Positions 1 to 64,000 of a DNA stretch of 64,000 nt are shown here, in pieces. The translations under genes and the position numbers were made by a program. The notes under the pieces are model-generated. The model worked only from the letters and a program-made list of their open reading frames with translations, was not told where the DNA came from and made no database searches. The stretch is from the NCBI RefSeq assembly GCF_041886205.1, contig NZ_CP169029.1. One strand, written 5' to 3'. The DNA is from Escherichia coli (GTDB lineage Bacteria > Pseudomonadota > Gammaproteobacteria > Enterobacterales > Enterobacteriaceae). Numbering within the stretch: position 1 is the first letter of the stretch; the number at the start of each line of letters is the position of its first letter.

Positions 1-1861
1 CGATACCTCGCGTCTGACGCTGGATATCACTAATCTTACCGATAAACCGCAAAAACTGAACGTTGCCCTGACCGCCAGTGGTTTGCTTGAACTGGTCAGC
101 GATTCACCCGCAGCCGTTGAATTAGCGCCAGGTGTGCGTACTACGCTGTTTATCCCGGTGCGAGCATTGCCGGGTTATGGCGATGGAGAAATTCAGGCCA
201 CCATTAGCGGGTTAGCGTTACCGGGTGAAACCGTTGCCGATCAGCATAAGCAGTGGAAAATCGGCGTCCGTCCGGCGTTCCCGGCACAAACGGTTAATTA
301 CGGTACGGCGTTACAGCCTGGTGAGACATGGGCGATTCCGGCGGATGGATTGCAAAACTTCTCGCCTGTTACGCTGGAAGGGCAATTGTTGTTGAGCGGC
401 AAACCACCGCTGAACATCGCACGTTATATCAAAGAGTTAAAAGCGTATCCGTACGGCTGTCTTGAGCAAACCGCCAGCGGCCTGTTCCCGTCACTTTATA
501 CCAACGCAGCCCAACTGCAGGCGTTGGGCATCAAAGGCGACAGTGATGAGAAACGCCGTGCATCGGTCGATATCGGCATTTCCCGTTTGCTGCAAATGCA
601 ACGTGATAACGGCGGCTTTGCGCTGTGGGATAAAAACGGTGACGAAGAGTACTGGCTGACGGCTTACGTGATGGATTTCCTGGTCCGCGCAGGCGAACAG
701 GGTTACAGCGTGCCGACAGACGCCATTAACCGGGGTAATGAGCGTCTGCTGCGCTATTTACAAGATCCGGGCATGATGTCGATCCCGTACGCGGATAATC
801 TCAAAGCCAGTAAATTCGCCGTACAGTCTTACGCTGCGCTGGTGTTGGCCCGTCAGCAAAAGGCTCCGCTGGGTGCGCTGCGTGAAATCTGGGAGCATCG
901 TGCAGATGCCGCTTCTGGTTTACCGCTGCTGCAACTTGGCGTTGCGCTGAAAACCATGGGTGATGCAACGCGTGGTGAAGAAGCGATTGTGCTGGCGCTG
1001 AAAACGCCGAGAAATAGTGATGAGCGGATATGGCTGGGTGATTACGGTAGTCCACTGCGCGACAACGCGTTAATGCTCTCCTTGCTGGAAGAAAATAAAC
1101 TGCTACCCGATGAGCAGTACACTTTGCTAGACACACTTTCGCAGCAGGCGTTTGGTGAACGCTGGCTATCGACGCAGGAAAGTAACGCGTTGTTCCTGGC
1201 TGCCCGTACGATTCAGGATTTACCGGGTAAATGGCAGGCGCAAACCTCTTTCTCAACTGAGCCGCTGACAGGCGAGAAAGCGCAAAACAGCAATCTGAAT
1301 AGCGATCAACTTGCCACCTTGCAGGTGACCAACAGTGGCGATCAGCCGTTATGGCTGCGTGTGGATGCCAGCGGTTATCCGCAATCCGCACCTTTACCGG
1401 CGAACAATGTGCTGCAAATCGAGCGTCATATTCTTGGTACTGATGGTAAGAGCAAATCGCTGGACTCGTTACGTAGCGGCGATCTGGTGCTGGTCTGGTT
1501 GCAGGTAAAAGCCAGTAACAGCGTGCCGGATGCGTTAGTCGTGGATCTGCTGCCTGCGGGTCTGGAACTGGAAAACCAGAATCTGGCGAACGGTAGCGCC
1601 AGCCTGGAGCAAAGTGGTGGCGAAGTGCAGAACTTACTGAACCAGATGCAGCAGGCGAGTATTAAGCACATTGAGTTCCGTGACGATCGCTTTGTGGCGG
1701 CGGTTGCCGTTGATGAATACCAACCGGTAACGCTGATGTATCTGGCGCGGGCGGTGACGCCGGGAACGTATCAGGTACCGCAACCGATGGTGGAATCAAT
1801 GTATGTTCCCCAATGGCGGGCGACCGGCGCGGCTGAAGATTTGCTGATTGTCAGACCGTAA
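1..1861 (+). CDS. yfhM: alpha-2-macroglobulin family protein, C-terminal part (gene starts upstream of the window)
   Basis: Frame is open from position 2 to the TAA at 1859-1861; the M at 83 is internal. Thioester motif CLEQ present in the sequence YPYGCLEQTASG. Sits immediately upstream of pbpC as in E. coli. Confidence 0.85.
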   Translation, partial: DTSRLTLDITNLTDKPQKLNVALTASGLLELVSDSPAAVELAPGVRTTLFIPVRALPGYGDGEIQATISGLALPGETVADQHKQWKIGVRPAFPAQTVNYGTALQPGETWAIPADGLQNFSPVTLEGQLLLSGKPPLNIARYIKELKAYPYGCLEQTASGLFPSLYTNAAQLQALGIKGDSDEKRRASVDIGISRLLQMQRDNGGFALWDKNGDEEYWLTAYVMDFLVRAGEQGYSVPTDAINRGNERLLRYLQDPGMMSIPYADNLKASKFAVQSYAALVLARQQKAPLGALREIWEHRADAASGLPLLQLGVALKTMGDATRGEEAIVLALKTPRNSDERIWLGDYGSPLRDNALMLSLLEENKLLPDEQYTLLDTLSQQAFGERWLSTQESNALFLAARTIQDLPGKWQAQTSFSTEPLTGEKAQNSNLNSDQLATLQVTNSGDQPLWLRVDASGYPQSAPLPANNVLQIERHILGTDGKSKSLDSLRSGDLVLVWLQVKASNSVPDALVVDLLPAGLELENQNLANGSASLEQSGGEVQNLLNQMQQASIKHIEFRDDRFVAAVAVDEYQPVTLMYLARAVTPGTYQVPQPMVESMYVPQWRATGAAEDLLIVRP

Positions 1862-4174
1862 ATGCCTCGCTTGTTAACCAAACGCGGCTGCTGGATAACG
1901 CTGGCAGCTGCGCCATTTCTCCTTTTTCTTGCAGCGTGGGGAGCAGATAAACTCTGGCCTCTACCGCTGCATGAAGTCAATCCCGCACGAGTGGTCGTGG
2001 CGCAGGATGGTACGCCGCTCTGGCGCTTCGCCGATGCTGACGGCATCTGGCGTTATCCGGTAACAATCGAAGATGTTTCTCCACGTTACCTTGAAGCGCT
2101 GATCAATTATGAAGATCGCTGGTTCTGGAAGCATCCGGGGGTGAATCCATTCTCGGTGGCGCGCGCAGCATGGCAAGATCTCACTTCGGGACGGGTTATT
2201 TCCGGTGGCAGCACGCTCACTATGCAGGTTGCTCGTCTGCTTGATCCTCACCCCAAAACATTTGGCGGCAAAATTCGCCAGCTCTGGCGCGCGTTACAAC
2301 TGGAATGGCATCTGTCTAAGCGTGAAATTCTGACCTTGTATCTTAACCGCGCTCCGTTTGGCGGTACGTTGCAGGGGATCGGTGCGGCAAGTTGGGCTTA
2401 TCTCGGAAAGTCGCCTGCGAATTTAAGCTATTCCGAGGCGGCAATGCTGGCGGTTTTGCCGCAAGCGCCCAGCCGTCTTCGCCCGGATCGTTGGCCGGAG
2501 CGTGCCGAAGCCGCGCGTAATAAAGTGCTCGAACGGATGGCCGTGCAAGGTGTGTGGTCCCGTGAGCAGGTAAAAGAGTCAAGGGAAGAACCCATCTGGC
2601 TGGCACCCCGACAAATGCCGCAACTGGCACCGCTGTTTTCGCGCATGATGCTCGGTAAAAGCAAAAGCGACAAAATCGTTACTACGCTGGATGCCGGTCT
2701 TCAACGACGTCTGGAAGAACTGGCGCAAAACTGGAAAGGGCGGTTGCCACCGCGCAGCTCACTGGCGATGATCGTGGTTGATCATACAGATATGCGTGTT
2801 CGCGGCTGGGTGGGATCGGTTGATCACAACGATGATTCACGCTTTGGTCATGTTGATATGGTCAATGCGATCCGATCGCCAGGATCGGTGCTCAAACCGT
2901 TTGTTTATGGTCTGGCGCTGGATGAAGGCTTGATCCACCCGGCATCACTGCTGCAAGACGTCCCCCGGCGCACCGGTGATTATCGACCAGGTAACTTTGA
3001 TAGCGGTTTTCATGGCCCGATCAGCATGAGCGAGGCGCTGGTGCGCTCGCTGAACTTACCTGCTGTGCAGGTGCTGGAAGCTTATGGACCGAAACGGTTT
3101 GCGGCAAAGTTACGCAATGTTGGATTGCCGTTATATTTGCCCAACGGCGCTGCGCCGAATCTTTCACTCATTCTCGGCGGCGCTGGTGCAAAACTGGAAG
3201 ATATGGCGGCAGCGTATACCGCGTTTGCTCGCCACGGCAAGGCAGGCAAATTGCGCTTACAGCCTGACGATCCGCTGCTTGAACGGCCTTTAATGTCGTC
3301 GGGGGCGGCGTGGATCATTCGCCGGATTATGGCTGATGAAGCGCAACCCTTGCCGGATAGTGCCTTGCCACGCGTCGCCCCACTGGCATGGAAAACGGGC
3401 ACCAGCTATGGCTATCGTGACGCCTGGGCGATTGGGGTTAACGCTCGCTATGTCATTGGGATCTGGACTGGCAGACCTGACGGCACGCCCGTTGTTGGTC
3501 AGTTTGGCTTTGCCAGTGCCGTACCATTGTTGAATCAGGTCAATAATATCTTACTGTCGCGCAGTGCGAATCTGCCGGAAGACCCGCGCCCGAACTCAGT
3601 CACTCGTGGCGTTATCTGCTGGCCGGGCGGACAGTCTTTGCCGGAAGGTGACGGTAACTGTCGCCGCCGCCTGGCAACCTGGCTGCTGGACGGGAGTCAG
3701 CCGCCAACTCTATTACTGCCGGAGCAGGAAGGCATTAATGGCATTCGTTTCCCCATCTGGCTGGATGAAAATGGCAAACGTGTTGCCGCTGATTGCCCGC
3801 AAGCGCGACAAGAAATGATAAATGTCTGGCCGCTACCGCTGGAACCCTGGTTGCCCGCATCAGAACGTCGCGCTGTGCGCTTACCACCGGCCTCGACAAT
3901 TTGCCCGCCATACGGTCACGATGCCCAGCTCCCTCTGCAGCTGACAGGCGTTCGCGATGGCGCGATTATTAAACGTTTACCGGGCGCAGCGGAAGCGACT
4001 TTGCCGTTGCAATCAAGTGGAGGGGCAGGTGAACGCTGGTGGTTTCTGAATGGCGAACCGTTAACTGAACGCGGGCGCAACGTGACCCTGCATTTGACGG
4101 ATAAAGGTGATTATCAATTGCTGGTGATGGATGACGTAGGGCAAATCGCGTCAGTACATTTTTCATTTCAGTGA
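1862..4174 (+). CDS. pbpC: penicillin-binding protein 1C (peptidoglycan glycosyltransferase)
   Basis: 770-aa ORF with an N-terminal membrane anchor and a glycosyltransferase-type N-domain; ATG abuts the yfhM stop (TAAATG). Confidence 0.9.
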   Translation: MPRLLTKRGCWITLAAAPFLLFLAAWGADKLWPLPLHEVNPARVVVAQDGTPLWRFADADGIWRYPVTIEDVSPRYLEALINYEDRWFWKHPGVNPFSVARAAWQDLTSGRVISGGSTLTMQVARLLDPHPKTFGGKIRQLWRALQLEWHLSKREILTLYLNRAPFGGTLQGIGAASWAYLGKSPANLSYSEAAMLAVLPQAPSRLRPDRWPERAEAARNKVLERMAVQGVWSREQVKESREEPIWLAPRQMPQLAPLFSRMMLGKSKSDKIVTTLDAGLQRRLEELAQNWKGRLPPRSSLAMIVVDHTDMRVRGWVGSVDHNDDSRFGHVDMVNAIRSPGSVLKPFVYGLALDEGLIHPASLLQDVPRRTGDYRPGNFDSGFHGPISMSEALVRSLNLPAVQVLEAYGPKRFAAKLRNVGLPLYLPNGAAPNLSLILGGAGAKLEDMAAAYTAFARHGKAGKLRLQPDDPLLERPLMSSGAAWIIRRIMADEAQPLPDSALPRVAPLAWKTGTSYGYRDAWAIGVNARYVIGIWTGRPDGTPVVGQFGFASAVPLLNQVNNILLSRSANLPEDPRPNSVTRGVICWPGGQSLPEGDGNCRRRLATWLLDGSQPPTLLLPEQEGINGIRFPIWLDENGKRVAADCPQARQEMINVWPLPLEPWLPASERRAVRLPPASTICPPYGHDAQLPLQLTGVRDGAIIKRLPGAAEATLPLQSSGGAGERWWFLNGEPLTERGRNVTLHLTDKGDYQLLVMDDVGQIASVHFSFQ

Positions 4175-4268
4175 AATATACAAAATATTTATTAATCTAA
4201 TTATGGTATTTATATTTGGAATGCATTAATAATTTAATAATCTCACGTTTTTTTAAACGACTAATTAT

Positions 4269-4282
4269 TTGATTGTTATCAG
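4269..4282. promoter_or_regulatory. FNR-like box (TTGATtgttATCAg, 9/10 match to TTGAT-N4-ATCAA) upstream of the DmsA-like gene
   Basis: Read directly in the AT-rich 160-bp leader; centre lies about 62 bp upstream of the ATG at 4338. Confidence 0.4.
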
Positions 4283-4337
4283 CATTGTTCTCGAATAAAT
4301 ACGTGAATATTTATTTTTTCATTTTCGGGAACGCAAG

Positions 4338-6719
4338 ATGGATACGCCAGACGAAAAGGAACGCATTACATTTCCGCAAGTATCACGACGTAGTTTTTTA
4401 CAAGCGACTTCCGCGCTTATCACTTTGCCTTTTATTTCTTCTGCCGCAAAGGCGCAATCTTCAGATGCGTCGCCAGAAGTTACAGCTCCGGTGGCTGATA
4501 AAGTCGTGCCCACCTGTAGCACATTTGACTGTGGTGGTAAGTGCGATATTCGGGCGCATATGCGCGACGGTGTGGTGACGCAAATTACCACGCTTCCCGA
4601 TAACGAACTGGATCCACAAATGCCGATTATGCGCGCCTGTGTTCGTGGTCGCGGCTATCGTAAATTTGTTTATCATCCAGACCGCCTGAAATATCCGATG
4701 AAACGGGTCGGTAAACGGGGCGAGGGTAAATTTGAGCGTATTTCATGGGATGAGGCGACGACCTTAATTGCCGATAACCTGAAAAGGATCACGCAACAAT
4801 ATGGCCCGGCTTCACGTTATGTCCATGTCGGGACGGCTGTTTCTGGTGGAACATTTTCTGGTGATGCGATGGCACGTCGGCTGTTAAATTTAACCGGTGG
4901 TTATCTTGAATATTATCACTCAGTTAGTCTGGGTAATACTGCGGCCGCAACGCCTTACACGTATGGCGTGGCGGCCAGCGGTAACTCGATGGACACTCTT
5001 CTGGATACCAAACTGGTGATCCTCTGGGGGCATAACCCAACGGAAACCATCTTCGGTCACACCAATTACTTTTTTCAAAAAATGAAGCAAAACGGTACGC
5101 GTTTTATCGTGGTGGATCCGCGTTATTCCGACACTGTATCTTCGCTTGCCGATCAGTGGATCCCGCTGCTGCCGACCACGGACAATGCGTTGATGGACGC
5201 GATGATGTACGTGATTATCAGCGAAAATCTCCACGATAAGCAGTTTATCGAAACTTACACGCTCGGTTTTGATGAAGATTCCATGCCTGAGGGCGTACCG
5301 GCGAACGAGTCGCTGTATGCCTACCTGTTCGGCGCGAAAGATGGCGTGCGCAAAACGCCGGAATGGGCAGAAAAAATTACCCACGTTCCGGCACAAACTA
5401 TTCGTCAACTGGCACGCGATTACGCCACTACAAAACCTGCGGCGCTGATTCAGGGTTGGGGGCCACAGCGACATATTTGCGGCGAACGTACCGCCCGAGG
5501 TTCAACTTTACTGGCCTCGATTACCGGTAACGTCGGCATCAAAGGTGGCTGGGCGGCAGGTTATGGCGGTAGTTCTAATCGTAAATTCTGCGTTGGACCA
5601 GATATGCCAGAAAATCCGGTACAAGCGAAAATCTCGATTATGAACTGGATGCAGGCGGCGGATGATGCTTCTAAAGTTACGCCGCAAGATGGGCTTAAAG
5701 GTGTCGATAAACTCGACAGTAATATCCGCCTGCTGTTCTCACTGGCAGGTAATTATCTGGCGAACCAGAACCCGGACGTCCACCAGGCCGCGAAGCTCCT
5801 TGAAGACGAATCTAAAATAGAATTCATCGTACTCAGCGATCTGTTCATGACTCCGAGCGCGAAATATGCCGATGTGTTGCTGCCGGAAACCAGCTTTATG
5901 GAACGCTGGAATATCGGCGAAACATGGGGAACAGCGAGCTATCTTATTCTGTCAGAAAAACTGATTGAGCCGGAGTTTGAACGTCGCACGGATTATGACT
6001 GGTTGCGTGACGTGGCGAAAAAACTGGGTGTCGAAGCCGAGTTCAGTCAGGGACGTGATGAGAAGCAATGGATTGAGCATATCTGGGAGCAAACTCGTCT
6101 GGCGATGCCGGATGAAAATTTGCCGGACTTCGCGACCCTGCAAAAAACACGTCGCCATCTTTTCAAAAGTGCGCCGCACATCGCTTTCGAAGCAAATATT
6201 CGCGATCCGCAGAATAATCCTTTCCCGACGCCTTCCGGCAAAATTGAGATCTTCTCTAAGCGTCTTTTTGATATGCAAGATCCAGAAATTCCCGCGCTTT
6301 CGCACTATGTCCCTGCCTTTGAAGGGCCAGAAGATAAACTGACGGCGAAATACCCGTTGCAGCTCATCACCTGGAAAGGGAAAAACCGTGCTAATTCCAC
6401 CCAGTATGCTAACCCATGGCTGCAAGAAGTTCAGACGCAAAAACTCTGGCTGAATCCGCAAGATGCAAAACAGCGCGGGATTAGCGAAGGAGATAGCGTA
6501 AAAATTTATAACGATCGTGGTGTGAGCATTATCCCGGTGGAAATAACCCCCCGTATCATCCCTGGCGTAGTTGCTATGCAGGCGGGGGCATGGTGGCAAC
6601 CGGATGCACAAGGTATCGATCGCGGAGGCTGTGCCAATGTACTGAGTTCGACCCGCATTACGGCGCTGGCGAAAGGGAATTCGCATCAAACAATGCTGGT
6701 GGAGGTTGAGAAAGCATGA
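4338..6719 (+). CDS. Tat-exported molybdopterin (bis-MGD) oxidoreductase catalytic subunit, DMSO reductase (DmsA) family
   Basis: 793 aa; twin-arginine signal SRRSFLQATSA followed by an AxA-type cleavage region; N-terminal Cys cluster C-x4-C-x3-C...C; length and architecture match DmsA/YnfE-type enzymes; stop overlaps the next ATG. Confidence 0.85.
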   Translation: MDTPDEKERITFPQVSRRSFLQATSALITLPFISSAAKAQSSDASPEVTAPVADKVVPTCSTFDCGGKCDIRAHMRDGVVTQITTLPDNELDPQMPIMRACVRGRGYRKFVYHPDRLKYPMKRVGKRGEGKFERISWDEATTLIADNLKRITQQYGPASRYVHVGTAVSGGTFSGDAMARRLLNLTGGYLEYYHSVSLGNTAAATPYTYGVAASGNSMDTLLDTKLVILWGHNPTETIFGHTNYFFQKMKQNGTRFIVVDPRYSDTVSSLADQWIPLLPTTDNALMDAMMYVIISENLHDKQFIETYTLGFDEDSMPEGVPANESLYAYLFGAKDGVRKTPEWAEKITHVPAQTIRQLARDYATTKPAALIQGWGPQRHICGERTARGSTLLASITGNVGIKGGWAAGYGGSSNRKFCVGPDMPENPVQAKISIMNWMQAADDASKVTPQDGLKGVDKLDSNIRLLFSLAGNYLANQNPDVHQAAKLLEDESKIEFIVLSDLFMTPSAKYADVLLPETSFMERWNIGETWGTASYLILSEKLIEPEFERRTDYDWLRDVAKKLGVEAEFSQGRDEKQWIEHIWEQTRLAMPDENLPDFATLQKTRRHLFKSAPHIAFEANIRDPQNNPFPTPSGKIEIFSKRLFDMQDPEIPALSHYVPAFEGPEDKLTAKYPLQLITWKGKNRANSTQYANPWLQEVQTQKLWLNPQDAKQRGISEGDSVKIYNDRGVSIIPVEITPRIIPGVVAMQAGAWWQPDAQGIDRGGCANVLSSTRITALAKGNSHQTMLVEVEKA

Positions 6720-7345
6720 GCCAATTTAAAGAATTTGCATCTGTCAGCGACAAACAATTAGGGTTCTTCATTGACTCTTCGCGTTGTTCTGGCTGTAAAG
6801 CGTGTCAGGTGGCCTGTAAAGACAAAAATAACCTTGAGGTTGGGCGACGTTTTCGCCGCGTGTATGAAGTGAACGGCGGTGGCTTCATCGCCACTGGAGA
6901 GGGCGGTGTGAGTCATAATGTCTTTGCTTATACCCTTTCTATTTCCTGTAACCATTGCGCGGATCCGATCTGTATCAAAAATTGCCCGACGATGGCGATG
7001 CATAAGCGTCCCGGAGACGGTATTGTGCGCGTGAATACTGATAAGTGCGTCGGTTGCGGTTACTGCGCCTGGTCCTGTCCTTACGGCGCACCGCAAATGA
7101 ATGAGCAGACCGGGCAGATGTCGAAATGCGATTTCTGTATTGATCTGCAAGCTAAAGGAGAACAACCCATTTGCGTGGCAACGTGCCCGTTGGGGGCGAT
7201 TAAGTTCGGCCCTATTGATGAGTTGCGTGAAAAGTATGGCGATGTCAGTGATGTGAAAGGTTTACCTGATTCGTCGATTACGCAGCCAAATCTGGTGATT
7301 AAACCGCATCAGGGCGCGGAAAAGGAGGCGTCACATCATGCATGA
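6716..7345 (+). CDS. 4Fe-4S electron-transfer subunit, DmsB-like
   Basis: 209 aa with four ferredoxin-type Cys clusters (e.g. CSGCKACQVAC, CNHCADPICIKNCP, CVGCGYCAWSCP, CDFCIDL...CVATCP); translationally coupled to neighbours. Confidence 0.85.
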   Translation: MSQFKEFASVSDKQLGFFIDSSRCSGCKACQVACKDKNNLEVGRRFRRVYEVNGGGFIATGEGGVSHNVFAYTLSISCNHCADPICIKNCPTMAMHKRPGDGIVRVNTDKCVGCGYCAWSCPYGAPQMNEQTGQMSKCDFCIDLQAKGEQPICVATCPLGAIKFGPIDELREKYGDVSDVKGLPDSSITQPNLVIKPHQGAEKEASHHA

Positions 7346-8159
7346 ATTACCGTTAATGGCTTTTACGCTGTTGTTACAGGCATCGGTCGGTATGACCTTG
7401 TGGCTGGCGTTTCTTCATCGTCATATTTTAATCACCTCCAGCGCCCGCCCGGTTATGCGGCCGCCATTACTGTTGGCTTTTTTGGCAGGTGCCGTAGGGT
7501 TACTGATTTCTACCTTACATCTGGGTTATCCACTTAATGCGATGCATGCGCTAAGCCACTTTTCCAGTTCATGGCTGAGTCGGGAAATTATCTTTGGTGC
7601 GCTGTATCTGGCGCTATTGGGTTTATCCACATTACTGGTCATGTTACGCAAAGGCGGCTGGCAACTCCTGCTTATGCTAGCGGCAGTGGTCGGGATTGTT
7701 GATGTTTTCTGCATGGCGCAAGTTTACATCCATACGTCGATTATCACCTGGCAGCATTACAACACGCTGATTATGTTCTTAGGTACAGTGGGAATTCTCG
7801 GTTCAGCGCTGGTAGCAGTGTTTCGTATTAGCGGAATTTTGCCGCAGATTGATGCCCTGCGTAATGGATGCGTGTTGGTGATCGCTTTCCTGGTTCTGTT
7901 GCGTTTGTTGGTTCAGCCGTTGTGGATAGGGGATTTAACGGCAAATGCGATGCAGATAGCCACATTGCCACATGCGCCATTAGCGATGCTGGGACAGTTA
8001 AAACCCATACTGACACTAAGCTGGGGAATTTCCGTCATTGGGATGATGTTCTTTGCTGTCGGTGGTTGTAAAAAGAATATCCCGGCGGCGTTATTCGGTA
8101 GCGTAATGCTAGTGGGGAGTGAAGTTATGCTGCGTTTTGTCTTTTTTAGTATCAGCTAA
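7338..8159 (+). CDS. integral membrane anchor subunit, DmsC-like
   Basis: 273 aa, highly hydrophobic with about 8 predicted transmembrane segments; position after the A and B homologues. Confidence 0.7.
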   Translation: MHELPLMAFTLLLQASVGMTLWLAFLHRHILITSSARPVMRPPLLLAFLAGAVGLLISTLHLGYPLNAMHALSHFSSSWLSREIIFGALYLALLGLSTLLVMLRKGGWQLLLMLAAVVGIVDVFCMAQVYIHTSIITWQHYNTLIMFLGTVGILGSALVAVFRISGILPQIDALRNGCVLVIAFLVLLRLLVQPLWIGDLTANAMQIATLPHAPLAMLGQLKPILTLSWGISVIGMMFFAVGGCKKNIPAALFGSVMLVGSEVMLRFVFFSIS

Positions 8160-9013
8160 TGTTAAGTCATAACATAACGATTGGCGCGGAATGCGCGCGC
8201 CAACGCTTTCGTTTTGCAACATGTCATGCCTGTGTCGAGGCTTGCCCGGCACAGGCGCTAACGCTGACAGAAGAGGGCGTAGCGGTCGACGCGGAACAAT
8301 GTATTGAGTGTGCGGTTTGCCAGTTTATTTGCCCGCAAGAGGCTATTCGTGGCGTTAATTCCCCTTTACGTTATTTTCGCAATCACACCCTGGTCGCACC
8401 TTTCACCACTATTGCGCCGACGCTGGAAGAACTTTTGCTATGGCATAAAGAGCAGGGGATCACAGCGATCGCGATTGATCTGAGTCAGGCGAAGGCATGG
8501 GAGCGCGCATTATTGCTGTTAAACGAACGCTTACGGCAATATGGCGAGGAAGGCTGGTCTGTGGTATCTCCACATACCAGTGAGGTGAATGTTTCCCGGC
8601 GTCGTTTGTTCCATGTGCAGCGTGCGGATGTTCAGATGACACAAATACAGCCAGGATTACGTCGGTTACATTATTTTTGGCCCCAGATTAGTGATGCTCG
8701 CCCGATGATGGATCCTCAAAAGTGTCAGCTTTGCGGTGCATGCTGGCGGGCCTGCGGGCAACAGGTCTTTTCGCTTAACGAAGGCCATTTACAAATCAAT
8801 GATGCCTTGTGTACCGGATGCCAAAATTGTATTGCTGTTTGTTTTCATCAGGCAATGACCGTTGAATTGACGATTCTACCGGCAAAAATTGTGAATCTTC
8901 ATGCTAATCGCAAAGTCTGTAAAACCTGTCAAAAATCCTTTCTTACTTTTCAGCAAAATGCGCAAAATTGTCTTTATTGCCAACGTCATCGCTATGGGAT
9001 GAGAGCATCATAA
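8159..9013 (+). CDS. polyferredoxin-like protein (four 4Fe-4S-type Cys motifs plus C-terminal CxxC-x14-CxxC)
   Basis: 284 aa; motifs CHACVEACP, CIECAVCQFICP, CQLCGACWRAC, CTGCQNCIAVC and CKTCQ...CLYCQ; start overlaps the previous stop (TAATG). Confidence 0.7.
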   Translation: MLSHNITIGAECARQRFRFATCHACVEACPAQALTLTEEGVAVDAEQCIECAVCQFICPQEAIRGVNSPLRYFRNHTLVAPFTTIAPTLEELLLWHKEQGITAIAIDLSQAKAWERALLLLNERLRQYGEEGWSVVSPHTSEVNVSRRRLFHVQRADVQMTQIQPGLRRLHYFWPQISDARPMMDPQKCQLCGACWRACGQQVFSLNEGHLQINDALCTGCQNCIAVCFHQAMTVELTILPAKIVNLHANRKVCKTCQKSFLTFQQNAQNCLYCQRHRYGMRAS

Positions 9014-9153
9014 AAGTCGAGTTGTTGCTAAAACTCATTTTATTTTAAAAAAATGTTACCTTCATCAATAGTCAACGGCCCTGTTGCTCATTATAATCCG
9101 CGCCATCTCGTACGCTGGTACAGACAACAACAGAATAATTTACAGAGGTAAAA

Positions 9154-9585
9154 ATGGCTATTGAACGTACTTTTTCCATCATCAAACCGAACGCGGTAGC
9201 AAAAAACGTCATTGGTAATATCTTTGCGCGCTTTGAAGCTGCGGGGTTCAAAATTGTCGGCACCAAAATGCTGCACCTGACCGTTGAACAGGCACGTGGC
9301 TTTTATGCTGAACACGATGGAAAACCGTTCTTTGATGGTCTGGTTGAATTCATGACCTCTGGCCCGATCGTGGTTTCCGTGCTGGAAGGTGAAAACGCCG
9401 TTCAGCGTCACCGCGATCTGCTGGGCGCGACCAATCCGGCAAACGCACTGGCCGGTACTCTGCGCGCTGATTACGCTGACAGCCTGACCGAAAACGGTAC
9501 CCACGGTTCTGACTCCGTCGAATCTGCCGCTCGCGAAATCGCTTATTTCTTCGGCGAAGGCGAAGTGTGCCCGCGCACCCGTTAA
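9154..9585 (+). CDS. ndk: nucleoside diphosphate kinase
   Basis: 143 aa, [15 protein letters not shown]..., with the NDK active-site His region (NGTHGSDS). Confidence 0.95.
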
Positions 9586-9645
9586 TAATTTCGTAAATGC
9601 CGCGTGCAAACGTGGCATCCGTGCGCCAGAATTTGTACAATGCAG

Positions 9646-9690
9646 CGCCCCCGGACGAGCAGCCGCTCACCGGGGCGTTTCTTTTTTCAA
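9646..9690 (+). terminator. possible rho-independent terminator after ndk
   Basis: GC-rich imperfect hairpin (cgcccccgg ... ccggggcg) followed by tttcttttttc. Confidence 0.4.
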
Positions 9691-9734
9691 CCCTCCAGGG
9701 GCCATAACGTGTAATAACGAGGCCGGAATAGCAT

Positions 9735-10889
9735 ATGTCTGAACAATTAGTCACACCTGAAAACGTCACCACCAAAGATGGAAAAATCAACCTGCTGGAT
9801 CTCAATCGTCAGCAGATGCGGGAGTTTTTTAAAGATTTAGGTGAAAAACCCTTCCGCGCCGATCAGGTGATGAAGTGGATGTATCACTATTGCTGCGACA
9901 ATTTTGATGAGATGACTGACATCAACAAAGTGTTGCGCGGCAAGCTGAAAGAGGTGGCGGAAATCCGCGCACCGGAAGTGGTTGAAGAACAGCGTTCATC
10001 TGACGGCACCATTAAATGGGCGATTGCCGTGGGTGACCAGCGTGTCGAAACGGTGTACATCCCGGAAGACGACCGCGCTACGCTCTGCGTCTCTTCACAG
10101 GTGGGGTGTGCGCTGGAGTGTAAATTCTGTTCCACCGCCCAGCAGGGCTTTAACCGCAACCTGCGGGTATCGGAAATTATTGGCCAGGTGTGGCGTGCGG
10201 CGAAAATCGTCGGCGCAGCAAAAGTCACCGGTCAGCGTCCGATCACTAACGTAGTAATGATGGGCATGGGCGAGCCGCTGCTCAACCTGAACAACGTCGT
10301 TCCGGCGATGGAAATTATGCTTGATGATTTCGGTTTTGGTCTGTCAAAACGTCGCGTTACCCTGTCGACCTCTGGCGTGGTTCCGGCACTGGATAAACTC
10401 GGCGATATGATCGACGTTGCACTGGCAATTTCCCTGCACGCGCCGAACGACGAAATTCGTGACGAAATTGTGCCGATCAACAAAAAGTACAATATCGAAA
10501 CGTTCCTTGCTGCGGTGCGCCGTTATCTGGAGAAATCCAACGCCAATCAGGGCCGAGTCACTATTGAATACGTGATGCTTGACCACGTTAACGATGGCAC
10601 TGAACACGCGCACCAACTGGCGGAGCTGCTGAAAGATACGCCGTGTAAGATCAACCTGATCCCGTGGAACCCGTTCCCGGGTGCGCCGTATGGACGCAGC
10701 TCGAACAGCCGTATCGACCGTTTCTCAAAAGTGCTGATGAGCTACGGTTTCACCACTATTGTGCGTAAAACGCGTGGTGATGATATCGATGCTGCCTGTG
10801 GTCAGTTGGCGGGCGATGTTATCGACCGTACGAAACGTACCCTGCGTAAACGGATGCAGGGTGAAGCCATCGACATTAAAGCGGTCTGA
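9735..10889 (+). CDS. rlmN: 23S rRNA m2A2503 / tRNA m2A37 methyltransferase (radical SAM)
   Basis: 384 aa; radical-SAM Cys motif [10 protein letters not shown]; conserved neighbour of ndk and rodZ. Confidence 0.95.
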
Positions 10890-10893
10890 TAGC

Positions 10894-10937
10894 CATTACG
10901 CCACGGTTACTTTATGTACCGTGGCGTAATGTTTTAT
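10894..10937 (+). terminator. rho-independent terminator after rlmN
   Basis: 14-bp perfect stem (cattacgccacggt / accgtggcgtaatg), 10-nt loop, then TTTTAT. Confidence 0.6.
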
Positions 10938-11173
10938 GAATGAAGTATTAAGTTGCAATTGTCTGGTCAATATTAACGGTGCGTTTTTGCTGACTTTAAG
11001 GCAGTATGTAACGATGCAACAGTAAGTTAGCCTTAGTGAATGTGGGCTTTGTCACGAGCACACAGACGGTCTTATACTGTATGATAACGGTTAACTTAAC
11101 GGATGTTTCGCGGTGTGGGTGAGCATGATGGTTCACCGGCATCTCAATTCTCATTTAAACGTACCTGCAGCGA

Positions 11174-12187
11174 ATGAATACTGAAGCCACGCACGACCAA
11201 AATGAAGCACTTACTACCGGCGCTCGCCTGCGTAATGCTCGCGAACAACTAGGACTTAGTCAGCAGGCCGTTGCCGAGCGACTTTGCCTGAAGGTTTCCA
11301 CGGTACGCGACATTGAAGAAGATAAGGCACCCGCCGATCTTGCTTCAACATTCCTGCGCGGATATATCCGCTCTTATGCGCGTCTGGTACATATTCCAGA
11401 AGAAGAACTGCTGCCAGGGCTGGAAAAGCAGGCTCCATTACGGGCTGCAAAAGTTGCGCCGATGCAGAGTTTTTCCCTCGGTAAACGCCGCAAAAAACGT
11501 GACGGCTGGCTGATGACCTTCACCTGGCTGGTGTTGTTTGTGGTTATCGGCCTGAGCGGTGCCTGGTGGTGGCAAGACCACAAAGCTCAGCAGGAAGAGA
11601 TCACCACGATGGCCGATCAATCTTCGGCGGAACTGAGCAGTAATAGCGAGCAGGGGCAGAGTGTTCCGTTAAATACGTCGACAACTACAGACCCGGCTAC
11701 AACGTCCACGCCGCCAGCGTCTGTGGATACTACCGCAACCAACACGCAAACACCTGCCGTAACTGCGCCAGCACCAGCTGTTGATCCGCAACAGAATGCG
11801 GTTGTTTCGCCTTCGCAGGCAAATGTTGATACCGCCGCGACCCCGGCACCAACGGCAACAACAACGCCAGATGGTGCTGCGCCGTTGCCAACCGATCAGG
11901 CAGGCGTGACTACGCCGGCGGCTGATCCGAATGCGCTGGTGATGAACTTTACTGCCGATTGTTGGCTAGAGGTTACTGATGCTACCGGTAAAAAATTGTT
12001 TAGCGGTATGCAGCGTAAAGACGGTAATTTGAACTTAACCGGCCAGGCACCGTACAAACTGAAAATTGGTGCGCCAGCCGCAGTACAGATCCAGTATCAA
12101 GGGAAACCTGTCGATCTGAGTCGTTTTATCAGAACTAACCAGGTTGCGCGTCTGACCCTCAATGCCGAACAATCACCGGCGCAGTAA
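11174..12187 (+). CDS. rodZ: cytoskeleton protein RodZ (HTH, transmembrane, Pro/Thr-rich linker)
   Basis: 337 aa; N-terminal HTH ([12 protein letters not shown]), one transmembrane segment, low-complexity T/P/A-rich periplasmic linker. Confidence 0.9.
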
Positions 12188-12213
12188 CAGACGGGTAACG
12201 CGGGAGATTTTTC

Positions 12214-13332
12214 ATGCATAACCAGGCTCCAATTCAACGTAGAAAATCAACACGTATTTACGTTGGGAATGTGCCGATTGGCGATGGTGCTCCCATCGCC
12301 GTACAGTCCATGACCAATACGCGTACGACAGACGTCGAAGCAACGGTCAATCAAATCAAGGCGCTGGAACGCGTTGGCGCTGATATCGTCCGTGTCTCCG
12401 TACCGACGATGGACGCGGCAGAAGCGTTCAAACTCATCAAACAGCAGGTTAACGTGCCGCTGGTGGCTGACATCCACTTCGACTATCGCATTGCACTGAA
12501 AGTAGCGGAATACGGCGTCGATTGTCTGCGTATTAACCCTGGCAATATCGGTAATGAAGAGCGTATTCGCATGGTGGTTGACTGTGCGCGCGATAAAAAC
12601 ATTCCGATCCGTATTGGCGTTAACGCCGGATCGCTGGAAAAAGATCTGCAAGAAAAGTATGGCGAACCGACGCCGCAGGCGTTGCTGGAATCCGCCATGC
12701 GTCATGTTGATCATCTCGATCGCCTGAACTTCGATCAGTTCAAAGTCAGCGTGAAAGCGTCTGACGTCTTCCTCGCTGTTGAGTCTTATCGTTTGCTGGC
12801 AAAACAGATCGATCAGCCGTTGCATCTGGGGATCACCGAAGCCGGTGGCGCGCGCAGCGGGGCAGTAAAATCCGCCATTGGTTTAGGTCTGCTGCTGTCT
12901 GAAGGCATCGGCGACACGCTGCGCGTATCACTGGCGGCCGATCCGGTCGAAGAGATCAAAGTCGGTTTCGATATTTTGAAATCGCTTCGTATCCGTTCGC
13001 GAGGTATCAACTTCATCGCCTGTCCGACCTGTTCGCGTCAGGAGTTTGATGTTATCGGTACGGTTAACGCGCTGGAGCAACGCCTGGAAGATATCATCAC
13101 TCCGATGGACGTTTCGATTATCGGCTGCGTGGTGAATGGCCCAGGTGAGGCGCTGGTTTCTACACTCGGCGTCACCGGCGGCAACAAGAAAAGCGGCCTC
13201 TATGAAGATGGCGTGCGCAAAGACCGTCTGGACAACAACGATATGATCGACCAGCTGGAAGCACGCATTCGTGCGAAAGCCAGTCAGCTGGACGAAGCGC
13301 GTCGAATTGACGTTCAGCAGGTTGAAAAATAA
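12214..13332 (+). CDS. ispG: 4-hydroxy-3-methylbut-2-en-1-yl diphosphate synthase
   Basis: 372 aa; C-terminal cluster Cys (CPTCSRQ ... GCVVNGPGE). Confidence 0.95.
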
Positions 13333-13442
13333 TAACGTGATGGGAAGCGCCTCGCTTCCCGTGTATGATTGAACCCGCATGGCTCCCGAAACATTGAGGG
13401 AAGCGTTGAGGGTTCATTTTTATATTCAGAAAGAGAATAAAC

Positions 13443-14717
13443 GTGGCAAAAAACATTCAAGCCATTCGCGGCATGAACGATTACCTGCCTGGCGAAACGG
13501 CCATCTGGCAGCGCATTGAAGGCACACTGAAAAACGTGCTCGGCAGCTACGGTTACAGTGAAATCCGCTTGCCGATTGTAGAGCAGACCCCGCTATTCAA
13601 ACGTGCGATTGGTGAAGTCACCGACGTGGTTGAAAAAGAGATGTACACCTTTGAGGATCGCAATGGCGACAGCCTGACTCTGCGCCCTGAAGGGACGGCG
13701 GGCTGTGTACGCGCCGGCATCGAGCATGGTCTTCTGTACAATCAGGAACAGCGTCTGTGGTATATCGGGCCGATGTTCCGTCACGAGCGTCCGCAGAAAG
13801 GGCGTTATCGTCAGTTCCATCAGTTGGGCTGCGAAGTTTTCGGTCTGCAAGGTCCGGATATCGACGCTGAACTGATTATGCTCACTGTCCGCTGGTGGCG
13901 CGCGCTGGGTATTTCCGAGCACGTAACTCTTGAGCTGAACTCTATCGGTTCGCTGGAAGCACGCGCCAATTACCGCGATGCGCTGGTGGCATTCCTTGAG
14001 CAGCATAAAGAAAAGCTGGACGAAGACTGCAAACGCCGCATGTACACTAACCCGCTGCGCGTGCTGGATTCAAAAAATCCGGAAGTGCAGGCGCTTCTCA
14101 ACGATGCTCCGGCATTAGGCGATTATCTGGACGAGGAATCTCGTGAGCATTTTGCCGGTCTGTGCAAACTGCTGGAGAGCGCGGGGATCGCTTACACCGT
14201 CAACCAGCGTCTGGTGCGTGGTCTGGATTACTATAACCGTACCGTTTTCGAGTGGGTGACTAACAGCCTCGGTTCCCAGGGCACCGTGTGTGCAGGCGGT
14301 CGTTATGACGGTCTGGTGGAACAACTGGGCGGTCGTGCAACACCGGCTGTCGGTTTTGCGATGGGCCTCGAACGTCTTGTATTGTTAGTACAGGCCGTTA
14401 ATCCGGAATTTAAAGCCGATCCTGTTGTCGATATATACCTGGTGGCTTCAGGTGCTGATACACAATCTGCGGCTATGGCATTAGCTGAGCGTCTGCGTGA
14501 TGAATTACCGGGCGTGAAATTGATGACCAACCACGGCGGCGGCAACTTTAAGAAACAGTTTGCCCGTGCTGATAAATGGGGTGCCCGCGTTGCTGTGGTG
14601 CTGGGTGAGTCTGAAGTGGCTAACGGCACAGCAGTAGTGAAGGATTTGCGCTCTGGTGAGCAAACGGCAGTTGCGCAGGATAGCGTAGCCGCGCATTTGC
14701 GCACGTTACTGGGTTAA
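13443..14717 (+). CDS. hisS: histidine--tRNA ligase
   Basis: 424 aa, [18 protein letters not shown]...; class II aaRS motifs; apparent GTG start. Confidence 0.95.
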
Positions 14718-14734
14718 GGAAGGAGAAGGACAGC

Positions 14735-15355
14735 GTGGAAATTTACGAGAACGAAAACGACCAGGTAGAAGCGGTTAAACGCTTTTTTGCTGAAAATGGC
14801 AAAGCACTGGCTGTTGGGGTGATTTTGGGCGTTGGCGCACTGATTGGCTGGCGCTACTGGAACAGCCATCAGGTTGATTCTGCACGCTCCGCTTCTCTTG
14901 CCTATCAAAATGCGGTTACCGCAGTGAGCGAAGGCAAACCGGATAGCATCCCGGCGGCGGAAAAATTTGCTGCTGAAAATAAAAATACTTATGGTGCGCT
15001 GGCTTCTTTGGAACTTGCGCAGCAATTTGTTGACAAAAATGAACTAGAGAAAGCTGCCGCCCAGTTACAACAGGGGCTGGCAGACACGAGCGATGAAAAT
15101 CTCAAAGCCGTGATAAATCTGCGTCTTGCTCGCGTTCAGGTACAGCTCAAGCAGGCTGATGCCGCGCTGAAAACCCTTGATACCATCAAAGGTGAAGGGT
15201 GGGCTGCCATTGTTGCCGACCTGCGTGGTGAAGCATTGCTGAGCAAAGGTGATAAGCAAGGTGCGCGTAGTGCATGGGAAGCAGGCGTGAAAAGCGATGT
15301 TACTCCGGCACTGAGCGAAATGATGCAGATGAAAATTAATAATTTGTCCATCTGA
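14735..15355 (+). CDS. yfgM: TPR-like membrane-anchored protein YfgM
   Basis: 206 aa, N-terminal transmembrane helix, conserved position between hisS and bamB. Confidence 0.85.
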   Translation: MEIYENENDQVEAVKRFFAENGKALAVGVILGVGALIGWRYWNSHQVDSARSASLAYQNAVTAVSEGKPDSIPAAEKFAAENKNTYGALASLELAQQFVDKNELEKAAAQLQQGLADTSDENLKAVINLRLARVQVQLKQADAALKTLDTIKGEGWAAIVADLRGEALLSKGDKQGARSAWEAGVKSDVTPALSEMMQMKINNLSI

Positions 15356-15365
15356 GAGGGACCCG

Positions 15366-16544
15366 ATGCAATTGCGTAAATTACTGCTGCCAGGACTGCT
15401 TTCCGTTACCCTTTTAAGCGGCTGTTCGCTGTTTAACAGCGAAGAAGATGTGGTAAAGATGTCCCCATTGCCAACCGTTGAAAACCAGTTTACGCCGACC
15501 ACGGCGTGGAGCACTTCCGTTGGTAGCGGCATTGGCAACTTCTATTCCAATCTTCATCCGGCACTGGCGGACAACGTTGTCTATGCAGCGGACCGCGCTG
15601 GTTTAGTAAAAGCGCTGAATGCGGATGATGGCAAAGAAATCTGGTCTGTCAGCCTGGCCGAGAAAGATGGCTGGTTCTCTAAAGAGCCTGCATTACTTTC
15701 TGGCGGTGTGACCGTGTCTGGTGGGCATGTCTACATTGGCAGCGAAAAGGCGCAGGTTTACGCGCTGAATACCAGCGATGGTACTGTGGCATGGCAAACT
15801 AAAGTCGCGGGTGAAGCACTTTCGCGCCCGGTGGTCAGCGACGGTCTGGTGTTAATCCACACCAGTAACGGTCAGTTACAAGCGCTGAACGAAGCTGACG
15901 GCGCTGTCAAATGGACAGTTAACCTCGATATGCCTTCGCTCTCTTTGCGTGGCGAGTCTGCGCCGGCAACGGCTTTTGGTGCGGCCGTCGTGGGGGGCGA
16001 TAATGGTCGCGTCAGCGCAGTGCTGATGGAACAGGGCCAGATGATTTGGCAGCAGCGTATTTCCCAGGCGACCGGTTCTACCGAAATTGACCGTCTGAGC
16101 GATGTTGACACGACTCCCGTCGTTGTTAACGGCGTTGTTTTCGCGCTGGCCTATAATGGTAACCTGACGGCGCTTGATCTGCGCAGTGGTCAGATTATGT
16201 GGAAACGCGAACTGGGTTCGGTGAATGATTTCATCGTCGACGGCAATCGCATCTATCTGGTCGATCAAAATGACCGGGTGATGGCGTTGACCATTGATGG
16301 CGGCGTTACGCTGTGGACACAAAGCGATCTGCTGCATCGCCTGCTGACTTCTCCGGTGCTGTATAATGGCAACCTGGTGGTCGGTGACAGTGAAGGTTAT
16401 TTGCACTGGATTAACGTCGAAGATGGTCGTTTCGTTGCCCAGCAAAAAGTTGATAGTTCCGGTTTCCAGACTGAACCGGTTGCCGCTGACGGCAAACTGC
16501 TGATCCAGGCAAAAGACGGAACCGTGTACTCTATTACACGTTAA
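15366..16544 (+). CDS. bamB: outer-membrane protein assembly factor BamB (lipoprotein, beta-propeller)
   Basis: 392 aa; lipobox LLSGCS; repeated propeller-blade motifs. Confidence 0.9.
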   Translation: MQLRKLLLPGLLSVTLLSGCSLFNSEEDVVKMSPLPTVENQFTPTTAWSTSVGSGIGNFYSNLHPALADNVVYAADRAGLVKALNADDGKEIWSVSLAEKDGWFSKEPALLSGGVTVSGGHVYIGSEKAQVYALNTSDGTVAWQTKVAGEALSRPVVSDGLVLIHTSNGQLQALNEADGAVKWTVNLDMPSLSLRGESAPATAFGAAVVGGDNGRVSAVLMEQGQMIWQQRISQATGSTEIDRLSDVDTTPVVVNGVVFALAYNGNLTALDLRSGQIMWKRELGSVNDFIVDGNRIYLVDQNDRVMALTIDGGVTLWTQSDLLHRLLTSPVLYNGNLVVGDSEGYLHWINVEDGRFVAQQKVDSSGFQTEPVAADGKLLIQAKDGTVYSITR

Positions 16545-16564
16545 TCGTCTCTGTCGTTCACTTT

Positions 16565-16603
16565 GAAAACGGCTCCTGGACAGGGGCCGTTTTCCTGTTT
16601 TTA
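16565..16603 (+). terminator. rho-independent terminator after bamB
   Basis: Hairpin gaaaacggc...gccgttttc followed by CTGTTTTT. Confidence 0.6.
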
Positions 16604-16661
16604 ACAACGACGCGAATATAGCGTGCGTTGTCTGATGATTTATAAAAATGAGGCTTTAAAC

Positions 16662-18134
16662 ATGGTACCTGTGGTCGCGCTTGTCGGGCGCCCTAACGTA
16701 GGAAAATCCACGTTATTTAACCGTCTAACTCGCACCCGAGATGCGCTGGTTGCGGATTTCCCGGGTCTGACTCGTGACCGTAAGTACGGTCGTGCGGAAA
16801 TTGAAGGCCGTGAGTTTATCTGTATTGATACCGGCGGGATTGATGGCACAGAAGACGGTGTAGAAACCCGCATGGCGGAACAGTCGCTGCTGGCGATTGA
16901 AGAAGCGGACGTCGTACTGTTTATGGTGGATGCGCGCGCGGGCCTGATGCCGGCAGATGAAGCGATTGCCAAACATCTGCGCTCCCGTGAAAAACCGACC
17001 TTCCTGGTGGCAAACAAAACTGACGGTCTGGATCCCGATCAGGCAGTGGTTGATTTCTACTCGCTTGGTTTAGGTGAAATCTACCCGATCGCCGCGTCTC
17101 ACGGTCGTGGCGTATTAAGTCTGCTGGAGCATGTGCTGCTGCCGTGGATGGAAGATCTCGCACCGCAAGAGGAAGTCGACGAAGACGCTGAATACTGGGC
17201 GCAATTTGAAGCGGAAGAGAACGGCGAAGAAGAAGAGGAAGACGACTTCGACCCGCAAAGTCTGCCGATCAAACTGGCGATTGTGGGTCGTCCGAACGTA
17301 GGTAAGTCTACACTCACTAACCGTATTCTTGGTGAAGAGCGCGTTGTTGTTTACGACATGCCTGGCACGACGCGTGACAGCATCTACATCCCAATGGAAC
17401 GCGATGGACGTGAGTATGTGCTCATTGACACCGCTGGCGTACGTAAACGCGGCAAAATCACCGATGCTGTAGAGAAATTCTCCGTAATCAAAACGTTGCA
17501 GGCCATTGAAGACGCCAACGTGGTGATGTTAGTGATTGATGCGCGCGAAGGTATTTCCGATCAGGATCTCTCGCTGCTGGGCTTTATTCTCAATAGTGGG
17601 CGCTCACTTGTCATTGTGGTGAATAAGTGGGATGGCCTGAGTCAGGAAGTGAAAGAGCAGGTGAAAGAAACGCTGGACTTCCGTCTGGGCTTTATCGATT
17701 TTGCTCGAGTGCACTTTATCTCTGCCTTGCACGGCAGTGGTGTTGGTAACTTGTTTGAATCAGTACGTGAAGCGTATGACAGCTCCACCCGTCGTGTGGG
17801 GACCTCTATGCTGACGCGCATCATGACGATGGCTGTTGAAGATCACCAACCGCCGCTGGTACGCGGTCGTCGTGTGAAGCTGAAATATGCCCACGCCGGT
17901 GGTTATAACCCGCCGATTGTGGTGATTCACGGTAATCAGGTGAAAGACCTGCCTGATTCCTACAAGCGCTACTTGATGAACTACTTCCGCAAATCGCTGG
18001 ACGTAATGGGATCGCCGATTCGTATTCAGTTCAAAGAAGGGGAAAACCCGTATGCGAATAAGCGTAACACCCTGACGCCAACTCAGATGCGTAAACGTAA
18101 GCGTCTGATGAAGCACATCAAGAAAAGTAAGTAA
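16662..18134 (+). CDS. der: ribosome-associated GTPase Der (EngA), tandem GTPase domains
   Basis: Two G-domains (GRPNVGKST at both); 490 aa from the ATG at 16662. The ORF-track start at 16623 is an upstream extension. Confidence 0.95.
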
Positions 18135-18193
18135 TTACTTATCTGGTTTCCCTTTTCGCATGGAGAGGGAAACCGAATAACACGCGAGGAGTA

Positions 18194-18412
18194 TTGATGG
18201 AATTCACTTGCCCAACCTGCCATAAACCTCTCGAACACCACGGCGAGACGGCTCACTGCGTAACTTGCGATAAAGATTTCACCATCCAGGCACGTTGCCC
18301 TGACTGCCATCAGCCGCTACAGGTGTTAAAGGCTTGTGGCGCTGTGGACTATTTCTGTCAACATGGTCACGGATTAATTTCTAAAAAACGCGTTGAGTTT
18401 ATTATCGCTTAA
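18194..18412 (+). CDS. yfgJ: zinc-ribbon-like small protein YfgJ
   Basis: 72 aa with two CxxC pairs (CPTCHK...CVTCDK, CPDCHQ...CQHGH). Confidence 0.75.
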   Translation: MMEFTCPTCHKPLEHHGETAHCVTCDKDFTIQARCPDCHQPLQVLKACGAVDYFCQHGHGLISKKRVEFIIA

Positions 18413-18428
18413 TATCATTCGAATGTAT

Positions 18429-18467
18429 GGTTTTATCATTTGTATTTAATATACAAATGATAAAACC
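18429..18467. repeat. perfect 17-bp inverted repeat (ggttttatcatttgtat / atacaaatgataaaacc), hairpin at the core/accessory junction
   Basis: Read directly; 5-nt spacer; followed by T-rich sequence; lies in the AT-rich 190-bp leader of the SinH-like gene. Confidence 0.5.
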
Positions 18468-18621
18468 TTCTCTTATTAGTTAAATCATTAATACATGTGA
18501 GTAAAATTATTTAGATATATTTTTAGGAATATATTTAGTTTTTCTGACGTGCCTTCCTGAATGTTCTGGCATAGAATATTAGAGCTTATTCATCAAATTA
18601 TCATTGCCACAGGGAAAGTGC

Positions 18622-20796
18622 ATGCTGCGATGGAGTCGCTTTATTATGTTACTATTCATCTCTGCTGCAACTCCTGCGGCAGAGATAAATAGTAAGCAAA
18701 ACGAATCGTTACCTGATTTAGGCAGCCAGGCGGCTCAACAAGTAGAACAAACGGATAAGGGTAAATCGTTAAAAGAGCGTGGAGCCGATTACGTCATTGA
18801 TTCTGCTACGCAAGGGTTTGAAAACCTAACCCCCGAGGCGCTGGAATCTCAGGCCAGAAGCTATCTGCAAAGTCAAATCACCTCAACCGCACAATCTTAT
18901 ATTGAAGACACACTCTCTCCCTACGGTAAGGTCCGTTCGAATCTCTCTATTGGTCAGGGTGGCGATCTGGATGGTAGCTCCATCGATTATTTTGTTCCCT
19001 GGTATGATAATCAAACGACCGTTTATTTCAGTCAATTTTCTGCGCAACGAAAAGAGGATCGTACGATCGGGAATATCGGAATTGGAGTAAGACATAATTT
19101 CGATGAATGGCTTTTGGGTGGGAATATATTTTACGATTATGATTTCACCCGTGGGCATCGTCGTTTAGGTTTAGGGACAGAAGCCTGGACCAATTATTTA
19201 AAATTTTCTGGCAACTATTATCATCCGCTCTCTGACTGGAAAAACTCTGAGGATTTCGACTTTTATGAAGAGCGTCCGGCGCGCGGTTGGGATATTCGTG
19301 CTGAAGCCTGGTTACCTTCTTATCCACAACTGGGGGGCAAGATTGTCTTCGAGCAATATTACGGTGATGAAGTCGCCCTTTTTGGTACGGATAATTTAGA
19401 GAAAGATCCCTATGCGGTGACGCTAGGACTAAATTATCAACCGGTACCGTTACTGACAGTTGGAACGGATTATAAAGCGGGGACCGGAGATAACAGCGAT
19501 GTCAGCATTAATGCCACTCTTAATTATCAGTTCGGCGTTCCGCTAAAAGATCAACTCGACAGCGATAAAGTAAAAGCAGTCCACTCGTTGATGGGTAGCC
19601 GACAGGACTTTGTCGAGCGTAATAACTTTATCGTCCTGGAATATAAAGAGAAAGACCCTCTGGATGTGACGTTGTGGCTGAAAGCGGATGCGACCAACGA
19701 GCATCCAGAGTGCGTCATTAAGGACACTCCTGAAGCGGCGGTCGGTCTGGAAAAATGTAAGTGGACCATTAACGCACTGATCAATCACCACTACAAAATT
19801 GTCGCTGCGTCATGGCAGGCGAAAAACAATGCCGCCCGCACGCTGGTGATGCCGGTCATCAAAGAAAATACCATCACTGAAGGCAACAACAACCACTGGA
19901 ATCTGATACTGCCAGCCTGGCAGTACAGCTCTGACAAAGCTGAGCAGGAAAAACTCAATACCTGGCGGGTACGGCTGGCGCTGGAAGATGAAAAAGGTAA
20001 TCGGCAAAACTCCGGCCTGGTGGAAATCACTGTTCAGCAGGACCGTAAAATAGAGCTTATCGTCAATAACATTGCCGATGCGCCTGCCGAGAATAACCAC
20101 AGCCATGAAGCCAGCGCTCAGGCGGATGGCGTTGATGGTGTAGTCATGGACCTCGAGGTGACGGACAGTTTTGGCGATAACACGGACCGCAACGGTGATG
20201 CTCTGCCAGAAGATAATCTTGCACCGCAGCTCTACGACGCTCAGGACAAAAAAGTCACGCTAACCAATAAACCCTGCTCGACCGACAACCCCTGCGTGTT
20301 TATTGCCAAACAAGATAAAGAAAAGGGAACGGTAACCCTCTCCAGTACATTGCCAGGCGTTTTCCGCTGGAAAGCGAAAGCGGCTCCCTACGATGACAGT
20401 AACTATGTGGATGTCACGTTTATTGGATCTGATATCGGCGGGCTTAATGCTTTCATTTACCGGCTTGGGGTAGCGAAGCCAGTCAATTTGATCGGCAATG
20501 ATAAAGACCCCCTGCCGCTGGGCAACACGTACCGATTTGTGTTGTGGCGTGATGCCAACAAAGACGGCGTTTTTCAGCAGTCGGAAAAACTAACCGATGA
20601 AGAGATGACTCAGTACGACTACAAGTGGGAATTTACCGGCAAGAGCATCAATGGCGAAGTAGGTGCGCAGGCGAACACATCCAATGCAGACATTGTAATA
20701 CCGGCGACCAACCGTGAAGCGGCGCAATCCTATGGTGCAAAAGTGGAAGATGGCTTGCAGGGATACGGTTTACGCGTGCTGTACACCAAAAAATAA
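18622..20796 (+). CDS. sinH: intimin/invasin-family inverse autotransporter adhesin (SinH-like)
   Basis: 724 aa from the ATG at 18622 (ORF-track start 18604 is an alternative upstream start); signal peptide MLRWSRFIMLLFISAATPAA; N-terminal beta-barrel-type region with alternating aromatic motifs (WTNYLKFSGNYYHPL, TLGLNYQPVP), then C-terminal passenger; position and architecture as recalled for Salmonella sinH. Confidence 0.75.
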   Translation: MLRWSRFIMLLFISAATPAAEINSKQNESLPDLGSQAAQQVEQTDKGKSLKERGADYVIDSATQGFENLTPEALESQARSYLQSQITSTAQSYIEDTLSPYGKVRSNLSIGQGGDLDGSSIDYFVPWYDNQTTVYFSQFSAQRKEDRTIGNIGIGVRHNFDEWLLGGNIFYDYDFTRGHRRLGLGTEAWTNYLKFSGNYYHPLSDWKNSEDFDFYEERPARGWDIRAEAWLPSYPQLGGKIVFEQYYGDEVALFGTDNLEKDPYAVTLGLNYQPVPLLTVGTDYKAGTGDNSDVSINATLNYQFGVPLKDQLDSDKVKAVHSLMGSRQDFVERNNFIVLEYKEKDPLDVTLWLKADATNEHPECVIKDTPEAAVGLEKCKWTINALINHHYKIVAASWQAKNNAARTLVMPVIKENTITEGNNNHWNLILPAWQYSSDKAEQEKLNTWRVRLALEDEKGNRQNSGLVEITVQQDRKIELIVNNIADAPAENNHSHEASAQADGVDGVVMDLEVTDSFGDNTDRNGDALPEDNLAPQLYDAQDKKVTLTNKPCSTDNPCVFIAKQDKEKGTVTLSSTLPGVFRWKAKAAPYDDSNYVDVTFIGSDIGGLNAFIYRLGVAKPVNLIGNDKDPLPLGNTYRFVLWRDANKDGVFQQSEKLTDEEMTQYDYKWEFTGKSINGEVGAQANTSNADIVIPATNREAAQSYGAKVEDGLQGYGLRVLYTKK

Positions 20797-20850
20797 GATT
20801 GGCGTAAGGCCAGTCGGCCAGTCGCTGAAGATTCATTAAGGAGAGACTCA

Positions 20851-21828
20851 ATGAAGCAGGACAAAAGACGCGGTCTGACCCGGATCGCATTGGCGCTGGC
20901 ACTGGCGGGTTACTGCGTGACGCCCCTTGCGCTGGCGGAAGACAGCGCGTGGATCGAGAGCGGCGAGACCAATATTTTCCAGGGGACTATTCCGTGGCTC
21001 TATTCGGAAGGAGGAAATGCTACGACAGATGCCGACCATGTAACGTTGACTTCTGATCTAAAAGGCGCTCGCCCGCAAGGCAGTGAAACGGACAAGCGTC
21101 TTTACTCGGGTGATAAACTAACCGTAAGCTGGGAGATTGGCGATACTGAAGGCGACGTCGATCTTGGTACGGCGGGTAAAGATGCAAAAACCATCGATAC
21201 CATCCGCTGGATGAGCTACAAGGACGCCCAGGGGGGCGATCCAAAAGAGCTGGCAACGAAGGTGACCACTTACACCCTTACCGATGCCGACCGTGGACGC
21301 TATATCGGTATTGAAATTACCCCAACCACCCAGACGGGTACGCCATACGTTGGGACTGCGCTGCATCTTTATGATGTTTCAAATGCTAACGGCGGGGGAA
21401 GCGATGAAGATAACGTTGATCCAGGACCGGTAGTTAACCAGAACCTGAAAGTCGCCATCTTTGTTAAAGACACTACGACCAACCTTATTAACGGCAATAC
21501 GCCAATCCAGTTGGGCAAAACGTACGTCGCCAAACTGTACTCGGATGAGAACAAAAACGGTCGGTATGACGCGGGTACTGACGTTGATGTTACCACCAAT
21601 TATGACTACCGTTGGGTACTCTCTGGCAGCAGCCAACAGCTCAGCACCTCGGGTGGTATCGTTAACTCAAGCTTCGATAATCAAAACCTGGTCATCCCTG
21701 CGACCAACGACGAAGCCAGAACCAACCTTAACGGCCCTGCTCGTGATGGCAAAGAGGCTCTTGCGATCCCGACCAACGGCGATGGGGTTCAGGGTTACAA
21801 ACTGCAAATTATCTACAAACACAAATAA
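20851..21828 (+). CDS. sinI: secreted protein sharing a C-terminal module with the SinH-like passenger (SinI-like)
   Basis: 325 aa; signal peptide with AEDSAW cleavage region; C-terminal ~110 aa align to the SinH-like C-terminus (VIPATN-EA, DG-QGY-L-Y-K, YDY-W--G-S). Confidence 0.65.
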   Translation: MKQDKRRGLTRIALALALAGYCVTPLALAEDSAWIESGETNIFQGTIPWLYSEGGNATTDADHVTLTSDLKGARPQGSETDKRLYSGDKLTVSWEIGDTEGDVDLGTAGKDAKTIDTIRWMSYKDAQGGDPKELATKVTTYTLTDADRGRYIGIEITPTTQTGTPYVGTALHLYDVSNANGGGSDEDNVDPGPVVNQNLKVAIFVKDTTTNLINGNTPIQLGKTYVAKLYSDENKNGRYDAGTDVDVTTNYDYRWVLSGSSQQLSTSGGIVNSSFDNQNLVIPATNDEARTNLNGPARDGKEALAIPTNGDGVQGYKLQIIYKHK

Positions 21829-21839
21829 CACTTGCTCAA

Positions 21840-21870
21840 CAGCATTCCCGCGTGGGAATGCTGTTTCCGC
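21840..21870 (+). terminator. possible rho-independent terminator after the SinI-like gene
   Basis: Hairpin cagcattccc gcgt gggaatgctg followed by TTTCCGCATATTTT. Confidence 0.5.
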
Positions 21871-21903
21871 ATATTTTGCTTAATTCAGGATTAAGCAAAA
21901 TAT
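21871..21903. promoter_or_regulatory. perfect 14-bp-arm palindrome (atattttgcttaat-tcagg-attaagcaaaatat) 45 bp upstream of the giant ORF; candidate operator
   Basis: Read directly in sequence; function unknown. Confidence 0.35.
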
Positions 21904-21948
21904 GTTGATGCGGTAACCGTTCGTTAAATAACTGGTGGAGTTCTTTTC

Positions 21949-24900
21949 ATGTCCCAGCCCCTGAAACCCGGCACTTTTTATGTTCTGCTTGTATTGCTGC
22001 TAACCGCAATGCTGCCGGGATGGTCATGGGCGGGCTCGTCATGGCAAGACTCATCCGATACGGCGGGAGAATTTAACGGTACCGTCCCCAATGCCGACAG
22101 CGCCAGTATGCCGGTTTATCAGGGCAGTATTTGGCTTGATCCTGCAAAGACCCATGATGTTTCGTTTTCCGCTAAACCCAATGAATTTAGCGTTAATCTG
22201 GATGTGTCGAAGCTGATTGTGACGAACCCGCAGGACCTGGAAGGGGATGTGTTTACCAACCCCCGTTGGGAAAACCAAACGCCGCCAGCGGTCTCTTTAG
22301 TCTGGGCGGATGCGGCGACACCGGAAACCCCACTTAATCCTCAGCCAGTGGCTGGGCGTTCCTTTTGTGCGCAAGGGCTTGCTGGGCGTTCGCTGGTTGT
22401 CTGGCCGCAGCCAGACCCACAGCAGACCATGCCGCAACTTTATCTACGCACCTCGACAGGTTATCCCTATGAAAGTCTTCTGACGCTTGTCGATAAAAAA
22501 GTGACGTTAAATATTGCACCGGCCCAGGGCGACTTAATTTCTGTCAGTGCGGCCGGTTATGACGATACCGTGGGCGGGGCGAAAACTACCGTTGGCGGCA
22601 ATATCACGTTGACCGTTACCACCAAAGACTGCAGCGGCAACGTTGCAGGAAATATTCCTTTTATTATCAAACGCAAAGATGCTGAAAACCGACAGGGTGA
22701 GGTCAACAATGCTTCGCCGGTTGTTCTGGACAAAACTGAACTGACCACTATCGCGACCGAATATCACGGCACCACGGATGCGAACGGCGTTGCGACGATC
22801 ACGGTCACGCAACCCAACGGCCCTGGTGTAAAAACGCCGCTGGTAGCCAGTCTTTCAGGTATTGGTCAAACCAGTGAAACGGCAGTGATCTTTACCGTCC
22901 TTACCAGCCCGGATGTCCCTCAGGCCACGATGTGGGGCCATATGCCCGATACGCTAAAGGCCCATGATTATACGTTCAGTCGGCCAAAATTGGCGGCAGA
23001 AGTCGATAACGAAAATGGTACCGTTAACGATCACAATGAAACCTGGTCTACCTTCACCTGGAGCGGGGCGGATAAACATTGCGACATTTTGCCCGGTATG
23101 CGCCAGTTTGGCGCGTTGGCAACGGTGGTGCCCACGACAGTTCAGGATCTCGTTGGTTGGCCGATACAGGGTAACTACTACTGGTCATCACTGGCGGGGA
23201 TGACCGGACAGCACCATGCGGCGGATGTTTCCAACCGTAGCGAAGCGCAAAAACCGGACGATACGACGTTTATTGTCAGTTGTGTCGATAAAGAAGCTCC
23301 TGACGTTGAACCGAAACTGGTGCTAACACCGGGAAGCTATGATTCGACGTTAAAGGCGATGAAAGTAAAGGTGGGGGAAGAAGCGTCTCTGCGTGTAACC
23401 ATCACCGATAATAAAAACAATAATCAACCGCTGGCGTATTACTACTTTTCGTTACATCTGGATGACGGCATCAACCGTAAAAATCCATCGGATGCGGCAT
23501 GGGAAGCGCATCCGGTGCAGATAGCGGGTGGCAGCAATGTCCATCAGGTTGACGCGCATACCTATGAAGGCATTACGGATGTAAATGGTCAGGCATCACT
23601 GACGCTAACGCAACCGGGCGGCGCGGGCGTGAAAACACACATTACTGCGAAAATGCGCAGCGACTTCACCACGTCGGATGAGAAAGACGTGATTTTTACA
23701 GTCATTACCAGCCCCGATACTGACAAAGCCCGGATGTGGGGGCATATGCAGGGTATTATTGATTCTAATAATATCTTTAAACGTCCACGGCTGGCAGATG
23801 AAACCGACCATGAACTCGGTTCAGTGCGGGAGAACAACGAAGACTGGGCGCTGTTCGACCAAAATAGCAGCATGCAGGCTGAATGCGGTGTAGGTCATAT
23901 TCCGAGCCAGAATCAATTACAGGGTCTGTTCACGGCGCATCCTGGCAATGCGATTGGCACCGAATATGGCTGGCCGACGGCGCAAAAAGATTACCTTAGT
24001 GCGGTACAACAAGAGCCACACTCCTCCGTGAACCTGGGCACAGGTAACATCGACACCTATTCAGGCTTTAAGCAGAACTATCTCTCCTGTTCCGGTAATG
24101 AGATGGTTGCTCAGATTACCGCAACGACCGATCATGACGTTTCCGTGGGCAGCAGGGCGCAGGCTAAAGTTGGAGAAACCGTCACCATGACGGTGCATAC
24201 CTTCAATGCACTGAATAATGCGCCCGTGCCGTTTACCGCCTTCAGCATCACAAAGGAGATGGGTAAAAACCGTCAGGGGCAGACTACCGGATATACCGAT
24301 CCGACGAGTGGCGCAATTGAGATGAATGGCACGCTCTACGGAACATCCCAGGCCTCGGTGGTTTATTCCGGGACTACGGATGCACAGGGCTACGCAACGG
24401 TGGAGATTGAACAACCCCAGGGCGTGGGCTTAATTACGCCGCTAAATATTGCGCCTGTGAACTCCTATATTCCCAATACAGTAAATTACAACGTGATTTT
24501 CACCACGCCTACCAGCCCGGATGTGGTGGCGGCGCAGATGTGGGGGCATATGGATGAGACTATTACAGTCGATTCTTTAACCTTCACCCGGCCTAAACTG
24601 GCAGCGGAAGTTTCCAGCCCGGATGCGACATTGACAGAAAATAATGAAGTCTGGGCACGTGTGAGTCAGGCGAATACGTCCAGTATAAGTAAAGGTGGCT
24701 GTGGAGCGAATATGCTGCCGCGTCGATCCCAGCTTAGCGCGCTCTATGAGGCTAATAACGGTAATGCTGTACAAACAGTACACGGCTGGCCAACCCTGCG
24801 TGAGCCGTACTGGAGTAGTTCCCCAGCGGATAAAGTTCCTCATTTTTACACCATTGCACTCAATGATGGCGCACAGGCTATTGGCGGTAGCAACGCGGTT

Positions 24901-27900
24901 TATGTCAGCTGCCTGACGACGGCAAATAGTCCTGCTAACGCTATTACCTTAGAGGTGGTGGATCAGGCGCAATGGAACGCGACGGCGAAAGCGGCGAAGC
25001 TGAAAAAAGGCGAAACACTCCAGGTTAAGGTAACGGTGAAGGATGCTCAGGGCAATGCACTGTCGGATATGCCATTCACCCTGAAACGTGGCGATGGTTA
25101 TACCCGCTCAAATGAAAAACATATTGCTGGCAGCGGGGATGCGCTGGTTGCGCCAGTCATCGTCAACGGAGGCCTGGCGGATGAAACTTCACTGAATGAT
25201 ACCGCGACAGCATACGTTGCCATGACCGGCAGCGACGGCACTAAAATACTTACCATAACCCGCCCGGAGACGCATGGCACCAAAACGGCGCTGATCGCTG
25301 CGCTGTATTCTGATGCAACGAAAAACGCCAGCCTCGACACCATTTTTACCGTTGCGACCAGCCCGGACAGCGATAAGGCGAAAATGTGGGGGCACATGGC
25401 GGAAACGGTGACGGCTACTGACGGCACGGTATTTAAACGCCCGCGCTTACTGAAAGAGTGGTCAACTCAGTCCTCTCTTACTGAAGATAATGAGGTCTGG
25501 GGGTTGTATAACATCAGCGATGCAAAATCTACCAGCGATGGCTGTGGCGCTAATTATGTTCCTGCGCAGGTTGGGCTGGAGTCATTGTTTGACAATAACC
25601 GCAGCAACGCGATGAAAACCGTACAAGGTTGGCCGGTAAATACTCATTATCTTTCAAGCACCTCGAGTACGGACAGTTTATCGCAGCATAATTATAAAGC
25701 CGTCGATCTGGGCAATGGAACCAGTACCTCAATATCCGCTTCCGAGAGGAAGTTGTTAACCTGCCAGACGACCGAGGTGTTACAGGCAAGCCAGATTCTG
25801 CTGGACGCAGCGGATCCAACCACCTTCGACAGCACAAATAATGTTGTCAAAGTTAAAAAAGGCGAAGCGGCAGTGGTGCGTGTAACCACGAAGGATTCGC
25901 AGGGGAATCCTGTAGGAAATACCGCATTTACCCTCAAACGAAACTACAGCGTGAACAGGGCTAATGCGTCGAATACCACGTCGATTGCTTCATTGGTGGT
26001 AACGGATGCATGGGGAAATACTCAGGACAGTTTTCTTTCCACGTCCCTGGTCATTTATGGCGTAACGGGGGCCGATGGCACCACCACCTTTACACTGAAA
26101 CAAGACCAGTCTACCGGCTTAAAAACGGAACTCACGGCAGCGCTGGACTCCTCCAGCAGCATTACATCGTCGCTTCCCGTCGTCTTTACGGTGCTTACCA
26201 GCCCGGATTCGCCAAAAGCCAAATTCTGGGGGCATATGGCTGAAACGGCGACAGGCGATGACGGTCTCATTTATAAAAGGCCATTGCTGAGAGACGAGAT
26301 TAGCGCCTCTAGCGGTATCAGCACCCTGACAGAAGAGGGGGAAAGCTGGTCTATGTTCCGGGCGGACAATGCTAATGATACTTCGATAAGTGGTTGTGGC
26401 GCGGAGTATGTTCCAACTGACAGTGAACTTAAGGCCATTTATGCGCACCAGGGGGGGAGCGCATTGCATGGTGCTATCGGCTGGCCCGTTTCGAAGCCCT
26501 ATATCTCGAATACCGTCGCAGATGCATTCACTCAACTCTTTAAGTTTGATGTCGTTTCGTTGAACACGGGAGATGAAACACAGATTTCATCAACTAGTGT
26601 AGGGCCTCTTAGCTGCCGTACCACGCCTGTCGCCGTTGCCAGTCAGATTATTGTTGAGGCGAACGATGCGGCGCAATTTGTCAAAGTTGACGATACCTTG
26701 AGTGCGCTGAAAGTGAAAAAAGGTGAAGACGCGGTGATTCGCGTGGTGACCAAAGATGCGCAGGGGAATACCGTGCCCAATGTTCCCTTTATTCTCAAGC
26801 GAGAGGGTTCAACGAATCGTCAAAATGTCACGATGATAAATAAGTCGATTACGGTGATTAACGCGGCAGGGACTTCTACGAATGTGCTTAGTTCGTCAAC
26901 ACTGCTTTATGGGGTAACGGGCGCGGACGGGACTACCACGTTTACGGTAAAACAAGATGATTCTATGGGTCTGATGACCAATATGTACGCTCAGTTGTAT
27001 CAGTCGACGATAGAATCCAACAAATTACCGGTGATGTTTACCGTTATAACCAGCCCGGATACGCCTCTGGCAAACTACTGGGGGCATATGTCTGAAACCT
27101 TCACGACAAGGTCGGGGGTTGTCTTCAAGCGGCCAATGCTTAGTGCCGAGCATCCAGCGGGGCAGTCAACCGTGGATAATAATGAATCCTGGCTTTCCTT
27201 AAATACAGCAGCAAAAAATGATGTCAGCAAATCAGGCTGTGACGAACCTTATCAACCGTTATTAAGCGAACTTCAGGATTTGTACAGTGAACATCCTAAT
27301 GGTGCGATAGGAACCGATTTAGGCCTTCCGTTGACGAAAACCTGGTGGGCTTACGATAAAGTGGCCTATGCGAACGCCTGGTACGATCAGTCTGTTAATT
27401 TGTCGAATGGGTCAAGCGCCAGGGCGTCGTCAACCACCGTTGCGTTTGTGCCCTGTCTGGTAAACCCTCATGCAGTGGCTGCTTCTATTGAGATAACCTC
27501 CACGGCACTGGATGCGGAGAAAACGGCCAGTAACGATGGTCGCCCCAGCGCAACCGCACCGAAAGGTACGGCGATCCGGATGACGGTGATTGTGCGGGAT
27601 AGCGCAGGAAATCCATTGCCCGGCGCCAACTTTAACCTCGTACGCGGGACGGCATTGGATCGTGCAAAATACAGTGTCGATAGTTCGGCTGATGATCTGA
27701 CCCTCGTGCCTGTCACACCTGCTGGCGTAAATATGACTCTCACGAGTAATACATCAAAAGCACTGTTGACGACAGGCAGTGATGGTAAAGTGACCTTTGA
27801 TGTGACGCAAAACGGGACTTATGGGCTCGCAACCCCGCTCACTGCAACATTGCTACGCGACACTTCAATAAGCGCCACGATGGATGTCATTTTCACGGTG

Positions 27901-30000
27901 ATAACCAGTCCCGACTCACCGAAAGCAAAATACTGGGGTCATATGGCCGACACGTTTACCAGCAGTGCGGGGGTGACCTTTAAACGACCACTACTGGCAG
28001 CGGAAGCGACCTCCGGGTCCTCGGTTGGCAGTAATAATGAGTCGTGGTCATACCTTAATGTTAACGACAGAGCTACGTCGGATTGCTCACTGGAGTATCA
28101 GCCGCGTCTCAATGAGTTACAGGGGTTATATAACGATCATCCTGGCGGGGCCATACAGACGGATCTGGGGTTACCTGTAGCTGCCGGAAGTGGAAACTGG
28201 TGGGCTTATGAAATGAGTATACCTAACCCCAGCGGGTCGGTGTGGTTTTACGGCATCATTAATTTGAAAACGGGACAATCGTCGACCACGTCGAGTGGAT
28301 TCGCTTTAATGCTCTGCCTGACGCAGCCGCATACGGTACCGGCAAGCCTTACACTGTCATCAACCGCCTACGATGAAGGCAGAACCGCCAGCAATGGTGG
28401 CACACCTACGTCATCTGTGAAAAAAGGTGAGACGCTTCCCTTAGTGGTGACGATCAAAGATGCCAATGGTAACCCCGTTGGCGGCGAAGGCGTTACGCTC
28501 AAGCGCGCGCAGGCGAAAAGCCGTTCAGGTATCTCTGTCTCCTCCACTACCGTTGATGATCTTATTTTAAATGAAGTCACACCGGAATCAGCCAGCTTTT
28601 CCTTCGCCGCGGATTTGGCATCATGGAGCGGCATCACCGGCAGTGACGGCACTGTAACGTTCAATATTACACAAAAAAATACCATCGGCCTGGTAACGCC
28701 GTTTACAGCCTCATTGGGGCGAAATCCGCAGGTCACCGCCAACCAGGACCTGATGTTCACGGTGGTAACCAGCCCGGATTCGCCGAAGGCAAACTACTGG
28801 GGGCATATGCCAGCAACCTTGACGGCAGTGAATGGTGCGGTATTTGAACGCCCGAAATTGTGGAGTGAACTGCCATCGACCTCCGGCGTCGGCAAGATCA
28901 ATAACAATAATGAGGACTGGCCGTACTATTCACCGACAAAAAAATCTGATGAGAGTGTGACCCCTTGCGAAGTGGCAAGACAGCCTCTGCTTAGTGATTT
29001 AAATTCGCTGTCTGCGCGTTATCCGGATAACACCTTCGCCGCTGAAACGGGCTGGTCTGTGTATTACACCTGGTGGGCAGAGGATAAATCCGCCGCGGGT
29101 AAAGATCAGTCGGTGGATTTGAGGAATGGCACGCTGTATACGAATGCAACAGGAGCATTTCTGCCATGCCTGGTTAATGCGCGTTCAACCGTTTCCAGCG
29201 TCACGCTCACCTCAACGGCGTTTGACGCTACCACTCAGGCGGCGAAAGTGAAAAAAGGCGAAGCCATGCCCGTTACCGTAACGGTGAAAGACAGCGCCGG
29301 GAAAACGGTGGCGAATGTGGCTTTTACCCTGAAACGCGGTGATGCTGCGCCAAGAAACCCAGGTATGGCCTTGTACGGCGATGTGGATGCGATGGATGAC
29401 ATGACCGTTCAGCCGACATCGGGAGCGGCGGTGACGTGGCCTGACAGTGGCAATGCTTTGCAGGGAACCACCGGTTCTGACGGTACGGCGACGTTTATGG
29501 TTAAACAGAATAATACGCCGGGTTATAAAACGCCGTTGACGGTCACGTTGGACAATAACACCAGCATCACTGCGACAATGGACGCTATTTTCACCGTAGT
29601 GACCAGCCCGAATGTCTCAAGCGCCTATTACTGGGGGCACATGGCAGATACGACCACGGTGAATGGTAAAACATTGCATCGCCCGTTGTTGGCATCGGAG
29701 CTACCTGCGAATGCTTCTTCCCCAGCCACGCCTGACGTAAACAATGAAGCCTGGGCTATGGGGCATATGGTGGATTCAAGGAATTGGGATATCGAGGCGC
29801 AGTGTGGCAGCTTGACCAACGCGCCAAACGATGACGACTTAATGGGTCTGTATACTAACTTTAGTTCGCTGGGTTGGCCTGCATCCCCGAGTTTTCCTTA
29901 CTTATCTTCTCAGAGATGCGGCGTGTTTGAAAACAGTGGACAACAGGACTGCGCTATTGCGCCAGGCAGCACAAAAGGTTTTGTGACTTGTACCCAATAA
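21949..30000 (+). CDS. giant secreted repetitive protein (2683 aa) with about 9 tandem ~280-aa modules containing Ig-like (BIG-type) segments; RatA/RatB/ShdA-family-like
   Basis: Signal peptide at the N-terminus; motif FTV-TSPD...WGHM recurs 9 times with 800-866-bp period (DNA positions about 22895, 23698, 24500, 25341, 26181, 27031, 27888, 28754, 29590); each module also has VKKGE...V.VTVKDA.GN...FTLKR and C(G)..Y.P...L..LY motifs. Confidence 0.8.
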
Positions 30001-30045
30001 GATCAATGTGGGGGGCCGCCTACGGCGGCCATACACAATGGACTT

Positions 30046-31526
<1,481 letters not shown>

Positions 31527-31608
31527 TTATTCAGTCGATAGTAACCCTCCCTCCGGGGATAGCAAGCATTTTTTGCAAAAAGGGGTAGATGCAATCGGTT
31601 ACGCTCTG

Positions 31609-31614
31609 TATAAT
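31609..31614 (+). promoter_or_regulatory. candidate -10 hexamer (TATAAT) of the guaBA promoter
   Basis: Perfect TATAAT 44 bp upstream of the guaB ATG in the xseA-guaB divergent region; -35 not confidently assigned. Confidence 0.4.
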
Positions 31615-31657
31615 GCCGCGGCAATATTTATTAACCACTCTGGTCGAGATATTGCCC

Positions 31658-33124
31658 ATGCTACGTATCGCTAAAGAAGCTCTGACGTTTGACGACGTTC
31701 TCCTCGTTCCTGCTCATTCTACCGTTCTGCCGAATACTGCTGACCTCAGCACCCAGCTGACGAAAACTATTCGTCTGAATATCCCTATGCTTTCCGCAGC
31801 AATGGATACCGTAACGGAAGCGCGCCTGGCTATTGCTCTGGCTCAGGAAGGCGGTATCGGCTTTATCCACAAAAACATGTCCATTGAACGCCAGGCAGAA
31901 GAAGTTCGCCGTGTGAAAAAACACGAATCTGGTGTGGTGACTGATCCGCAGACTGTTCTGCCAACCACGACGCTGCGCGAAGTGAAAGAACTGACCGAGC
32001 GTAACGGTTTTGCGGGCTATCCGGTCGTTACCGAAGAAAACGAACTGGTGGGTATTATCACCGGTCGTGACGTGCGTTTTGTTACCGACCTGAATCAGCC
32101 GGTTAGCGTTTACATGACGCCGAAAGAGCGTCTGGTCACCGTGCGTGAAGGCGAAGCCCGTGAAGTGGTGCTGGCAAAAATGCACGAAAAACGCGTTGAA
32201 AAAGCGCTGGTGGTTGATGACGAATTCCACCTGATCGGCATGATCACCGTGAAAGATTTCCAGAAAGCGGAACGTAAACCGAACGCCTGTAAAGACGAGC
32301 AAGGCCGTCTGCGGGTTGGTGCTGCAGTTGGCGCAGGTGCGGGTAACGAAGAGCGTGTTGATGCGCTGGTTGCCGCTGGCGTTGACGTTCTGCTGATCGA
32401 CTCCTCCCACGGTCACTCAGAAGGTGTTCTGCAGCGTATCCGTGAAACCCGTGCTAAATACCCGAATCTGCAAATTATTGGCGGCAACGTGGCAACAGCT
32501 GCAGGTGCTCGCGCGCTGGCAGAAGCTGGTTGCAGTGCGGTTAAAGTCGGTATCGGCCCAGGCTCTATCTGTACGACTCGTATCGTGACTGGCGTCGGTG
32601 TTCCGCAGATCACCGCCGTTGCTGATGCAGTAGAAGCCCTGGAAGGCACCGGTATTCCGGTTATCGCTGACGGCGGTATCCGTTTCTCAGGCGATATCGC
32701 CAAAGCTATCGCCGCTGGCGCAAGCGCGGTAATGGTGGGTTCCATGCTGGCAGGTACTGAAGAATCTCCGGGGGAAATCGAACTCTACCAGGGCCGTTCT
32801 TACAAATCTTACCGTGGGATGGGCTCTCTGGGCGCGATGTCCAAAGGTTCCTCTGACCGTTACTTCCAGAGCGACAACGCTGCCGACAAACTGGTGCCGG
32901 AAGGTATCGAAGGTCGCGTAGCCTATAAAGGTCGCCTGAAAGAGATCATTCACCAGCAGATGGGCGGCCTGCGCTCCTGTATGGGTCTGACCGGCTGTGG
33001 TACTATCGACGAACTGCGTACTAAAGCGGAGTTTGTACGTATCAGCGGTGCGGGCATTCAGGAAAGCCACGTTCACGACGTGACCATTACTAAAGAGTCC
33101 CCGAACTACCGTCTGGGCTCCTGA
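31658..33124 (+). CDS. guaB: IMP dehydrogenase
   Basis: 488 aa from [24 protein letters not shown] pair and catalytic Cys loop ([11 protein letters not shown]). The ORF-track start at 31589 is an upstream extension. Confidence 0.95.
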
Positions 33125-33192
33125 TTCTCTTCGCCCGACTTCATGTCGGGCGATTTATATTATCTGTTTCACTTGCCTCGGAATAAGCGTCA

Positions 33193-34770
33193 ATGACGGA
33201 AAACATTCATAAGCATCGCATCCTCATTCTGGACTTCGGTTCCCAGTATACTCAACTGGTTGCGCGCCGCGTGCGTGAGCTGGGCGTTTACTGCGAACTG
33301 TGGGCGTGGGATGTGACAGAAGCACAAATTCGTGACTTCAATCCAAGCGGCATTATTCTTTCCGGCGGCCCGGAAAGCACCACCGAAGAAAACAGCCCGC
33401 GTGCGCCGCAGTATGTCTTTGAAGCAGGCGTACCGGTATTCGGCGTTTGCTATGGCATGCAGACAATGGCGATGCAGTTGGGCGGTCACGTTGAAGCCTC
33501 TAACGAACGTGAATTTGGCTACGCGCAGGTTGAAGTCGTAAACGACAGCGCACTGGTTCGCGGTATCGAAGATGCGCTGACCGCAGACGGTAAACCGCTG
33601 CTCGATGTCTGGATGAGCCACGGCGATAAAGTTACCGCTATCCCGTCCGACTTCGTCACCGTAGCCAGCACCGAAAGCTGCCCGTTTGCCATTATGGCTA
33701 ACGAAGAAAAACGCTTCTATGGCGTACAGTTCCACCCGGAAGTGACTCACACCCGCCAGGGTATGCGCATGCTGGAGCGTTTTGTGCGTGATATCTGCCA
33801 GTGTGAAGCCCTGTGGACGCCAGCGAAAATTATCGACGATGCTGTAGCTCGCATCCGCGAGCAGGTAGGCGACGATAAAGTCATCCTCGGCCTCTCTGGT
33901 GGCGTGGATTCCTCCGTAACCGCAATGCTGCTGCACCGCGCTATCGGTAAAAACCTGACTTGCGTATTCGTCGACAACGGCCTGCTGCGTCTCAACGAAG
34001 CAGAGCAGGTTCTGGATATGTTTGGCGATCACTTTGGTCTTAACATTGTTCACGTACCGGCAGAAGATCGCTTCCTGTCAGCGCTGGCTGGCGAAAACGA
34101 TCCGGAAGCAAAACGTAAAATCATCGGTCGCGTTTTCGTTGAAGTATTCGATGAAGAAGCGCTGAAACTTGAAGACGTGAAGTGGCTGGCGCAGGGCACC
34201 ATCTACCCTGACGTTATCGAATCTGCGGCGTCTGCAACCGGTAAAGCACACGTCATCAAATCTCACCACAACGTGGGCGGCCTGCCGAAAGAGATGAAGA
34301 TGGGGCTGGTTGAACCGCTGAAAGAGCTGTTCAAAGACGAAGTGCGTAAGATTGGTCTGGAGCTGGGCCTGCCGTACGACATGTTGTACCGTCACCCGTT
34401 CCCGGGACCAGGCCTTGGCGTTCGTGTTCTGGGTGAAGTGAAGAAAGAGTACTGTGACCTGCTGCGCCGTGCTGACGCCATCTTCATTGAAGAACTGCGT
34501 AAAGCGGACCTGTACGACAAAGTCAGCCAGGCGTTCACCGTCTTCCTGCCGGTACGTTCCGTTGGCGTAATGGGCGATGGTCGTAAGTATGACTGGGTTG
34601 TCTCTCTGCGTGCTGTCGAAACCATCGACTTTATGACCGCACACTGGGCGCATCTGCCGTACGATTTCCTCGGTCGCGTTTCCAACCGCATTATCAATGA
34701 AGTGAACGGTATTTCCCGCGTGGTGTATGACATCAGCGGCAAGCCGCCAGCTACCATTGAGTGGGAATGA
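33193..34770 (+). CDS. guaA: GMP synthase (glutamine-hydrolysing)
   Basis: 525 aa; GATase (CYGMQ) and ATP-PPase (SGGVDSSV) motifs. Confidence 0.95.
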
Positions 34771-34794
34771 TTTGACCCTGCACTATGAATGAAC

Positions 34795-34826
34795 AAAACC
34801 CTCTGTTACTACAGAGGGTTTTTTAT
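34795..34826. terminator. bidirectional rho-independent terminator between guaA and yfgI
   Basis: aaaaccctctgt-tact-acagagggtttt with flanking A and T runs. Confidence 0.75.
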
Positions 34827-34862
34827 CTTCAAGAATTATAGGCTTGAAGTTACTTACATCGA

Positions 34863-35402
34863 TTAATTAAACCAGCTGTCCGATTTGTTCTCTTCTGCTT
34901 TGCCCACGCTTTTCATCAGATCGCGACCGCCTTCAGTCATATTTCTGTTGGCGTCAGCTTCAGATTGCACCACATCGGTTTGCGCAGCTTTGTGCTTCAG
35001 TTCCTGATCGATAAATTCGTTTTCTCGCTTAACGCGGGCTTCTTCTTTCGCCAGCGCCAGTTTTTGTTTCTGAATCTCTAAGCTGCGTAGCTCATCTTCA
35101 TAACTTTGATCGCGTTTTTTGTCCGCAGAGGCTTCGGCGTCCAGTTTATCCTGACGAGCTTTCTTATTTGCTGCTGCCGTGGCCGCTCTTTTGTTAGCGG
35201 CGGCCTGGGCATTTGCGCGACGTTGCTTCTCTTGCTGGATTTCCCTGTTGCGCTCCGCGACCCATTCGTCATGCTGCCTTTGCTCTTCATTTTTACCTTG
35301 CTGTTCCGCTTCTGCGACAGCAGAGAGTTGATCCTGCAATGATGAGGCGATAGCCGGATAGCTTAAGGAGGCCAAGATGGCGCAAAGAAAAACTTTCTTC
35401 AT
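34863..35402 (-). CDS. yfgI: secreted Lys/Glu/Ala-rich coiled-coil protein YfgI
   Basis: 179 aa, signal peptide MKKVFLCAILASLSYPAIA, charged low-complexity repeats. Confidence 0.75.
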   Translation of the reverse strand: MKKVFLCAILASLSYPAIASSLQDQLSAVAEAEQQGKNEEQRQHDEWVAERNREIQQEKQRRANAQAAANKRAATAAANKKARQDKLDAEASADKKRDQSYEDELRSLEIQKQKLALAKEEARVKRENEFIDQELKHKAAQTDVVQSEADANRNMTEGGRDLMKSVGKAEENKSDSWFN

Positions 35403-35417
35403 GACTCCTCCTGATTA

Positions 35418-35936
35418 TTAGCTCTTTTCAGGACATTTAGTATTTGGCTGAATACGCGTTTCGTTATACGTTGTGGTAATAACAACGGCTAAACCTGTCG
35501 TAAACTGGCACTCTTTACCCACCTGGGTGGAGGTATACACTTTGGTGCCTTCCTTATACGTTAAAGAAACACCTTCCACTAAGGTTTTATCATTCACCAT
35601 AGAACCCGCTGCCGCGCCTACAGCTCCGCCGCCAACTGCACCTGCCGTCGTTCCGGAATTGCTGCCAGACCCGACGTTGTGGCCGATAACACCGCCAGCG
35701 ACCGCGCCAATAAGCGCGCCGAAGGCTTGTGCGTTCCGTTTATTTTGGGAGTTGTCTACGGCAACTTTTGCGGGAAGAATGGAAATAATATTAACGGTTT
35801 TAGTTTCTTGTTTGGTATTCAGTTGATCGGTTTGATAAACATCGGCGGCATGATCATCAGCATTTGACTGGCATCCTGCCAGAGTGAATGACGCTAACAT
35901 TGCCACAGGCAGAAGACATTTTTTAAATTTCATCAC
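35418..35936 (-). CDS. yfgH: outer-membrane lipoprotein with glycine-zipper domain YfgH
   Basis: 172 aa; lipobox LAGC; Gly-rich GxxxG zipper (GALIGAVAGGVIGHNVGSG...). Confidence 0.75.
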   Translation of the reverse strand: MMKFKKCLLPVAMLASFTLAGCQSNADDHAADVYQTDQLNTKQETKTVNIISILPAKVAVDNSQNKRNAQAFGALIGAVAGGVIGHNVGSGSNSGTTAGAVGGGAVGAAAGSMVNDKTLVEGVSLTYKEGTKVYTSTQVGKECQFTTGLAVVITTTYNETRIQPNTKCPEKS

Positions 35937-36246
35937 TATTCCTTGTTATACACATTACGAAAAATAAGACATTTAAGATCATCAAAAGAGGAAAGTAAAT
36001 GTATTGCGTATAAAGGGATAGATTAAATTTATTAAAATTCACTCGGGGAATAATTTATAAAAATACATCATTACAACATATATATTAATTTTATATTTAT
36101 TTCGCAGCCAAACAGGATAAACATCAGTCAGGACAAAGACGTAAAACTTAAGATGGAAGAATATCTGCCGCTTTGATAATCCCAAAGAGCAAAAGCATCC
36201 GACAGCGAAGTGCCGTTATGTTCTGTGAAAGTGGAGAAGGTAACCG

Positions 36247-36438
36247 CTAACGTTGTACCGGTGATTCGACAGAGAGTGTGGATTGCTGAGCTTCTTTTTT
36301 GCTCTGATGGTGCTGCCAGGCACCGACGGACGAGTAGATAAAACGGCCAAAGAAGAAGATAAAGCTGATGAGCAGTACGATACGGGTCATGCGACTGTTA
36401 AATCGGTGTCGTTTTCGCATACTGGTTGCCTGACTCAC
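36247..36438 (-). CDS. yfgG: small membrane protein YfgG
   Basis: 63-aa ORF with one hydrophobic segment, in the conserved position between yfgH and pdeF. Confidence 0.55.
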   Translation of the reverse strand: MSQATSMRKRHRFNSRMTRIVLLISFIFFFGRFIYSSVGAWQHHQSKKEAQQSTLSVESPVQR

Positions 36439-36648
36439 AAAAGGTTCCTTGAAGTATGTCCCACGCTGTGGACGGTACTTACATTAAGGCACAACAGGAC
36501 AAAATGGTCAATTCTTCGTTATGTAAAAAAGCGTCAGTGGATACATATTTTAATGTTATGGAAGTTAATTTAATTATTTACAATGATGATGTAATAATGA
36601 TGAATTAACATGATAAACGTAATAATTCATTAATCAGGGTTATTTTGT

Positions 36649-36662
36649 TTGATATATATCAA
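36649..36662. promoter_or_regulatory. perfect FNR box TTGAT-atat-ATCAA upstream of pdeF (yfgF)
   Basis: Exact match to the FNR consensus, read directly; about 130 bp upstream of the pdeF ATG. pdeF is reported to be anaerobically (FNR) induced. Confidence 0.6.
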
Positions 36663-36789
36663 TTGGAACTTTCATATGACACTTAGAATCAATGCTCTCT
36701 ATAGTGATGAATAATCATCATTCGAAGTCAGGTGGGATGCCTGTCTGAATACACCTCCTTCAGGATGTGGGGGATTCTGCTGAGCATCT

Positions 36790-39033
36790 ATGAAACTGAA
36801 TGCAACTTATATAAAAATACGTGATAAATGGTGGGGGCTTCCGCTGTTCCTGCCTTCTTTAATCTTGCCCATTTTCGCTCACATTAATACTTTTGCGCAT
36901 ATTTCTTCCGGTGAGGTTTTTCTCTTTTATCTGCCTTTGGCACTGATGATCAGCATGATGATGTTTTTCAGCTGGGCGGCATTGCCAGGGATCGCCTTAG
37001 GGATTTTTGTCCGCAAATATGCAGAGCTTGGTTTTTACGAAACGCTCTCATTAACGGCTAATTTTATTATCATTATCATTCTCTGTTGGGGTGGTTACAG
37101 GGTCTTTACTCCCCGGCGTAACAACGTTTCACATGGTGATACCCGTTTAATTTCCCAGCGTATATTCTGGCAGATTGTGTTTCCTGCAACGCTGTTTCTG
37201 ATACTTTTTCAGTTTGCTGCGTTTGTAGGATTACTGGCGAGCAGAGAAAATCTGGTCGGCGTCATGCCTTTTAACCTCGGGACCTTAATCAATTATCAGG
37301 CCTTACTGGTGGGCAATCTGATTGGTGTCCCGCTGTGCTACTTCATCATTCGTGTAGTGCGAAATCCATTTTATTTACGTAGCTATTATTCGCAATTAAA
37401 ACAGCAGGTTGATGTCAAAGTCACAAAAAAAGAGTTCGCACTCTGGCTACTGGCACTAGGTGCTTTACTGTTGCTGTTATGCATGCCGTTAAATGAAAAA
37501 AGCACAATTTTTAGCACCAATTATACCTTGTCATTATTGCTGCCCCTGATGATGTGGGGAGCGATGCGCTATGGGTATAAGTTGATTTCGCTGCTCTGGG
37601 CGGTCGTGCTGATGATCAGCATCCACAGCTATCAAAATTACATTCCCATTTATCCTGGCTATACCACTCAGCTGACCATAACCTCCTCCAGTTATCTGGT
37701 ATTCTCTTTTATTGTCAATTATATGGCTGTACTGGCAACCCGTCAGCGAGCGGTAGTCAGACGCATTCAGCGACTTGCGTATGTGGACCCGGTGGTTCAT
37801 CTGCCAAATGTTCGCGCCCTGAATCGCGCGTTGCGTGATGCCCCCTGGTCTGCGCTTTGTTATTTACGCATCCCTGGCATGGAAATGCTGGTTAAAAACT
37901 ATGGCATCATGCTGCGGATTCAATACAAGCAAAAACTTTCTCACTGGCTGTCACCCTTGCTGGAACCGGGTGAAGATGTTTATCAGCTTTCGGGTAACGA
38001 TCTCGCGCTGCGACTGAATACAGAATCGCACCAGGAGCGCATTGCCGCACTGGATAGCCATCTCAAGCAATTTCGTTTCTTTTGGGATGGCATGCCGATG
38101 CAACCGCAGATTGGCGTCAGTTACTGCTATGTGCGCTCGCCAGTGAATCATATCTACCTGCTGCTGGGAGAGCTAAATACGGTCGCCGAACTTTCCATCG
38201 TGACCAACGCCCCGGAAAATATGCAGCGTCGCGGGGCAATGTATTTGCAACGCGAATTGAAAGATAAAGTCGCGATGATGAATCGGCTACAGCAGGCGCT
38301 GGAACACAACCATTTTTTCCTGATGGCCCAGCCGATTACCGGTATGCGTGGTGATGTTTACCATGAAATTCTTCTGCGCATGAAAGGTGAGAATGATGAA
38401 CTGATCAGCCCCGATAGCTTCTTGCCGGTCGCGCACGAATTTGGTTTATCGTCGAGTATCGACATGTGGGTCATTGAGCATACGCTGCAATTTATGGCTA
38501 AAAACAGAGCGAAGATGCCCGCTCACCGTTTTGCTATTAATCTGTCTCCAACCTCGGTATGTCAGGCGCGTTTTCCTGTTGAAGTCAGTCAACTGCTGGC
38601 TAAATATCAGATTGAAGCGTGGCAACTTATTTTTGAAGTCACCGAAAGTAATGCTCTGACCAATGTTAAGCAGGCGCAAATCACCTTGCAGCATCTTCAG
38701 GAATTAGGCTGCCAGATTGCGATTGATGATTTCGGCACCGGCTACGCCAGCTATGCGCGGCTTAAAAATGTGAATGCCGATCTGCTTAAAATTGACGGCA
38801 GTTTTATCCGCAATATTGTGTCAAATAGTCTGGATTATCAGATTGTGGCGTCGATTTGCCACCTGGCGCGAATGAAGAAAATGCGGGTAGTGGCAGAGTA
38901 CGTTGAAAACGAAGAGATCCGCGAGGCGGTGCTCTCTTTGGGGATCGATTATATGCAGGGTTATCTTATTGGTAAGCCGCAACCGTTAATTGATACGCTG
39001 AATGAAATCGAACCCATTCGCGAAAGTGCCTGA
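36790..39033 (+). CDS. pdeF: cyclic-di-GMP phosphodiesterase PdeF (MASE1 - degenerate GGDEF - EAL)
   Basis: 747 aa; N-terminal polytopic membrane domain; EAL-domain motifs (EVTE, DDFGTGYAS, EYVE) at the C-terminus. Confidence 0.9.
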   Translation: MKLNATYIKIRDKWWGLPLFLPSLILPIFAHINTFAHISSGEVFLFYLPLALMISMMMFFSWAALPGIALGIFVRKYAELGFYETLSLTANFIIIIILCWGGYRVFTPRRNNVSHGDTRLISQRIFWQIVFPATLFLILFQFAAFVGLLASRENLVGVMPFNLGTLINYQALLVGNLIGVPLCYFIIRVVRNPFYLRSYYSQLKQQVDVKVTKKEFALWLLALGALLLLLCMPLNEKSTIFSTNYTLSLLLPLMMWGAMRYGYKLISLLWAVVLMISIHSYQNYIPIYPGYTTQLTITSSSYLVFSFIVNYMAVLATRQRAVVRRIQRLAYVDPVVHLPNVRALNRALRDAPWSALCYLRIPGMEMLVKNYGIMLRIQYKQKLSHWLSPLLEPGEDVYQLSGNDLALRLNTESHQERIAALDSHLKQFRFFWDGMPMQPQIGVSYCYVRSPVNHIYLLLGELNTVAELSIVTNAPENMQRRGAMYLQRELKDKVAMMNRLQQALEHNHFFLMAQPITGMRGDVYHEILLRMKGENDELISPDSFLPVAHEFGLSSSIDMWVIEHTLQFMAKNRAKMPAHRFAINLSPTSVCQARFPVEVSQLLAKYQIEAWQLIFEVTESNALTNVKQAQITLQHLQELGCQIAIDDFGTGYASYARLKNVNADLLKIDGSFIRNIVSNSLDYQIVASICHLARMKKMRVVAEYVENEEIREAVLSLGIDYMQGYLIGKPQPLIDTLNEIEPIRESA

Positions 39034-39038
39034 ATAAT

Positions 39039-39065
39039 GCGGGCCGACATTTCTCGTCGGCCCGC
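39039..39065. terminator. bidirectional terminator between convergent pdeF and ppx
   Basis: Perfect 10-bp GC-rich stem gcgggccgac / gtcggcccgc with 7-nt loop. Confidence 0.6.
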
Positions 39066-39071
39066 AAAGCA

Positions 39072-42684
<3,613 letters not shown>

Positions 42685-42811
42685 TACCACTTTTACTCCG
42701 TTTTATTCACGGGACACTGCCTGGATATTATGGCGAGCAATATTGGCAGATGTCCAACTATGCCAGAAAAGGGGGAAAAAAACTGCTGGAGCTTGCGATT
42801 TACAGGTGAAT

Positions 42812-42840
42812 TGAAAAACGCCAGCGGCAGAGCTGGCGCT
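42812..42840 (-). terminator. rho-independent terminator after purN
   Basis: Hairpin cgccagc-ggcaga-gctggcg followed on the minus strand by TTTTTCAA. Confidence 0.6.
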
Positions 42841-42855
42841 TTAATTACGGGGGTA

Positions 42856-43493
42856 TTACTCGTCGGCAGCGTAGCCCTGCGGCGGCAGACGTTGACCATC
42901 CAGCCACGCGGCGTTTTCGTGCATTTTCAGACGACCATCGGCAAACCAGCTAATCACCAGTGGATAAATGGCGTGTTCCTGGGTTTGCACGCGGGCGGTG
43001 ACGTCATCTTCCGTATCACCAGCAAATACCGGGACTTTCGCCTGTAAAATAACCGGGCCACCGTCCAGTTCATCGGTGACGAAATGCACCGATGTACCGT
43101 GCTCTTCATCACCATTTTCCAGCGCCTGACGATGGGTGTGTAATCCGGGATATTTCGGCAGCAGAGAAGGGTGAATGTTCAGCAAACGCCCGGCATAGTG
43201 GGAGACAAACGCCGGGCTGAGAATGCGCATAAAACCAGCCAGCACGACCACATCGGGTGCGTACATGTCGATTTCATGAATCAACTCCCGGTCATAGGCT
43301 TCACGACTGTCAAACGCGCTGGCGATGAGCGTATGTGTTGCAATACCCGCCTGGCGGGCGCGTTCAAGGCCGAACGCGTCGGCCTTATTGCTGAAAACTG
43401 CCCGTACGGTGCCTTTAATTTTGTTGGTTTTACAGGCGTCAATAATTGCCTGTAAATTACTTCCGTTACCGGAAATAAGCACCACAATATTCA

Positions 43494-43494
<1 letters not shown>
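42856..43494 (-). CDS. purN: phosphoribosylglycinamide formyltransferase 1
   Basis: 212 aa, MNIVVLISGNGSNLQAIIDA... Confidence 0.95.
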
Positions 43495-44549
<1,055 letters not shown>

Positions 44550-44594
44550 TTACTTGCGGTAGAAAAATAAAATTCGGCGCAATTCTAACAGGGA

Positions 44595-44610
44595 AAGCAA
44601 ACGTTTGCGA
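44595..44610. promoter_or_regulatory. PurR operator (PUR box) AAGCAAACGTTTGCGA in the purM/upp divergent region
   Basis: Palindrome GCAAACGTTTGC matches the PurR consensus; about 65 bp upstream of the purM start. Confidence 0.7.
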
Positions 44611-44807
44611 GACTGCTTTACACAACCTTTTTGCACGTCTTTTGCCCAGGCGCGCGGCGAAAGAAGACTTGTGCCAGGGCAAAGGTTAGTTTTCGGATGG
44701 AATAATCTTCTTTCATAACCATTTGAATATAAAATAACTTTATCTCAAACTGTTATCATTTTGACTAAAGTCAACGAAAATAATATTGCCGCCTTGAAGA
44801 AAGGAGG

Positions 44808-44829
44808 TATAATCCGTCGATTTTTTTTG
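44808..44829 (+). promoter_or_regulatory. upp promoter -10 (TATAAT) and initially transcribed T8 tract (GATTTTTTTTG) for UTP-sensitive reiterative transcription
   Basis: TATAAT at 44808-44813 followed by CCGTCGA and a run of 8 T; matches the described upp leader architecture. Confidence 0.55.
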
Positions 44830-44855
44830 TGGCTGCCCCTCAAAGGAGAAAGAGT

Positions 44856-45482
44856 ATGAAGATCGTGGAAGTCAAACACCCACTCGTCAAACACAAGCTG
44901 GGACTGATGCGTGAGCAAGATATCAGCACCAAGCGCTTTCGCGAACTCGCTTCCGAAGTGGGTAGCCTGCTGACTTACGAAGCGACCGCCGACCTCGAAA
45001 CGGAAAAAGTAACTATCGAAGGCTGGAACGGCCCGGTAGAAATCGACCAGATCAAAGGTAAGAAAATTACCGTTGTGCCAATTCTGCGTGCGGGTCTTGG
45101 TATGATGGACGGTGTGCTGGAAAACGTTCCGAGCGCGCGCATCAGCGTTGTCGGTATGTACCGTAATGAAGAAACGCTGGAGCCGGTACCGTACTTCCAG
45201 AAACTGGTTTCTAACATCGATGAGCGTATGGCGCTGATCGTTGACCCAATGCTGGCAACCGGTGGTTCCGTTATCGCGACCATCGACCTGCTGAAAAAAG
45301 CGGGCTGCAGCAGCATCAAAGTTCTGGTGCTGGTCGCTGCGCCAGAAGGTATCGCTGCGCTGGAAAAAGCGCACCCGGACGTCGAACTGTATACCGCATC
45401 GATTGATCAGGGACTGAACGAGCACGGATACATTATTCCGGGCCTCGGCGATGCCGGTGACAAAATCTTTGGTACGAAATAA
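44856..45482 (+). CDS. upp: uracil phosphoribosyltransferase
   Basis: 208 aa from [20 protein letters not shown] with RBS AAAGGAGA; the ORF-track GTG start at 44829 is an upstream extension. Confidence 0.95.
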
Positions 45483-45497
45483 AGAATAAAAATAATT

Positions 45498-45528
45498 AAA
45501 GCCGACTTTAAGAGTCGGCTTTTTTTTG
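45498..45528 (+). terminator. rho-independent terminator after upp
   Basis: aaagccgact-ttaag-agtcggcttt then TTTTTTTT. Confidence 0.75.
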
Positions 45529-45567
45529 AGTAAAGCGCCTATAACACATAATACAGAGGATAATACT

Positions 45568-46857
45568 ATGACGCGCCGTGCTATCGGGGTGAGTGAAAGA
45601 CCGCCACTTTTACAGACAATCCCGCTTAGTTTGCAACATTTGTTCGCCATGTTTGGTGCAACCGTCCTGGTGCCCGTCTTATTTCATATTAACCCGGCGA
45701 CTGTACTGTTATTTAACGGTATTGGAACGCTGCTGTATCTCTTCATCTGTAAAGGGAAAATTCCGGCTTATCTTGGTTCCAGCTTTGCCTTTATTTCACC
45801 GGTATTGTTACTGTTGCCGTTAGGGTATGAAGTCGCGCTGGGCGGCTTTATTATGTGCGGCGTGCTGTTCTGCCTGGTTTCTTTTATCGTGAAGAAAGCG
45901 GGGACCGGCTGGCTGGACGTGCTGTTTCCACCTGCGGCAATGGGCGCAATCGTTGCCGTCATCGGTCTGGAGCTGGCGGGCGTAGCTGCCGGTATGGCGG
46001 GTTTACTCCCGGCTGAAGGGCAAACGCCAGACTCCAAAACCATCATCATCTCTATTACCACCCTGGCGGTCACGGTTTTAGGTTCCGTGCTGTTTCGTGG
46101 TTTCCTGGCAATTATCCCGATTTTAATTGGCGTGCTGGTGGGGTACGCGCTCTCTTTCGCAATGGGAATTGTCGATACCACGCCGATTATTAATGCTCAC
46201 TGGTTTGCGCTGCCAACCCTCTATACGCCGCGCTTCGAGTGGTTTGCCATTCTGACAATTCTGCCAGCGGCGTTAGTGGTTATTGCCGAACACGTAGGGC
46301 ACCTGGTAGTAACGGCTAATATCGTCAAAAAAGATCTGCTGCGCGATCCAGGTCTGCACCGTTCGATGTTTGCTAACGGCTTGTCGACCGTGATCTCCGG
46401 CTTCTTTGGCTCCACGCCAAATACCACTTACGGAGAAAACATTGGCGTGATGGCGATCACCCGTGTTTACAGTACCTGGGTTATCGGTGGGGCGGCGATT
46501 TTCGCTATCCTGCTTTCCTGCGTCGGTAAACTGGCTGCCGCTATCCAGATGATCCCATTGCCGGTGATGGGCGGCGTTTCGCTGCTGCTTTATGGTGTCA
46601 TCGGTGCTTCCGGTATTCGTGTTTTGATCGAATCGAAAGTGGATTACAACAAAGCACAGAACCTGATCCTGACTTCCGTGATTTTGATCATCGGCGTCAG
46701 TGGCGCGAAGGTAAACATCGGCGCGGCGGAGTTGAAAGGTATGGCGCTGGCGACCATCGTCGGTATCGGCTTAAGTTTGATCTTCAAACTGATCAGTGTG
46801 CTGCGCCCTGAAGAAGTGGTGCTGGACGCAGAAGACGCGGATATAACAGACAAATAA
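45568..46857 (+). CDS. uraA: uracil:proton symporter
   Basis: 429 aa from [36 protein letters not shown]2 family. Confidence 0.95.
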
Positions 46858-46951
46858 TGTACCGACCGGGCAGTGTTGCTGCCCGGTTCAAACATCATGG
46901 GATTCTGTGGTAAACTTCTCGCGATTTTGTGAAATCCTGGTTGAGGTATCT

Positions 46952-47653
46952 CTGAACACACCGGCACAGCTCTCTTTGCCACTTTATCTTCCTGACGACG
47001 AAACCTTTGCAAGTTTCTGGCCGGGGGATAACTCCTCTTTACTGGCTGCGCTGCAAAACGTGCTGCGTCAGGAACATAGCGGTTACATCTATCTCTGGGC
47101 ACGCGAAGGCGCGGGGCGCAGCCATCTGCTGCACGCGGCTTGCGCGGAATTGTCGCAGCGTGGCGATGCGGTGGGCTATGTCCCGCTGGATAAACGCACC
47201 TGGTTTGTTCCGGAAGTGCTCGACGGTATGGAGCATTTGTCGCTGGTCTGTATCGACAACATTGAGTGTATTGCAGGCGATGAGTTGTGGGAGATGGCGA
47301 TTTTCGATCTCTACAATCGAATTCTGGAATCGGGCAAAACACGATTGTTGATCACCGGCGATCGTCCACCGCGGCAGTTGAATCTGGGATTACCGGATCT
47401 CGCGTCGCGACTCGACTGGGGGCAGATCTACAAATTGCAGCCACTTTCTGATGAAGATAAGTTGCAGGCGCTACAGTTACGCGCGCGTTTGCGTGGTTTT
47501 GAACTGCCGGAAGATGTGGGGCGTTTCTTGCTGAAGCGGCTCGACAGAGAAATGCGCACGCTATTTATGACGTTGGATCAGTTGGATCGTGCGTCGATTA
47601 CCGCGCAACGTAAGCTGACCATTCCGTTTGTGAAAGAAATTCTGAAGTTGTAG
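46952..47653 (+). CDS. hda: DnaA-inactivating protein Hda (RIDA)
   Basis: 233 aa if initiated at the CTG at 46952 ([22 protein letters not shown]...), consistent with the reported CUG start; the ORF-track start at 46907 is an in-frame upstream start; AAA+ Walker motifs present. Confidence 0.8.
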
Positions 47654-47668
47654 ATAAGGTGTTTATTG

Positions 47669-47761
47669 TCGGATGCGGCGCGAACGCCTTATCCGAACTA
47701 CGCGAAGTTAATCCATAGTATTCGTAGGCCGGATAAGACGTGGCAAGCGTCGCATCCGGCA
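47669..47761. repeat. BIME: two inverted REP elements between hda and yfgD
   Basis: ggatgcggcgcgaacgccttatccgaact ... gtaggccggataagacgtggcaagcgtcgcatccggc. Confidence 0.7.
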
Positions 47762-47790
47762 ATGTGCTTCAACTAGCGATGGAGCACATC

Positions 47791-48150
47791 TTAACCTACG
47801 ATTTCCAGTACCTGCTCCGGTGGACGACCAATCCGCGCTTTGCCATTCGCGACCACAATCGGGCGCTCCATCAGCTTCGGATTATCCACCATTGCCTGAA
47901 TCAGCGCCTCTTCGCTAAGCGAACTGTCAGCCAGGTTCAGTTCTTTATAAAGATCCTCTTTCTGGCGCATCAATTCACGGGCGCTATTCATCCCCAGCAT
48001 TTTCAGCAAATCGCGCAGCGTTGCCGCATCGGCGGGTGTCTCAAGGTAGAGCACCACTTCTGGCTCCACGCCGTTTTCTTTCAGCAGGTTCAGCGTTTCC
48101 CGGCTCTTTGAACAGCGTGGGTTATGGTAGATTTTTACCTGTTTGGTCAT
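47791..48150 (-). CDS. yfgD: ArsC-family (Spx/ArsC-like) reductase YfgD
   Basis: 119 aa, MTKQVKIYHNPRCSKSRETLNLLK...; N-terminal Cys in the ArsC fold. Confidence 0.8.
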   Translation of the reverse strand: MTKQVKIYHNPRCSKSRETLNLLKENGVEPEVVLYLETPADAATLRDLLKMLGMNSARELMRQKEDLYKELNLADSSLSEEALIQAMVDNPKLMERPIVVANGKARIGRPPEQVLEIVG

Positions 48151-48170
48151 TGTTCTTCCTTTAATGCGAA

Positions 48171-49634
48171 TTACATCTTGGTATAAGGCTTAAAGCGTTC
48201 CTGCAGCTGGCGCAACTGGTCGATGCGCGCATCGTAACGCGCTTGTTGCAGGCTGCCTAATTTCACCTGCGAACTGGCGCTACTCAACAGCGAAATGGCC
48301 TGATCGAGTCGCCCGGCGAGCGCATAACCTTCTGCTCGCGCAGCCAGTTCCTGATCGCTGTTATTTAGCGCGGCTTCCGCCTGTGCCAGTAAATCCCAGC
48401 CGTTGCTGTCATCTTTATTGTTAAAAGTGTAGCGATTGAGAATATTGGCCGCTTCTTGTGGTTGACCGCCTTGTAGATAAGCGTTCGCCAGGTTGAGCTG
48501 CAACACAGGATTGGTGCGCAAATCACGGGCATTTTTCAGGCGATTGATAGCGTCATTGGCTTTGTTTTGCCCAAGATCGATATCGGTAGCCAGATCGAGA
48601 TACCATGCGTTGCCAGGTTCTGCCGCCAGTAACGGTTGCAGCGTTTTACGCGCTTCGTCGTATTTATTGGCTTCCATCGCCTGTAAAGCACGACCATATT
48701 GCGCCGCTCGTTGCTGACGAACGTTTCCTTTCGCCCATTCATCCAGCAAATCACTGGTGAGCTGATTACGTCCGGAATTATACATCCCCAGTGTGCGCGC
48801 TTTCGCCAGATAGAAATCCTCCGACGACTGCACCACCATCGGGCGCATCTGATTAGCACGGTTGCGGGCATCTGCCAGACGACTTTCCGGCAATGGGTGA
48901 GTCAATAAAATTTCCGGCGGACGCGAGGAGTAACGCGCCTGATCGAGTAATTTTTCGAGGAAGGTCGGCATCGCCTGCGGATCGAATCCTGAGCGTTGCA
49001 GCACCTGAATACCTATGCGGTCCGCTTCCTGTTCATTTTGCTGGGTGAAACTGATCATCCCCTGGCGCGTTCCAGCCAGTGTACCGGTCAGCGCCGCCAT
49101 CCCTGCCTGCGGACTGGCCATCGCCAGTAAAATAGAACCTAACGCGCCGACCCAGGTCAGCGGCGCGCTGCGCTGCTGATCTTCCATCGCTCGCGCCAGG
49201 TGACGTTGGGTGACGTGGGAGATTTCGTGCGCCATAACTGAAGCCAGTTGACTTTCGTTATCGGAATAACGGAACAGGGCAGAGTGCAGCACCACGTTGC
49301 CGCCAAAGAAAGCAAAGGCGTTAATTTCGTCGTTGTTGATCAGAAAGAAATGAAACGGTGTCTTAACCGAATTGGCATGCGAAACCAGACGCATCCCCAG
49401 CGAATTAATATATTGCGTTAACAGCGGGTCATTAATTAACGGCGCGCTGCCGCGTAGCTGGCGGACATAATAGTCGCCCATCTGCATTTCCTGACCAATG
49501 GAAAGCGTGCTTCCTGCGGAGGTTCCCATATCCGGCAAGGTGTCTGCGCTGTCGGCAAACGCCGGGGCTACCTGACCAATGGTCATAGCAGCAATGAGGG
49601 TTGCAACCAGGTTTTTTTTCAACTGCCTGAACAT
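48171..49634 (-). CDS. bepA: periplasmic beta-barrel assembly-enhancing protease (M48 metalloprotease with TPR)
   Basis: 487 aa; signal peptide; HEISH zinc motif; C-terminal TPR-like region. Confidence 0.9.
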
Positions 49635-49846
49635 AACCTCTATCCTGTATTTCTGAAGATAGTCATTTGACCGATACTGTGAAATATCGTTCCCACCGCG
49701 CCGCCTTTGAGTGTAACGGCGAAGATTAGCCCACTCAAATGACTTTTCAGTTTCCTGAATCCGTCATAAAAAGCGAAGTCTTTTTTGTGACATTTCGATA
49801 CAATTGCGGATCGCAATCCCGCTCTTGAGGTTCAGGGAAGGTCTTT

Positions 49847-50908
49847 ATGCTCGAAATGTTGATGCAATGGTATCGCCGCCGTTTTAGCGACCCGGAAGCG
49901 ATTGCCTTGCTGGTTATTTTAGTTGCCGGATTTGGCATTATCTTTTTCTTTAGTGGCCTGCTTGCTCCGTTGCTGGTGGCTATTGTGCTGGCCTATTTGC
50001 TGGAATGGCCAACCGTGCGCCTGCAATCTATTGGCTGCTCCCGCCGCTGGGCGACGTCGATTGTATTGGTGGTTTTCGTCGGTATATTGCTACTGATGGC
50101 GTTCGTGGTACTGCCTATCGCCTGGCAGCAGGGCATCTACTTAATCCGCGATATGCCGGGGATGCTCAATAAGCTTTCTGACTTTGCCGCCACGTTGCCG
50201 CGCCGCTATCCGGCGTTAATGGATGCGGGCATTATTGATGCAATGGCCGAAAATATGCGCAGTCGGATGCTGACCATGGGCGATTCGGTGGTGAAAATTT
50301 CCCTCGCCTCGCTGGTCGGTTTGCTGACCATAGCCGTCTATCTGGTGCTGGTGCCATTGATGGTCTTCTTCCTGCTGAAAGACAAAGAGCAGATGCTGAA
50401 CGCCGTTCGTCGGGTGCTGCCGCGTAACCGCGGACTGGCAGGACAGGTGTGGAAGGAGATGAATCAACAAATCACCAACTATATTCGCGGCAAAGTGCTG
50501 GAGATGATCGTGGTGGGGATCGCCACCTGGCTGGGGTTCTTACTCTTCGGGCTGAACTATTCGCTGCTGCTGGCGGTGCTGGTCGGCTTCTCGGTACTTA
50601 TTCCGTATATTGGCGCATTTGTGGTAACCATTCCGGTGGTTGGCGTGGCGCTATTCCAGTTTGGTGCAGGCACGGAATTCTGGAGCTGCTTCGCGGTGTA
50701 TCTGATTATTCAGGCGCTGGACGGCAACCTGTTAGTACCGGTGTTGTTCTCCGAAGCGGTTAACCTGCATCCGCTGGTGATTATTTTATCGGTGGTGATC
50801 TTCGGTGGTTTGTGGGGATTCTGGGGCGTATTCTTCGCCATTCCGTTGGCAACGCTGATCAAAGCCGTGATTCACGCCTGGCCTGATGGGCAAATAGCGC
50901 AAGAATAA
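49847..50908 (+). CDS. perM: AI-2E family transporter PerM (YfgO)
   Basis: 353 aa polytopic membrane protein. Confidence 0.8.
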   Translation: MLEMLMQWYRRRFSDPEAIALLVILVAGFGIIFFFSGLLAPLLVAIVLAYLLEWPTVRLQSIGCSRRWATSIVLVVFVGILLLMAFVVLPIAWQQGIYLIRDMPGMLNKLSDFAATLPRRYPALMDAGIIDAMAENMRSRMLTMGDSVVKISLASLVGLLTIAVYLVLVPLMVFFLLKDKEQMLNAVRRVLPRNRGLAGQVWKEMNQQITNYIRGKVLEMIVVGIATWLGFLLFGLNYSLLLAVLVGFSVLIPYIGAFVVTIPVVGVALFQFGAGTEFWSCFAVYLIIQALDGNLLVPVLFSEAVNLHPLVIILSVVIFGGLWGFWGVFFAIPLATLIKAVIHAWPDGQIAQE

Positions 50909-50910
50909 TC

Positions 50911-50946
50911 TTCAGCCCGACGAACTGTTTCGCCGGGCTGATTTTT
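50911..50946 (+). terminator. rho-independent terminator after perM (overlaps focB 3' end)
   Basis: tcagcccg...cgggctga then TTTTTT. Confidence 0.6.
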
Positions 50947-51794
50947 TAGGGTTCCTGACGTAAATAAATAGCCCGATAACAAATACTCACCAGCACTGCA
51001 CCGCCGATAATATTACCCAGCATCACCGGGAGCAGATTGGCGGTAATAAAATGGCTGACCGTCAGTGCCGGAAAATTGTCTGCGCTACTGTGCGCCAGTT
51101 GCCAGAAGGGGGTTGGGGCAAAATGGCGAATGGCAATGGCGAACGGAATCACAAACAAATTGGCGATACAGTGCTCAAAGCCACTGGCGACAAACAGGGT
51201 GATGGGCAAAATCATGGCGACGATTTTGTCGCATAATGAACGCCCGCAATAACTCATCCACAGCGCCAGGCAAACCATCAGATTGCACATAATGCCGAGG
51301 CTGACAGATTCAGTAAATGTATGATGCATTTTGCCCTCGGCGCAGTGTAAAACCGCGACTCCCCACATCGCGTTTTCACTCATCACCAGCCCGGAAAACC
51401 AGATTAACAAACTGAAACAGGCAATACCTGCCAGATTACCGCAGGCCACCAGAAGTGCGTTAATCAGCCATGTTCGCCAACTAATAACGCCCCGACTTTT
51501 TGCCATCACCGTCATTACCGACGAGGTGAACAGGCTGGTGCCGCAAACCGCCAGCAAAATAAAGCCGAGTGTAAAGCAAAGGCCGCCCACCAGATGGGTT
51601 AATGCTTGTGAAGACGGGGCATCGGCGATAACGGAAAGGTAAAAAGTAAATCCGATCGCCATAAACACGCCAGCGGACATCGCCATTAAAAAGACCGACA
51701 CTTTACTGCGGGCAATTTTATGGGCGGCAATCCGTTCAGCGATTGCCGCTTTTCTGGCGCTCAACTGCAAGTCGAAAGAGAGTTTGTTTCTCAT
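50946..51794 (-). CDS. focB: formate channel FocB (FNT family)
   Basis: 282 aa polytopic membrane protein immediately downstream of hyfR. Confidence 0.85.
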   Translation of the reverse strand: MRNKLSFDLQLSARKAAIAERIAAHKIARSKVSVFLMAMSAGVFMAIGFTFYLSVIADAPSSQALTHLVGGLCFTLGFILLAVCGTSLFTSSVMTVMAKSRGVISWRTWLINALLVACGNLAGIACFSLLIWFSGLVMSENAMWGVAVLHCAEGKMHHTFTESVSLGIMCNLMVCLALWMSYCGRSLCDKIVAMILPITLFVASGFEHCIANLFVIPFAIAIRHFAPTPFWQLAHSSADNFPALTVSHFITANLLPVMLGNIIGGAVLVSICYRAIYLRQEP

Positions 51795-51815
51795 GCATAC
51801 TCCTGCAAAAGCAGA

Positions 51816-53831
51816 TTACAACACCTCGCGAACCGAGATCCCCAGACGCTGCATTCGTGACAGCAGCGTGGTGCGCTTCATCCCTAATCGTGTCGCCGCG
51901 CCACGGGGCCCGGCAACAATGCCATTGGTTTCTCGCAATACCTGAACAATGCGCTGACGTTCTTCTTCGTCATTCTCTGGCGTCGTCGGGTGCAGCAACT
52001 GCGCCATTGAACTGCGAAGCGCTGAATCTTCATTTAGCGTCGGCAGTAAACGGCTTTGTCGGACATTTAGATGTAAATTCAGACTGTTACCACGAGTCAA
52101 CAGTACCGCCCGCTCAATCACGTTTTCCAGCTCGCGCACGTTGCCCGGCCAATCCCACGACATCAACTGGCGTAGTGCCTCGGTCGGGATGGCGTCAATT
52201 GCGCGATTCATATGGCGCGCCATTTTTTGCGTGAAATGCTTTGCTAAAAGAGGGATATCTTCCGGACGGTCGCGTAGCGGCGGCAATTCCAGTGGGAAGA
52301 CATTCAGGCGATAAAAGAGATCGCTGCGAAACTGGCGATCTTCAACCATTTGCCACAAATCACGGTTGGTGGCGGCAATGACTCTGACATTCACCGGGAT
52401 CGTTCTACTCCCGCCGAGACGCTCAATCTCCCGTTCCTGCAATACGCGCAGCAGTTCAGGCTGAAGTTCTAACGGCAGATCGCCAATTTCATCGAGAAAC
52501 AACGTGCCGCCATCGGCAATTTCAAAACGACCACGATGGGTATTAATCGCACCAGTAAACGCCCCTTTGTCATGACCGAATAACTCACTTTCCAGAAGAC
52601 TGGCGGGGATGGCAGCGCAGTTGATTTTGACCAGCGGCTTGTCGTGTCGCGGGCTAAGTTGATGGATCGCTCTGGCGATCACCTCTTTGCCGGTTCCGGT
52701 TTCACCACAAATCAACACTGTACTGTCGCTCTTCGCCACAATATCTACCTGCTGGAGCAGGTCTTCCATTGCCTGGCTTTGATAGATAATGTCACCGACG
52801 CCCAGATTCGAAAGGAGCTGCTCGCTAAGCTGGTGGTTTTCTTGCTGCAAACTTTCCTGCAAATCGGTCATGCTACGCCAGGCATCGGCATTGCCAACGG
52901 CAATAGCGATGCGATCGGCTATGTGTTGTAGTAGCTGGCAGTTTTCCTCACTAAAGAGAGTGGAAGAGGTATGCGCCAGCAACAATGCACCCGGTGTATG
53001 GTTGCCAAAGGTAAGCGGTATCAGGAGCGCAGATTCGCAGCCGTTAGATGCAAGTAAGTGTAATAACGGGTCGCGTTGCCAGAGAAACAGATCGTCTGCA
53101 CGGTGCGTCAAGGTCGGTTGTCGGGTTTGTAGCGTTTGTGTCAGCAATACACTTTCGCCAGGCATACAGCGTGGCAGACACGCACAATGTGAGGCAGAAA
53201 GATCGCTGCACCACAGGCTGAACTTATCGTTCTTTCGATGATCTCCCAGTACCATACTGACTGAAGCCAGACCGAAAAAATGATGGATCTCACGGGCGAC
53301 GTCAGCGATCAGATCGTCGAGATCAAGATGTGACAGCACTGCATTAGTAATATCAACCAGTACCCGATGATGATCGCGATCTTTCTCCAGCAAACGCAGC
53401 GCCACCTGCTGTTCTTCATCATTGAGCCATGATTGCAGAACCGGGGTGATTATCCGCGCCAGCCAGTTAAACAGTGTGCAATCTTGGGGAGTAAAACGGC
53501 TGCCGTGGGTACGAATAAAGCGTAGCTCCGCCATTCCACTACTGCCGAGAAGGACGGCGTGACGCGAATAATCGACCATCTCGCCCTGATACTCTGTTGT
53601 TGCCGTCACATCGCTGCCATCATCATGGTAGCGGTAATAGAAGTTGCTTTTGAGAACATGCAGTTCAATAAGTTGTACCGGGCTGAACGGCGGCGGCAGC
53701 GGGATGAAGGCGCGTAATAAAGACGCCTTACTGTGTTTCTGCGCTAACCGCTCCGCGAGCATTCCGTTTACCGCTTCAATTGTTATTCCTTGCGGCGGGG
53801 CAAACATCGCCTCGTCTGACATAGCCATCAA
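51816..53831 (-). CDS. hyfR: sigma-54-dependent transcriptional activator of the hyf operon
   Basis: 671 aa (670 if the second Met is used); GAF-like N-domain, AAA+ sigma-54 interaction domain ([14 protein letters not shown]), C-terminal HTH. Confidence 0.9.
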
Positions 53832-53857
53832 CAGTCCTTATTAATGAGAAATCCTTC

Positions 53858-54271
53858 TCACGTAATTTTTCTGGCCATCAGATAGATGGCCGGTTCCTGC
53901 ACAATTTCATCCAACAGATGAATGAATTGAATGCTACGCGCCTGCCACACAGACGTCGCGTCATCCGCCAGTGGCGCGAATGCCCGGGTCAACAGGGCGG
54001 TGTGGCTGGCGTCAATAACAATCTCACCAAAAGTCATCACCCCCAGCATCTTACGTCGGGCTTGCTCCTCTTCGACCAGTGCAAGCCAATCTTCGTATTC
54101 CGTCAGTGGGCAGGGGAAGGCGACATTCAGACAATCAATCACGCCAACGTGATGACCGATAGCCAGCGAGTAATACATTACCTGAGAGCTGTGTTCCGGC
54201 ATCTCGTCGCTACTGGCGACAAACTTTTTTCGCAGCGTCCAGAAAACAATTTCCCCGCACTCTTCAGTCAT
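53858..54271 (-). CDS. hyfJ: hydrogenase-4 maturation/assembly protein (HycH-like)
   Basis: 137 aa from [17 protein letters not shown]; the ORF track extends 21 codons upstream. Confidence 0.8.
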
Positions 54272-55021
54272 GTAACCCCCGGAGTACGCGAAAGAGTTGC
54301 TGAACGATACTATTGAGACGTGGATCGTCGGCATCGCGCAACCAGGTGTTAACCCGATTTCCTGTAGGATCGTCGCTTAAATGGCGCAGGAGCCGATCGC
54401 AAATTTCTCGCCCCTGACGATAGCCCGCCAGCCGCCGCGCTTCTCGCTCAATGGCGATACGCTGTGATGGCGGGATCTGCGGCCACAACGGTTGCATAGT
54501 CACCCCGGTGGGATCGCGATAATCCACCGCGTGAATCTTCTGTTGCAGCAAACCGAGCGCCACGGCGAAACCGTGAATGGTGGCGGCCGGTGTTGGCGGG
54601 CAGCCGGGGATCCAAACATCAATGGGGACAATGGTGTCGCTGCCGCCCCAGACGCTGTAGAGATCGTGGAAAATCCGCCGCCGGCACCGCACGCGCCGTA
54701 GGAAACACAGATTTTATGATCGGGGGCAGACTCATACGCCCGAAGTGCAGGCATACGCATCGCCCGGGTGAGTGCGCCAGTAAATAACAAAATATCGGCG
54801 TGACGCGGTGATGAAACAACCTTAATGCCAAAACGTTCTGCGTCGAATACTGGTGTAATGGCGGCAAAAATTTCGATTTCACAGGCGTTGCAGCCACCGC
54901 AATCGACGCGATAAACGTAGGCTGAGCGACGGATATCCTGTAGCAAATGCCGCTTCATCTTTTGCGTTTGCTCGTCCAGCGTGATGGGCTGGCTGACATA
55001 TTGCGTAAGCACTGGACTCAT
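54264..55021 (-). pseudogene. hyfI: hydrogenase-4 small subunit (NuoB-like), disrupted by a -1 frameshift near 54675
   Basis: Two ORFs (54500..55021 and 54264..54692) in different frames. The first reads intact through ...[14 protein letters not shown] and the second resumes at [27 protein letters not shown]; 116 + 136 = 252 aa, matching the NuoB motif spacing (CANGGG-YYHY-SYSVV); locus length 758 bp instead of 759. Confidence 0.75.
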
Positions 55022-55563
55022 AGCTGCTCCTTAGCCACCAGCGGTACATCTGTATCGTCGTTGAGCAGCGTCGCGCGTTGTTTGCACTCCGGGCAGACGC
55101 TCGCTTGCGCCCATAACATTTCGCGGTTTTGTGGCGCATTTTGTTGCTGTGCCAACAATTCAGCAGCCAGTGCGACGGTTTTTTGCGGGGCAAACGGGCG
55201 TTCGCAACGGCTGCAACGTTGTAGATGGAACGTCGCGCGGGTATAGAGATCGGCTTTATTGGTGACGGTCAGTTCAAAGTTATTGGTAAGCTGGATGGCT
55301 CTGGTCGGGCACACTTCTTCACAACGTCCGCAGTAAATACAACGCCCCAGATAGAGCTGCCAGGTGCGCGAATTTTGCTGGTCGTCGGTCTGGATAGTCA
55401 GCGCATTTGCCGGACAAGCACAGGCGCAGGCACCGCAGGCAATACATTGGCTGGGCATCAGGTCCGGTTTCCCGCGAAAGCCTGGGCTGACCTCCAGTGG
55501 CGCGAAGGGATATTTCACCGTCGCGGTTCCGGCGCGCATAATAGTTTTCAGTAACTTCAGCAT
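55018..55563 (-). CDS. hyfH: hydrogenase-4 ferredoxin-like subunit (2x 4Fe-4S)
   Basis: 181 aa; [12 protein letters not shown] and [12 protein letters not shown] motifs. Confidence 0.9.
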
Positions 55564-55572
55564 CTTCTGTCC

Positions 55573-57288
55573 TTACTTCAGCGGCGAACGGTTACGATCA
55601 ATGCCGTAGCGTTCGATCTCTTTATACGGCACGGTTTTTGACTGGCGCTTGCGCACATCTACCAGCGTCACACGGTCGGTACAGGAGTAGCAGGGATCAA
55701 GGCTACCGATAATCAGCGGTGCGTCAGAAACGGTATTGCCGCGCAGCATGTAACGCAACACCGGCCAGTTGGCGTAGGTGGCGGCACGACAGCGCCAGCG
55801 GAACAATTTTTGGTTATCACCGAGCATGCTCCAGTGCACGTCTTCGCCGCGTGGCGCTTCAACAAAGCCCAGCGCGAATGCGTGAGGTTTATAGCTAAAG
55901 CCTTCGGTCAGCAGTGGGGTATCCGGCATGTTGTCGAGGGCAAATTCCAGCATTGCCAGCGAATCAAACGTCTCTTTGACACGGACCATCATGCGGGAGA
56001 AGACATCGCCGCCGGTAAAGGTAAACAGTGTTTTTGGAATATTGCCGTAGTCGGCGTAGGGGTGATCAAAGCGCAAATCACGGGCAAAACCACTGCCGCG
56101 GATCAGCGGCCCTACAGGGCTATAATCACGGGCGATTTGTCGGTCGAGAATGCCAATGCCCTGAGTGCGTTGTTCCATATTCGGCGTAGCAAGCAGCATC
56201 TCTACCAGCTCCGACACGTCGGCGCGCATCTCGCGCACCAGTTTCAGCGTTTGCAGACGTTGCTCTTTGAGAATATCGCGGCGAACACCACCAATCAGAT
56301 TCAGACCGTAGGTTTTACGCGACCCGATCAGCAATTCCGCCATCGTCATCGACTTTTCCCGCACGCGGAAAAATTGCATAAAGCCGGTATCAAAACCAAC
56401 GAAATGGCAGGAGAGGCCAAGGTTAAGCAAATGACTGTGTAGCCGTTCGACTTCCAGCAGAATCGAGCGAATAGTATGTGCTCGTTGCGGCACCTCAATC
56501 CCCAGTGCATTTTCAACCGAGTTGGTATAGGCCACACTGTGGGCAAAACCGCAAATCCCACACACGCGGTCCGATAAGAAGGTCACTTCGTTGTAGCCCA
56601 TCCGCGTTTCTGCCAGTTTCTCCATGCCGCGATGGACATAAAACAGGCGGTAATCAGCATCGACAATTTGCTCGCCATTCACAAACAAGCGGAAGTGACC
56701 CGGTTCATCGGAGGTGATATGCAGCGGGCCGACAGGGATCACCCGCGCATCGCTGTTGCCCTCATTGATAAACGCATACGTTTCGGAATCTGTCGTCGGT
56801 TCAGGGCGCAGTCGATAATCCATCGCATCTTTGCGCAGCGGATGCATATCTTCCGGCCAGTCATCGGGCAACACCAGGCGACGCTGATCCGGCAGGCCAA
56901 CCGGAATCAGCCCGTACATATCGCGAATTTCTCGCTCGCCCCAGACCGCGGCAGGGACGCGCAGTGTGACTGACGGAAACTCCCGACTGTCGGCATCGAC
57001 CAGTGCCTTAACCACGATCCAGCATTTTTCGGCCCCTTCCATAGAAAGGGCATAATAAACGGCGTAATGACCGTTAAGTGTCCGCTCGTCGTTGCCAAAC
57101 AGGACCGGAAGCCAGCCATCATGTTGATAATAAAGATAATGTACAACGTCAGGCAGCAGATTGATTTTCACCGTAATGGTGACCTGTTCAGGCGTTTGTC
57201 GCTCTTCATCCAGCACCGCGCCGGGGAACTGCGTTTTCAGGGCGGCGAGAATCGCTTCGCCACGATTTGACGATGAATTAACGTTCAC
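55573..57288 (-). CDS. hyfG: hydrogenase-4 large (NiFe) subunit
   Basis: About 571 aa from the GTG at 57288 (RBS GAGAAA); NiFe-hydrogenase large-subunit motifs ([12 protein letters not shown]-terminal, [10 protein letters not shown]-terminal); exact start uncertain. Confidence 0.85.
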
Positions 57289-58858
57289 TGTGTTTCTCCG
57301 AAACAGATGCGGTGCCTGAAGGCAAAAAATCATGCCAGGTGCTACGTTGTGCAGGCAGGTCGTGCGTCCCTGAGAGGACTATAGTGGAAGCGCCCGCCAG
57401 GATCCTGATGACAGGTTGTGGAATATGCGTTCCCATCGCCAGCATCATGACCAGCAGAATCACCATTGGCGAGGTGGTCAACCAGCCGAGATCACCCCGG
57501 TTAACGGCCTGCGGCGGTTTCGCCATTAACACCCGCGCAGCCATCCGTACCAGGCCCGCCAGCACCAGCGTTAACAGCAATAACAGCATGACGATAATCA
57601 GCAGGTGATTACGTGCCAGTCCGGCGGTAACGGTCATAAATTCGCTAAGAAAAATGTTGAAGGGCGGCATCCCGGCCAGCGCCAGCGCACCGCCGCCAAA
57701 CAGCACGGCGGTAAATGGCATGATTTTGAGCATCCCGCAGACGACGTTGAGATCGCGCGTGCCGTACTTGAGCAGTACATTGCCGGAACCGCAGAACAGC
57801 AGCGTTTTTGCCAGACTGTGGTTTAAGGTGTGCAGCAGCGCGGCAAAAATTCCCAGCGGCCCGCCAATGCCTAGCGCCACCGCGACCAGTCCCATGTTCT
57901 CCACGCTGGAGTACGCCAGCAGACGCTTAATGTCCCGCTGTACCAGAATGAAAAATGCCGCCACGGCAACCGACAACATGCCGAAGATGAGCAACAACCG
58001 GTTGGGGAAATCGCTGCCGATGGCCTGGCAGATAATGATGTAATAGCGAATCATCACCAACAGCGCGCAGTTCAGCAATACGGCGGAGAGCAGGGCGCTG
58101 ACCGGACTCGGCGCTTCACTGTGAGCATCCGGCAGCCAGGCGTGCATAGGAAATAGCCCGGTTTTGGTACCAAAGCCAATTAGCACAAACACAAAGGCCA
58201 ATAGCATTAATGTTGGGTCAAGCAAGGACTATTGCTTAAGAACCTCGCTCCAGAATATCGCCATTTCTGCCTGCGGCATAACGCTGGCGGCGTTGGCGTA
58301 TACCAGCACGGTACCGAACAGACCAAAAGCGACGCCAACAGTACAAATAATGATGTACTTCCATGCAGCTTCCAGCGATGAACGCTGACCGTAAATGCCT
58401 ACCAGAAACGCCGAGCTTAAGGTGGTGGCTTCGATCGCCGCCCACATCACAATCAGGTTATTGCTGGTAACAACCAGCAGCATGGTGAACAAAAACAGAT
58501 GGAAGAAACCGTAGTAATCGCACAGCGTAACGGGTGAAAGCTCGCCGTGTGCCACTTCATGACGCATGTAGCCAATCGAGTAAACACCGGTGAGAAAGCC
58601 AATCACACCAAGAATGGCGAGGAACAAACCGCCCAGACCATCAATATGAAGCCACAGTCCCGCAGCGAATATTTCTCCCGCACCAGCGGCAGTTTGAACC
58701 AACCAGAGTGCCAGAATCAGCAGCAGTGTGATCCCTAAGCTATGTAATACTGTCACCGCGCGAGTCGCAGAGTGCCCCCGTTTCCGGCAGGCAAAACAGA
58801 GCAGCGAAAAAAGCAGCGGCGTGAGCAGGAGTAAAGCGAACATCACAGAATAACTCAT
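57278..58858 (-). pseudogene. hyfF: hydrogenase-4 membrane subunit (NuoL/M/N-like), interrupted by an in-frame amber codon (TAG at 58229-58231)
   Basis: ORFs 58229..58858 (209 aa) and 57278..58225 (315 aa) are in the same frame, separated by TAG plus one codon; 209 + 1 + 1 + 315 = 526 codons, i.e. one gene with a nonsense mutation. Confidence 0.75.
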
Positions 58859-58862
58859 CTCA

Positions 58863-59513
58863 TTATCCCTTCAGCGCGGTCAAGTTGTTCACGTCCAGCG
58901 TGCCGTGGGTACGCCATATTTTTCTTGCCAGTAACACCATCACAATGACGGCGAAGATGGCGTCGGTAGCGATACCTATTTCCACCAGTTCCGGTGCTCG
59001 CCAGGCAAGAAGCGCCAGCACCAGATGGGAGCCGTTTTCCATCAGGCAGTAACCAAAAATTTGCCGCAGGATATTGCGCTGGCTGACAATGCACAGCAGG
59101 CCAAGCAGAAAATGACCTAACGCTACCGCCAGCGCCGGTTTCAGCCCGGTAGCCATCGGTAGCTTCATGGGCTGAACGACAAATGCGCAAAGCAGGACAA
59201 TTAACGCCGCGAGCAGTGCCATCATTGCCGGACCGAATAACGCTTTTTCCGGGATGTTCTGGGGAATATTTCGTGCAGCGTAAGTCATGATTAACGGTAC
59301 CAGCAGCACTTTGGTGATAAAGGCGCTGGCGGACCAGATCAGCAGTTGCTCTGCGGCGAACAGGCACGAGAGAGTGGCGAAAATAGACACCAGCACCAGC
59401 GACTGGCAGGCGTAAAATCCGCATGACAGGCGATAGCTTTTGACGCTAATCACAAACAGCGATGTCAGCATCATCAGTCCCGCCAGATTATTTACGATCA
59501 TAGAACCGGTCAT
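58863..59513 (-). CDS. hyfE: hydrogenase-4 membrane subunit
   Basis: 216-aa hydrophobic protein in the conserved position. Confidence 0.9.
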
Positions 59514-59524
59514 TCATCATCTCC

Positions 59525-60963
59525 TTACTGCAACCAGGTCGCGGCGATTACGCTGGAAATCAGCGACATCACAATCAGTACAATCAACACCAGGCGCATT
59601 GACCCTGGCAGCGGTGCGGCATCGGCGACGGCCTCGCTCGGTTTGCCAGGCACAACGCGACCAAACCAGCGAATAAACCAGGCGAAACTGGCGACCGATT
59701 CAATCATCAGCAGAATCATGGCGGGCAGCAGGATCCAGTACTCCACTGACAACGCAAAACCGGCAGCAAACAGCGGGAATTTACTGAAGAAGCCGTTGAA
59801 CGGCGGCACACCGGTAATCGCCAGCGCTGCCACGCAGAAACCCACGCCTGGCAACGGCAGGGTGTGCAATACGCCACGCAGACGCGGCAACAAGCGCGTG
59901 CCGCAGCTGTAACTCAGCGCACCTGCTACAAGGAAAAACAGGCTTTTAGCGAACGCGTGGTTGACGATGTAGGCGATGCTACCCTCCAGCGCCAGCCGCG
60001 AGCCGAAGATGGAGAGCGACAAACCGAAGAACATCCAGCCAAGTTGAGTGATGGTCGACCAGGCCAGCAACCGCTTCATATCCTGCTGTGGCAAATACAT
60101 CAGAAAGCCATAAAGAATGGTGACCAGGGCCATGACCATGCCAACGCCGCCAATCACATGCGGGATATTGCCACCGTCGATAATGGCGCGGGCAAAAATG
60201 TAAACGCCCACTTTCACCATCGATGCGGCGTGGAGATAGGCGCTGATCGGTGTTGGCGCTTCCATTGCATCCGGTAGCCACGCTTGCATCGGTAGCTGGG
60301 CCGATTTCCCCCACGCGGCAAACAGGATGCCGCCATAAACCAGATAACGTGCGTCGCCGTGTAACTCGCTCATCGCGCTAAGCGCAAACGTTCCGGTCTG
60401 CAAAAACAGCGTGGCGGCGGCAAGATACAACCCCAACGAGCCGATATGAGTGATAAGTAACGCTTTTAGTGCTGAACGCTGTGCTTTATCGCTCTGGTAA
60501 TAACTGATCAACGCCCAGGAGCAGCCGCCCGTAATTTCAAAAAACAACAACTGACCGAGCAGCGTCGAGGAGAGTACCAGTCCCGCCATCGCGCCGATAA
60601 ACAACAGCAAAAATGCGTAATAACGATTCGTGCCGTTATGCGGGTGTTCGCGATTTTTATCCGTCAGATAACCCGTGGAGTAGATCGTGACCAGCAAACC
60701 GAGAAACACCACCACAAACAGAATCAGCGTACTCACGCGATCAATGAGCAGGCCAAACAACGCCACATCCCCCACGTTGACCAACGTCAACGTGACGGCA
60801 ACTTTATCGGCCTGATAAAACGCGGAGATCAGCGACAACATGCACAGCGTGGTCAGTGCGGCGAACAAAACCCCCATTCGGCGGCCCGACGTTGTGGCGA
60901 AAACGAAACGACCAGTGCGCCGATAAAAGGCAGCATTAACGTCGTCAGAGCAAGATTTTCCAT
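59525..60963 (-). pseudogene. hyfD: hydrogenase-4 membrane subunit (NuoL/M-like), -1 frameshift in a C5 run (plus strand 60871-60875)
   Basis: True start ATG at 60963 with RBS TAAGGAG reads MENLALTTLMLPFIGALVVSFSPQRRAAEWG and then hits TGA. The 450-aa ORF continues in the -1 frame from VLFAALTT; 31 + 448 = 479 aa; locus length 1439 bp is not a multiple of 3. Confidence 0.75.
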
Positions 60964-60979
60964 ATTCCGTCAGTGCTCC

Positions 60980-61927
60980 TTACAGACCGGTTAACCAGAA
61001 GACCCATGCAAGCGCAGCAAGGCTGAAGCCAAGCCAGGTCACATGGTGAATGAGTAAAAAACGCCCGCGTGCCAGCGTGTTTTCTGCGATTGAGGCCAGT
61101 ACAAAAATCAGCAAAACCTTGAGCAGCGTAACGACAAGTGAAGTCAGCAGGCAGGCGAGAGAAAGTTCTTGCGCGCGCCCAAAGGGCAGAAACAGGGCCA
61201 CAAACAGTGCTGCCATCACGACCTGTTTCAGCCCCAGCCCCCATTTCGCTAGCGCCAGCCCGGCACCGGAATATTCGGTCAGCGGGCCTTCCTGTAATTC
61301 CTGTTCTGCTTCAGCAACATCAAAGGGAATTTTTCCCATCTCAATGAAGCAGGCAAAACCACAGGCCAGTAACGCCAGTACGGTGGTTAGCGGCGAGTTC
61401 CAGCCCGTTGCCAGCGTATTGCTGATCATCTCGATATGCGTGGAACCTGCTATCAGCGCCAATACCAGCAGTGAGAGAATGAGCATGGGTTCGACCAGAA
61501 TGCCGAGCGTCAACTCGCGACTGGCACCGACTCCCGCAAACGGGCTTCCGGTATCCAGCCCGGAAAGAGCAAAGAAAAAACGAAACAGGGCAAGAAGATA
61601 GATAAGGGTGATCAGATCGCCGCCGCCCGCAAAAGGGGAAACGGTAATAAAAAGTGGTAGGGCCATCGCCAGCACCAGCATGCTGCTGATTAATACCCAC
61701 GGCATCAGGCGGAACATCAGACCTGAAGATATAGGCGCAACTTCCTGGCGTTTAAACAGTTTGTGGATATCGCGATAATCCTGCCAGATCCCCGGCCCGC
61801 GGCGGGAGTGCATACGCGCGCGTATCTGCCGGGAAATACCCGTAAAAAGCGGGGTTAGCAGCAGCAGAATCACGGCCTGTGCTAACGCAAAAATGACCAG
61901 ATATCCGTCGCAAAGAGTTTGTCTCAT
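60980..61927 (-). CDS. hyfC: hydrogenase-4 membrane subunit (NuoH-like)
   Basis: 315 aa from MRQTLCDGYLVIFALAQAV; the ORF-track start is 7 codons upstream. Confidence 0.9.
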   Translation of the reverse strand: MRQTLCDGYLVIFALAQAVILLLLTPLFTGISRQIRARMHSRRGPGIWQDYRDIHKLFKRQEVAPISSGLMFRLMPWVLISSMLVLAMALPLFITVSPFAGGGDLITLIYLLALFRFFFALSGLDTGSPFAGVGASRELTLGILVEPMLILSLLVLALIAGSTHIEMISNTLATGWNSPLTTVLALLACGFACFIEMGKIPFDVAEAEQELQEGPLTEYSGAGLALAKWGLGLKQVVMAALFVALFLPFGRAQELSLACLLTSLVVTLLKVLLIFVLASIAENTLARGRFLLIHHVTWLGFSLAALAWVFWLTGL

Positions 61928-61937
61928 GGTGATTTCC

Positions 61938-63955
61938 TTAGACGGCAATAGCGATTAGCAGCACAACCAGTGCGGCGACCACATACAGGCAATAGAGACG
62001 AAAGTCGCCGCTTTGCAGATGCTGTATTTCTTTGGCCAGCCGTTGGGTGGCGCTCACGATGGGGCGGATCACCCGCTCATCCCAGAAGGGTTCTGTGCTC
62101 TGAGCCCTGGCGGTGACGTGCGCAAGACCTTTATTTAGCCTCAGCGTAGGGTCGAGCTGTTGTCGTAGACGAAATAGCGCAGAAAAGACCACACGCAGCG
62201 GCTGCATCACGCCATTGCCTGACGGGGCCATCGCATTTTCCCAGCCGTAGCCGCATGCCCAGGCATCTCCTGTGCGACGAAACGCTGCGCGGCGCGAACG
62301 ACACCACAGCCAGTAAAGGCCAGGCAGCAAAGGCATCGCCAGTAGTAACAGCAACAGTAATGAGGGTGTGACCCGTGTATGAAACGTGCCGGGTACAAGT
62401 GCTATTCCGCTGGCGACAGTGACGGGAGGGGTATTGGTAAACGCATGGGCAATGTGCATTATCTTCGGTGCCAGCCAACTGGCACTGAGCGCAATTAATA
62501 CGCAGAGTGCCGCGAGCAGTAGCATGGCGACGATCATTGTATTTGGCACTTCCTGTGCCTCTTCAGCGTGTGTGCTGCGCGGCGCACCACAGAAAGTAAT
62601 ACCGTAGATTTTGACGAAGCACATTACTGCCAGCCCACCAGTGACTGCCAGCATTACCATAGCAATAGGACCCGCAAGTTGTAGCGCTACGGCTTCCACA
62701 CGACTTAGTGAGAACAGCAACTGCCAGGTGTACCATTCGCTGATAAAACCATTCAGCGGAGGAATGGCTGATATCGCGAGGCAACCAATCAGGCATGCTG
62801 CGGCTGTCCACGGCATCCGTTTCGCCAGTGCCCCCATTTTTTCCATGTCGTGGGTATGCAAACGCGAAATAATCGCACCCGCGCCGAGAAATAGCAGCCC
62901 TTTGAACAGCGCATGGTTGAGCAGATGAAACAGTGCGCCGAGCAGTCCAACCACGGTGAGCAGCGGGTCGTGCAGTGACAGACCGTCCATCGCCACACCG
63001 ACCGCCAGCAAAATAATGCCGACGTTTTCGACGGTACTCCAGGCCAGCAGCCGTTTGATATCCTGTTCCGCCAGTGCATACAGCACGCCCAGGAGCGCGG
63101 AGATTGCGCCGATCGCCATCACCAGAGTGCCCCACCACAGAGGCAAACCCGTTTGCGCCAGCAGATCCATCGCTACTTTCAGGATGCCGAAAATACCGAT
63201 TTTGACCATTACGCCAGACATCAACGCCGAAGCGTGCGATGGTGCGGCAGGGTGAGCGCGCGGCAACCAGCTGTGCAACGGCATCATCCCGGCTTTCGCG
63301 CCAAAACCGAAAAAGGCCAGCAGAAACACCGCCGACGCCAGCCCCGGAGAAAGTGAAAGCGTGCGAAACTGGCAAAATCGAGGCTGCCGCTTTCGCGCCC
63401 CATCAGCAAGAAGGCGATCATAATCAGCACCGATCCGGCGTGGGCGATAAAAAAGTAGAGCATGCCAGCGTTGATCGACGTTTTATCCTGCCTGGCAATG
63501 ACCAGAAACCAGGAAGACAGCGACATCATTTCAAACAGCACGATGAACCAAAAAGCGTTGTCCATCACCAGCAGGGCAACCATCGATGCGATGAAAAGAT
63601 TCATAAAGAAGCCCATCGCCGCCGCGCCTTTGCCCTCGTATTCGCGCATATAAGTCAATGAATAGAGCGAACAAACCACCACCAGCAAGGAGATAACCAG
63701 CACCATAAATGCCGAGAGGCTATCCATTCGCAGGGTTAAATCGGCAAAGTCAAAAGGGGTGGCAAAATGGGCGACTAAAGTTACACCAGCATGTAATTGC
63801 GTAATTCCGCTGATGATGCCAATCACGCCGCCCACCAGCGATGTGATGCCGGAAAGCTTAATAGCCAGTCTGTCCAGACCGAGTAAAAACAGCGAAGCCA
63901 GACTGGCAAACAGATAGAGGATCAGCGACCAGGTTAATAATTGCAGGGCATCCAT
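61938..63955 (-). pseudogene. hyfB: hydrogenase-4 membrane subunit (NuoL-like), -1 frameshift around 63360-63370
   Basis: ORFs 63284..63955 (real through ...GSLDFASF) and 61938..63329 (resuming RTLSLSPGLAS-VFLLAFFGFGAKAGMMPLHSWLP) are in different frames; 197 + 475 = 672 codons with one shared nucleotide. Confidence 0.75.
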
Positions 63956-64000
63956 TAGTGTTGCTCCTGAGTGAGGGAAAGGGGATCCTCCCCGCCATTG
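63955..64000 (-). CDS. hyfA: 3' end of the upstream hyf gene (presumably hyfA), partial
   Basis: An open frame enters from the window edge and ends at a TAA overlapping the hyfB ATG (TAATG), with AGGAG serving as the hyfB RBS; identity inferred from operon order only. Confidence 0.35.
   Translation of the reverse strand, partial: NGGEDPLSLTQEQH

Follow-up and report, generated by a model that had tools for sequence, protein, structure and literature searches.

The known FNR operator of the Escherichia coli pdeF (yfgF) promoter and its fixed spacing to the -10 hexamer across genera of the Enterobacteriaceae

The spacer between the divergent genes yfgG and pdeF of Escherichia coli contains a perfect match to the FNR consensus sequence, which raises the question of whether this box is a working operator, which of the two genes it would serve, and whether it lies at a functional distance from a transcription start. 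We analysed the box within a stretch of 64,000 nucleotides (the window), whose numbering is used throughout (Table 1). The window comes from the E. coli chromosome: with 901 bp around the site as query, matches of at least 95% identity are obtained in 5423 of 5426 complete E. coli genomes, and the features under these matches are annotated yfgG and pdeF. The gene order is guaA (+), yfgI (-), yfgH (-), yfgG (-, 36247-36438), pdeF (+) and ppx (-). PdeF, still called YfgF after the older gene name yfgF in much of the literature cited below, is a protein of 747 amino acids with MASE1 and EAL domains (Pfam), and RefSeq annotates the same protein sequence as pdeF with 100% identity. The box lies within the 351-bp divergent spacer (34% GC), directly downstream of a tract of still lower GC content, and the divergent arrangement of the two genes is kept in all genera examined.

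Table 1. Position, strand and character of the features discussed in the yfgG-pdeF region (window numbering).
Feature	Position	Strand	Remarks
yfgG promoter TTGACC-17-CTTAAT	36475-36511	-	TSS ~36475
AT-rich tract, 22.5% GC	36520-36648	.	directly upstream of the box; likely bound by H-NS/StpA
FNR box TTGATATATATCAA	36649-36662	.	full consensus (10/10); centre at -41.5 in the pdeF promoter; ChIP-listed; conserved
Second sigma-70-like motif ATGACA-18-TATAGT	36676-36705	+	10/12; possible FNR-independent basal promoter
-10 hexamer TAGAAT	36684-36689	+	21 nt after the box; named in PMC3718329; TAnAAT in 14 + 49/49 loci
Inferred pdeF 5' leader, ~93 nt	36697-36789	+	TSS ~36697 derived from the published -41.5
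Leader block 1 CAGGUKGGAUGCCUG	36729-36743	+	invariant; GGA-loop hairpin
Hairpin 2	36754-36773	+	CCC/GGG core, variable flanking pairs, GGA in loop
Leader block 2 GCAUCUAUG	36784-36792	+	invariant; includes the start codon
pdeF (yfgF) CDS	36790-39033	+	MASE1-(degenerate GGDEF)-EAL c-di-GMP phosphodiesterase; regulated gene

Other features of the locus are of minor interest here. An open reading frame of 50 amino acids (36456-36608, + strand) lies inside the spacer and overlaps the promoter and 5' region of yfgG. It is annotated by PGAP as a hypothetical protein (WP_000017552.1) in some strains and is unannotated in MG1655; it shows weak translated similarity in other genera over about residues 9-35, a similarity that may simply reflect conserved yfgG promoter DNA. 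Across the pdeF promoter, strain LHM10-1 has the same sequence as the window (100% identity). To the left of yfgH, on the yfgI side (locus L001, positions 1-2203), this strain has a DUF5384 (yfgI-like) gene that is cut by a frameshifted ISEc52 and a truncated Tn3-family transposase; at the yfgI position the window has an intact open reading frame of 179 amino acids (34863-35402).

The initial annotation had described the box as a complete FNR consensus about 130 bp from the pdeF start codon, and both statements are borne out. The sequence is a palindrome that matches TTGAT-N4-ATCAA at all 10 specified positions, and a scan of both strands found no other perfect match in the 64 kb. Its centre (36655.5) lies 134.5 bp upstream of the ATG and its end 127 bp upstream. 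Perfect sites are expected at 0.10 per window, and at least one occurred in 10 of 100 dinucleotide-preserving shuffles, so that the perfect match by itself is only modestly surprising (about p = 0.1). No other FNR-like site with up to two mismatches was found within 450 bp upstream of the pdeF ATG, nor any other site with fewer than three mismatches within the yfgG-pdeF spacer.

Published work identifies the box. The yfgF promoter was characterised by Lacey, Partridge and Green (Microbiology 156:2873, 2010), and the passage of Lacey et al. 2013 (PMC3718329) that restates this study describes an FNR-dependent promoter of class II with a box at -41.5, a -10 element TAGAAT and maximal expression under anaerobic conditions. 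The K-12 promoter described there and that of the window are the same locus, with the same 14-bp box and the same -10 hexamer, and across 240 bp of promoter and leader MG1655 differs from the window by one base (36667, A in the window and T in MG1655). The anaerobic expression of PdeF, which had been mentioned when the site was first noted, agrees with what this passage reports, and the comparison with published pdeF promoter data proposed at that time leads to this very box at -41.5.

Independent genome-wide data agree. Myers et al. 2013 (PMC3688515) list the exact 14-mer as a predicted FNR site ('yfgF/yfgG', PatSer score 16.08) under an FNR ChIP-seq peak (Table S6), and their coordinate, 2627088 in U00096.2, converts to the box as seen in NC_000913.3. 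The peak was called by MOSAiCS, NCIS and CisGenome from ChIP-seq and by CMARRT from ChIP-chip (Table S5), the immunoprecipitation used an FNR-specific antibody and a delta-fnr control, and the target assigned to the peak is yfgF (Table S9). In RegulonDB-type curation FNR is likewise an activator of yfgF under anaerobiosis (PMC4207228). Neither yfgF nor yfgG is mentioned in the supplement of a Shigella FNR RNA-seq paper. The box is therefore the already characterised FNR operator of the pdeF promoter, known since 2010-2013.

The published position also fixes the geometry of the promoter in the window. With the box centred at -41.5, +1 falls on 36697 (in MG1655 v3 coordinates about 2629031, minus strand) and the ATG 93 nt downstream, which accounts for the long leader or upstream start that had been anticipated from the distance between box and gene. 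The distance of -41.5 restated in PMC3718329 is the canonical class II position and hence a functional one. The figure of -41.5 rests on a restatement by the same laboratory, and a start at 36697 places TAGAAT at -13 to -8, where the textbook position would be -12 to -7, so that the true box centre could be -40.5. The exact start base in the window, near 36697, is a prediction. A generic scan for -35/-10 pairs did not call this promoter, as is to be expected where a -35 is lacking: the -10 element stands at the matching distance, the activator site takes the place of a -35 hexamer, and the 21-nt spacing between box and -10 is invariant in all 63 orthologous sequences.

This is the build of the canonical class II FNR promoters, such as narG, nirB and dmsA, with a site near -41.5, and yfiD with a site at -40.5. 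The pdeF promoter shares with them a consensus box over the -35 region, the lack of a recognisable -35 element and a good -10 element about 21-22 nt after the box, but differs from them in that its output is unusually conditional.

We also noted variation within E. coli between the box and the -10 element. A common A/T polymorphism occurs at 36667, at about -30. In strain L73 (NZ_CP033378.1) the FNR box and the -10 hexamer are separated by an IS1 element (IS1X2; positions 1033-1800 of locus L081, corresponding to 36665-36673 of the window), whose insertion duplicated 9 bp of target sequence (GGTACTTTC) and shifts the box by about 0.8 kb from the promoter. In this natural variant pdeF is expected to be uncoupled from FNR.

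The conservation of the box was determined at two phylogenetic depths. Among the 5426 complete E. coli genomes, 5372 contain an exact match of 28 nt or more to a 30-mer that covers box and flanks (36637-36666). The A allele of the window at 36667 is found within an exact 30-mer in 3787 of the 5426; this second 30-mer spans the polymorphism, which lies outside the box, whereas the first one ends at 36666.

For other species we used a protein-based scan of one genome per species, which returned full-length pdeF orthologues with 57-97% protein identity from other Escherichia, Enterobacter, Phytobacter, Kluyvera and a further Enterobacteriaceae genome, with usable upstream sequence at 14 loci. In all 14 the box is present with no or one mismatch at -124.5 to -143.5 from the ATG, and TAGAAT or TAAAAT follows exactly 21 nt after it, with unrelated sequence in between. 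Metagenomic contigs were scanned with a DNA pattern keyed only on two blocks of the leader (see below), which gave 60 loci with 51 distinct upstream sequences, all of them followed by a PdeF-like N-terminus. In each of the 49 with enough upstream sequence the box stands at -124.5 to -142.5 with no more than one mismatch, and TAnAAT follows it at exactly 21 nt. Since these loci were not selected on the promoter, they lend independent support to a constrained distance between box and -10. Over the genomic and metagenomic loci the half-sites are retained but the central N4 differs, variants including ATAT, TTAA, TTAG, TTAT, TTGT, ATGC, GTGC, TCAT, TCAC and GTAT.

Taken together, we are highly confident that FNR acts on pdeF/yfgF through this box, the operator of an FNR-dependent promoter of class II in which the activator overlaps the -35 region. 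Occupancy by FNR, dependence on it and the position of -41.5 are published; the conservation of the box and of its spacing comes from the present analysis. In the mechanism we propose, dimeric [4Fe-4S]-FNR would bind the palindrome centred at -41.5 when oxygen is lacking, and the bound FNR would replace the -35 element and contact RNA polymerase, which would recognise the -10 hexamer TAGAAT. Transcripts would begin near 36697, with some 93 nt of leader before pdeF. Oxygen would destroy the cluster, FNR would leave the site and the promoter would fall silent.

At this site the sensing of oxygen by FNR is coupled to the turnover of c-di-GMP by PdeF, and thereby to motility, remodelling of the cell surface and tolerance of peroxide in anaerobic E. 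coli. This FNR-PdeF link was established in 2010-2013 and its confirmation adds no new biology. What is added here is a broad phylogenetic footprint, in which the arrangement of the class II promoter (box, 21 nt, TAnAAT) does not change between genera of the Enterobacteriaceae.

Promoter output would be further conditioned by growth phase, temperature and nucleoid proteins. In the 2010 study, expression of yfgF was reportedly greatest in stationary phase and at 28 C. In exponential anaerobic cultures in glucose minimal medium FNR is bound at the site, yet yfgF mRNA shows no FNR-dependent change (PMC3688515 Table S9). In a double mutant lacking hns and stpA the average of the FNR peak rises significantly, from 0.35 to 1.68 (PMC3688515 Table S7), and only in this mutant is yfgF O2-dependent, with a value of 0.23 (PMC3688515 Table S11) that we read as aerobic/anaerobic because known anaerobic genes in that table have values below 1. 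The yfgG-pdeF spacer is also flagged 'HNS' by Shimada et al. (PMC3946193). Together with the AT-rich tract upstream of the box, these data suggest, by inference only, that the nucleoid proteins H-NS and StpA damp both the promoter and its occupancy by FNR, and that extra conditions are needed for output.

Other readings of the box were weighed against this evidence. That the box is an AT-rich inverted repeat thrown up by chance in a spacer of similar composition, and regulates nothing, is extremely unlikely. A perfect match does turn up in about 10% of shuffled 64-kb windows, the surrounding DNA (22-34% GC) favours palindromes rich in T and A, and many high-scoring genomic FNR sites are 'silent' (Myers et al., PMC3688515). 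Against this stand the FNR ChIP data at the site, the FNR dependence of the promoter as restated in PMC3718329, and the half-sites and 21-nt spacing that are kept in every orthologous locus examined, in spacers that otherwise cannot be aligned. Nor is there much to recommend CRP, or another protein of the CRP/FNR family, as the factor that binds instead of FNR, which we consider scarcely credible. The palindromes bound by CRP and by FNR are related and equally spaced, and, read from the sequence, TTTGA-N6-TCAAT agrees with TGTGA-N6-TCACA at 7 of 10 positions; but the half-sites TTGAT/ATCAA are of the FNR-specific form and not GTGA/TCAC, the ChIP relied on an FNR-specific antibody with a delta-fnr control, and expression is FNR-dependent.

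The other two readings concern the gene served and the promoter used. The box could serve yfgG, or both genes, rather than pdeF alone, which we hold to be very unlikely. The divergent arrangement is kept in all genera, but being conserved everywhere, synteny has no power to decide the target. yfgG mRNA is about 2.2-fold higher anaerobically in the wild type (PMC3688515 Table S12, where 0.45 is read as aerobic/anaerobic), and the strongest sigma-70 and sigma-S signals of the spacer are those of yfgG. The strong anaerobic sigma-70 ChIP peak published at 2627279 (v2 coordinates) corresponds to about 36471 and fits the yfgG promoter, whose start at 2627275 (v2; Peano et al., PMC4447067) maps to 36475; that the only strong sigma-70 peak in the spacer is that of yfgG counts against the FNR-driven pdeF promoter. 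On the other side, the box lies about 180 bp upstream of the yfgG start (near -180.5), well beyond the usual class I positions, its distance to the yfgG start codon differs between genera (about 214-242 bp) whereas that to the pdeF -10 never changes, a look through the file with the FNR-dependent operons of Table S8 (PMC3688515) turned up neither gene name, and Myers et al. assign yfgF as the target (PMC3688515). The fixed spacing to the pdeF -10, the variable distance to yfgG and a position near -180.5 for the latter together lead us to conclude that the target is pdeF. It is also unlikely that pdeF is transcribed mainly from an overlapping, FNR-independent sigma-70 promoter with a start near 36712, FNR about 57 bp upstream being neutral or inhibitory. 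The motif ATGACA-18-TATAGT scores 10/12 in the generic promoter scan and was assigned to yfgF as a constitutive RpoD promoter (Shimada et al., PMC3946193), and the lack of an FNR-dependent change of yfgF mRNA in glucose minimal medium (PMC3688515) would fit it. The assignment, however, is a sequence prediction inside a SELEX peak with no mapped start, the motif is absent outside Escherichia whereas box and TAnAAT are universal in the loci examined, and FNR-dependent anaerobic activation is published, as restated in PMC3718329. Not being conserved, the motif is taken as at most an additional basal promoter beside the FNR-dependent one.

As to yfgG itself, its promoter also coincides with a published sigma-S ChIP peak, and yfgG and yfgJ are both about 2-fold higher anaerobically in the wild type, apparently independently of FNR.

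Downstream of the FNR-dependent promoter the leader of pdeF is conserved as well. Its 3' two-thirds (36729-36792) are strongly conserved across genera of the Enterobacteriaceae, and in the protein-selected set two blocks are invariant in spacers that are otherwise unalignable between genera; the metagenomic leaders were selected by requiring both blocks, so that their invariance there is circular. The leader has no purine-rich Shine-Dalgarno sequence. A search of Rfam with the spacer and leader gave no match, only chance-level hits with E above 1.

Two alternative structures can be drawn for the first block. RNAalifold predicts a hairpin with a CAGGU/GCCUG stem and the loop K-GGA-U (hairpin 1), while folds of single sequences mostly prefer to pair U-GGAUGC with GCAUCUA directly 5' of the AUG, in a long-range helix that encloses a second hairpin. 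Hairpin 1 and the long-range helix are mutually exclusive; the bases of both are invariant, so that covariation offers no means of deciding for one or the other.

Hairpin 2 is better suited to comparison, with stem variants CCUCC/GGGGG, CCCUU/AAGGG, CCCAC/GUGGG, ACCCA/UGGGU and AUACCC/GGGUAU. On a MAFFT alignment it is paired in 74%, and two pairs are changed on both sides. The GGA lies 25-29 nt from the AUG in 45 of 45 distinct sequences. When the fold was constrained to leave this GGA unpaired, at least four enclosing pairs formed in all 45, against 65% of shuffles (mean z-score -1.7); in a test of the longest hairpin the GGA was in the loop in 22 of 45, a count blurred by competing pairings rich in G-U. 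Taken as a whole, the E. coli leader shows no unusual stability (z = -0.45).

The arrangement recalls CsrA/RsmA-type leaders, with which it shares two GGA motifs; those of the pdeF 5' UTR stand about 27 nt apart, at about 36738-36740 and 36764-36766, and each can be presented in a hairpin loop. Unlike in those leaders, neither GGA overlaps a Shine-Dalgarno sequence or the start region; when the long-range helix forms instead, the first GGA is base-paired. The cultures of the E. coli CsrA CLIP-seq study were reportedly aerobic, a condition in which yfgF is said to be poorly expressed; yfgF/pdeF is absent from those of its supplements that were searched, and we found no link between yfgF/STM2503 and CsrA in the literature searched.

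We raise, tentatively and as the less probable case, that the leader, some 93 nt long, might act as a so far undescribed cis-regulatory RNA and gate the translation of pdeF after FNR-driven transcription. It is possible that pairing of GGAUGC (about 36738-36743) with GCAUCU (36784-36789) directly 5' of the AUG would occlude the ribosome-binding region, and the architecture could suit binding of CsrA or a switch controlled by an sRNA or by structure. Alternatively, the CAGG-N7-CCTG palindrome may act as an operator at the DNA level. If true, gating in the leader could explain how FNR binds with no rise in yfgF mRNA or output in some conditions. The present analysis also points to a long leader under strong constraint, which may carry a second, post-transcriptional layer of control.

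The 5' end of the leader has features of its own. Positions 36705-36720, about +9 to +24, hold a perfect inverted repeat (TGATGAATAATCATCA) that is specific to Escherichia; a Fur box at this place was considered and rejected, with about 12 of the 19 positions of the Fur consensus matching by eye. At about +5 to +30 a stem-loop of variable sequence, formed in E. coli by this repeat, recurs across genera (mean z -1.2), which suggests a conserved 5'-proximal hairpin, for example an mRNA stabiliser, an attenuator or an operator. At the same place in the leader, Kluyvera has an unrelated stem-loop, CCGCG-N13-CGCGG, followed by a run of U.

Follow-up and report, generated by a model that had tools for sequence, protein, structure and literature searches.

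The intergenic region between purM and upp in the DNA analysed here, a stretch of 64,000 nucleotides that we call the window, is with a probability of about 95% the characterised divergent control region of the Escherichia coli purMN and upp–uraA operons. The regulation of these operons is already known from K-12, and the region is a textbook case in another E. coli strain. Within it, the purMN and upp control modules are independent of each other and lie back to back, their transcription starts ∼244 bp apart; the relationship between them is one of adjacency, not coupling. Sequence identity, positions, statistics and conservation were observed here, and protein binding and the response to UTP would follow from the K-12 literature. 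The gap between the two coding sequences is 324 bp long and contains both the PurR operator (PUR box) and the upp start region, in the following arrangement (positions are those of the window).

42856–43494, minus strand: purN coding sequence, downstream of purM (open reading frame list)
43494–44531, minus strand: purM coding sequence, with a GTG start at 44531 (open reading frame list)
44575, minus strand: predicted transcription start of purM, back-calculated from the published FNR-site distance
44582–44587, minus strand: purM −10 hexamer, TAGAAT (sequence)
44595–44610, palindrome of nominal strand, the purMN promoter being on the minus strand: PUR box, AAGCAAACGTTTGCGA, reverse complement TCGCAAACGTTTGCTT (K-12 identity and matrix score)
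∼44632–44750, no strand: variable spacer of ∼100 bp between the purM and upp modules, in Escherichia only
44761–44774, no strand: FNR site, TTGACTAAAGTCAA, a K-12 ChIP-chip target, its centre 51.5 bp upstream of the upp G6 start
44786–44813, plus strand: upp sigma-70 promoter, with −35 TTGCCG (44786–44791), a 16-bp spacer and −10 TATAAT (44808–44813) (10/12 in a consensus scan)
44814–44820, plus strand: N7, CCGTCGA (sequence)
44819–44829, plus strand: upp start region, GATTTTTTTTG, comprising G6 (44819), A7 (44820), the T8 tract (44821–44828) and G (44829)
44856–45482, plus strand: upp coding sequence, with ATG at 44856 (open reading frame list)
45568–46857, plus strand: uraA coding sequence, after upp (open reading frame list)

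The window is E. coli DNA of a non-K-12 strain. Its purM–upp intergenic DNA is 100% identical to that of strain KL53 and 95–99% identical to that of most of 5,424 complete E. coli genomes. Alignment with MG1655 revealed five intergenic differences (44644, 44680, 44723, 44751 and 44781), four of which fall in the variable spacer and none in the PUR box, the purM −10, the FNR site, the upp −35 and −10 hexamers or the upp start region. An earlier note on this DNA had named departures from the K-12 elements at key positions as what would tell against its reading; we looked for such departures and found none in the PUR box or in the upp element. The SNP at 44781 (T here, G in K-12) lies 5 bp upstream of the upp −35. 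The purM gene is equal in length to that of K-12, with nine nucleotide changes and one amino-acid difference (residue 291: R here, H in K-12), and the purMN system differs from that of K-12 in this strain background only; the Upp and UraA proteins show no differences from those of K-12. Between upp and uraA, at ∼45497–45527, a hairpin (GCCGACT-TTAAG-AGTCGGC) followed by T8 resembles an intrinsic terminator or attenuator within the operon. An Rfam scan of 44300–45700 gave no match in the purM–upp gap and only weak, sub-threshold hits, to leader and sRNA terminator models, at the upp–uraA hairpin.

The earlier note had described a PUR box for purMN and an upp element of the form TATAAT-N7-T8-G in this region, and both are there, exact in sequence. 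From the start of the one to the end of the other they span 235 bp, within the 240 bp that had been given. The accompanying statement that they lie on opposite strands stands for the upp leader, which is on the plus strand; the PUR box, being palindromic, has a strand in name only and is tied to the minus strand through the purMN promoter.

The box is the orthologue of the K-12 purMN operator (He et al., 1990; Cho et al., 2011, PMC3159470), with which it shares the identical 16 bp, the distance to purM and the −10 hexamer. Its reverse complement, TCGCAAACGTTTGCTT, is the motif listed for the K-12 purM–purN PurR ChIP-chip peak, at which PurR occupancy (log2) was 2.08 with adenine as against 0.98 without (PMC3159470), and it agrees with the 16-bp PUR consensus ACGNAAACGTTTGCNT, an imperfect palindrome with a central CG, at 13 of the 14 specified positions. 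The 16-mer AAGCAAACGTTTGCGA is unique in the window; when up to three mismatches were allowed, a single other match was found, which is unrelated. The scan with a PurR weight matrix that had been proposed as a check was run with a matrix made from 27 published ChIP-chip motifs (PMC3159470), the purM motif being left out. The purM box scored 17.24 bits, which ranks second in the 64 kb and exceeds the best score of every one of 20 shuffles (maximum 15.84). Two positive controls were recovered, unchanged, by the same matrix, at guaBA (GCGTAACCGATTGCAT, 31589–31604) and at yfgO/yfgC (CCGGAAGCGATTGCCT, 49892–49907). Taken alone, a palindrome is not unusual in this DNA (20 perfect palindromes of 12 bp were observed in the window, as against ∼16.6 in shuffles), so that the case for the PUR box has to be made from how specifically it matches PurR, where it lies and how well it is conserved.

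A consensus promoter scan did not pick up the purM promoter because its −35, TCGCAA, is weak, with 3/6 positions in common with the consensus; the TAGAAT hexamer and published distances were used to locate it instead. The predicted start at 44575 is 192.5 bp from the centre of the FNR site (44767.5) and 7 nt downstream of TAGAAT, a hexamer that is invariant (ATTCTA on the plus strand) across an alignment of 14 Enterobacteriaceae. The centre of the PUR box falls 27.5 bp upstream of this start, so placed that the box overlaps the −35 hexamer and the spacer, and the geometry agrees with a published placement of the PUR box 28 nucleotides upstream of purM (PMC3266220). When purines are plentiful, PurR together with hypoxanthine or guanine would bind the 16-bp palindrome and, bound over the purM −35 and spacer, would block RNA polymerase. 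Such binding at the purMN box of this strain is carried over from published work on K-12, where the sequence is identical.

The top PurR matrix score in the window, 17.78 bits, belongs to a 16-mer inside uraA, ACGGCAACGATTGCGC (45944–45959, minus strand), which covers codons 126–131 (GAIVAV). It is one base off the published yieG site, the same sequence is present in K-12, and no separate K-12 PurR ChIP-chip peak is reported at it. Citrobacter, Enterobacter and Phytobacter retain the 16-mer; in many other genera it varies at synonymous positions. Codon choice probably accounts for it; on a weaker variant reading, it could be a PurR roadblock for the upp–uraA transcript.

On the other side of the gap, the full upp string TATAAT-CCGTCGA-TTTTTTTT-G occupies 44808–44829 without a mismatch. 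TATAAT-N7-T8-G occurs exactly once in the window, where 0.16 occurrences would be expected by chance with up to two mismatches allowed, and the whole window holds only three T8 runs. In the Enterobacteriaceae alignment, GGTATAAT of the upp promoter is invariant. The earlier note had also suggested comparison with published data on upp start sites; this was carried out, and GATTTTTTTTG proved equal to the published upp–uraA start region (PMC7039003) and to that of K-12. Indeed, the −35, the spacer, the −10, the CCGTC discriminator, the G6/A7 starts and the T8 tract are all identical to those of the K-12 upp–uraA promoter, the one SNP nearby, at 44781, lying outside the core. Folding of the upp 5′ leader is not significant (z = +0.49), so that no attenuator-type structure is involved.

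Start switching between G6 and A7 of upp in K-12, with ladders of AUUU(n), is said to have been described by Tu & Turnbough in 1997, and details of the G6/A7 starts of upp–uraA reportedly come from Cheng et al. in 2001. The UTP response of upp in the present strain is likewise carried over from K-12, which has the identical sequence. In this mechanism upp–uraA would need no repressor, RNA polymerase itself serving as the UTP sensor. At high UTP, transcription would start mainly at A7 (44820), and the short AUUU transcript would slip repeatedly on T8, so that AUUUU(n) products would be released and upp left unread. At low UTP, transcription would start at G6 (44819), giving transcripts that do not slip and are elongated into upp–uraA. 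Excess UTP has been described as driving start-site switching, followed by non-productive reiterative initiation, at both codBA and upp (PMC12709180). Both codBA and pyrBI resemble upp in having a T tract where the transcript begins and in yielding non-productive AUUU(n)/AAUUU(n) at high UTP (PMC7039003, PMC12709180). Their start regions, ATTTTTTG for codBA and AATTTG for pyrBI, are unlike that of upp (PMC7039003), and pyrBI differs from upp further in having no start-site switch.

The same elements stand out when the 5,424 E. coli genomes are compared block by block.

44576–44625, 50 bp: PUR box and purM −10 block, identical in 5,397/5,424 E. coli genomes
44625–44755, 131 bp: inter-module spacer block, identical in 65/5,424 E. 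coli genomes
44783–44840, 58 bp: upp promoter and start block, identical in 4,737/5,424 E. coli genomes

In 1,780 E. coli genomes the spacer block is only 90–95% identical. The sampled single-difference variant of the upp block carries a SNP in the promoter spacer, just after the −35. Judged by these counts, the PUR/−10 block and the upp promoter block are under purifying selection and the spacer between them is variable. One assembly, that of E. coli CNREC_004-43, has T7 in the upp start region, which reflects natural variation or else an error in assembling the homopolymer.

Conservation extends well beyond the species. A scan of species-representative genomes with a degenerate pattern for the Upp N-terminus yielded 120 loci, in 84 of which purM lies upstream of upp in divergent orientation; Enterobacterales, Vibrio, Aeromonas and relatives are among the 84, and the divergent arrangement was not seen in the sampled Pasteurellaceae loci. 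A PUR box scoring 14.7 bits or more, situated 61–139 bp from the purM start, is present in 64/65 Enterobacterales loci, the only one without it belonging to a Sodalis-like endosymbiont, and in 13/13 Vibrio loci. The pattern TATAAT-N5-N-[A/G]-T5+ precedes upp in 64/65 Enterobacterales loci. Across these 64 the T tract comprises six residues in 2, seven in 30, eight in 25 and nine in 7, with G at position 6 in 61/64 and A at position 7 in 62/64. The canonical TATAAT-to-T-tract pattern was not found in the sampled Vibrio and Aeromonadales loci, and Aeromonas has a near-match, TATCAT...GA-T7. In Escherichia albertii NBRC 107761, T replaces G6 (TATAATCCGTCTATTTTTTTTG), and the productive G start of E. 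coli is thereby lost. In Vibrio loci the gap is only ∼170–260 bp, and a run of T6–8 directly after the PUR box, an A run on the purM strand, is possibly UP-element-like.

The earlier note had presented the region as a compact one shared by the two control systems. They do occupy one intergenic gap, as it said; they are neighbours rather than a functional unit, and the gap is less compact than in most relatives, where it measures about 220–250 bp. In the 14-Enterobacteriaceae alignment, conservation is concentrated in three blocks, one at the purM promoter and its PUR box, one at the FNR site and one at the upp core promoter and its T tract. Between the first two of these, E. coli and E. albertii have the additional spacer of ∼100 bp, which is absent from the 12 other Enterobacteriaceae. 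We considered the spacer as a remnant of a repeat or mobile element and rejected this, as it is single copy in every genome. An imperfect hairpin at 44641–44683 was likewise rejected as a structured element: its folding is not significant (z = −1.25 on the plus strand and −0.16 on the minus strand), it sits in the polymorphic, Escherichia-only spacer, and two SNPs that do not compensate each other abolish it in K-12.

Other genomes have parted the two modules altogether. In E. coli strain MEW (positions 3211–3990 of the locus), an IS1 element lies after the position corresponding to 44740 of the window, between the PUR box and the FNR site. This strain has an additional SNP at the predicted purM start position (window 44575). 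In six loci, from Enterobacter, Citrobacter and Pluralibacter, ∼1.9 kb separates purM from upp. The six, Enterobacter cloacae among them, share a beta-glucosidase-like gene; in one (L021) the intervening DNA holds an ORF of 487 aa that, by eye, looks like a family-1 6-phospho-beta-glucosidase. In the IS1 and the beta-glucosidase-like gene cases alike, both modules are intact and each element stays beside its own gene, from which we conclude that the region consists of two independent promoter modules plus the FNR site.

These observations bear directly on whether the PUR box might be a truly shared operator, through which PurR would also control upp and purine status would set uracil salvage. 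The K-12 PurR ChIP-chip region (2,618,847–2,619,484) does span the whole gap (PMC3159470), and PurR regulates pyrimidine genes, including carAB, pyrD, codBA and pyrBI. Nevertheless, the centre of the box is 216.5 bp upstream of the upp start, which is beyond any usual distance for repression; upp has 0 occurrences in the PurR regulon paper; and each element remains with its own gene where the modules lie ∼1.9 kb apart or are split by IS1. We consider a shared operator very improbable. Still less credible is the notion that the T8 tract, the palindrome or both are incidental, as products of AT-rich promoter-proximal DNA and of chance, with no regulatory role here. It can point to perfect 12-bp palindromes being no commoner in the window than in shuffles, and to a T tract that ranges from 6 to 9 among species and is T7 in one E. 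coli assembly. Both elements, however, are identical to experimentally characterised K-12 sequences, are near-fixed in the 5,424 genomes beside a spacer that varies, and keep their position across an order, and published K-12 mutational and ChIP work contradicts an incidental origin.

The description of the region as one of dual control holds in so far as the PurR and UTP switches are both present; it overlooked the FNR site, with which the inputs would number at least three. This site (TTGAC-TAAA-GTCAA) agrees with TTGAT-N4-ATCAA at 8/10 positions. Its centre is at −51.5 relative to G6 and −52.5 relative to A7; positions near −50 are not classical FNR activating positions, which are −41.5, or −61.5 and further. 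By position it may be compared with the site through which FNR represses the ndh promoter. In sequence and in its −51.5/−192.5 geometry the site is identical to the K-12 upp/purM site (Grainger et al., 2007, PMC1802558). There, ‘upp/purM’ is an FNR ChIP-chip target located at −51.5/−192.5 from two starts, and transcriptome analysis flags it too (PMC1802558); our own count from G6 agrees with the −51.5. Deletion of the site weakened the protective effect of a cloned multicopy intergenic region, for which the authors invoke titration of FNR and PurR (PMC3266220). By our arithmetic, the ‘61.5’ of that paper is obtained when one counts to the G that closes the T tract (44829) and not to G6.

Another 23 loci, belonging to Enterobacteriaceae and Morganellaceae, have half-sites of the form TTGA-N6-TCAA 52.5 or 53.5 bp from A7, with an N4 core that varies freely; in 16 of these 23 orthologous loci the FNR consensus is perfect (10/10). 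One further locus has FNR half-sites at 62.5 bp from A7, 10 bp further upstream. Many genera, among them Klebsiella sp., Yersinia, Serratia and Pantoea, have a degenerate FNR site or none.

FNR bound at −51.5 of the upp start would add a third, oxygen-related input. The dual model might accordingly be extended to a region of three inputs, in which FNR is a conserved oxygen-responsive regulator of upp–uraA, most likely negative or modulating. The K-12 ChIP-chip peak and transcriptome flag (PMC1802558), the reduced titration effect upon deletion (PMC3266220) and the recurrence of half-sites at one fixed distance, often as perfect consensus, argue for this extension. Its degeneration or loss in many genera and its non-classical position for activation argue against it, and the direction and size of an FNR effect on upp are not found in PMC1802558 or PMC3266220. 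We regard the extension as possible, at appreciably less than even odds. That the site might serve as a conserved brake on uracil salvage, responsive to oxygen, so that the region would respond to three signals (purine, UTP and oxygen), we think rather unlikely.

Beyond annotation, the identification carries little weight, and the comparative context that it offers is modest: conservation across an order, the independence of the two modules, and FNR as a less understood input. What it does mean is that a non-K-12 strain of E. coli has kept intact, K-12-identical PurR and UTP-sensing controls between purMN and upp–uraA, so that the regulatory data published for K-12 should be transferable to it.

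What the first reader, a model, noticed from the sequence alone, without database searches (positions are those of the whole stretch)
46907..46960. hda probably initiates at CUG (46952), not at the upstream ORF-track start
The window shows CTG-AAC-ACA-CCG (LNTPAQ) 15 codons into the ORF; Hda is reported to use a CUG initiation codon giving 233 aa. This is a known annotation trap.
Basis: established knowledge. Interest (0 to 1): 0.3.

Follow-up and report, generated by a model that had tools for sequence, protein, structure and literature searches.

The report
Known CUG start of E. coli hda
The E. coli replication-control gene hda starts translation at an unusual CTG codon 15 codons inside the longest reading frame; this is correct, but it is already published and already built into current reference annotation, so it is ordinary.

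Summary
The window carries E. coli uraA-hda-arsC-bepA. The longest ORF runs from GTG 46907 to 47653 (248 aa), and an in-frame CTG sits at 46952-46954 as codon 16, followed by AAC ACA CCG GCA CAG (NTPAQ).

- RefSeq annotates hda at exactly 46952..47653 (233 aa; WP_001307333.1, and NP_416991.2 in MG1655).
- The residue numbering of the Hda-clamp crystal structure fits only the 233-aa frame.

My comparative analysis of 88 Enterobacterales loci agrees.
- The CTG is invariant in 88/88. All 30 other invariant leucines use at least 3 synonymous codons.
- GAGG sits exactly 5 nt upstream in 87/88.
- 46/88 loci have no in-frame ATG/GTG/TTG upstream of the CTG before a stop.
- The triplet matching GTG 46907 is in frame with the CTG in only 13/88. 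It is conserved as part of a TGnTAAACT motif that resembles an extended -10 promoter element, so it is probably promoter rather than coding. That last point is my inference; I found no transcription-start data.

Verdict: a real feature, already known, of low interest.

The parts
46952..47653 (+). hda coding sequence as actually used: CTG start, 233 codons plus TAG stop (DnaA regulatory inactivator Hda)
   Evidence: RefSeq CDS coordinates map to exactly this interval. NCBIfam NF005982 Hda scores 476.6 bits, and Pfam finds Bac_DnaA plus Hda_lid. The sequence is identical to PDB 5X06 chain residues 21-253.
46952..46954 (+). CTG (CUG) initiation codon, decoded as fMet
   Evidence: Invariant in 88/88 Enterobacterales loci. 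It is the only one of 31 invariant Leu positions with no synonymous variation. Literature: PMC3531124.
46943..46947 (+). Shine-Dalgarno sequence GAGGT, with 5 nt between GAGG and the CTG
   Evidence: GAGGT is invariant in the alignment. The spacing is 5 nt in 87/88 loci. The duplex with the 16S 3' end is -6.9 kcal/mol, the best of all candidate starts.
46967..46984 (+). Codons for the beta-clamp-binding motif QLSLPL (residues 6-11 of the 233-aa protein)
   Evidence: Translation. The motif and its numbering are given in PMC5397184. In 125 distant homologues the motif begins a median of 4 residues from the N-terminus.
46907..46909 (+). GTG that opens the longest ORF (the old 248-aa annotation); not the functional start
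   Evidence: The homologous triplet is in frame with the CTG in only 13/88 loci, and its distance to the CTG varies from 43 to 49 nt. It has no good SD (-4.0 kcal/mol). It lies inside the conserved -10-like motif.
46908..46916 (+). TGgTAAACT, an extended -10-like promoter motif (inferred hda promoter; transcription start predicted near 46922-46925)
   Evidence: The TG and the TAnnnT pattern are invariant in 88/88 loci, and the hexamer is TAAACT in 75/88. The motif is also present in Proteus, where the upstream gene is different. No transcription-start data were found, so this is inference.
46864..46888 (+). Stable hairpin just after the uraA stop codon (likely uraA terminator or 3'-end stabiliser)
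   Evidence: MFE -22.2 kcal/mol, z = -4.62, with 0 of 200 shuffles folding as well. The stem is kept across genera through paired changes (CCGGGCAG/CTGCCCGG versus CCGGGCGG/CCGCCCGG) in the alignment. It has no U-tract, so the terminator scan did not call it.

Best explanation
hda is translated from the CUG codon at 46952, giving a 233-aa protein that begins fMet-Asn-Thr-Pro-Ala-Gln. The beta-clamp-binding motif QLSLPL sits at residues 6-11. The ribosome is positioned by the GAGG(T) Shine-Dalgarno sequence 5 nt upstream, and initiator tRNA reads the near-cognate CUG inefficiently (about 1-2% of AUG in reporter assays), which keeps Hda scarce. The upstream GTG at 46907 that opens the 248-aa ORF is not a start codon. 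It is part of a conserved extended -10-like element (TGgTAAACT) and probably lies upstream of the hda transcription start, so the 15-codon 'extension' is promoter and leader that happens to be open and in frame in E. coli. Shown here: the sequence anatomy, the annotation, and the conservation statistics. Taken from the literature: the experimental proof of the CUG start. Inferred: the promoter role of the GTG-containing motif, and the reason for keeping a weak start.
For: Annotation: RefSeq places hda at positions equal to window 46952..47653 (233 aa) in three E. coli genomes and in NC_000913.3. [quoted passage not shown] 2008. Chodavarapu 2013 calls the GUG 'originally annotated'. Structure: 5X06 is a tag plus MNTPAQ..., and the functional residues named in PMC5397184 fit only the CTG-based numbering. 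Comparative: the CTG is invariant in 88/88 loci from 6 or more Enterobacterales families. Of 31 invariant Leu positions only this one is nucleotide-invariant, the rest using 3-6 codons, and only 3 of 163 invariant degenerate codons are nucleotide-invariant. The GAGG-5 nt-CTG arrangement holds in 87/88. 46/88 loci have no in-frame ATG/GTG/TTG between the nearest upstream in-frame stop and the CTG, and the first downstream canonical start lies at residue 9 or later in 87/88, which would cut or remove the clamp motif. The homologue of GTG 46907 is in frame in only 13/88. Family architecture: in 125 representatives at 40-64% identity the clamp motif starts a median of 4 residues from the N-terminus; 88% have 10 or fewer residues before it and 1.6% have 20 or more. 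The CTG form has 5 and the GTG form 20. CUG efficiency: 1-2% of AUG with sfGFP and 0.02-3% with NanoLuc (bioRxiv 10.1101/063800).
Against: I could not read the primary experimental paper (Su'etsugu 2008 is not held), so the N-terminal protein evidence is second-hand. No transcription-start data near the predicted site were retrievable. The only listed start for hda is a 2-read site 620 nt upstream inside uraA (Kim 2012). The uraA-hda hairpin lacks a U-tract, so read-through transcripts carrying GTG 46907 may exist, and a minor 248-aa product in E. coli is not excluded. The consensus promoter scan found no sigma-70 site here, because the -35 region is poor. In seven non-Enterobacteriaceae loci a GTG two codons upstream, inside the SD (GAGGTG), could in principle also initiate.
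Confidence: 0.95

Rival explanations
1. The original annotation is right: translation starts at GTG 46907 and Hda is a 248-aa protein; the CTG is an ordinary internal leucine codon.
For: GTG is a canonical start and opens the longest ORF. The triplet is conserved as GTG/ATG/TTG in 88/88 loci. Automatic gene callers choose it (P0002, 3510 members). His-tagged constructs built on this start were reported usable.
Against: The homologous triplet is out of frame with hda in 75/88 related loci, and stops often intervene. It has no adequate SD (-4.0 against -6.9 kcal/mol). An internal Leu codon would not be nucleotide-invariant when all 30 other invariant Leu codons vary. RefSeq, EcoGene and the crystal-structure numbering all reject it. 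A 20-residue leader before the clamp motif is seen in only 1.6% of distant homologues.
Confidence: 0.01
2. Dual initiation in E. coli: CUG 46952 gives the main 233-aa Hda, but read-through transcripts from upp-uraA that carry GTG 46907 also yield a small amount of a 248-aa isoform.
For: In E. coli, Escherichia sp. and E. albertii the GTG is in frame and open. The hairpin after uraA has no U-tract and may terminate inefficiently. Kim 2012 assigns hda a weak transcription start inside uraA.
Against: The SD for the GTG is poor. The extension is not conserved as coding sequence even within Escherichia: L005 has a 1-nt insertion that shifts the frame. No functional role is suggested by any homologue. 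The literature describes a single CUG-initiated product.
Confidence: 0.04
3. Translation starts at a downstream canonical codon, TTG 46976 (Leu9), giving a 225-aa protein, as some annotations of relatives assume.
For: 225-aa '[11 protein letters not shown]...' forms are annotated in Pantoea and Serratia symbiotica (P0064, P0105), and K. pneumoniae KPN_02819 is listed as 678 nt. TTG is the first downstream canonical in-frame triplet in 45/88 loci.
Against: This start would delete Q6-S8 of the QLSLPL clamp-binding motif on which Hda function depends. The codon is TTG in only 43 of 81 Enterobacteriaceae sequences and CTG or TTA in the rest. There is no SD (-1.7 kcal/mol). The crystallised, active protein contains residues 1-8.
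Confidence: 0.005

Closest known systems
E. coli K-12 hda (b2496), CUG-initiated, 233 aa (Su'etsugu et al. 2008 J Biol Chem 283:36118; NP_416991.2; EcoGene 3.0)
   Same: It is the same gene. The DNA is 99.6-100% identical to complete E. coli genomes, the RefSeq protein is identical (WP_001307333.1), and the CTG, SD and clamp motif are the same.
   Different: Nothing of substance. The window matches strain LHM10-1 at 100% and K-12 at 99.6% over 1.1 kb.
Other E. coli genes with near-cognate starts used to limit or regulate expression: infC (AUU, IF3-autoregulated) and the CTG start confirmed for yfjD (EcoGene 3.0)
   Same: A near-cognate start codon with a normal SD, giving low or regulated output. 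CUG, AUU, AUC and AUA all initiate at about 1-2% of AUG. yfjD is cited as the second CTG start in E. coli.
   Different: The IF3 autoregulation known for infC (my own knowledge) has not been shown for hda. For hda only the 'keeps the protein scarce' rationale has been proposed (Su'etsugu 2008 abstract, recalled from memory, not re-read).
Hda orthologues with solved structures: Shewanella amazonensis Hda (PDB 3BOS) and the Hda chain of PDB 3SC3
   Same: AAA+ DnaA-domain-III-like fold, with an N-terminal QLSLP-type clamp motif close to the N-terminus (alignment...HPPLQLSLPVHLPDDETF).
   Different: About 50% identity. In the PDB chain the N-terminus lies several residues further upstream (chain residue 7 aligns with residue 14 of the 248-aa ORF). 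I did not inspect its DNA, so its start codon is unknown to me.

Membership tests
Hda, DnaA regulatory inactivator (NCBIfam NF005982 / TIGR03420) | Full-length match to the curated equivalog HMM above its cut-off | tested here: met
   NF005982 scores 476.6 bits (cut-off 268) and TIGR03420 scores 281.4 bits (cut-off 194.8). The NF005982 match begins at residue 14 of the 248-aa ORF, so the first 13 residues lie outside the family model.
Hda, DnaA regulatory inactivator (NCBIfam NF005982 / TIGR03420) | AAA+ DnaA-type ATPase domain plus Hda lid domain | tested here: met
   Pfam PF00308 Bac_DnaA (residues 31-174 of the 248-aa ORF) and PF22688 Hda_lid (182-246).
Hda, DnaA regulatory inactivator (NCBIfam NF005982 / TIGR03420) | N-terminal beta-clamp-binding motif QL[SP]LPL and the Box VII arginine finger | tested here: met
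   QLSLPL at residues 6-11 and R153 in CTG-based numbering, as described in PMC5397184.
Hda, DnaA regulatory inactivator (NCBIfam NF005982 / TIGR03420) | Promotes clamp-dependent DnaA-ATP hydrolysis (RIDA activity) | not testable with these tools
   This is a biochemical property. It is accepted from the literature for the identical E. coli protein.
Bacterial genes with a CUG (near-cognate) initiation codon | Near-cognate codon preceded by a Shine-Dalgarno sequence at functional spacing | tested here: met
   GAGGT at 46943-46947, 5 nt from GAGG to the CTG, duplex -6.9 kcal/mol. The spacing is conserved in 87/88 loci.
Bacterial genes with a CUG (near-cognate) initiation codon | No usable canonical start that could produce the conserved N-terminus | tested here: met
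   46/88 orthologous loci have no in-frame ATG/GTG/TTG upstream before a stop. Downstream canonical starts fall within or after the essential clamp motif in 87/88. In E. coli itself an in-frame GTG does exist but is not conserved in frame (13/88).
Bacterial genes with a CUG (near-cognate) initiation codon | Codon conserved at the nucleotide level beyond what its amino-acid meaning requires | tested here: met
   CTG in 88/88 loci. The other 30 invariant Leu positions each use 3-6 synonymous codons.
Bacterial genes with a CUG (near-cognate) initiation codon | Direct protein or ribosome evidence: N-terminal sequence of the native protein, start-codon mutagenesis, or initiation-arrest ribosome profiling | not testable with these tools
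   Reported by Su'etsugu et al. 2008, as cited in EcoGene 3.0. The primary paper is not in the held library.

The most novel reading that the evidence does not exclude
The CUG may be more than a weak start. In 88 species across at least six Enterobacterales families it has never been replaced by UUG (one synonymous C-to-U step away), GUG or AUG. This would fit selection for a start codon whose use depends on initiation fidelity (IF3 level or ribosome state), as with the AUU of infC. Hda abundance, and through it the DnaA-ATP/ADP balance and replication-initiation timing, would then be tied to the cell's translational state. A related, apparently undescribed point is that the old 'start' GTG belongs to a conserved extended -10 promoter element.
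Probability: 0.15. Interest if true: 0.45.

Novelty: already known. Interest (0 to 1): 0.1.

Why it matters
It matters mainly as an annotation check. Gene finders that allow only ATG/GTG/TTG mis-call hda as 248, 241, 235 or 225 aa. The extra N-terminal residues sit directly in front of the clamp-binding motif, so constructs built on the wrong start are not the native protein. Biologically, the weak CUG start is the accepted explanation for the very low Hda copy number that RIDA control of DnaA relies on. Nothing new follows for E. coli itself. The modest added value here is the quantitative evidence that the CUG, its SD and their spacing are fixed across Enterobacterales. The analysis also shows that the 235-aa 'VLLNTPAQ' form annotated in Yersinia, Erwinia, Hafnia, Serratia and others takes a GTG that lies inside the SD, and is therefore probably the same trap.

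Tried and rejected
- **Primary paper.** I tried to read Su'etsugu 2008 by DOI and by PMC id. It is not held, so I relied on EcoGene 3.0.
- **Transcription start near 46922-46925.** Thomason 2015 is not held. Kim 2012 lists only a 2-read start 620 nt upstream inside uraA. The Cappable-seq, ROSE and Shigella M90T supplements contain no hda entry. Conway 2014 and the Rend-seq paper have no supplements held as text. The promoter reading therefore remains an inference.
- **Promoter and terminator scan.** The consensus scan found no promoter and did not call the uraA hairpin a terminator. The motif is an extended -10 with a weak -35 (TTCAAA at 18 nt gives 8/12 hexamer matches, below the tool's 9/12).
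- **RNA structure.** Folding the leader and start region (46923-46990) showed nothing beyond chance (z = +0.51), so structure does not explain start choice. Rfam found no family in the leader.
- **Other in-frame near-cognate codons.** ATC 46934 and CTG 46937 were considered and rejected: no SD (about 0 kcal/mol) and no conservation.
- **Within-species variation.** This was uninformative, because the 91-nt start region is at least 99% identical in 5361 of 5426 records.
- **Literature word searches.** Searches for hda plus CUG/CTG mostly returned HDAC or eukaryotic papers.

Full report
**What is in the sequence**

Window 46700-47800 is E. coli chromosome. It matches 5425 of 5426 complete E. coli genomes, is 100% identical to strain LHM10-1 and 99.6% identical to K-12, and carries uraA, hda, arsC and bepA. 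The ORF list gives 46907..47653 on the + strand, starting at GTG, 248 aa, beginning [26 protein letters not shown]. Reading the DNA, 46952-46954 is CTG, in frame, with 15 codons before it, and is followed by AAC ACA CCG GCA CAG.

**What curated sources say**

RefSeq annotates hda at locus positions 753-1454 in three unrelated E. coli genomes. These map to window 46952..47653 and encode WP_001307333.1. In NC_000913.3 the gene is 2618075..2618776 on the complement strand, 702 nt, NP_416991.2. That is the 233-aa CTG-initiated form.

[quoted passage not shown] 2008. A 2013 paper calls the GUG 'originally annotated'. I could not read the 2008 paper itself. From memory, its abstract says that hda uses CUG downstream of the annotated start and that this may hold Hda at roughly 100 molecules per cell.

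The crystallised E. coli Hda (PDB 5X06) is a 20-residue tag followed by MNTPAQ.... The residues named in the structure paper (Q6-L11, E17, W23, S57, N103, R153, R177) coincide with the window's translation only when numbering starts at the CTG.

**Independent comparative test**

I fetched 80 species-level loci from Enterobacteriaceae at 92-100% protein identity. I added seven loci from other families: Yersinia, Erwinia, Hafnia, Dickeya, Proteus, Xenorhabdus and Serratia. With the window this makes 88 loci.

- The aligned codon is CTG in 88/88.
- Within the 81 Enterobacteriaceae sequences there are 31 positions where Leu is invariant. This is the only one with a single codon; the other 30 use 3-6 synonymous codons. 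Overall only 3 of 163 invariant degenerate positions are nucleotide-invariant. The codon is therefore constrained as a nucleotide triplet, not as a leucine.
- GAGGT is invariant upstream, with exactly 5 nt between GAGG and the CTG in 87/88.
- In 46/88 loci no in-frame ATG, GTG or TTG lies between the nearest upstream in-frame stop and the CTG. In 87/88 the first downstream canonical start is at residue 9 or later, inside or beyond the QLSLPL clamp-binding motif. In those species an intact Hda can only come from a non-canonical start.
- Among 125 distant homologues (40-64% identity) the clamp motif starts a median of 4 residues from the N-terminus. 88% have 10 or fewer residues before it and 1.6% have 20 or more. 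The CTG form has 5 and the GTG form 20.

**What the upstream GTG is**

The triplet homologous to GTG 46907 is conserved (79 GTG, 8 ATG, 1 TTG). However, its distance to the CTG ranges from 43 to 49 nt, most often 46, and it is in frame in only 13/88 loci. Even one Escherichia locus (L005) has a 1-nt insertion that shifts the frame.

The conserved unit is NTGnTAnnnT, which is TGgTAAACT at 46908-46916. The TG, the TA and the final T are invariant, and the hexamer is TAAACT in 75/88. The motif persists in Proteus, where the upstream gene is not uraA. This is the pattern of an extended -10 promoter element. It would put the transcription start near 46922-46925 and leave GTG 46907 untranscribed from that promoter.

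This step is inference. The consensus scan did not report a promoter here because the -35 region is weak, and I found no transcription-start data. Kim 2012 lists only a 2-read start inside uraA.

A stable, covarying hairpin at 46864-46888 follows uraA. It lacks a U-tract, so some read-through carrying the GTG is possible. That possibility is the basis of the minor dual-isoform rival.

**Mechanism**

The SD GAGG(T) pairs with the 16S 3' end at -6.9 kcal/mol, against -4.0 for the GTG and about 0 for ATC 46934 and CTG 46937. It places the CUG in the P site, and initiator tRNA reads this near-cognate codon poorly. Reporter measurements give CUG 1-2% of AUG with sfGFP and 0.02-3% with NanoLuc.

The start region has no unusual structure (z = +0.51) and no Rfam element. 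The result is a scarce protein whose clamp-binding motif sits at the extreme N-terminus.

The CUG was never exchanged for UUG, GUG or AUG in 88 species. This argues that the weak start is itself selected. Whether it also provides IF3-type regulation is untested.

**Comparison with what is known, and verdict**

This is E. coli hda itself. It meets every sequence-level criterion of the Hda family and of a CUG-initiated gene, apart from the direct protein evidence, which exists only in the literature. The feature is already known and already in RefSeq, so interest is low.

One point worth passing on: the 235-aa 'VLLNTPAQ' annotation common in other Enterobacterales, on which the 235-position NCBIfam model NF005982 appears to be built, uses a GTG embedded in the SD (GAGGTG) two codons before the conserved CTG. 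It is probably the same trap in another form.

Noticed in passing
window 46908-46916 (and homologous positions in L004-L083, L085-L091): TGgTAAACT, an extended -10-like motif, is conserved in 88/88 Enterobacterales loci about 36-40 nt upstream of the hda CTG. It contains the GTG that opens the 248-aa ORF. It is probably the hda promoter, with a transcription start predicted near 46922-46925.
   Followed up: partly
L085-L091 positions 401-409 (Yersinia, Erwinia, Hafnia, Dickeya, Proteus, Xenorhabdus, Serratia): In these families the start region reads GAGGTGCTTCTG. Gene callers and many NCBI records take the GTG inside the SD as the start (235 aa, VLLNTPAQ...), although the CTG two codons downstream is conserved. 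NCBI holds both 233- and 235-aa forms for the same species (for example Hafnia paralvei), and NCBIfam NF005982 has 235 positions.
   Followed up: partly
window 46864-46888: An 11-bp hairpin lies immediately after the uraA stop codon (dG -22.2 kcal/mol, z = -4.6). It is conserved with paired changes across genera but has no U-tract, so it is either a weak terminator or a 3'-end stabiliser, and read-through into hda is possible.
   Followed up: partly
window 47665-47763: Two inverted REP-type palindromes (GCCGGATGCGGCG... / ...CGCATCCGGC) lie between the hda stop and arsC. They give sub-threshold Rfam matches to naRNA4, a REP-derived family (28-31 bits against a gathering score of 59.5).
   Followed up: partly
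window 46897-46932: An out-of-frame ATG opens an 11-codon mini-ORF ([11 protein letters not shown]) spanning the -10-like motif and ending at TGA 46930-46932. The ATG is not conserved in other genera, so this is probably chance.
   Followed up: no
hda codons 4 and 21 (window 46961-46963 CCG; 47012-47014 AGT): Apart from the CTG start, these are the only two degenerate codons that are nucleotide-invariant across the 81 Enterobacteriaceae sequences. CCG4 lies within the ribosome footprint of the start codon. AGT21 is unexplained.
   Followed up: no

Follow-up and report, generated by a model that had tools for sequence, protein, structure and literature searches.

The hydrogenase-4 / FHL-2 operon of Escherichia coli K-12, hyfABCDEFGHIJR-focB, was reportedly described by Andrews et al. 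in 1997. This K-12 operon is discussed in two further papers, from which it emerges that K-12 expresses hyf poorly or not at all and that attempts to engineer Hyd-4 activity in it failed (PMC7654741, PMC7384014). The FHL-2 of E. coli, whose operon is without hyfK (PMC7654741), has been called a "long-standing mystery" (bioRxiv 10.1101/563510) and has been associated with "unknown biosynthetic problems" (PMC7654741). A functional, H2-producing FHL-2 is found in Pectobacterium atrosepticum and Trabulsiella guamensis (PMC7384014; bioRxiv 10.1101/563510). Within E. coli, hyf is deleted in phylogroup B2 and the F/G/B2 lineage (Touchon 2009 PMC2617782; PMC6896753).

The stretch of DNA analyzed here (the window, 64 kb) is E. 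coli chromosome and differs from NZ_AP045833.1 (E. coli strain wlxctx60) by 10 SNPs and 0 gaps across its full length. Its hyf operon, of the group 4a [NiFe]-hydrogenase type, lies at the bcp/yfgO locus with the gene order hyfA-B-C-D-E-F-G-H-I-J-R-focB, per the wlxctx60 RefSeq annotation and alignment to K-12 (Table 1). The K-12 operon has the same gene order and site (bcp-hyf-yfgO) and about 98.7% nucleotide identity to the window, but hyfB, hyfD, hyfF and hyfI, all uninterrupted in K-12, are broken in the window, whereas K-12 has a short HyfG (555 versus 571 aa). The hyfA-J structural genes of P. atrosepticum and T. guamensis are homologous to those of E. coli and likewise specify five membrane subunits, HyfE among them; the operons of these two species are intact and carry the maturation protease gene hyfK, while the window is also short of four subunits. 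Similar to the loss of hyf in B2, Hyf function would be gone here in part of the species, but in B2 the operon was removed, whereas the window keeps the operon and carries point lesions. The broken haplotypes of E24377A, HS, B, W, O22:H8 and other genomes have between one and three lesions in common with the window. Unlike in the window, hyfF of E24377A and O22:H8 is stopped at another codon (123) and their hyfD has lost 208 nt, and strain B has a frameshift in hyfC. Over the 7.6-kb flank, the window is as far from W (B1) as from K-12 (A), with 98.93% identity to both, favoring neither phylogroup.

Table 1. Genes of the hyf operon in the window, with their state relative to K-12 and the basis of each assignment.
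Feature	Window coordinates	Strand	Basis or remark
hyfA 3' end	63955..64000	(-)	cut by window end; intact in wlxctx60
hyfB pseudogene	61938..63955	(-)	1-nt deletion vs K-12
hyfC intact, 315 aa	60980..61927	(-)	K-12 alignment + translation
hyfD pseudogene	59525..60963	(-)	1-nt deletion vs K-12
hyfE intact, 216 aa	58863..59513	(-)	K-12 alignment + translation
hyfF pseudogene	57278..58858	(-)	in-frame TAG vs K-12
hyfG intact, 571 aa	55573..57288	(-)	K-12 alignment + translation
hyfH intact, 181 aa	55018..55563	(-)	K-12 alignment + translation
hyfI pseudogene	54264..55021	(-)	1-nt deletion vs K-12
hyfJ intact, 137 aa	53858..54271	(-)	K-12 alignment + translation
hyfR (sigma-54-dependent activator) intact, 670 aa	51816..53828	(-)	K-12 alignment + translation
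focB (formate channel) intact, 282 aa	50946..51794	(-)	K-12 alignment + translation

Lesions were called by gene-by-gene alignment to K-12 MG1655, and uninterrupted ORFs are lacking for four structural subunits. The hyfB gene has lost one nucleotide at K-12 nt 591 (CC to C; on the + strand the G that is left lies at window position 63365), and its frame terminates at codon 224. A run of six G has become one of five at K-12 nt 89 of hyfD (the C-run at window 60871-60875), ending the frame at codon 37, while in hyfF the Ser210 codon TCG is replaced by TAG at window 58229-58231 (G to T at 58230 on the + strand). The hyfI gene lacks one nucleotide at K-12 nt 348, where GGTATTTT has become GGATTTT (window junction 54674/54675); the frame shifts at codon 116 and stops at codon 174, and Cys141 of the GCPP motif is lost. 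The first-pass annotation had reported three 1-nt deletions and the hyfF TAG in these genes, with intact-protein lengths of 672, 479, 526 and 252 aa (hyfB, hyfD, hyfF and hyfI, respectively); the K-12 alignment agrees with its coordinates and all four lengths. It also bears out that these are point events, as no rearrangements were seen in the hyf operon in that alignment. Likewise, the remaining genes of the window do read full length: translation found no internal stops in the 42 other complete CDSs (hyfC, hyfE, hyfG, hyfH, hyfJ, hyfR, focB and 35 more), and in the PGAP annotation of wlxctx60, hyfB, hyfD, hyfF and hyfI are the only pseudogenes across the 64 kb. The chance probability of at least four pseudogenes among 10 adjacent genes is 3e-5 to 2e-3, on an assumed genome-wide pseudogene fraction of 2-6%.

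As 1-base indels are typical long-read artefacts and the hyfD deletion, one of three, falls within a G6 homopolymer, we considered that the lesions might be sequencing or assembly errors, i.e., miscalls in homopolymers or GC runs together with a single wrong base call. We searched 5426 complete E. coli genomes with lesion-spanning 28-mers. The hyfB lesion was found in 1264 genomes, the hyfD lesion in 1102, the hyfI lesion in 685 and the hyfF lesion in 293, with hyfI and hyfF lesions occurring jointly in 53 genomes and the four-lesion combination in about 53; this collection is skewed to clinical and livestock clones, and percentages drawn from it are not population frequencies. The same four pseudogenes are present in wlxctx60 (bear, 4.65 Mb), G3/10 (human probiotic strain, 4.95 Mb) and OkiPb01705 (cattle, 5.30 Mb), in all of which PGAP labels hyfB "frameshifted" and hyfF "internal stop". 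Among reference genomes in wide use, E24377A and HS have the hyfB and hyfD lesions, and lesions identical to the window's are also found in W and B. Because independent assemblies carry identical lesions, the four hyf lesions are real, heritable alleles rather than miscalls. Moreover, the hyfI deletion site is not a homopolymer, that of hyfB is a run of 2 nt, the lesions and linked SNPs segregate together, and no other gene in the 64 kb is broken, leaving error vanishingly improbable as an explanation. The allele counts also rule out that these are recent mutations private to the source strain.

Carriers of the hyfB lesion have a common 5' haplotype of hyfB, carriers of the hyfD lesion are marked by a linked SNP at hyfD nt 28, and the hyfI lesion is accompanied by a linked SNP in every sampled carrier. 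Repeated slippage at the hyfD G-run is thus unsupported, and each lesion is identical by descent, an old allele with a single origin on its own haplotype. The lesions did not build up in a strictly nested order, since LHM10-1 has the hyfB, hyfD and hyfF lesions with hyfI intact and W has the hyfI lesion only; this pattern requires recombination. Between the window and LHM10-1 there are 4 SNPs across hyfB-hyfH, as against 12 in hyfI and 7 in hyfJ, and this jump in SNP density places a recombination breakpoint at the hyfH/hyfI boundary. The relatively rare four-lesion combination was thus put together partly by homologous recombination.

The hyfD lesion alters the length of a homopolymer, and the high frequency of the alleles could be a sign of tolerance. 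Both features might be expected if full-length proteins were still made, either through programmed frameshifting and read-through of the TAG or through a phase-variable switch at the hyfD G-run. However, only G5 and G6 are seen at hyfD, tied to haplotypes rather than hypervariable, the other three lesions lie outside repeat tracts, and no in-phase canonical slippery heptamer (X XXY YYZ) could be read from the sequence at the lesion sites. The first-pass annotation had allowed that orthologues might carry the same breaks as a programmed feature; when examined, the breaks proved polymorphic and absent from divergent lineages, the frame being unbroken in O157:H7, K-12 and other divergent genomes. 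The same lineages have also gained destructive lesions (the 208-nt deletion, more stops, an IS element), and dN/dS is raised (see below). We therefore regard programmed or switchable expression as highly improbable.

A different question is whether the split genes still work, with translation restarting past each lesion and a modified complex assembling from, e.g., a 197-aa plus a 463-aa HyfB and a HyfD without residues 1-29. There is a long ORF downstream of each lesion, the hyfD deletion brings an ATG (60877-60875) exactly in frame with residues 31-479, and the hyfB and hyfD alleles are each present in more than 1000 genomes. Nevertheless, none of the restart codons is preceded by a recognizable Shine-Dalgarno sequence, the first transmembrane helix of HyfD would be missing, and a split of HyfI at codon 116 parts Cys141 from the other cluster ligands. 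Carriers of the allele have also gained more hyfD lesions (a 1-nt deletion at 434, the 208-nt deletion and a 38-nt insertion), as is expected if the gene was already dead. A working split complex is thus quite unlikely, although partial products might still be made from the downstream ORF piece of each broken gene.

We consider it very probable that the window's hyf (hydrogenase-4, FHL-2) operon has been naturally inactivated by four independent historical point mutations, and that Hyd-4 is not assembled. The lesions are predicted to truncate the antiporter-like membrane subunits HyfB, HyfD and HyfF and the small iron-sulfur subunit HyfI, such that the strain would be unable to assemble Hyd-4, while hyfR, focB and six structural genes remain intact in the four-lesion operon. 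Each allele arose once and has since spread to hundreds or more than 1000 genomes, with recombination reshuffling the combinations. For annotation, the message is that the source strain is predicted from its sequence to be without hydrogenase-4.

The dN/dS comparison proposed in the first-pass annotation gave a raised value for hyf, with hyfB-J reaching 0.177 and 26 flanking genes 0.036 (Fisher p = 2e-9). The range was 0.075-0.147 for pairs of intact operons and 0.17-0.22 for pairs of broken ones. Substitutions private to the clade carrying the hyfF TAG numbered 13 non-synonymous and 11 synonymous, an omega of about 0.36 which exceeds the 0.10 baseline (p = 0.002) yet is below 1 (p = 0.014). 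The operon is thus probably under relaxed purifying selection, although every hyf omega value was below 1, broken operons included. Given this terminal-branch value and the omega of about 0.2 for broken pairs, either most of the divergence among alleles is older than inactivation or some constraint is left.

Inactivation of hyf reaches well beyond the window. Among 19 operons compared, we found at least 10 distinct inactivating hyf lesions plus one in focB. In addition to the hyfD lesions given above, relatives have a 1-nt deletion at 290 and a stop at codon 279 in hyfC, the additional hyfF stop at codon 123, and a focB frameshift, and in OkiPb01705 IS421 replaces hyfA. No hyf match was found in 1128 of the 5426 complete genomes (21%), and of the 4298 that do have hyf, 2310 (at least 54%) bear at least one out of a set of ten catalogued inactivating lesions. 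The intact state of these genes is ancestral, because the divergent genomes O157:H7, Tig207, Lstone01 and KOr019 keep hyf unbroken. The initial suggestion of decay of a cryptic complex, or of a lineage in which Hyf has been lost, holds in both of its readings; the lesions, however, were not born in the source strain, and the decay is not specific to one lineage. For the window itself, the inactivation is an ordinary instance of gene decay, affecting an operon that most of the species has lost or carries in broken form.

We infer that Hyf adds little or no fitness in much of E. coli, which fits its silent status in K-12. Disabling mutations would therefore drift and build up, with related lineages being hit further. 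Across the species, hyf is a mosaic of old, recombining null alleles, and hyf physiology inferred from K-12 cannot be carried over between strains; the analysis also points out genomes that still have an unbroken hyf operon. Point-lesion inactivation of hyf, or hyf pseudogenes in E. coli, was not described in the searchable literature, where absence from B2 is known; this literature leaves subscription journals uncovered, and a prior description is possible.

The HyfG of the window aligns end to end with HycE (7Z0S_E, E = 7e-290) and keeps both its N- and C-terminal Cys motifs, the latter being DPCYSCTDR. In K-12, hyfG has a 48-nt in-frame deletion that removes 16 residues and reduces the product to 555 aa, while the window keeps those 48 nt at approximately 56086-56133. 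This deletion, for which we found no earlier description in the searchable literature (coverage of which excludes subscription journals), is present in about 2113 genomes, K-12, HS and B among them. It is conceivable, if somewhat doubtful, that most of E. coli has a dead or dying Hyf and that the K-12 laboratory reference is itself defective. Should the catalytic subunit be inactivated by the hyfG deletion, this would account for the failure to obtain Hyd-4 activity in K-12 despite engineering of the promoter and assembly peptide, and O157:H7 and the other genomes in which no lesion was found (at most 1225 of 5426) would be where native E. coli FHL-2 should be tested. The deletion is a concrete, testable candidate for the E. 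coli FHL-2 puzzle and may matter more than the four lesions. It is flanked by 10-nt direct repeats, and the segment lost from K-12 HyfG includes a GPxxR[GA]SG motif that is conserved in HycE, MbhL and NuoCD.

Every hyf gene of K-12 MG1655 was aligned to the window, and this gene-by-gene alignment recovered single-nucleotide deletions in hyfB, hyfD and hyfI and an in-frame TAG in hyfF, with no rearrangement. The first-pass annotation was thus correct in its lesion coordinates, in its protein lengths (672, 479, 526 and 252 aa for HyfB, HyfD, HyfF and HyfI) and in reading the lesions as point events. The antiporter-like membrane subunits HyfB, HyfD and HyfF are cut at about residues 197, 30 and 209, and the frameshift at codon 116 of hyfI removes Cys141 of the HyfI GCPP motif, which, by homology to NuoB and HycG, we take to be an iron-sulfur cluster ligand. 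The near-identical genome NZ_AP045833.1 (strain wlxctx60, bear faeces, Japan) differs from the window by 10 SNPs and no gaps across the full 64 kb. When the 46 complete CDSs annotated in wlxctx60 were carried over to the window, all 42 other than the four broken genes translated without internal stops, and the PGAP pseudogene flags of wlxctx60 across 64 kb fall on exactly these four, so that the rest of the window is, as had been claimed, intact. The probability of at least four pseudogenes among ten adjacent genes is 3e-5 to 2e-3 at an assumed genome-wide fraction of 2-6%.

Positions of the hyf lesions and of other features of the window, with carriers among complete E. coli genomes
Feature	Window position	K-12 position	Change or content	Carriers (examples)
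hyfA-J, hyfR, focB	right end		minus strand	
hyfB deletion	about 63365	nt 591	1 nt; GTTTCCGCAC to GTTTCGCAC; stop at codon 224	1264 (E24377A, HS, O121:H19)
hyfD deletion	60871-60875	nt 89	one G lost from G6 run; stop at codon 37	1102 (E. coli B, HS)
hyfF stop	58229-58231	codon 210	TCG to TAG	293 (LHM10-1, F5505-C1 (O25:H16), OkiPb series)
hyfG 48 nt	56086-56133	about 9643 (L003, K-12)	kept in window	see text
hyfI 5' SNP run	54769-54910	hyfI nt about 112-253	about 8 SNPs	
hyfI deletion	54674/54675 junction	nt 348	one T lost; GGTATTTT to GGATTTT; stop at codon 174	685 (W, O26, O111, O103)
guaB	31658-33124			
xseA	30120-31496		1377 nt; 1371 nt in K-12	
yfgJ-xseA island	18622-30000		absent from K-12	
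rlmN	9735-10889			
pbpC-ndk operon	4338-9013		K-12 position empty	

Sequencing error, which the first-pass annotation had also discounted, was excluded, as the lesions recur in independent assemblies and only the hyfD deletion lies in a homopolymer. Three assemblies that differ in host and genome size have these four genes annotated as pseudogenes, namely wlxctx60 (4.65 Mb), the probiotic strain G3/10 (healthy human, Germany; 4.95 Mb) and OkiPb01705 (cattle, Japan; 5.30 Mb). Carriers were counted in 5426 complete E. coli genomes, 4298 of which have hyf, using megablast queries built so that every 28-nt seed spans the lesion; each lesion has 293 to 1264 carriers, and the hyfI and hyfF lesions occur together in 53 genomes (a chimeric two-segment query gave 978 places in 925 genomes).

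Each of the four broken genes retains a downstream ORF piece, and in hyfD the deletion brings an ATG into frame, from which HyfD minus its first 29 residues would be translated, which raises the prospect that the genes still work through these pieces. Nevertheless, no recognisable Shine-Dalgarno sequence was found at the restart codons of the four genes, and further hyfD lesions accumulate in carriers of the hyfD allele, making such split-gene function unlikely. Nor do the data support programmed recoding or phase variation: these are polymorphic sites with no visible slippery sequence in phase, and the hyfD G-run exists in two lengths only, each bound to a haplotype. The evidence instead supports ordinary gene decay, most E. 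coli having either a broken hyf operon or none. The earlier suggestion that a cryptic complex is decaying is supported, as is its other suggestion, a lineage that has lost Hyf; the decay is species-wide and not peculiar to the window's strain. The main value of the four-lesion operon is its context, that is, the species-wide hyf pattern and the K-12 hyfG deletion described below.

Across 19 operons we found at least 11 different inactivating lesions. Besides those of the window, these include two in hyfC (one base lost at nt 290, in strain B, and a stop at codon 279), three more in hyfD (one base lost at nt 434, 208 nt deleted, 38 nt inserted), a stop at codon 123 of hyfF, and a focB frameshift. 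At least one of ten lesions is carried by 2310 genomes, or 54% of those bearing hyf, by a chimeric ten-segment query, an approximate figure as one bottom-ranked row is a bare 28-nt match. A further 1128 of the 5426 genomes lack hyf entirely, in agreement with its reported absence from phylogroup B2 and the F/G/B2 lineage (PMC2617782; PMC6896753). O157:H7 and three further divergent genomes have operons free of lesions, which establishes the uninterrupted state as ancestral. Loss of hyf from B2 by deletion is known; for its decay through point lesions in other lineages, a search confined to literature outside subscription journals found no paper, although RefSeq annotates the pseudogenes. We would like to note that SX23 and O22:H8 RM10809 share a complex indel near nt 681-691 that shifts the focB frame, and that bcp of O22:H8 RM10809 is likewise flagged as frameshifted. 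The OkiPb cattle strains have all four lesions of the window and, in place of hyfA, an IS421 transposase of the IS4-like type (1-803 in OkiPb01705); homology to the window reaches only 37 nt into hyfA from its 3' end. The insertion is a fifth hit and takes the promoter side of the operon with it.

The lesions are not strictly nested across strains. LHM10-1 has the hyfB, hyfD and hyfF lesions and the hyfC stop with an intact hyfI, W and 95NR1 have the hyfI lesion only, JNE151685 has those of hyfB, hyfD and hyfI, and Ecol_AZ147 and HS have only those of hyfB and hyfD, HS with in-frame changes besides. When the 19 operons were compared in a common coordinate system, all hyfB-deletion carriers shared a single haplotype across the 5' 800 nt of hyfB, hyfD-deletion carriers had a linked SNP at nt 28 in common, and all hyfI-deletion carriers had a linked T-to-C substitution some 10 nt upstream. 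Each lesion thus has a single origin and its copies are identical by descent. From hyfB to hyfH, a stretch of 8.5 kb, only 4 SNPs separate the window from LHM10-1, against 12 in hyfI and 7 in hyfJ, which points clearly to a recombination breakpoint at the hyfH/hyfI boundary. Given this breakpoint and the single origin of each lesion, the four-lesion operon is a recombinant in which older null alleles were brought together. The SNP combination in the 5' part of hyfI was found in no other sampled operon, hyfI-deletion carriers included, except the near-identical wlxctx60, and looks like a short imported patch; only two hyfI sites are strictly private to operons with the hyfF TAG (the TAG clade), and several of the other variants occur individually in O157 and Tig207.

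The K-12 operon, the orthologue of that in the window, is described as poorly expressed or silent, and engineering it gave no Hyd-4 activity, which its authors ascribed to 'additional, unknown, biosynthetic problems' (PMC7654741; PMC7384014; bioRxiv 10.1101/563510). Compared with the window and O157:H7, K-12 hyfG has a 48-nt in-frame deletion, flanked by two copies of GCCCGTGATT, that takes out 16 residues including the motif GPxxR[GA]SG. Full-length HyfG aligns without gaps to HycE of the FHL-1 structure 7Z0S (7Z0S_E; DFSNVGPMVRASGHARD), MbhL (6CFW_L) and NuoCD (7Q5Y_B), and all three keep the core of this motif. The deletion may inactivate HyfG, and it offers a candidate explanation for the failure to activate Hyd-4 in K-12. 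It is carried by about 2113 genomes (in a union query, 3073 genomes had at least one lesion, and a further 2113 places were hit), including K-12, HS, B, 95NR1 and Ryan-0026, and at most 1225 of the 5426 genomes are free of all eleven lesions.

By the Nei-Gojobori method, dN/dS between the window and K-12 is 0.177 for hyfB-J (43 non-synonymous and 80 synonymous differences) and 0.036 for 26 flanking genes (38.5 to 328.5; Fisher p = 2e-9). Pairs of broken operons give 0.17-0.22 and pairs of intact operons 0.075-0.147. Substitutions in hyfB-J private to the TAG clade number 13 non-synonymous to 11 synonymous, an omega of about 0.36 that exceeds the 0.10 baseline (p = 0.002) and is below 1 (p = 0.014). 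These values are suggestive, although not conclusive, of constraint having relaxed after inactivation, with most allele divergence predating the lesions.

Elsewhere in the window, the island between yfgJ and xseA, which abut in K-12, codes for SinH (an inverse autotransporter), a member of the SinI family and an adhesion-domain protein (8052-nt gene), all three genes being intact, and the four-gene operon between pbpC and ndk encodes A, B and anchor subunits of the DMSO/selenate-reductase family and a 4Fe-4S protein. Against K-12, most of the flanking genes have a dS of about 0.03, but xseA is unusually divergent at about 0.20, and guaB and rlmN stand at 0.10-0.14; these three genes probably mark recombination imports beside the islands.

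Follow-up and report, generated by a model that had tools for sequence, protein, structure and literature searches.

The hyfI gene, encoding the small subunit of hydrogenase-4 (Hyd-4), carries a one-base deletion in the 64,000-nucleotide stretch of Escherichia coli DNA analysed here (contig NZ_CP169029.1; hereafter the window). This lesion is very probably a genuine, inherited loss-of-function allele residing in an operon that is cryptic and evolves under relaxed selection, and we hold this explanation as a whole with high confidence. The features of the gene are listed below in window coordinates.

54264..55021, minus strand: hyfI pseudogene (hydrogenase-4 small subunit, NuoB/HycG type), from alignment to K-12 b2489
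Between 54674 (T) and 54675 (C) in plus-strand numbering, minus-strand gene: site of the 1-nt deletion in hyfI, from the K-12 alignment
54500..55021, minus strand: reading frame that begins at the hyfI start and codes for 173 aa, of which residues 1-116 are native and the following 57 are out of frame
54264..54674, minus strand: C-terminal frame orphaned by the lesion (I117 to D252, then the native stop), from the ORF list and reading of the sequence
54689..54691, minus strand: codon of C111, the third cluster cysteine (GACG), kept upstream of the lesion
54600-54602, minus strand: codon of C141 (PGCPP), in the orphaned C-terminal frame
54684, minus strand: linked SNP at gene position 338, GTC to GCC, V113A, from allele comparison

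The original prediction had named this gene as hyfI and placed the loss of a single nucleotide between 54665 and 54690, and both statements are borne out. Alignment to K-12 b2489 yielded 11 mismatches and one gap over 759 columns, the window gene being 758 nt long as opposed to 759 nt in K-12, and this nucleotide match, together with synteny between hyfH and hyfJ, identifies the gene as an orthologue of hyfI. It lacks the single uninterrupted frame of about 252 codons and belongs to the orthologue group as a pseudogene. As the comparison against orthologues is deterministic, chance plays no part in it. The sole gap corresponds to gene position 348, the T of the Gly116 codon (GGT), where GGC GGC GGT ATT TTC in K-12 corresponds to GGC GGC GG- ATT TTC in the window. 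The missing base is a unique T with G and A on either side, outside any homopolymer. The lesion had been assigned to the GGCGGCGG run; the place was right, but the run itself is unchanged and is the same in both hyfI alleles, the lost T adjoining its 3' end. Translation from the hyfI start is native up to ...GACGAGGG, with G116 surviving since GGA also encodes glycine, and then continues out of frame to a stop at 54500-54502 (codon 174). A second open reading frame (54264..54692) carries the PGCPP motif and extends through ...LHD to the native stop.

Conceptual repair of the gene by restoring one base results in a 252-aa HyfI that aligns without gaps around the site to HycG, MbhJ and NDUFS7/NuoB, recovering the family spacing as had been proposed. 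The repaired protein matches HycG (7Z0S chain G) over residues 9-247 (E=1.9e-98), with 150/239 identical residues overall (62.8%) and 110/133 in the NuoB-like core (83%), and it also matches MbhJ (6CFW_J; E=2e-41) and dozens of NDUFS7/NuoB/Nqo6 chains (E about 1e-27). Alignments to hycG, nuoB and K-12 hyfI, which had been put forward as a check, all agree on one missing base. The break falls within the C-x-x-G-G-G segment common to HycG, MbhJ and NuoB/NDUFS7 (aligned segment: HycG CGNSGGIFHDLYCVWGG; NDUFS7 CANGGGYYHYSYSVVRG), five residues past C111 and 25 residues ahead of C141 in PGCPP. The motif had been worded to include an SxSVV element as well; the C-x-x-GGG part of that wording stands, but SxSVV is the NuoB/NDUFS7 form (CANGGGYYHYSYSVV), and at this place HyfI and HycG read CG(A/N)(G/S)GGIFHDLY(S/C)VWGG.

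The loss of the C-terminal half of the protein, including the CPP cluster-ligand region, had also been foreseen, and everything from I117 onward, C141 included, is indeed out of frame. Cysteines C41, C44, C47 and C111 are encoded upstream of the lesion and C141 in the other frame, so that the four cluster-ligand cysteine positions are not found together on one polypeptide; C111 and C141 we take to be two of the four [4Fe-4S] ligands, by homology to the complex I N2-cluster subunits. Scores against the NuoB-subfamily model NF005012 of NCBIfam (TIGR01957; cut-off 116 bits) show the same division, with 120.7 bits for repaired HyfI, which passes, compared with 66.3 bits for the actual 173-aa product, which does not reach the whole-protein cut-off, and 39.5 bits for the C-terminal open reading frame. 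The 173-aa HyfI would retain three cysteine positions out of the four that make up the NuoB-type [4Fe-4S] site and is predicted to lack C141, the remaining last third of the Rossmann-like core fold and the HycG-type C-terminal extension. Given these losses, we infer by homology that the truncated protein would be unable to act as the electron-transferring small subunit docking onto HyfG.

In order to follow the allele through complete E. coli genomes, a 52-nt junction probe was used (window 54649-54700, 26 bases either side of the deletion) that shares with the intact allele no exact word of the 28 bases that megablast needs. Matches were obtained in 685 of 5,426 genomes (682 at ≥99% identity), each match being one chromosomal site under an annotated hyfI. 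As the hyf locus was found in 4,294 of these genomes, the junction is present in about 16% of hyf-bearing genomes (685/4,294), and about 84% have an uninterrupted gene. Named carriers include E. coli W, O26 RM10386, O111:H- 110512, O111:H8 strains, O103 WL1467 and the probiotic strain G3/10; the W, O26, O111, O103 and G3/10 carriers are presumably all of phylogroup B1. An intact hyfI frame is present in K-12 and in strains ETEC 503025, 504211, 120899 and 600468. RefSeq annotates hyfI as ‘frameshifted’ in all 14 carriers opened (G3/10, 08-00022, W, O26, O111, O103, CUWW11, KSC64, WP5, A38, 98208, MB06173, S6aCHROMc and wlxctx60). The nearest genomes, wlxctx60 and 6EVA, are 100.0% identical to the window over 40000-64000 (24 kb), the hyfI site included, and the wlxctx60 annotation lies at the same coordinates as in the window; G3/10 shows 99.45% identity over the hyf region. 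The pseudogene is thus already known, as it is annotated publicly in hundreds of genomes. A literature search for a description of this frameshift allele found none, the only related reports being hyf loss in B2/F/G and, in O157 SS17, a frameshifted hyfA.

This distribution bears directly on whether the missing base could be a sequencing or assembly error, the isolate's own hyfI being intact at 759 nt. GC-rich tracts such as GGCGGCGG can be awkward for some sequencing chemistries, and in one genome, SZQ1, the T is found on the carrier haplotype. Against an error, the lesion is not private to one assembly: many laboratories, using various platforms, have produced the 685 complete genomes that contain this junction, the two nearest genomes are 100.0% identical to the window over 24 kb, and the lost T is unique between G and A rather than part of a homopolymer. 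An error of this kind is extremely unlikely.

The linked substitution 338C (V113A), ten bases upstream of the deletion, was present in each of the 14 carriers compared, and all five of the sampled intact alleles lack it. The flanks of the carriers vary, with at least three upstream haplotypes (the window/G3/10/O103 type, the W type and the O26/O111/CUWW11 type) and at least two downstream (O103 versus the others). Because 338C is common to all 14 carriers while the flanking haplotypes vary, the comparison indicates one origin for the allele, followed by recombination. A single T would have been deleted once in an ancestor that already had V113A, or that gained V113A together with the deletion, and about 16% of hyf-bearing E. 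coli would since have come to carry the allele, both by vertical descent and by recombination. Carrier-specific substitutions in the orphaned C-terminal frame amount to about five (two nonsynonymous and three synonymous), a tiny sample for a test of selection.

A 45-mer probe demanding both 338C and the T, run on the 5,426 genomes, matched a single one, SZQ1 from anaerobic sludge (NZ_CP173996.1, 10181-10939), in which hyfI is intact and hyfB and hyfD are both frameshifted. Its hyfI may be a surviving ancestral haplotype, a revertant or an assembly quirk. SZQ1 could also be taken as the one apparent ‘on’ state of a contingency switch that turns hyfI on and off through repeat slippage, and the site does adjoin a short GGC GGC GG repeat. 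That repeat is, however, equally long in both alleles; the indel is a single non-repeated T that alters the copy number of no homopolymer or tandem repeat, the carrier haplotype is 685 times ‘off’ and once ‘on’, and switching would be pointless in SZQ1 with hyfB and hyfD still broken. Phase variation is a vanishingly improbable account of the allele.

The remainder of the hyf operon occupies the last 14 kb of the window and is collinear with K-12 from hyfB to focB at 98.7% identity. Its genes, and the further lesions within them, are as follows.

63955..61938, minus strand: hyfB
61927..60980, minus strand: hyfC
60963..59525, minus strand: hyfD
59513..58863, minus strand: hyfE
58858..57278, minus strand: hyfF
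57288..55573, minus strand: hyfG
55563..55018, minus strand: hyfH
55021..54264, minus strand: hyfI
54271..53858, minus strand: hyfJ
53828..51816, minus strand: hyfR
From 51794, minus strand: focB
63365, minus strand: 1-nt deletion in hyfB that shortens CC to C at about gene position 591 and ends the frame early, at codon 224
60871..60875, minus strand: 1-nt deletion in hyfD (G6 run to G5), premature stop at codon 37
58229..58231, minus strand: nonsense change in hyfF, Ser210 TCG to TAG

With hyfB, hyfD, hyfF and hyfI all interrupted, the Hyd-4 of the window is, as far as its sequence can tell, dead four times over. Like the hyfI junction, these lesions occur widely in complete E. coli genomes: the hyfB junction 51-mer was found in 1,264, the hyfD junction 47-mer in 1,102 and a 55-mer centred on the hyfF SNP in 293. 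In hyfG, an in-frame length difference of 48 nt (16 codons) relative to K-12 was observed at about 56086-56133, the window, W and G3/10 having the long form and K-12, O26, O111 and O103 the short one. The alignment break has a 10-nt overlap, which suggests a deletion between short direct repeats; Tandem Repeats Finder called no tandem repeat at this length difference.

Comparison of the hyf-hyfR-focB region in other strains revealed the following combinations of broken genes.

W, O26 RM10386 and O111 110512: hyfI only
O103: hyfD (209 nt shorter than K-12), hyfH (-7 nt), hyfI and focB
CUWW11, KSC64, 98208 and S6aCHROMc: hyfB, hyfD and hyfI
WP5, A38 and MB06173: hyfD (208-nt deletion), hyfI, hyfR (stop at codon 317) and focB
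ETEC 503025 and 504211: hyfB, hyfD, hyfF (-1 nt) and focB, with hyfI intact
120899 and 600468: hyfD and focB, with hyfI intact

At least one further lesion in the locus was present in 10 of the 13 hyfI carriers for which the whole locus was in hand. Other strains carry at least ten further lesions in varied combinations across hyfB, hyfD, hyfF, hyfH, hyfR and focB, and among those seen elsewhere are a second hyfB frameshift, another -1 change in hyfD and several frameshifts and stops in focB. The counts of 1,264, 1,102, 685 and 293 suggested a nested, stepwise decay in the order hyfB, hyfD, hyfI, hyfF; this model was rejected because W, O26 and O111 carry the hyfI lesion only and several ETEC strains have lesions in hyfB, hyfD and hyfF with an intact hyfI. 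On the sequences compared here, the hyf locus is instead a mosaic of many independent knock-outs that have been shuffled by recombination. In the three carriers in which hyfI alone is broken (W, O26 RM10386 and O111 110512), the frameshift is the first hit to the locus and not a late one, and neutrality is not to be assumed in those strains.

Rates of substitution were compared through pN/pS at segregating sites in 12 genomes, a small sample partly picked for lesions. In this sample, hyfA-J had 106 nonsynonymous and 170 synonymous sites (pN/pS 0.21) and hyfR plus focB had 30 and 64 (pN/pS 0.14), compared with 3 and 123 (pN/pS 0.008) in the six neighbouring housekeeping genes yfgO, bepA, arsC, hda, uraA and upp. 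The contrast between hyf and its adjacent genes in the same genomes is therefore about 25-fold, with the hyf value (about 0.2) still below 1. These values point to strongly relaxed selection on the hyf locus, and the hyfI allele would persist because the operon is cryptic in E. coli and selection on it is relaxed. Published work describes the same locus from other directions: engineered promoters, fusion alleles and proteases yielded no FHL-2/Hyd-4 activity from E. coli hyf (PMC7654741), hyf is poorly expressed natively and lacks an accessory gene (PMC7384014), and the F/G/B2 lineage has lost the operon altogether (PMC6896753; PMC2617782). The frequent knock-outs and relaxed selection reported here agree with the laboratory failure to detect Hyd-4/FHL-2 activity, and the count of 4,294 hyf loci in 5,426 genomes fits the loss from the F/G/B2 lineage.

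The frequency of the allele could alternatively reflect adaptive loss, in which the HyfI knock-out has been positively selected and hence has become common on several haplotypes. The allele has reached about 16% of hyf-bearing genomes, where it is flanked by no fewer than three haplotypes upstream and two downstream; it is the only lesion in the O26/O111 and W lineages, which are successful, and the locus has been knocked out independently many times, all of which is compatible with such selection. Nevertheless, ordinary homologous recombination accounts for the diversity of the flanks, the pN/pS values point to relaxation and not to a sweep, and to our knowledge no selective benefit from HyfI loss has been described. 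Other lesions are comparably or more frequent (hyfB in 1,264 genomes and hyfD in 1,102), as drift plus clonal expansion predicts, and that prediction applies here to a gene set without detectable activity (PMC7654741). Adaptive loss is accordingly rated as improbable, and inheritance under relaxed selection as the much better reading of the same frequencies.

A different possibility is that the frameshift is present but bypassed, through a -1 ribosomal shift after GGA, through transcriptional slippage or through reassembly of separately made halves. A -1 shift at GGA would give exactly the wild-type GGGIFHD sequence, all other hyf genes are intact in W, O26 and O111, and the C-terminal frame is open in 14 of the 14 carriers. 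The open downstream frame is nonetheless expected by chance at less than 1% divergence. A search of GGC GGC GGA TTT TCC ACG for an X XXY YYZ slippery heptamer found none, and -1 re-pairing of the GGA and TTT tRNAs (onto CGG and ATT) would leave a first-position mismatch. T runs reach 4 nt at most, which is not enough for the polymerase to slip efficiently. No stimulatory RNA structure was evident in the 141 nt around the site (-56.6 kcal/mol compared with a shuffle mean of -54.1, z = -0.59), and the sole in-frame candidate start for the C-terminal half, a GTG at 54692, has no Shine-Dalgarno sequence upstream. With heptamer, RNA structure and Shine-Dalgarno sequence all absent, recoding and separate expression of the C-terminal half were rejected. 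In addition, the frameshift is not conserved across orthologues as a recoding site, being present in 685 of 4,294 hyf-bearing genomes with the gene intact in K-12 and four sampled strains; the gene is uninterrupted in about 84% of hyf-bearing genomes, and ten of the 13 whole-locus carriers have additional lesions. Any form of bypass is highly unlikely.

Loss of function through the frameshift may also extend to the gene downstream. In the frameshifted hyfI, the stop falls 228 nt upstream of the hyfJ start, compared with the normal 8-nt overlap. Termination-reinitiation coupling has been measured for hyfH-hyfI and is strongly distance-dependent, decreasing by 80-90% at a distance of 38 nt in two of the three gene pairs tested (PMC10666635). 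By analogy with that gene pair, hyfJ translation is probably uncoupled in the frameshift allele because ribosomes would stop 228 nt early.

For the strains in which only hyfI is broken (W, EHEC O26 and O111), one further idea can be raised, namely that Hyd-4 stays usable there by borrowing its paralogue HycG (83% identical in the core) as small subunit, or because an unconventional, rare -1 shift at GGA-TTT yields a little full-length HyfI. We consider this very unlikely; if it were true, the frameshift would retune Hyd-4 or make the enzyme hyc-dependent, and would not kill it.

By itself, the hyfI lesion is of little weight, as public annotation already flags the pseudogene. What it contributes to is natural genetic evidence for a non-functional operon, through independent and frequent knock-outs in hyfB, hyfD, hyfF, hyfH, hyfI, hyfR and focB. 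It also matters for the choice of strain in H2-production engineering and in metabolic models, where hydrogenase-4 is not to be assumed in W, O26, O111 or G3/10.

Elsewhere in the window, several further differences from G3/10 were noted. A four-gene operon of the DMSO/selenate-reductase family lies at 4338-9013, between pbpC and ndk, and is absent from that place in G3/10; its A subunit is of the dmsA/ynfE type (1130 bits with TIGR02166), and the other three genes encode a dmsB-type subunit, a membrane protein and a ferredoxin-like protein. An adhesin island at 18604-30000, between der and xseA, is likewise absent there in G3/10; its genes encode SinH, an inverse autotransporter (NF033423, 1467 bits), SinI, and a RatA-like repeat protein of 2,683 aa (NF011844, 5240 bits). 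Two small genes (179 aa, and a 172-aa lipoprotein-like open reading frame) are found on the minus strand at 34826-35935, after guaA. G3/10 has an IS1A element in the place of these two genes, which appears to be a change in G3/10 and not in the window.

Set beside known systems, the closest reference for the window gene is K-12 hyfI (b2489, NP_416984.1), to which 747 of 758 aligned bases are identical. Both genes occupy the same place between hyfH and hyfJ, overlapping hyfH by 4 nt and hyfJ by 8 nt in each case, but K-12 hyfI is intact with 252 codons, whereas the window gene lacks T348 and differs by V113A, H8Y and V84L. The RefSeq hyfI pseudogenes H4P47_RS06745 (G3/10), WFL_RS13940 (W) and AC6IW3_RS15080 (wlxctx60) have an identical junction and the same length of 758 nt; the lesion is the same as in the window, while flanking haplotypes and companion hyf lesions vary by strain. 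HycG, the small subunit of hydrogenase-3 (formate hydrogenlyase-1), is the paralogue of HyfI and shares with it CG-x-x-GGIFHDLY, PGCPP and the C-terminal extension. Unlike the window hyfI, it is the product of another gene in another operon, outside the window, and is intact and active in E. coli. More distant members of the same fold family are the cluster-N2 subunit of complex I (NuoB/NDUFS7/Nqo6) and MbhJ (6CFW chain J), which have the GSCANGGG and PGCPP positions as in HyfI. These proteins match HyfI at E values of about 1e-27 to 1e-41, are without the HycG/HyfI C-terminal extension, and are members of quinone- or ferredoxin-linked complexes.

Follow-up and report, generated by a model that had tools for sequence, protein, structure and literature searches.

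A 64,000-nt stretch of Escherichia coli DNA (hereafter, the window) carries a hyfF gene that has become a pseudogene through an inherited nonsense mutation of an ordinary kind, in an operon that is broken at several sites. The evidence makes it very probable that this gene for hydrogenase 4 subunit F, an antiporter-like membrane subunit, is a natural pseudogene in which the serine codon TCG at position 210 was changed to TAG in a single event, and that this change is one of four lesions in a decaying hyf operon.

The hyfF pseudogene occupies positions 57278..58858 on the minus strand and comprises 526 codons plus a stop, interrupted at codon 210 by an amber codon (58229..58231, minus strand) that was defined by translation, comparison with orthologues and exact 63-mer counts. 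On the minus strand the sequence at the stop reads GAG GTT CTT AAG CAA TAG TCC TTG CTT GAC CCA ACA TTA ATG CTA TTG, the interval 58234..58223 corresponding exactly to CAA-TAG-TCC-TTG. When the 527 codons from 58858 to 57278 are read in a single frame, codon 210 and the terminal codon are the only stops. This translation bears out the preliminary description of the region, which had proposed an in-frame amber codon in a 526-codon gene, two halves lying in the same frame and a truncation at about 40 percent (209/526 codons, or 39.7%). The peptide quoted there as S-L-D was one Leu short, the actual residues being S-L-L-D.

Over its entire length the gene is colinear with its K-12 counterpart (1581/1581 nt, 98.3% identity, zero indels). 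The preliminary description had recommended comparing codon 210 with orthologous sequences, and this codon is TCG (Ser) in all six non-TAG alleles examined, namely those of K-12, O157:H7, E2865, PRO_A, RX24 and 503025. Among the sense codons that it had listed as one step away from TAG, TCG is hence the ancestral one found in the orthologues. The mutation, a C>A transversion, replaced the middle base of the codon, at window position 58230 (G>T on the plus strand), and not the first-position T that had been singled out as the base to check. With a sense codon in the orthologues and a gene that is otherwise colinear, hyfF displays the features of a nonsense pseudogene.

The stop is highly reproducible. 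The exact 63-mer centred on TAG was present in 291 of the 4273 hyfF-bearing complete E. coli genomes (~7%), the remainder differing by at least one base, and at least 30 complete RefSeq genomes, that of the enterotoxigenic (ETEC) strain H10407 among them, matched the full 1581-nt gene with 100% identity. These data answer, indirectly, the call of the preliminary description for read support, and they bear on the possibility that TAG is a sequencing or assembly error standing in for a sense codon. Such an error would be compatible with a single-base difference from the TCG of K-12; however, the identical TAG and 1581-nt gene recur in hundreds of independent complete genomes from varied hosts, countries and platforms, and a substitution is unlike the usual homopolymer-type assembly mistake. 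On this population evidence we rejected sequencing error, the probability of which is practically nil. The TAG allele is in fact already known as a RefSeq pseudogene entry, the PGAP label of hyfF in both H10407 and strain wlxctx60 being pseudogene with an 'internal stop'.

Only 296 genomes carry a gene with at least 99% identity to the window hyfF haplotype, and the coincidence of TAG and haplotype (291 vs 296 genomes) indicates a single origin of the allele. SNP maps of the TAG-bearing genomes examined delimited a minimal, perfectly identical tract at 57148..58901. In individual genomes the identical tract spanned 57148-59123, 57107-59123, 57062-58901 (two genomes) or 56903-59365, that is, 1.8-2.5 kb with ends that vary by genome, and the flanks diverged by 5-10 SNPs per 500 bp (1-2%). 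This arrangement points to a recombination mosaic around a single-origin TAG allele that now resides on several flanking backgrounds. Other strains carry independent hyfF nulls, consisting of a 1-bp deletion at nt 47 or a stop at codon 123, and hyfF is absent altogether from 1132 of the 5426 genomes (21%), which agrees with the report that phylogroup B2 lacks hyf (PMC2617782). Synonymous to nonsynonymous counts on three hyfF haplotype branches were 7:7, 2:6 and 3:4; although the numbers are small, the approximate equality of both classes on all three branches suggests that constraint on hyfF is generally weak.

The identity of the locus is supported by its position between hyfE and hyfG in hyfABCDEFGHIJR-focB, as deduced from colinearity with K-12 and from how PGAP annotates an operon with 100% identity to it. 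In gene, position, length and frame, the window hyfF matches the intact HyfF of K-12 (b2486) and O157:H7 (WP_000122526.1), a protein of the NuoL/M/N-MrpA/D family; the difference resides in codon 210, which is TCG in those strains, where a full protein is encoded, and TAG in the window, where a 209-aa fragment is encoded. A conceptually repaired HyfF (Ser at 210) scored 1172 bits over residues 1-526/526 against the NCBIfam equivalog NF005041 (hydrogenase 4 subunit F), which requires a full-length match and has a curated cut-off of 951 bits. The real pieces scored 450 bits (N-terminal fragment) and 699 bits (C-terminal remnant), both below 951, and the actual hyfF products do not attain full-length membership of this family. 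In the repaired protein, Pfam domains PF00361 (Proton_antipo_M) and PF00662 cover residues 132-425 and 68-101, respectively; the stop at 210 interrupts PF00361 after ~78 of its 294 positions, leaving no uninterrupted domain. Judged from its sequence, the locus is hyfF by descent, without encoding a HyfF protein.

The only product expected from the locus is the N-terminal fragment of 209 aa (58232..58858, minus strand), encoded by an ATG-start ORF that extends over 58229..58858 when the stop is included. With NuoM as a guide, this fragment would span about the first six transmembrane helices, including the Glu of the IEATT motif. The ORF list also contained the C-terminal remnant (57278..58225, minus strand), 315 codons that are open from a TTG two codons past the stop and comprise a K-x-G-x-F-P-x-H-x-W-L-P-D-A-H motif and the remainder of PF00361; this remnant is presumed to be untranslated. 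Alignment confirmed homology to the solved relatives of HyfF, namely MbhH, MrpA/D, NuoL/M/N and HycC. In the alignments with MbhH and related proteins, residue 210 lies within a gap-rich, poorly conserved stretch, just before a conserved 15-residue segment that we take to correspond to the TM7 Lys and the TM8 region of NuoM in complex I. Because the stop precedes this conserved segment, most of the antiporter-like core is removed.

Gene by gene, the window is colinear with hyfABCDEFGHIJR-focB of K-12 at 98-99% identity, and three further genes of the operon are frameshifted. The hyfB pseudogene (61938..63955, minus strand) has suffered a 1-bp deletion, TTTCCGC to TTTCGC (CC to C), after window position 63366, equivalent to K-12 nt 591. 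This frameshift is the commonest of the four lesions, its exact 63-mer being present in 1256/4292 genomes (29%). The hyfD pseudogene (59525..60963, minus strand) shows contraction of a G6 run to G5 at window positions 60875..60871 (K-12 nt 89, codon 30), an allele found by the same kind of query in 995 of 4280 genomes (23%). Finally, hyfI (54264..55021, minus strand), annotated as encoding the catalytic (small) subunit, has lost a T after window position 54675 (K-12 nt 348), as have 682/3927 genomes (17%). Such frequencies (682-1256 genomes) indicate that the three deletions are real alleles, and PGAP labels hyfB, hyfD and hyfI as 'frameshifted' in wlxctx60. In the best-matching genome, pseudogenes account for 4 of the 11 complete hyf/focB genes vs 0 of ~36 other coding sequences of the window (hypergeometric p ~0.002).

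A lesion matrix was compiled from ten genomes with K-12 as the reference for deletions. Strains wlxctx60, G3/10, O91 RM7190 and 2013C-3033 combine TAG with the window-type frameshifts in hyfB, hyfD and hyfI, and 2013C-3033 bears a stop in hyfE in addition. ETEC 510016 carries TAG along with nothing other than an in-frame 216-nt deletion in hyfD, its hyfB and hyfI being intact. In E2865 the hyfI deletion is the sole hyf frameshift or stop, and a 48-nt-deleted hyfG allele is also present. Lesions in hyfC and focB were seen in further strains, and the hyf operon of O157:H7 is fully intact. A chronology of lesions deduced from their frequencies (hyfB > hyfD > hyfI > hyfF) would be unsafe, as 510016 has TAG with intact hyfB and hyfI.

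Two additional observations concern the length of other hyf genes. In the window hyfD, an ATG at 60877 in the new frame opens a 450-codon ORF, from which a HyfD shortened at its N-terminus by 29 residues could conceivably be made; the 407-aa 'subunit D' annotated in ETEC strains by older PGAP runs corresponds to a different allele, the in-frame 216-nt hyfD deletion. In several strains hyfH shows a 6-nt in-frame deletion polymorphism at K-12 nt 131 (540 vs 546 nt), the window gene being of the 546-nt type.

Termination at UAG is mediated by release factor 1, and a U following the stop codon constitutes a strong termination context. Release factor 1 would end translation at hyfF codon 210, where the next base is U, to yield the 209-aa fragment. 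Restricted to the N-terminal helices and devoid of everything from the K-x-G-x-x-P-x-H-x-W-L-P-D-A-H region onward, this fragment would provide no antiporter-like module. Downstream, hyfG (55573..57288, minus strand) is intact and belongs to a long allele of 571 aa, with 11 nt at its start shared with the end of hyfF. Given this overlap, the amber codon is predicted to abolish translational coupling between hyfF and hyfG, and the ~950 nt of untranslated hyfF mRNA ahead of hyfG could expose the transcript to Rho-dependent polarity.

We considered whether a suppressor tRNA or leaky termination might let translation proceed past the amber codon to an extent that supplies enough full-length HyfF for function. 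The 315 downstream codons are open and in frame, and the gap-rich stretch around residue 210 could tolerate almost any amino acid. An open downstream frame free of a second lesion is nevertheless also expected of a recent allele, and there would have been little time for further hits, since the TAG tract has zero diversity. Moreover, the 64-kb window contains no tRNA genes, suppressor or otherwise, the following base U places the codon in a strong termination context, and the stop is limited to one haplotype (7%) instead of being conserved. In E. coli, read-through of UAG occurs at a basal level well below 1-2%, and amber suppressors are laboratory alleles that are rare in wild isolates. The main point is that any full-length HyfF would be left without a partner complex, since hyfB, hyfD and hyfI are frameshifted; for the same reason, the caveat raised in the preliminary description about amber-suppressor backgrounds becomes moot. 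Functional read-through is thus highly improbable. Programmed recoding, whether by selenocysteine, pyrrolysine or conserved read-through, was also discarded: the codon is UAG and not UGA, it occurs in one haplotype from ~7% of genomes, and the other alleles examined have TCG. E. coli is not known to carry pyl genes.

A further alternative is that hyfF operates as a split gene, in which ribosomes resume translation at the TTG (58225) or an ATG eight codons past the stop (58207..58205) and both halves co-assemble. Some polytopic membrane proteins tolerate splitting, and the TTG two codons past the stop heads the 315-codon ORF. However, no Shine-Dalgarno-like sequence is visible upstream of either the TTG or the ATG in the sequence read, the break falls inside PF00361, the remaining complex is broken, and no other genome has hyfF annotated as two genes, the PGAP call being a pseudogene. 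A functional split of hyfF is accordingly scarcely credible, and a plain loss-of-function allele remains the reading that we favour.

With regard to function, the E. coli FHL-1 complex is inactive without HycC, the homologue of HyfB (PMC7384014). With hyfB, the hycC counterpart, and hyfI both broken, hydrogenase 4 and the FHL-2 complex could not be assembled, whether or not the amber codon is suppressed. The hyfF lesion on its own would have milder effects. A Pectobacterium atrosepticum delta-hyfDEF mutant retains H2 production, and in this bacterium the lack of hyfDEF raises HyfG levels and slightly increases H2 output (PMC7384014). In P. atrosepticum, the only species in which this has been tested, H2 evolution thus appears not to require HyfF, and, as H2 production is kept in the mutant, loss of hyfF alone would cost the accessory ion-translocation membrane module and not catalysis.

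The closest known counterparts of this pseudogene are found in two sequenced strains. The hyfF pseudogene of ETEC H10407 (ETEC_RS31470) is identical to that of the window over 1581 nt, TAG at codon 210 included, and like the window this strain has the hyfB frameshift. It differs in what accompanies the TAG: in place of the hyfD and hyfI frameshifts of the window, hyfD has lost 216 nt in frame and hyfI has a stop at codon 35. Over 20 kb the operon of wlxctx60 (hyfF, AC6IW3_RS15065) shows 100% identity with the window, and it has the same four pseudogenes; overall, this genome matches the window with 100% identity over positions 44000-64000 and with 99.987%, gap-free, over 1-44678.

The term 'silent operon' has been applied to the hyf genes (Self et al. 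2004, as cited in PMC7654741), and those of K-12 yield no H2 even when placed behind strong promoters (PMC7654741). Previous reports of silent or decaying hyf have dealt with poor expression or inactivity in K-12 and absence from phylogroup B2 (PMC7654741, PMC2617782). They describe inactivity or gene absence, whereas what we observe is a set of segregating point lesions. The multiple independent hyf nulls fit relaxed selection, and the decay of this operon extends through the species, probably because selection is relaxed on genes that are silent or inactive in E. coli. Our literature search returned no report of natural isolates with a hyfF, hyfB, hyfD or hyfI pseudogene, and nothing specific on premature stops in hyf or on hyf in H10407. 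The lesion frequencies compiled here are a modest addition to this picture and not a new kind of feature.

An alternative to neutral decay is that inactivation of hyf is advantageous and that the null alleles have been spread by positive selection together with recombination. The ~2-kb zero-diversity tract is found on at least three divergent backgrounds with differing ends, independent nulls are numerous and frequent (29% for hyfB, 23% for hyfD, 17% for hyfI), and the whole operon is missing in 21% of genomes. Selection for loss could also be reconciled with the higher HyfG content and slightly greater H2 output of P. atrosepticum lacking hyfDEF (PMC7384014). Nevertheless, in a species that commonly exchanges tracts of a few kb by recombination, neutral alleles are expected to give the same pattern, and each of the three other breaks in the operon is commoner than TAG, so that TAG may add no phenotype. 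The syn:nonsyn ratio of ~1:1 on the three hyfF branches likewise speaks, within the limits of small numbers, for weak constraint and not for a sweep. We therefore regard selected loss as unlikely, and decay under relaxed selection as the preferred reading.

A separate polymorphism affects hyfG, downstream of the amber codon. At 56086..56133 (minus strand), the window carries the long allele (571 aa), which exceeds the K-12 gene by 48 nt; the segment flanked by two copies of GCCCGTGATT is missing from the K-12 hyfG. The 16 residues missing from the K-12-type HyfG align without gaps to HycE (ARDFSNVGPMVRASGH), MbhL, Nqo4 and ND7, from HycE through to the 49-kDa subunits of complex I, and include a GPxxRxSG motif. 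The alleles were counted with a query located inside the 48-nt segment, because a 70-nt query spanning the K-12 deletion junction does not separate them; the long-allele segment was present in 2006 of the ~4294 genomes with hyfG and deleted in ~53%, K-12 included. No family was retrieved when both HyfG alleles were scanned against NCBIfam at E<=1e-100, and the length of HyfG was judged from the alignments with HycE, MbhL and Nqo4. No paper on the hyfG 48-bp deletion was found in our literature search.

The K-12-type hyfG deletion may bear on the inactivity of hydrogenase 4 in K-12 (PMC7654741). We put forward, as a tentative proposal that is more probably wrong than right, that hydrogenase 4 is being lost species-wide, through lesions shuffled by recombination and possibly selected rather than neutral, with the reference strain K-12 among those affected. 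Should the 48-nt deletion abolish the function of the catalytic subunit, an active hydrogenase 4 would be lacking in most E. coli, including K-12. Were this true, the decades in which its activity escaped detection would be explained, and fully intact operons, such as that of O157:H7, would be the right model.

The hyfF stop is in itself a finding of little weight, affecting a pseudogene already flagged by RefSeq in an operon that three further lesions also inactivate. Its use lies in genome annotation and metabolic modelling, where neither the source strain nor the ~300 others with the allele should be credited with hydrogenase 4 or FHL-2. Of moderate interest to the E. coli hydrogenase field is the large share of hyf-carrying genomes with at least one broken hyf gene.

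Elsewhere in the window, at ~12270..20322 (NZ_AP045833.1, 3143678..3151729), lies an 8052-nt gene for an 'adhesion domain-containing protein'. According to the annotation of the matching genome, it adjoins sinI/sinH (intimin-like inverse autotransporter) and is located between xseA and der. By annotation only, this region belongs to the accessory gene content and does not occur in this form in K-12.

Follow-up and report, generated by a model that had tools for sequence, protein, structure and literature searches.

The hyf operon (hyfABCDEFGHIJR-focB) occupies the last 14 kb of the window, the 64,000-nt stretch of Escherichia coli DNA (contig NZ_CP169029.1) analysed here. It lies on the minus strand, with hyfA running off the window end, and is 98.7% identical to the K-12 operon in alignment (Table 1). 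Its hyfD gene occupies the same locus as in K-12, with the same gene order and the same neighbours (bcp upstream, yfgO downstream). The gene specifies membrane subunit D of hydrogenase-4 (Hyd-4) / formate hydrogenlyase-2 (FHL-2), a NuoL/M/N-like protein. Naming of the gene as hyfD in an initial annotation, made from the window alone, agrees with the alignment with K-12 b2484: the gene sits between hyfC and hyfE, is near-identical to b2484 over its full length, and bears the name hyfD in RefSeq records of identical genomes.

Table 1. Features of the hyf operon in the window (positions in window coordinates; all features read on the minus strand).
Feature	Position (strand)	Observation	Comparison or basis
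hyfB pseudogene	61938..63955 (-)	-1 frameshift (TTTCCGC -> TTTCGC) at ~63365	TGA 63284-63286, codon 224 of 672
hyfC, intact frame	60980-61927 (-)	one terminal stop	K-12 length
hyfD pseudogene	59525..60963 (-)	1,439 nt, against 1,440 nt in K-12	alignment with K-12 b2484
G5 homopolymer in hyfD	60871..60875 (-)	site of the 1-nt deletion, codons 31/32; CCCCC on the plus strand	G6 in K-12
Residual 5' ORF of hyfD	60853..60963 (-)	36 aa (TM1 plus 5 out-of-frame residues)	ends at TGA 60855-60853
3' ORF of hyfD	59525..60877 (-)	450 aa, HyfD residues 30-479 (W30M)	start ATG 60877-60875, put in frame by the deletion
Linked SNP in hyfD	60857 (-)	A on the minus strand, 17 nt downstream of the run; marks the G5 haplotype	G in K-12
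hyfE, intact frame	58863-59513 (-)	one terminal stop	K-12 length
hyfF pseudogene	57278..58858 (-)	TCG -> TAG nonsense mutation	codon 210, 58229-58231
hyfG, intact, 571-aa form	55573..57288 (-)	has 48 nt (~56086-56133)	48 nt missing from K-12
hyfH, intact frame	55018-55563 (-)	one terminal stop	K-12 length
hyfI pseudogene (hydrogenase small subunit)	54264..55021 (-)	-1 frameshift (GGTATTTT -> GGATTTT) at ~54674	TGA 54500-54502, codon 174 of 252
hyfJ, intact frame	53858-54271 (-)	one terminal stop	K-12 length
hyfR, intact frame	51816-53828 (-)	one terminal stop	K-12 length
focB, intact frame	50946-51794 (-)	one terminal stop	K-12 length

Outside the operon, BLAST comparison with K-12 detected no other internal indels in the 32 kb that the two sequences share. 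Two larger insertions relative to K-12 are present elsewhere in the window. The first, of 12.1 kb (18138-30273), lies between xseA and der in place of the yfgJ region and codes for SinH (730 aa, an intimin-like inverse autotransporter), SinI (325 aa) and a RatA-like repeat adhesin of 2,683 aa, all three of which match NCBIfam models above the curated cut-off. The second, of 4.9 kb (4167-9021), lies between pbpC and ndk and codes for the A subunit (793 aa) and B subunit (209 aa) of a member of the DMSO/selenate-reductase family, a ferredoxin-like protein of 284 aa, and a 273-aa protein with no NCBIfam match.

Around the hyfD lesion the minus-strand sequence is GCCGCCGAATGGGGGTTTTGTTCGCC, in which positions 60875..60871 form the G run. 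When translated from the native ATG (60963), the gene yields MENLALTTLMLPFIGALVVSFSPQRRAAEWGFCSPH, and a stop codon follows; shifted back by one base, the frame encodes MGVLFAALTTLCMLSLISAF and continues for 450 codons without interruption. Base-level alignment with K-12 MG1655 locates a single G absent from the G6 run, K-12 having GAATGGGGGGTTTT and the window GAATGGGGGTTTT; over the whole gene, this 1-nt gap is accompanied by 18 substitutions, 15 of them synonymous. Codons W30 and G31 remain in frame, codon 32 onward is shifted, and the first premature stop falls at codon 37 of 479. The initial annotation had recognised the CCCCC run, the switch from AAEWG to VLFAALTT in the -1 frame and a shift point at about codon 31, and the sequence and its translations agree with it in every detail. 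Its reading that one base had been lost from a 6-nt homopolymer, and that a 6-nt run would restore a 479-aa protein, is borne out by K-12 hyfD, which carries G6, measures 1,440 nt and encodes 479 aa. The comparison with K-12 that it had proposed as a check gives exactly one G fewer in the window run.

The reading frame of hyfD is thus broken and closed by a premature stop, as in a pseudogene, and intact orthologues of 479 aa occur in K-12, O157:H7, O55:H7 and KOr019. According to hydropathy, HyfD residues ~4-22 form TM1, and the frameshift falls in a short loop with RR that connects TM1 to TM2. This loop is cytoplasmic. Given the position of the break, any restarted product would be devoid of TM1.

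The initial annotation had suspected that the shortened run might be a sequencing artefact. Homopolymers are an error hotspot on some sequencing platforms, and under this explanation the strain would truly carry G6 and an intact hyfD. The distribution of the allele does not support such a view. Searches with a 45-mer centred on the run, for which megablast seeds only when the run length matches, retrieved the G5 allele with its flanks from 1,102 of 5,426 complete E. coli genomes, originating from unrelated projects and hosts, and the G6 allele from 2,848. The region around the site is present in 4,292 of the 5,426 genomes and is absent altogether from about 1,130. At least 28 genomes, obtained from humans, cattle, pigs, pigeons, capybara and bear, match the window at 100% identity over the 501 nt surrounding the site. 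Among the carriers of G5 are E. coli HS (NC_009800) and H84, a laboratory stock of HS that was sequenced independently. Over 25 kb containing the hyf operon, the window is matched at ~100% identity by two other assemblies, wlxctx60 (bear) and 6EVA (human). An artefact would be private to one assembly or would track the sequencing platform, and here the allele is present in over 1,000 assemblies produced by many projects, and HS, sequenced twice, has it both times.

Haplotype structure points in the same direction. The A at 60857 was found in all 13 G5 genomes inspected, as well as in a derived G6T3 variant (RM10740), and, with its exact flank, in just 5 of the 2,848 G6 genomes. The window carries this A, which goes with G5 in ~1,100 genomes and with G6 in 5, together with the combination of hyfB, hyfF and hyfI lesions confirmed in strains G3/10, 08-00022 and JNEC-KY171. 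It is conceivable that the rare records of G4 (4 genomes) and of G6 on the A haplotype (5 genomes) are themselves errors; for the window, with two ~100% identical assemblies and with HS read as G5 twice, a homopolymer error hiding an intact gene is very improbable.

The frameshift is already known as a database fact, RefSeq having recorded the gene as a pseudogene. The label 'hyfD, frameshifted' is attached to the identical sequence in 08-00022 and G3/10, and HS, JNEC-KY171, wlxctx60 and 6EVA are likewise labelled; all six share the identical G5 allele and the linked SNP with the window. In the matching genomes, RefSeq also labels hyfB as 'frameshifted', hyfF as having an 'internal stop' and hyfI as 'frameshifted'. 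The lesion is inherited and recurs in independent genomes. In our assessment the hyfD frameshift is very probably a genuine, vertically inherited loss-of-function allele, one of four lesions in the operon, and not a read or assembly error. This assessment draws on direct observations, namely the sequence itself, the allele counts, the haplotype linkage and the co-occurring lesions.

The history of the G5 tract can be approached through comparison of operons. In addition to that of the window, 23 operons were catalogued: 9 were chosen on the basis of allele searches, and the other 14 were sampled at regular intervals along the ranked list of all 4,292 matches. The G5 genomes inspected have one SNP block in common, which extends from hyfC to the 5' part of hyfD, and 40-110 substitutions separate them in the rest of the operon. 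All four combinations of G5 or G6 with the hyfB -1 allele or its wild type are seen, on mosaic SNP patterns, and the same is true of the four combinations of G5 or G6 with a 208-nt deletion in hyfD (del208) or its wild type. It may be proposed from these patterns that the G6 tract lost one G, with replication slippage as the most likely mechanism, that the change from G6 to G5 probably had a single origin on the haplotype marked by the nearby SNP, and that G5 would then have moved onto other hyf backgrounds by homologous recombination.

The possibility that G5 arose again, independently, on a flank of the K-12 type was considered and rejected on a small sample: C5 and three further G5 genomes with one mismatch (4 inspected out of 107) all carry the TTTTATTC variant of the A haplotype. 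Run length follows the linked SNP almost perfectly across ~3,950 genomes. On the A haplotype, ~1,100 genomes have G5, 5 have G6 and 4 have G4, and no G7 was found on it among the complete E. coli genomes searched. The G6 genome of O178:H19 2012C-4431 and the G5 genome of 120899 are separated by a single substitution in 10 kb. This near-identical pair and the four G4 genomes show that the tract does, on rare occasions, change in length or become mis-called, and a strictly single event is probable rather than established. A separate change is seen in RM10740, with GGGGGGTTTATTC (G6T3) at the run in place of the GGGGGTTTTATTC (G5T4) of C5, a close relative; here a T-to-G substitution at the tract boundary has lengthened the G run, and the frame is still broken.

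Between K-12 and the window, dN/dS is 0.066 for hyfD and 0.17 operon-wide. The low value indicates that hyfD remained under constraint for the greater part of the period since the two haplotypes separated, and hence that its inactivation is comparatively recent.

Two mechanisms by which a frameshifted hyfD could retain a function deserve discussion. The first invokes either a -1 slippage of tRNA-Gly on G GGG G, which would yield the 479-aa protein, or phase switching between G5 and G6. A -1 slip in the P site on the G run would indeed restore the frame, and tract length has changed at least rarely. Programmed -1 frameshifting was nevertheless rejected, as neither a slippery heptamer nor a downstream structure is present. 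The sequence U GGG GGU UUU contains no X XXY YYZ heptamer in the required frame at the hyfD run, and the 89 nt downstream of it have an MFE of -17.1 kcal/mol against a shuffled mean of -24.2 kcal/mol (z = +2.3), that is, they are less structured than their shuffled counterparts. The combination that characterises a programmed site, a heptamer together with a stimulatory structure or an upstream Shine-Dalgarno-like stimulator, is thus not found at hyfD.

As for switching, a tract of 5-6 nt is short for phase variation. A phase-variable locus displays frequent and reversible length changes among close relatives; the single near-identical G5/G6 pair represents a rare change, and the tying of length to the linked SNP is the opposite of frequent switching. 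The absence of G7 and the finding of G4 in only four genomes also argue against phase variation or a hypermutable tract. A known parallel is offered by simple-sequence contingency loci, such as those of Neisseria and Haemophilus, in which a change in the length of an in-gene homopolymer likewise switches the frame. Unlike these loci, hyfD has a tract of 5-6 nt whose length is stably inherited with a SNP, and it accumulates secondary lesions; it behaves as a fixed pseudogene allele and not as a switch.

These secondary lesions are found in many other G5 genomes and comprise del208, a -1 deletion at position 5245 of the K-12 locus and, in HS, a 38-nt tandem duplication. They form the pattern that would be expected of a gene no longer under selection. 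In the window strain hyfB, hyfF and hyfI are broken as well, so a rescue of hyfD would gain nothing. Taken with the evidence above, slippage or switching appears extremely improbable, the least likely of the explanations examined.

The second mechanism is a split hyfD, in which a 36-aa TM1 peptide would be made alongside a 450-aa protein restarted at ATG 60877-60875. Its appeal lies in the geometry of the lesion: the deletion puts this ATG into the very frame of residues 31-479, the lesion interrupts a loop that joins two helices, and the upstream ORF stops 22 nt downstream of the ATG, such that some termination-reinitiation would be conceivable. Initiation signals tell another story. The anti-Shine-Dalgarno duplex of this ATG amounts to -2.5 kcal/mol, equal to the median over all 256 ATG triplets of the region; the 11 real hyf/focB starts (ATG; GTG for hyfG) reach -5.1 to -9.3 kcal/mol. 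By this measure of duplex energy there is no Shine-Dalgarno sequence ahead of the in-frame ATG, and efficient restart was rejected on this ground. Furthermore, the secondary lesions of other G5 genomes pile up in the 450-aa ORF, RefSeq calls hyfD a pseudogene, and three other genes of the operon are broken in this strain. A functional split gene is accordingly judged very unlikely, about as much so as a homopolymer error.

With hyfD regarded as a genuine loss-of-function allele, the state of the whole operon has to be considered. The initial annotation had treated the hyfD lesion as an isolated one; hyfB, hyfF and hyfI of the same operon turn out to be broken too. Each of these alleles is shared with other strains, the hyfB -1 allele being found in 1,264 complete genomes, the hyfF TAG210 allele in 293 and the hyfI -1 allele in 683. 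The window departs from K-12 in the G5 tract with its stop at codon 37, in the hyfB, hyfF and hyfI lesions, and in the extra 48 nt of hyfG. Among the G5 genomes, HS differs from the window in having neither the hyfF nor the hyfI lesion and in bearing the additional hyfD duplication, and 08-00022 differs in carrying an IS421 element at the hyfA-hyfB junction.

The functional weight of the individual lesions can be estimated from related enzymes. In Pectobacterium atrosepticum, a strain lacking hyfDEF still makes H2 and its production is not reduced (PMC7384014), which implies that a lesion in hyfD by itself does not necessarily eliminate activity. HycC is the counterpart of HyfB, and FHL-1 is inactive without HycC (PMC7384014). 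Because hyfB and hyfI are broken, the strain would be unable to assemble Hyd-4 whatever happens at hyfD. In the proposed sequence of events, the frame shift in the TM1-TM2 loop would end translation at codon 37, and the four lesions (hyfB -1, hyfD -1, hyfF TAG210 and hyfI -1) would together leave the cell with no hydrogenase-4 / formate hydrogenlyase-2. Loss of Hyd-4 / FHL-2 function in this strain is thus predicted from its genes. For metabolic models and annotation pipelines, this means that hyfB, hyfD, hyfF and hyfI are to be treated as pseudogenes and that the homopolymer is not to be 'corrected'.

The FHL-2 systems of P. atrosepticum and Trabulsiella guamensis have a homologous architecture, with a membrane arm formed by HyfB-F and a catalytic part comprising HyfG/I (PMC7384014; bioRxiv 10.1101/563510). 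Unlike the operon of the window with its four broken genes, theirs are intact, include the hyfK protease gene and make H2. The hyf operons of E. coli all lack hyfK (PMC7654741).

The hyf operon is decaying across E. coli through many independent lesions. Frequencies were derived from allele counts with 44-55-mers and from the evenly spaced sample of 14 genomes among the 4,292 that bear hyf. In this sample, 8 of 14 operons have at least one disabling (frameshift or nonsense) lesion, 3 are K-12-like, and 3 are fully intact with a 571-aa HyfG (O55:H7 CB9615, O157:H7 F7508 and KOr019). Across the 24 operons, 12 different alleles with a frameshift, a nonsense mutation or an out-of-frame indel were distinguished: 1 in hyfB, 4 in hyfD, 3 in hyfF (TAG123, TAA163 and TAG210), 1 in hyfH, 2 in hyfI and 1 in focB. 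The same set of operons also contains several in-frame indels and, at the hyfA/hyfB junction, insertions of IS421. The genes hyfABCDEFGHIJ have been listed among those differing in presence between E. coli groups (PMC2617782), a listing with which the ~1,130 genomes without the region are in keeping. No description of a species-wide pseudogenisation of hyf in E. coli was found in the full-text literature searched, subscription journals (e.g. Andrews et al. 1997, Sargent 2016) being outside its reach.

Several of these alleles have features of their own. The 208-nt out-of-frame deletion in hyfD (positions 5569-5776 of the K-12 locus; seven of the catalogued operons) is present in 860 complete genomes and occurs on both G5 and G6 backgrounds; the RefSeq name then becomes just 'hydrogenase 4 subunit D'. 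The duplication in HS is a perfect 38-nt tandem repeat (TGCTGCCGGTTTTGCGTTGTCAGTGGAGTACTGGATCC) at position 6008 of the K-12 locus, in addition to G5. IS421 (IS4-like) is inserted at the hyfA/hyfB junction in 08-00022 and in strain 167, on different haplotypes and in opposite orientations, and this junction may be an insertion hotspot. In focB, a -1 frameshift at position 14625 of the K-12 locus is common to 2011C-3911 and EC187792, whose hyfD lesions differ.

The lesions are unevenly distributed over the genes. Taken together, hyfD and hyfF account for 7 of the 12 lesion types overall (binomial p = 0.008), a result based on small numbers and on sampling that in part favoured hyfD alleles; among the evenly spaced genomes, an unbiased sample, their share is 5 of 8 (p = 0.017), again with small numbers. 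At least four independent hyfD-inactivating lesions (G5, -1 at 5245, del208 and the +38 duplication) and three hyfF nonsense alleles are segregating in E. coli, and in some lineages (120899 and O178 2012C-4431) hyfD is the sole broken structural gene. A wider reading, to which we give a small probability, is that the hyfD frameshift is one case in which FHL-2 lost its distal membrane arm (HyfD/HyfF), a loss that would have recurred in E. coli and may have been selected, and, relatedly, that the K-12 operon is itself defective through a 16-residue gap in HyfG. If this is true, FHL-2 would, with the distal arm lost, be reduced to a core resembling FHL-1, and such a core still works in the P. atrosepticum strain deleted for hyfDEF. 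As a matter of speculation by analogy with that strain, such a loss may be tolerated or even favoured.

In the case of K-12, the 48 nt missing from hyfG (position 9643 of the K-12 locus) are flanked by a 10-nt direct repeat, GCCCGTGATT. The K-12 protein has 555 aa, and HyfG has 571 aa in the window, in O157:H7, O55:H7, KOr019 and others. The 16 residues encoded by the 48 nt align without gaps to IARDFSNVGPMVRASGH of the solved HycE structure (7Z0S, 7Z0S_E). Their conservation in HycE argues that the 571-aa form is ancestral and that the catalytic subunit of Hyd-4 has undergone an in-frame deletion in K-12. The K-12-type hyfG junction is found in 2,113 of the 5,426 genomes.

Hyd-4 activity in E. 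coli has been called a 'long-standing mystery' (bioRxiv 10.1101/563510). Finney et al. (2020) obtained no Hyd-4 activity from K-12 despite the use of a T5 promoter, an extra protease or a swap of the HycE tail, and their report makes no mention of the hyfG deletion (PMC7654741). No description of the K-12 HyfG deletion was found in the full-text literature searched, with subscription journals outside reach. The deletion could help to explain why activity of the K-12 enzyme has not been demonstrated, and decades of attempts to detect Hyd-4 may have used a degenerate K-12 allele. K-12 serves as the reference for hyf, yet much of the species has a decayed operon. If the K-12 operon is defective, the long-sought active Hyd-4 of E. 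coli could be the product of intact operons, for example those in O157:H7 and O55:H7, and strains with a fully intact operon (O157:H7, O55:H7 and KOr019) are the obvious ones in which to look for its activity.
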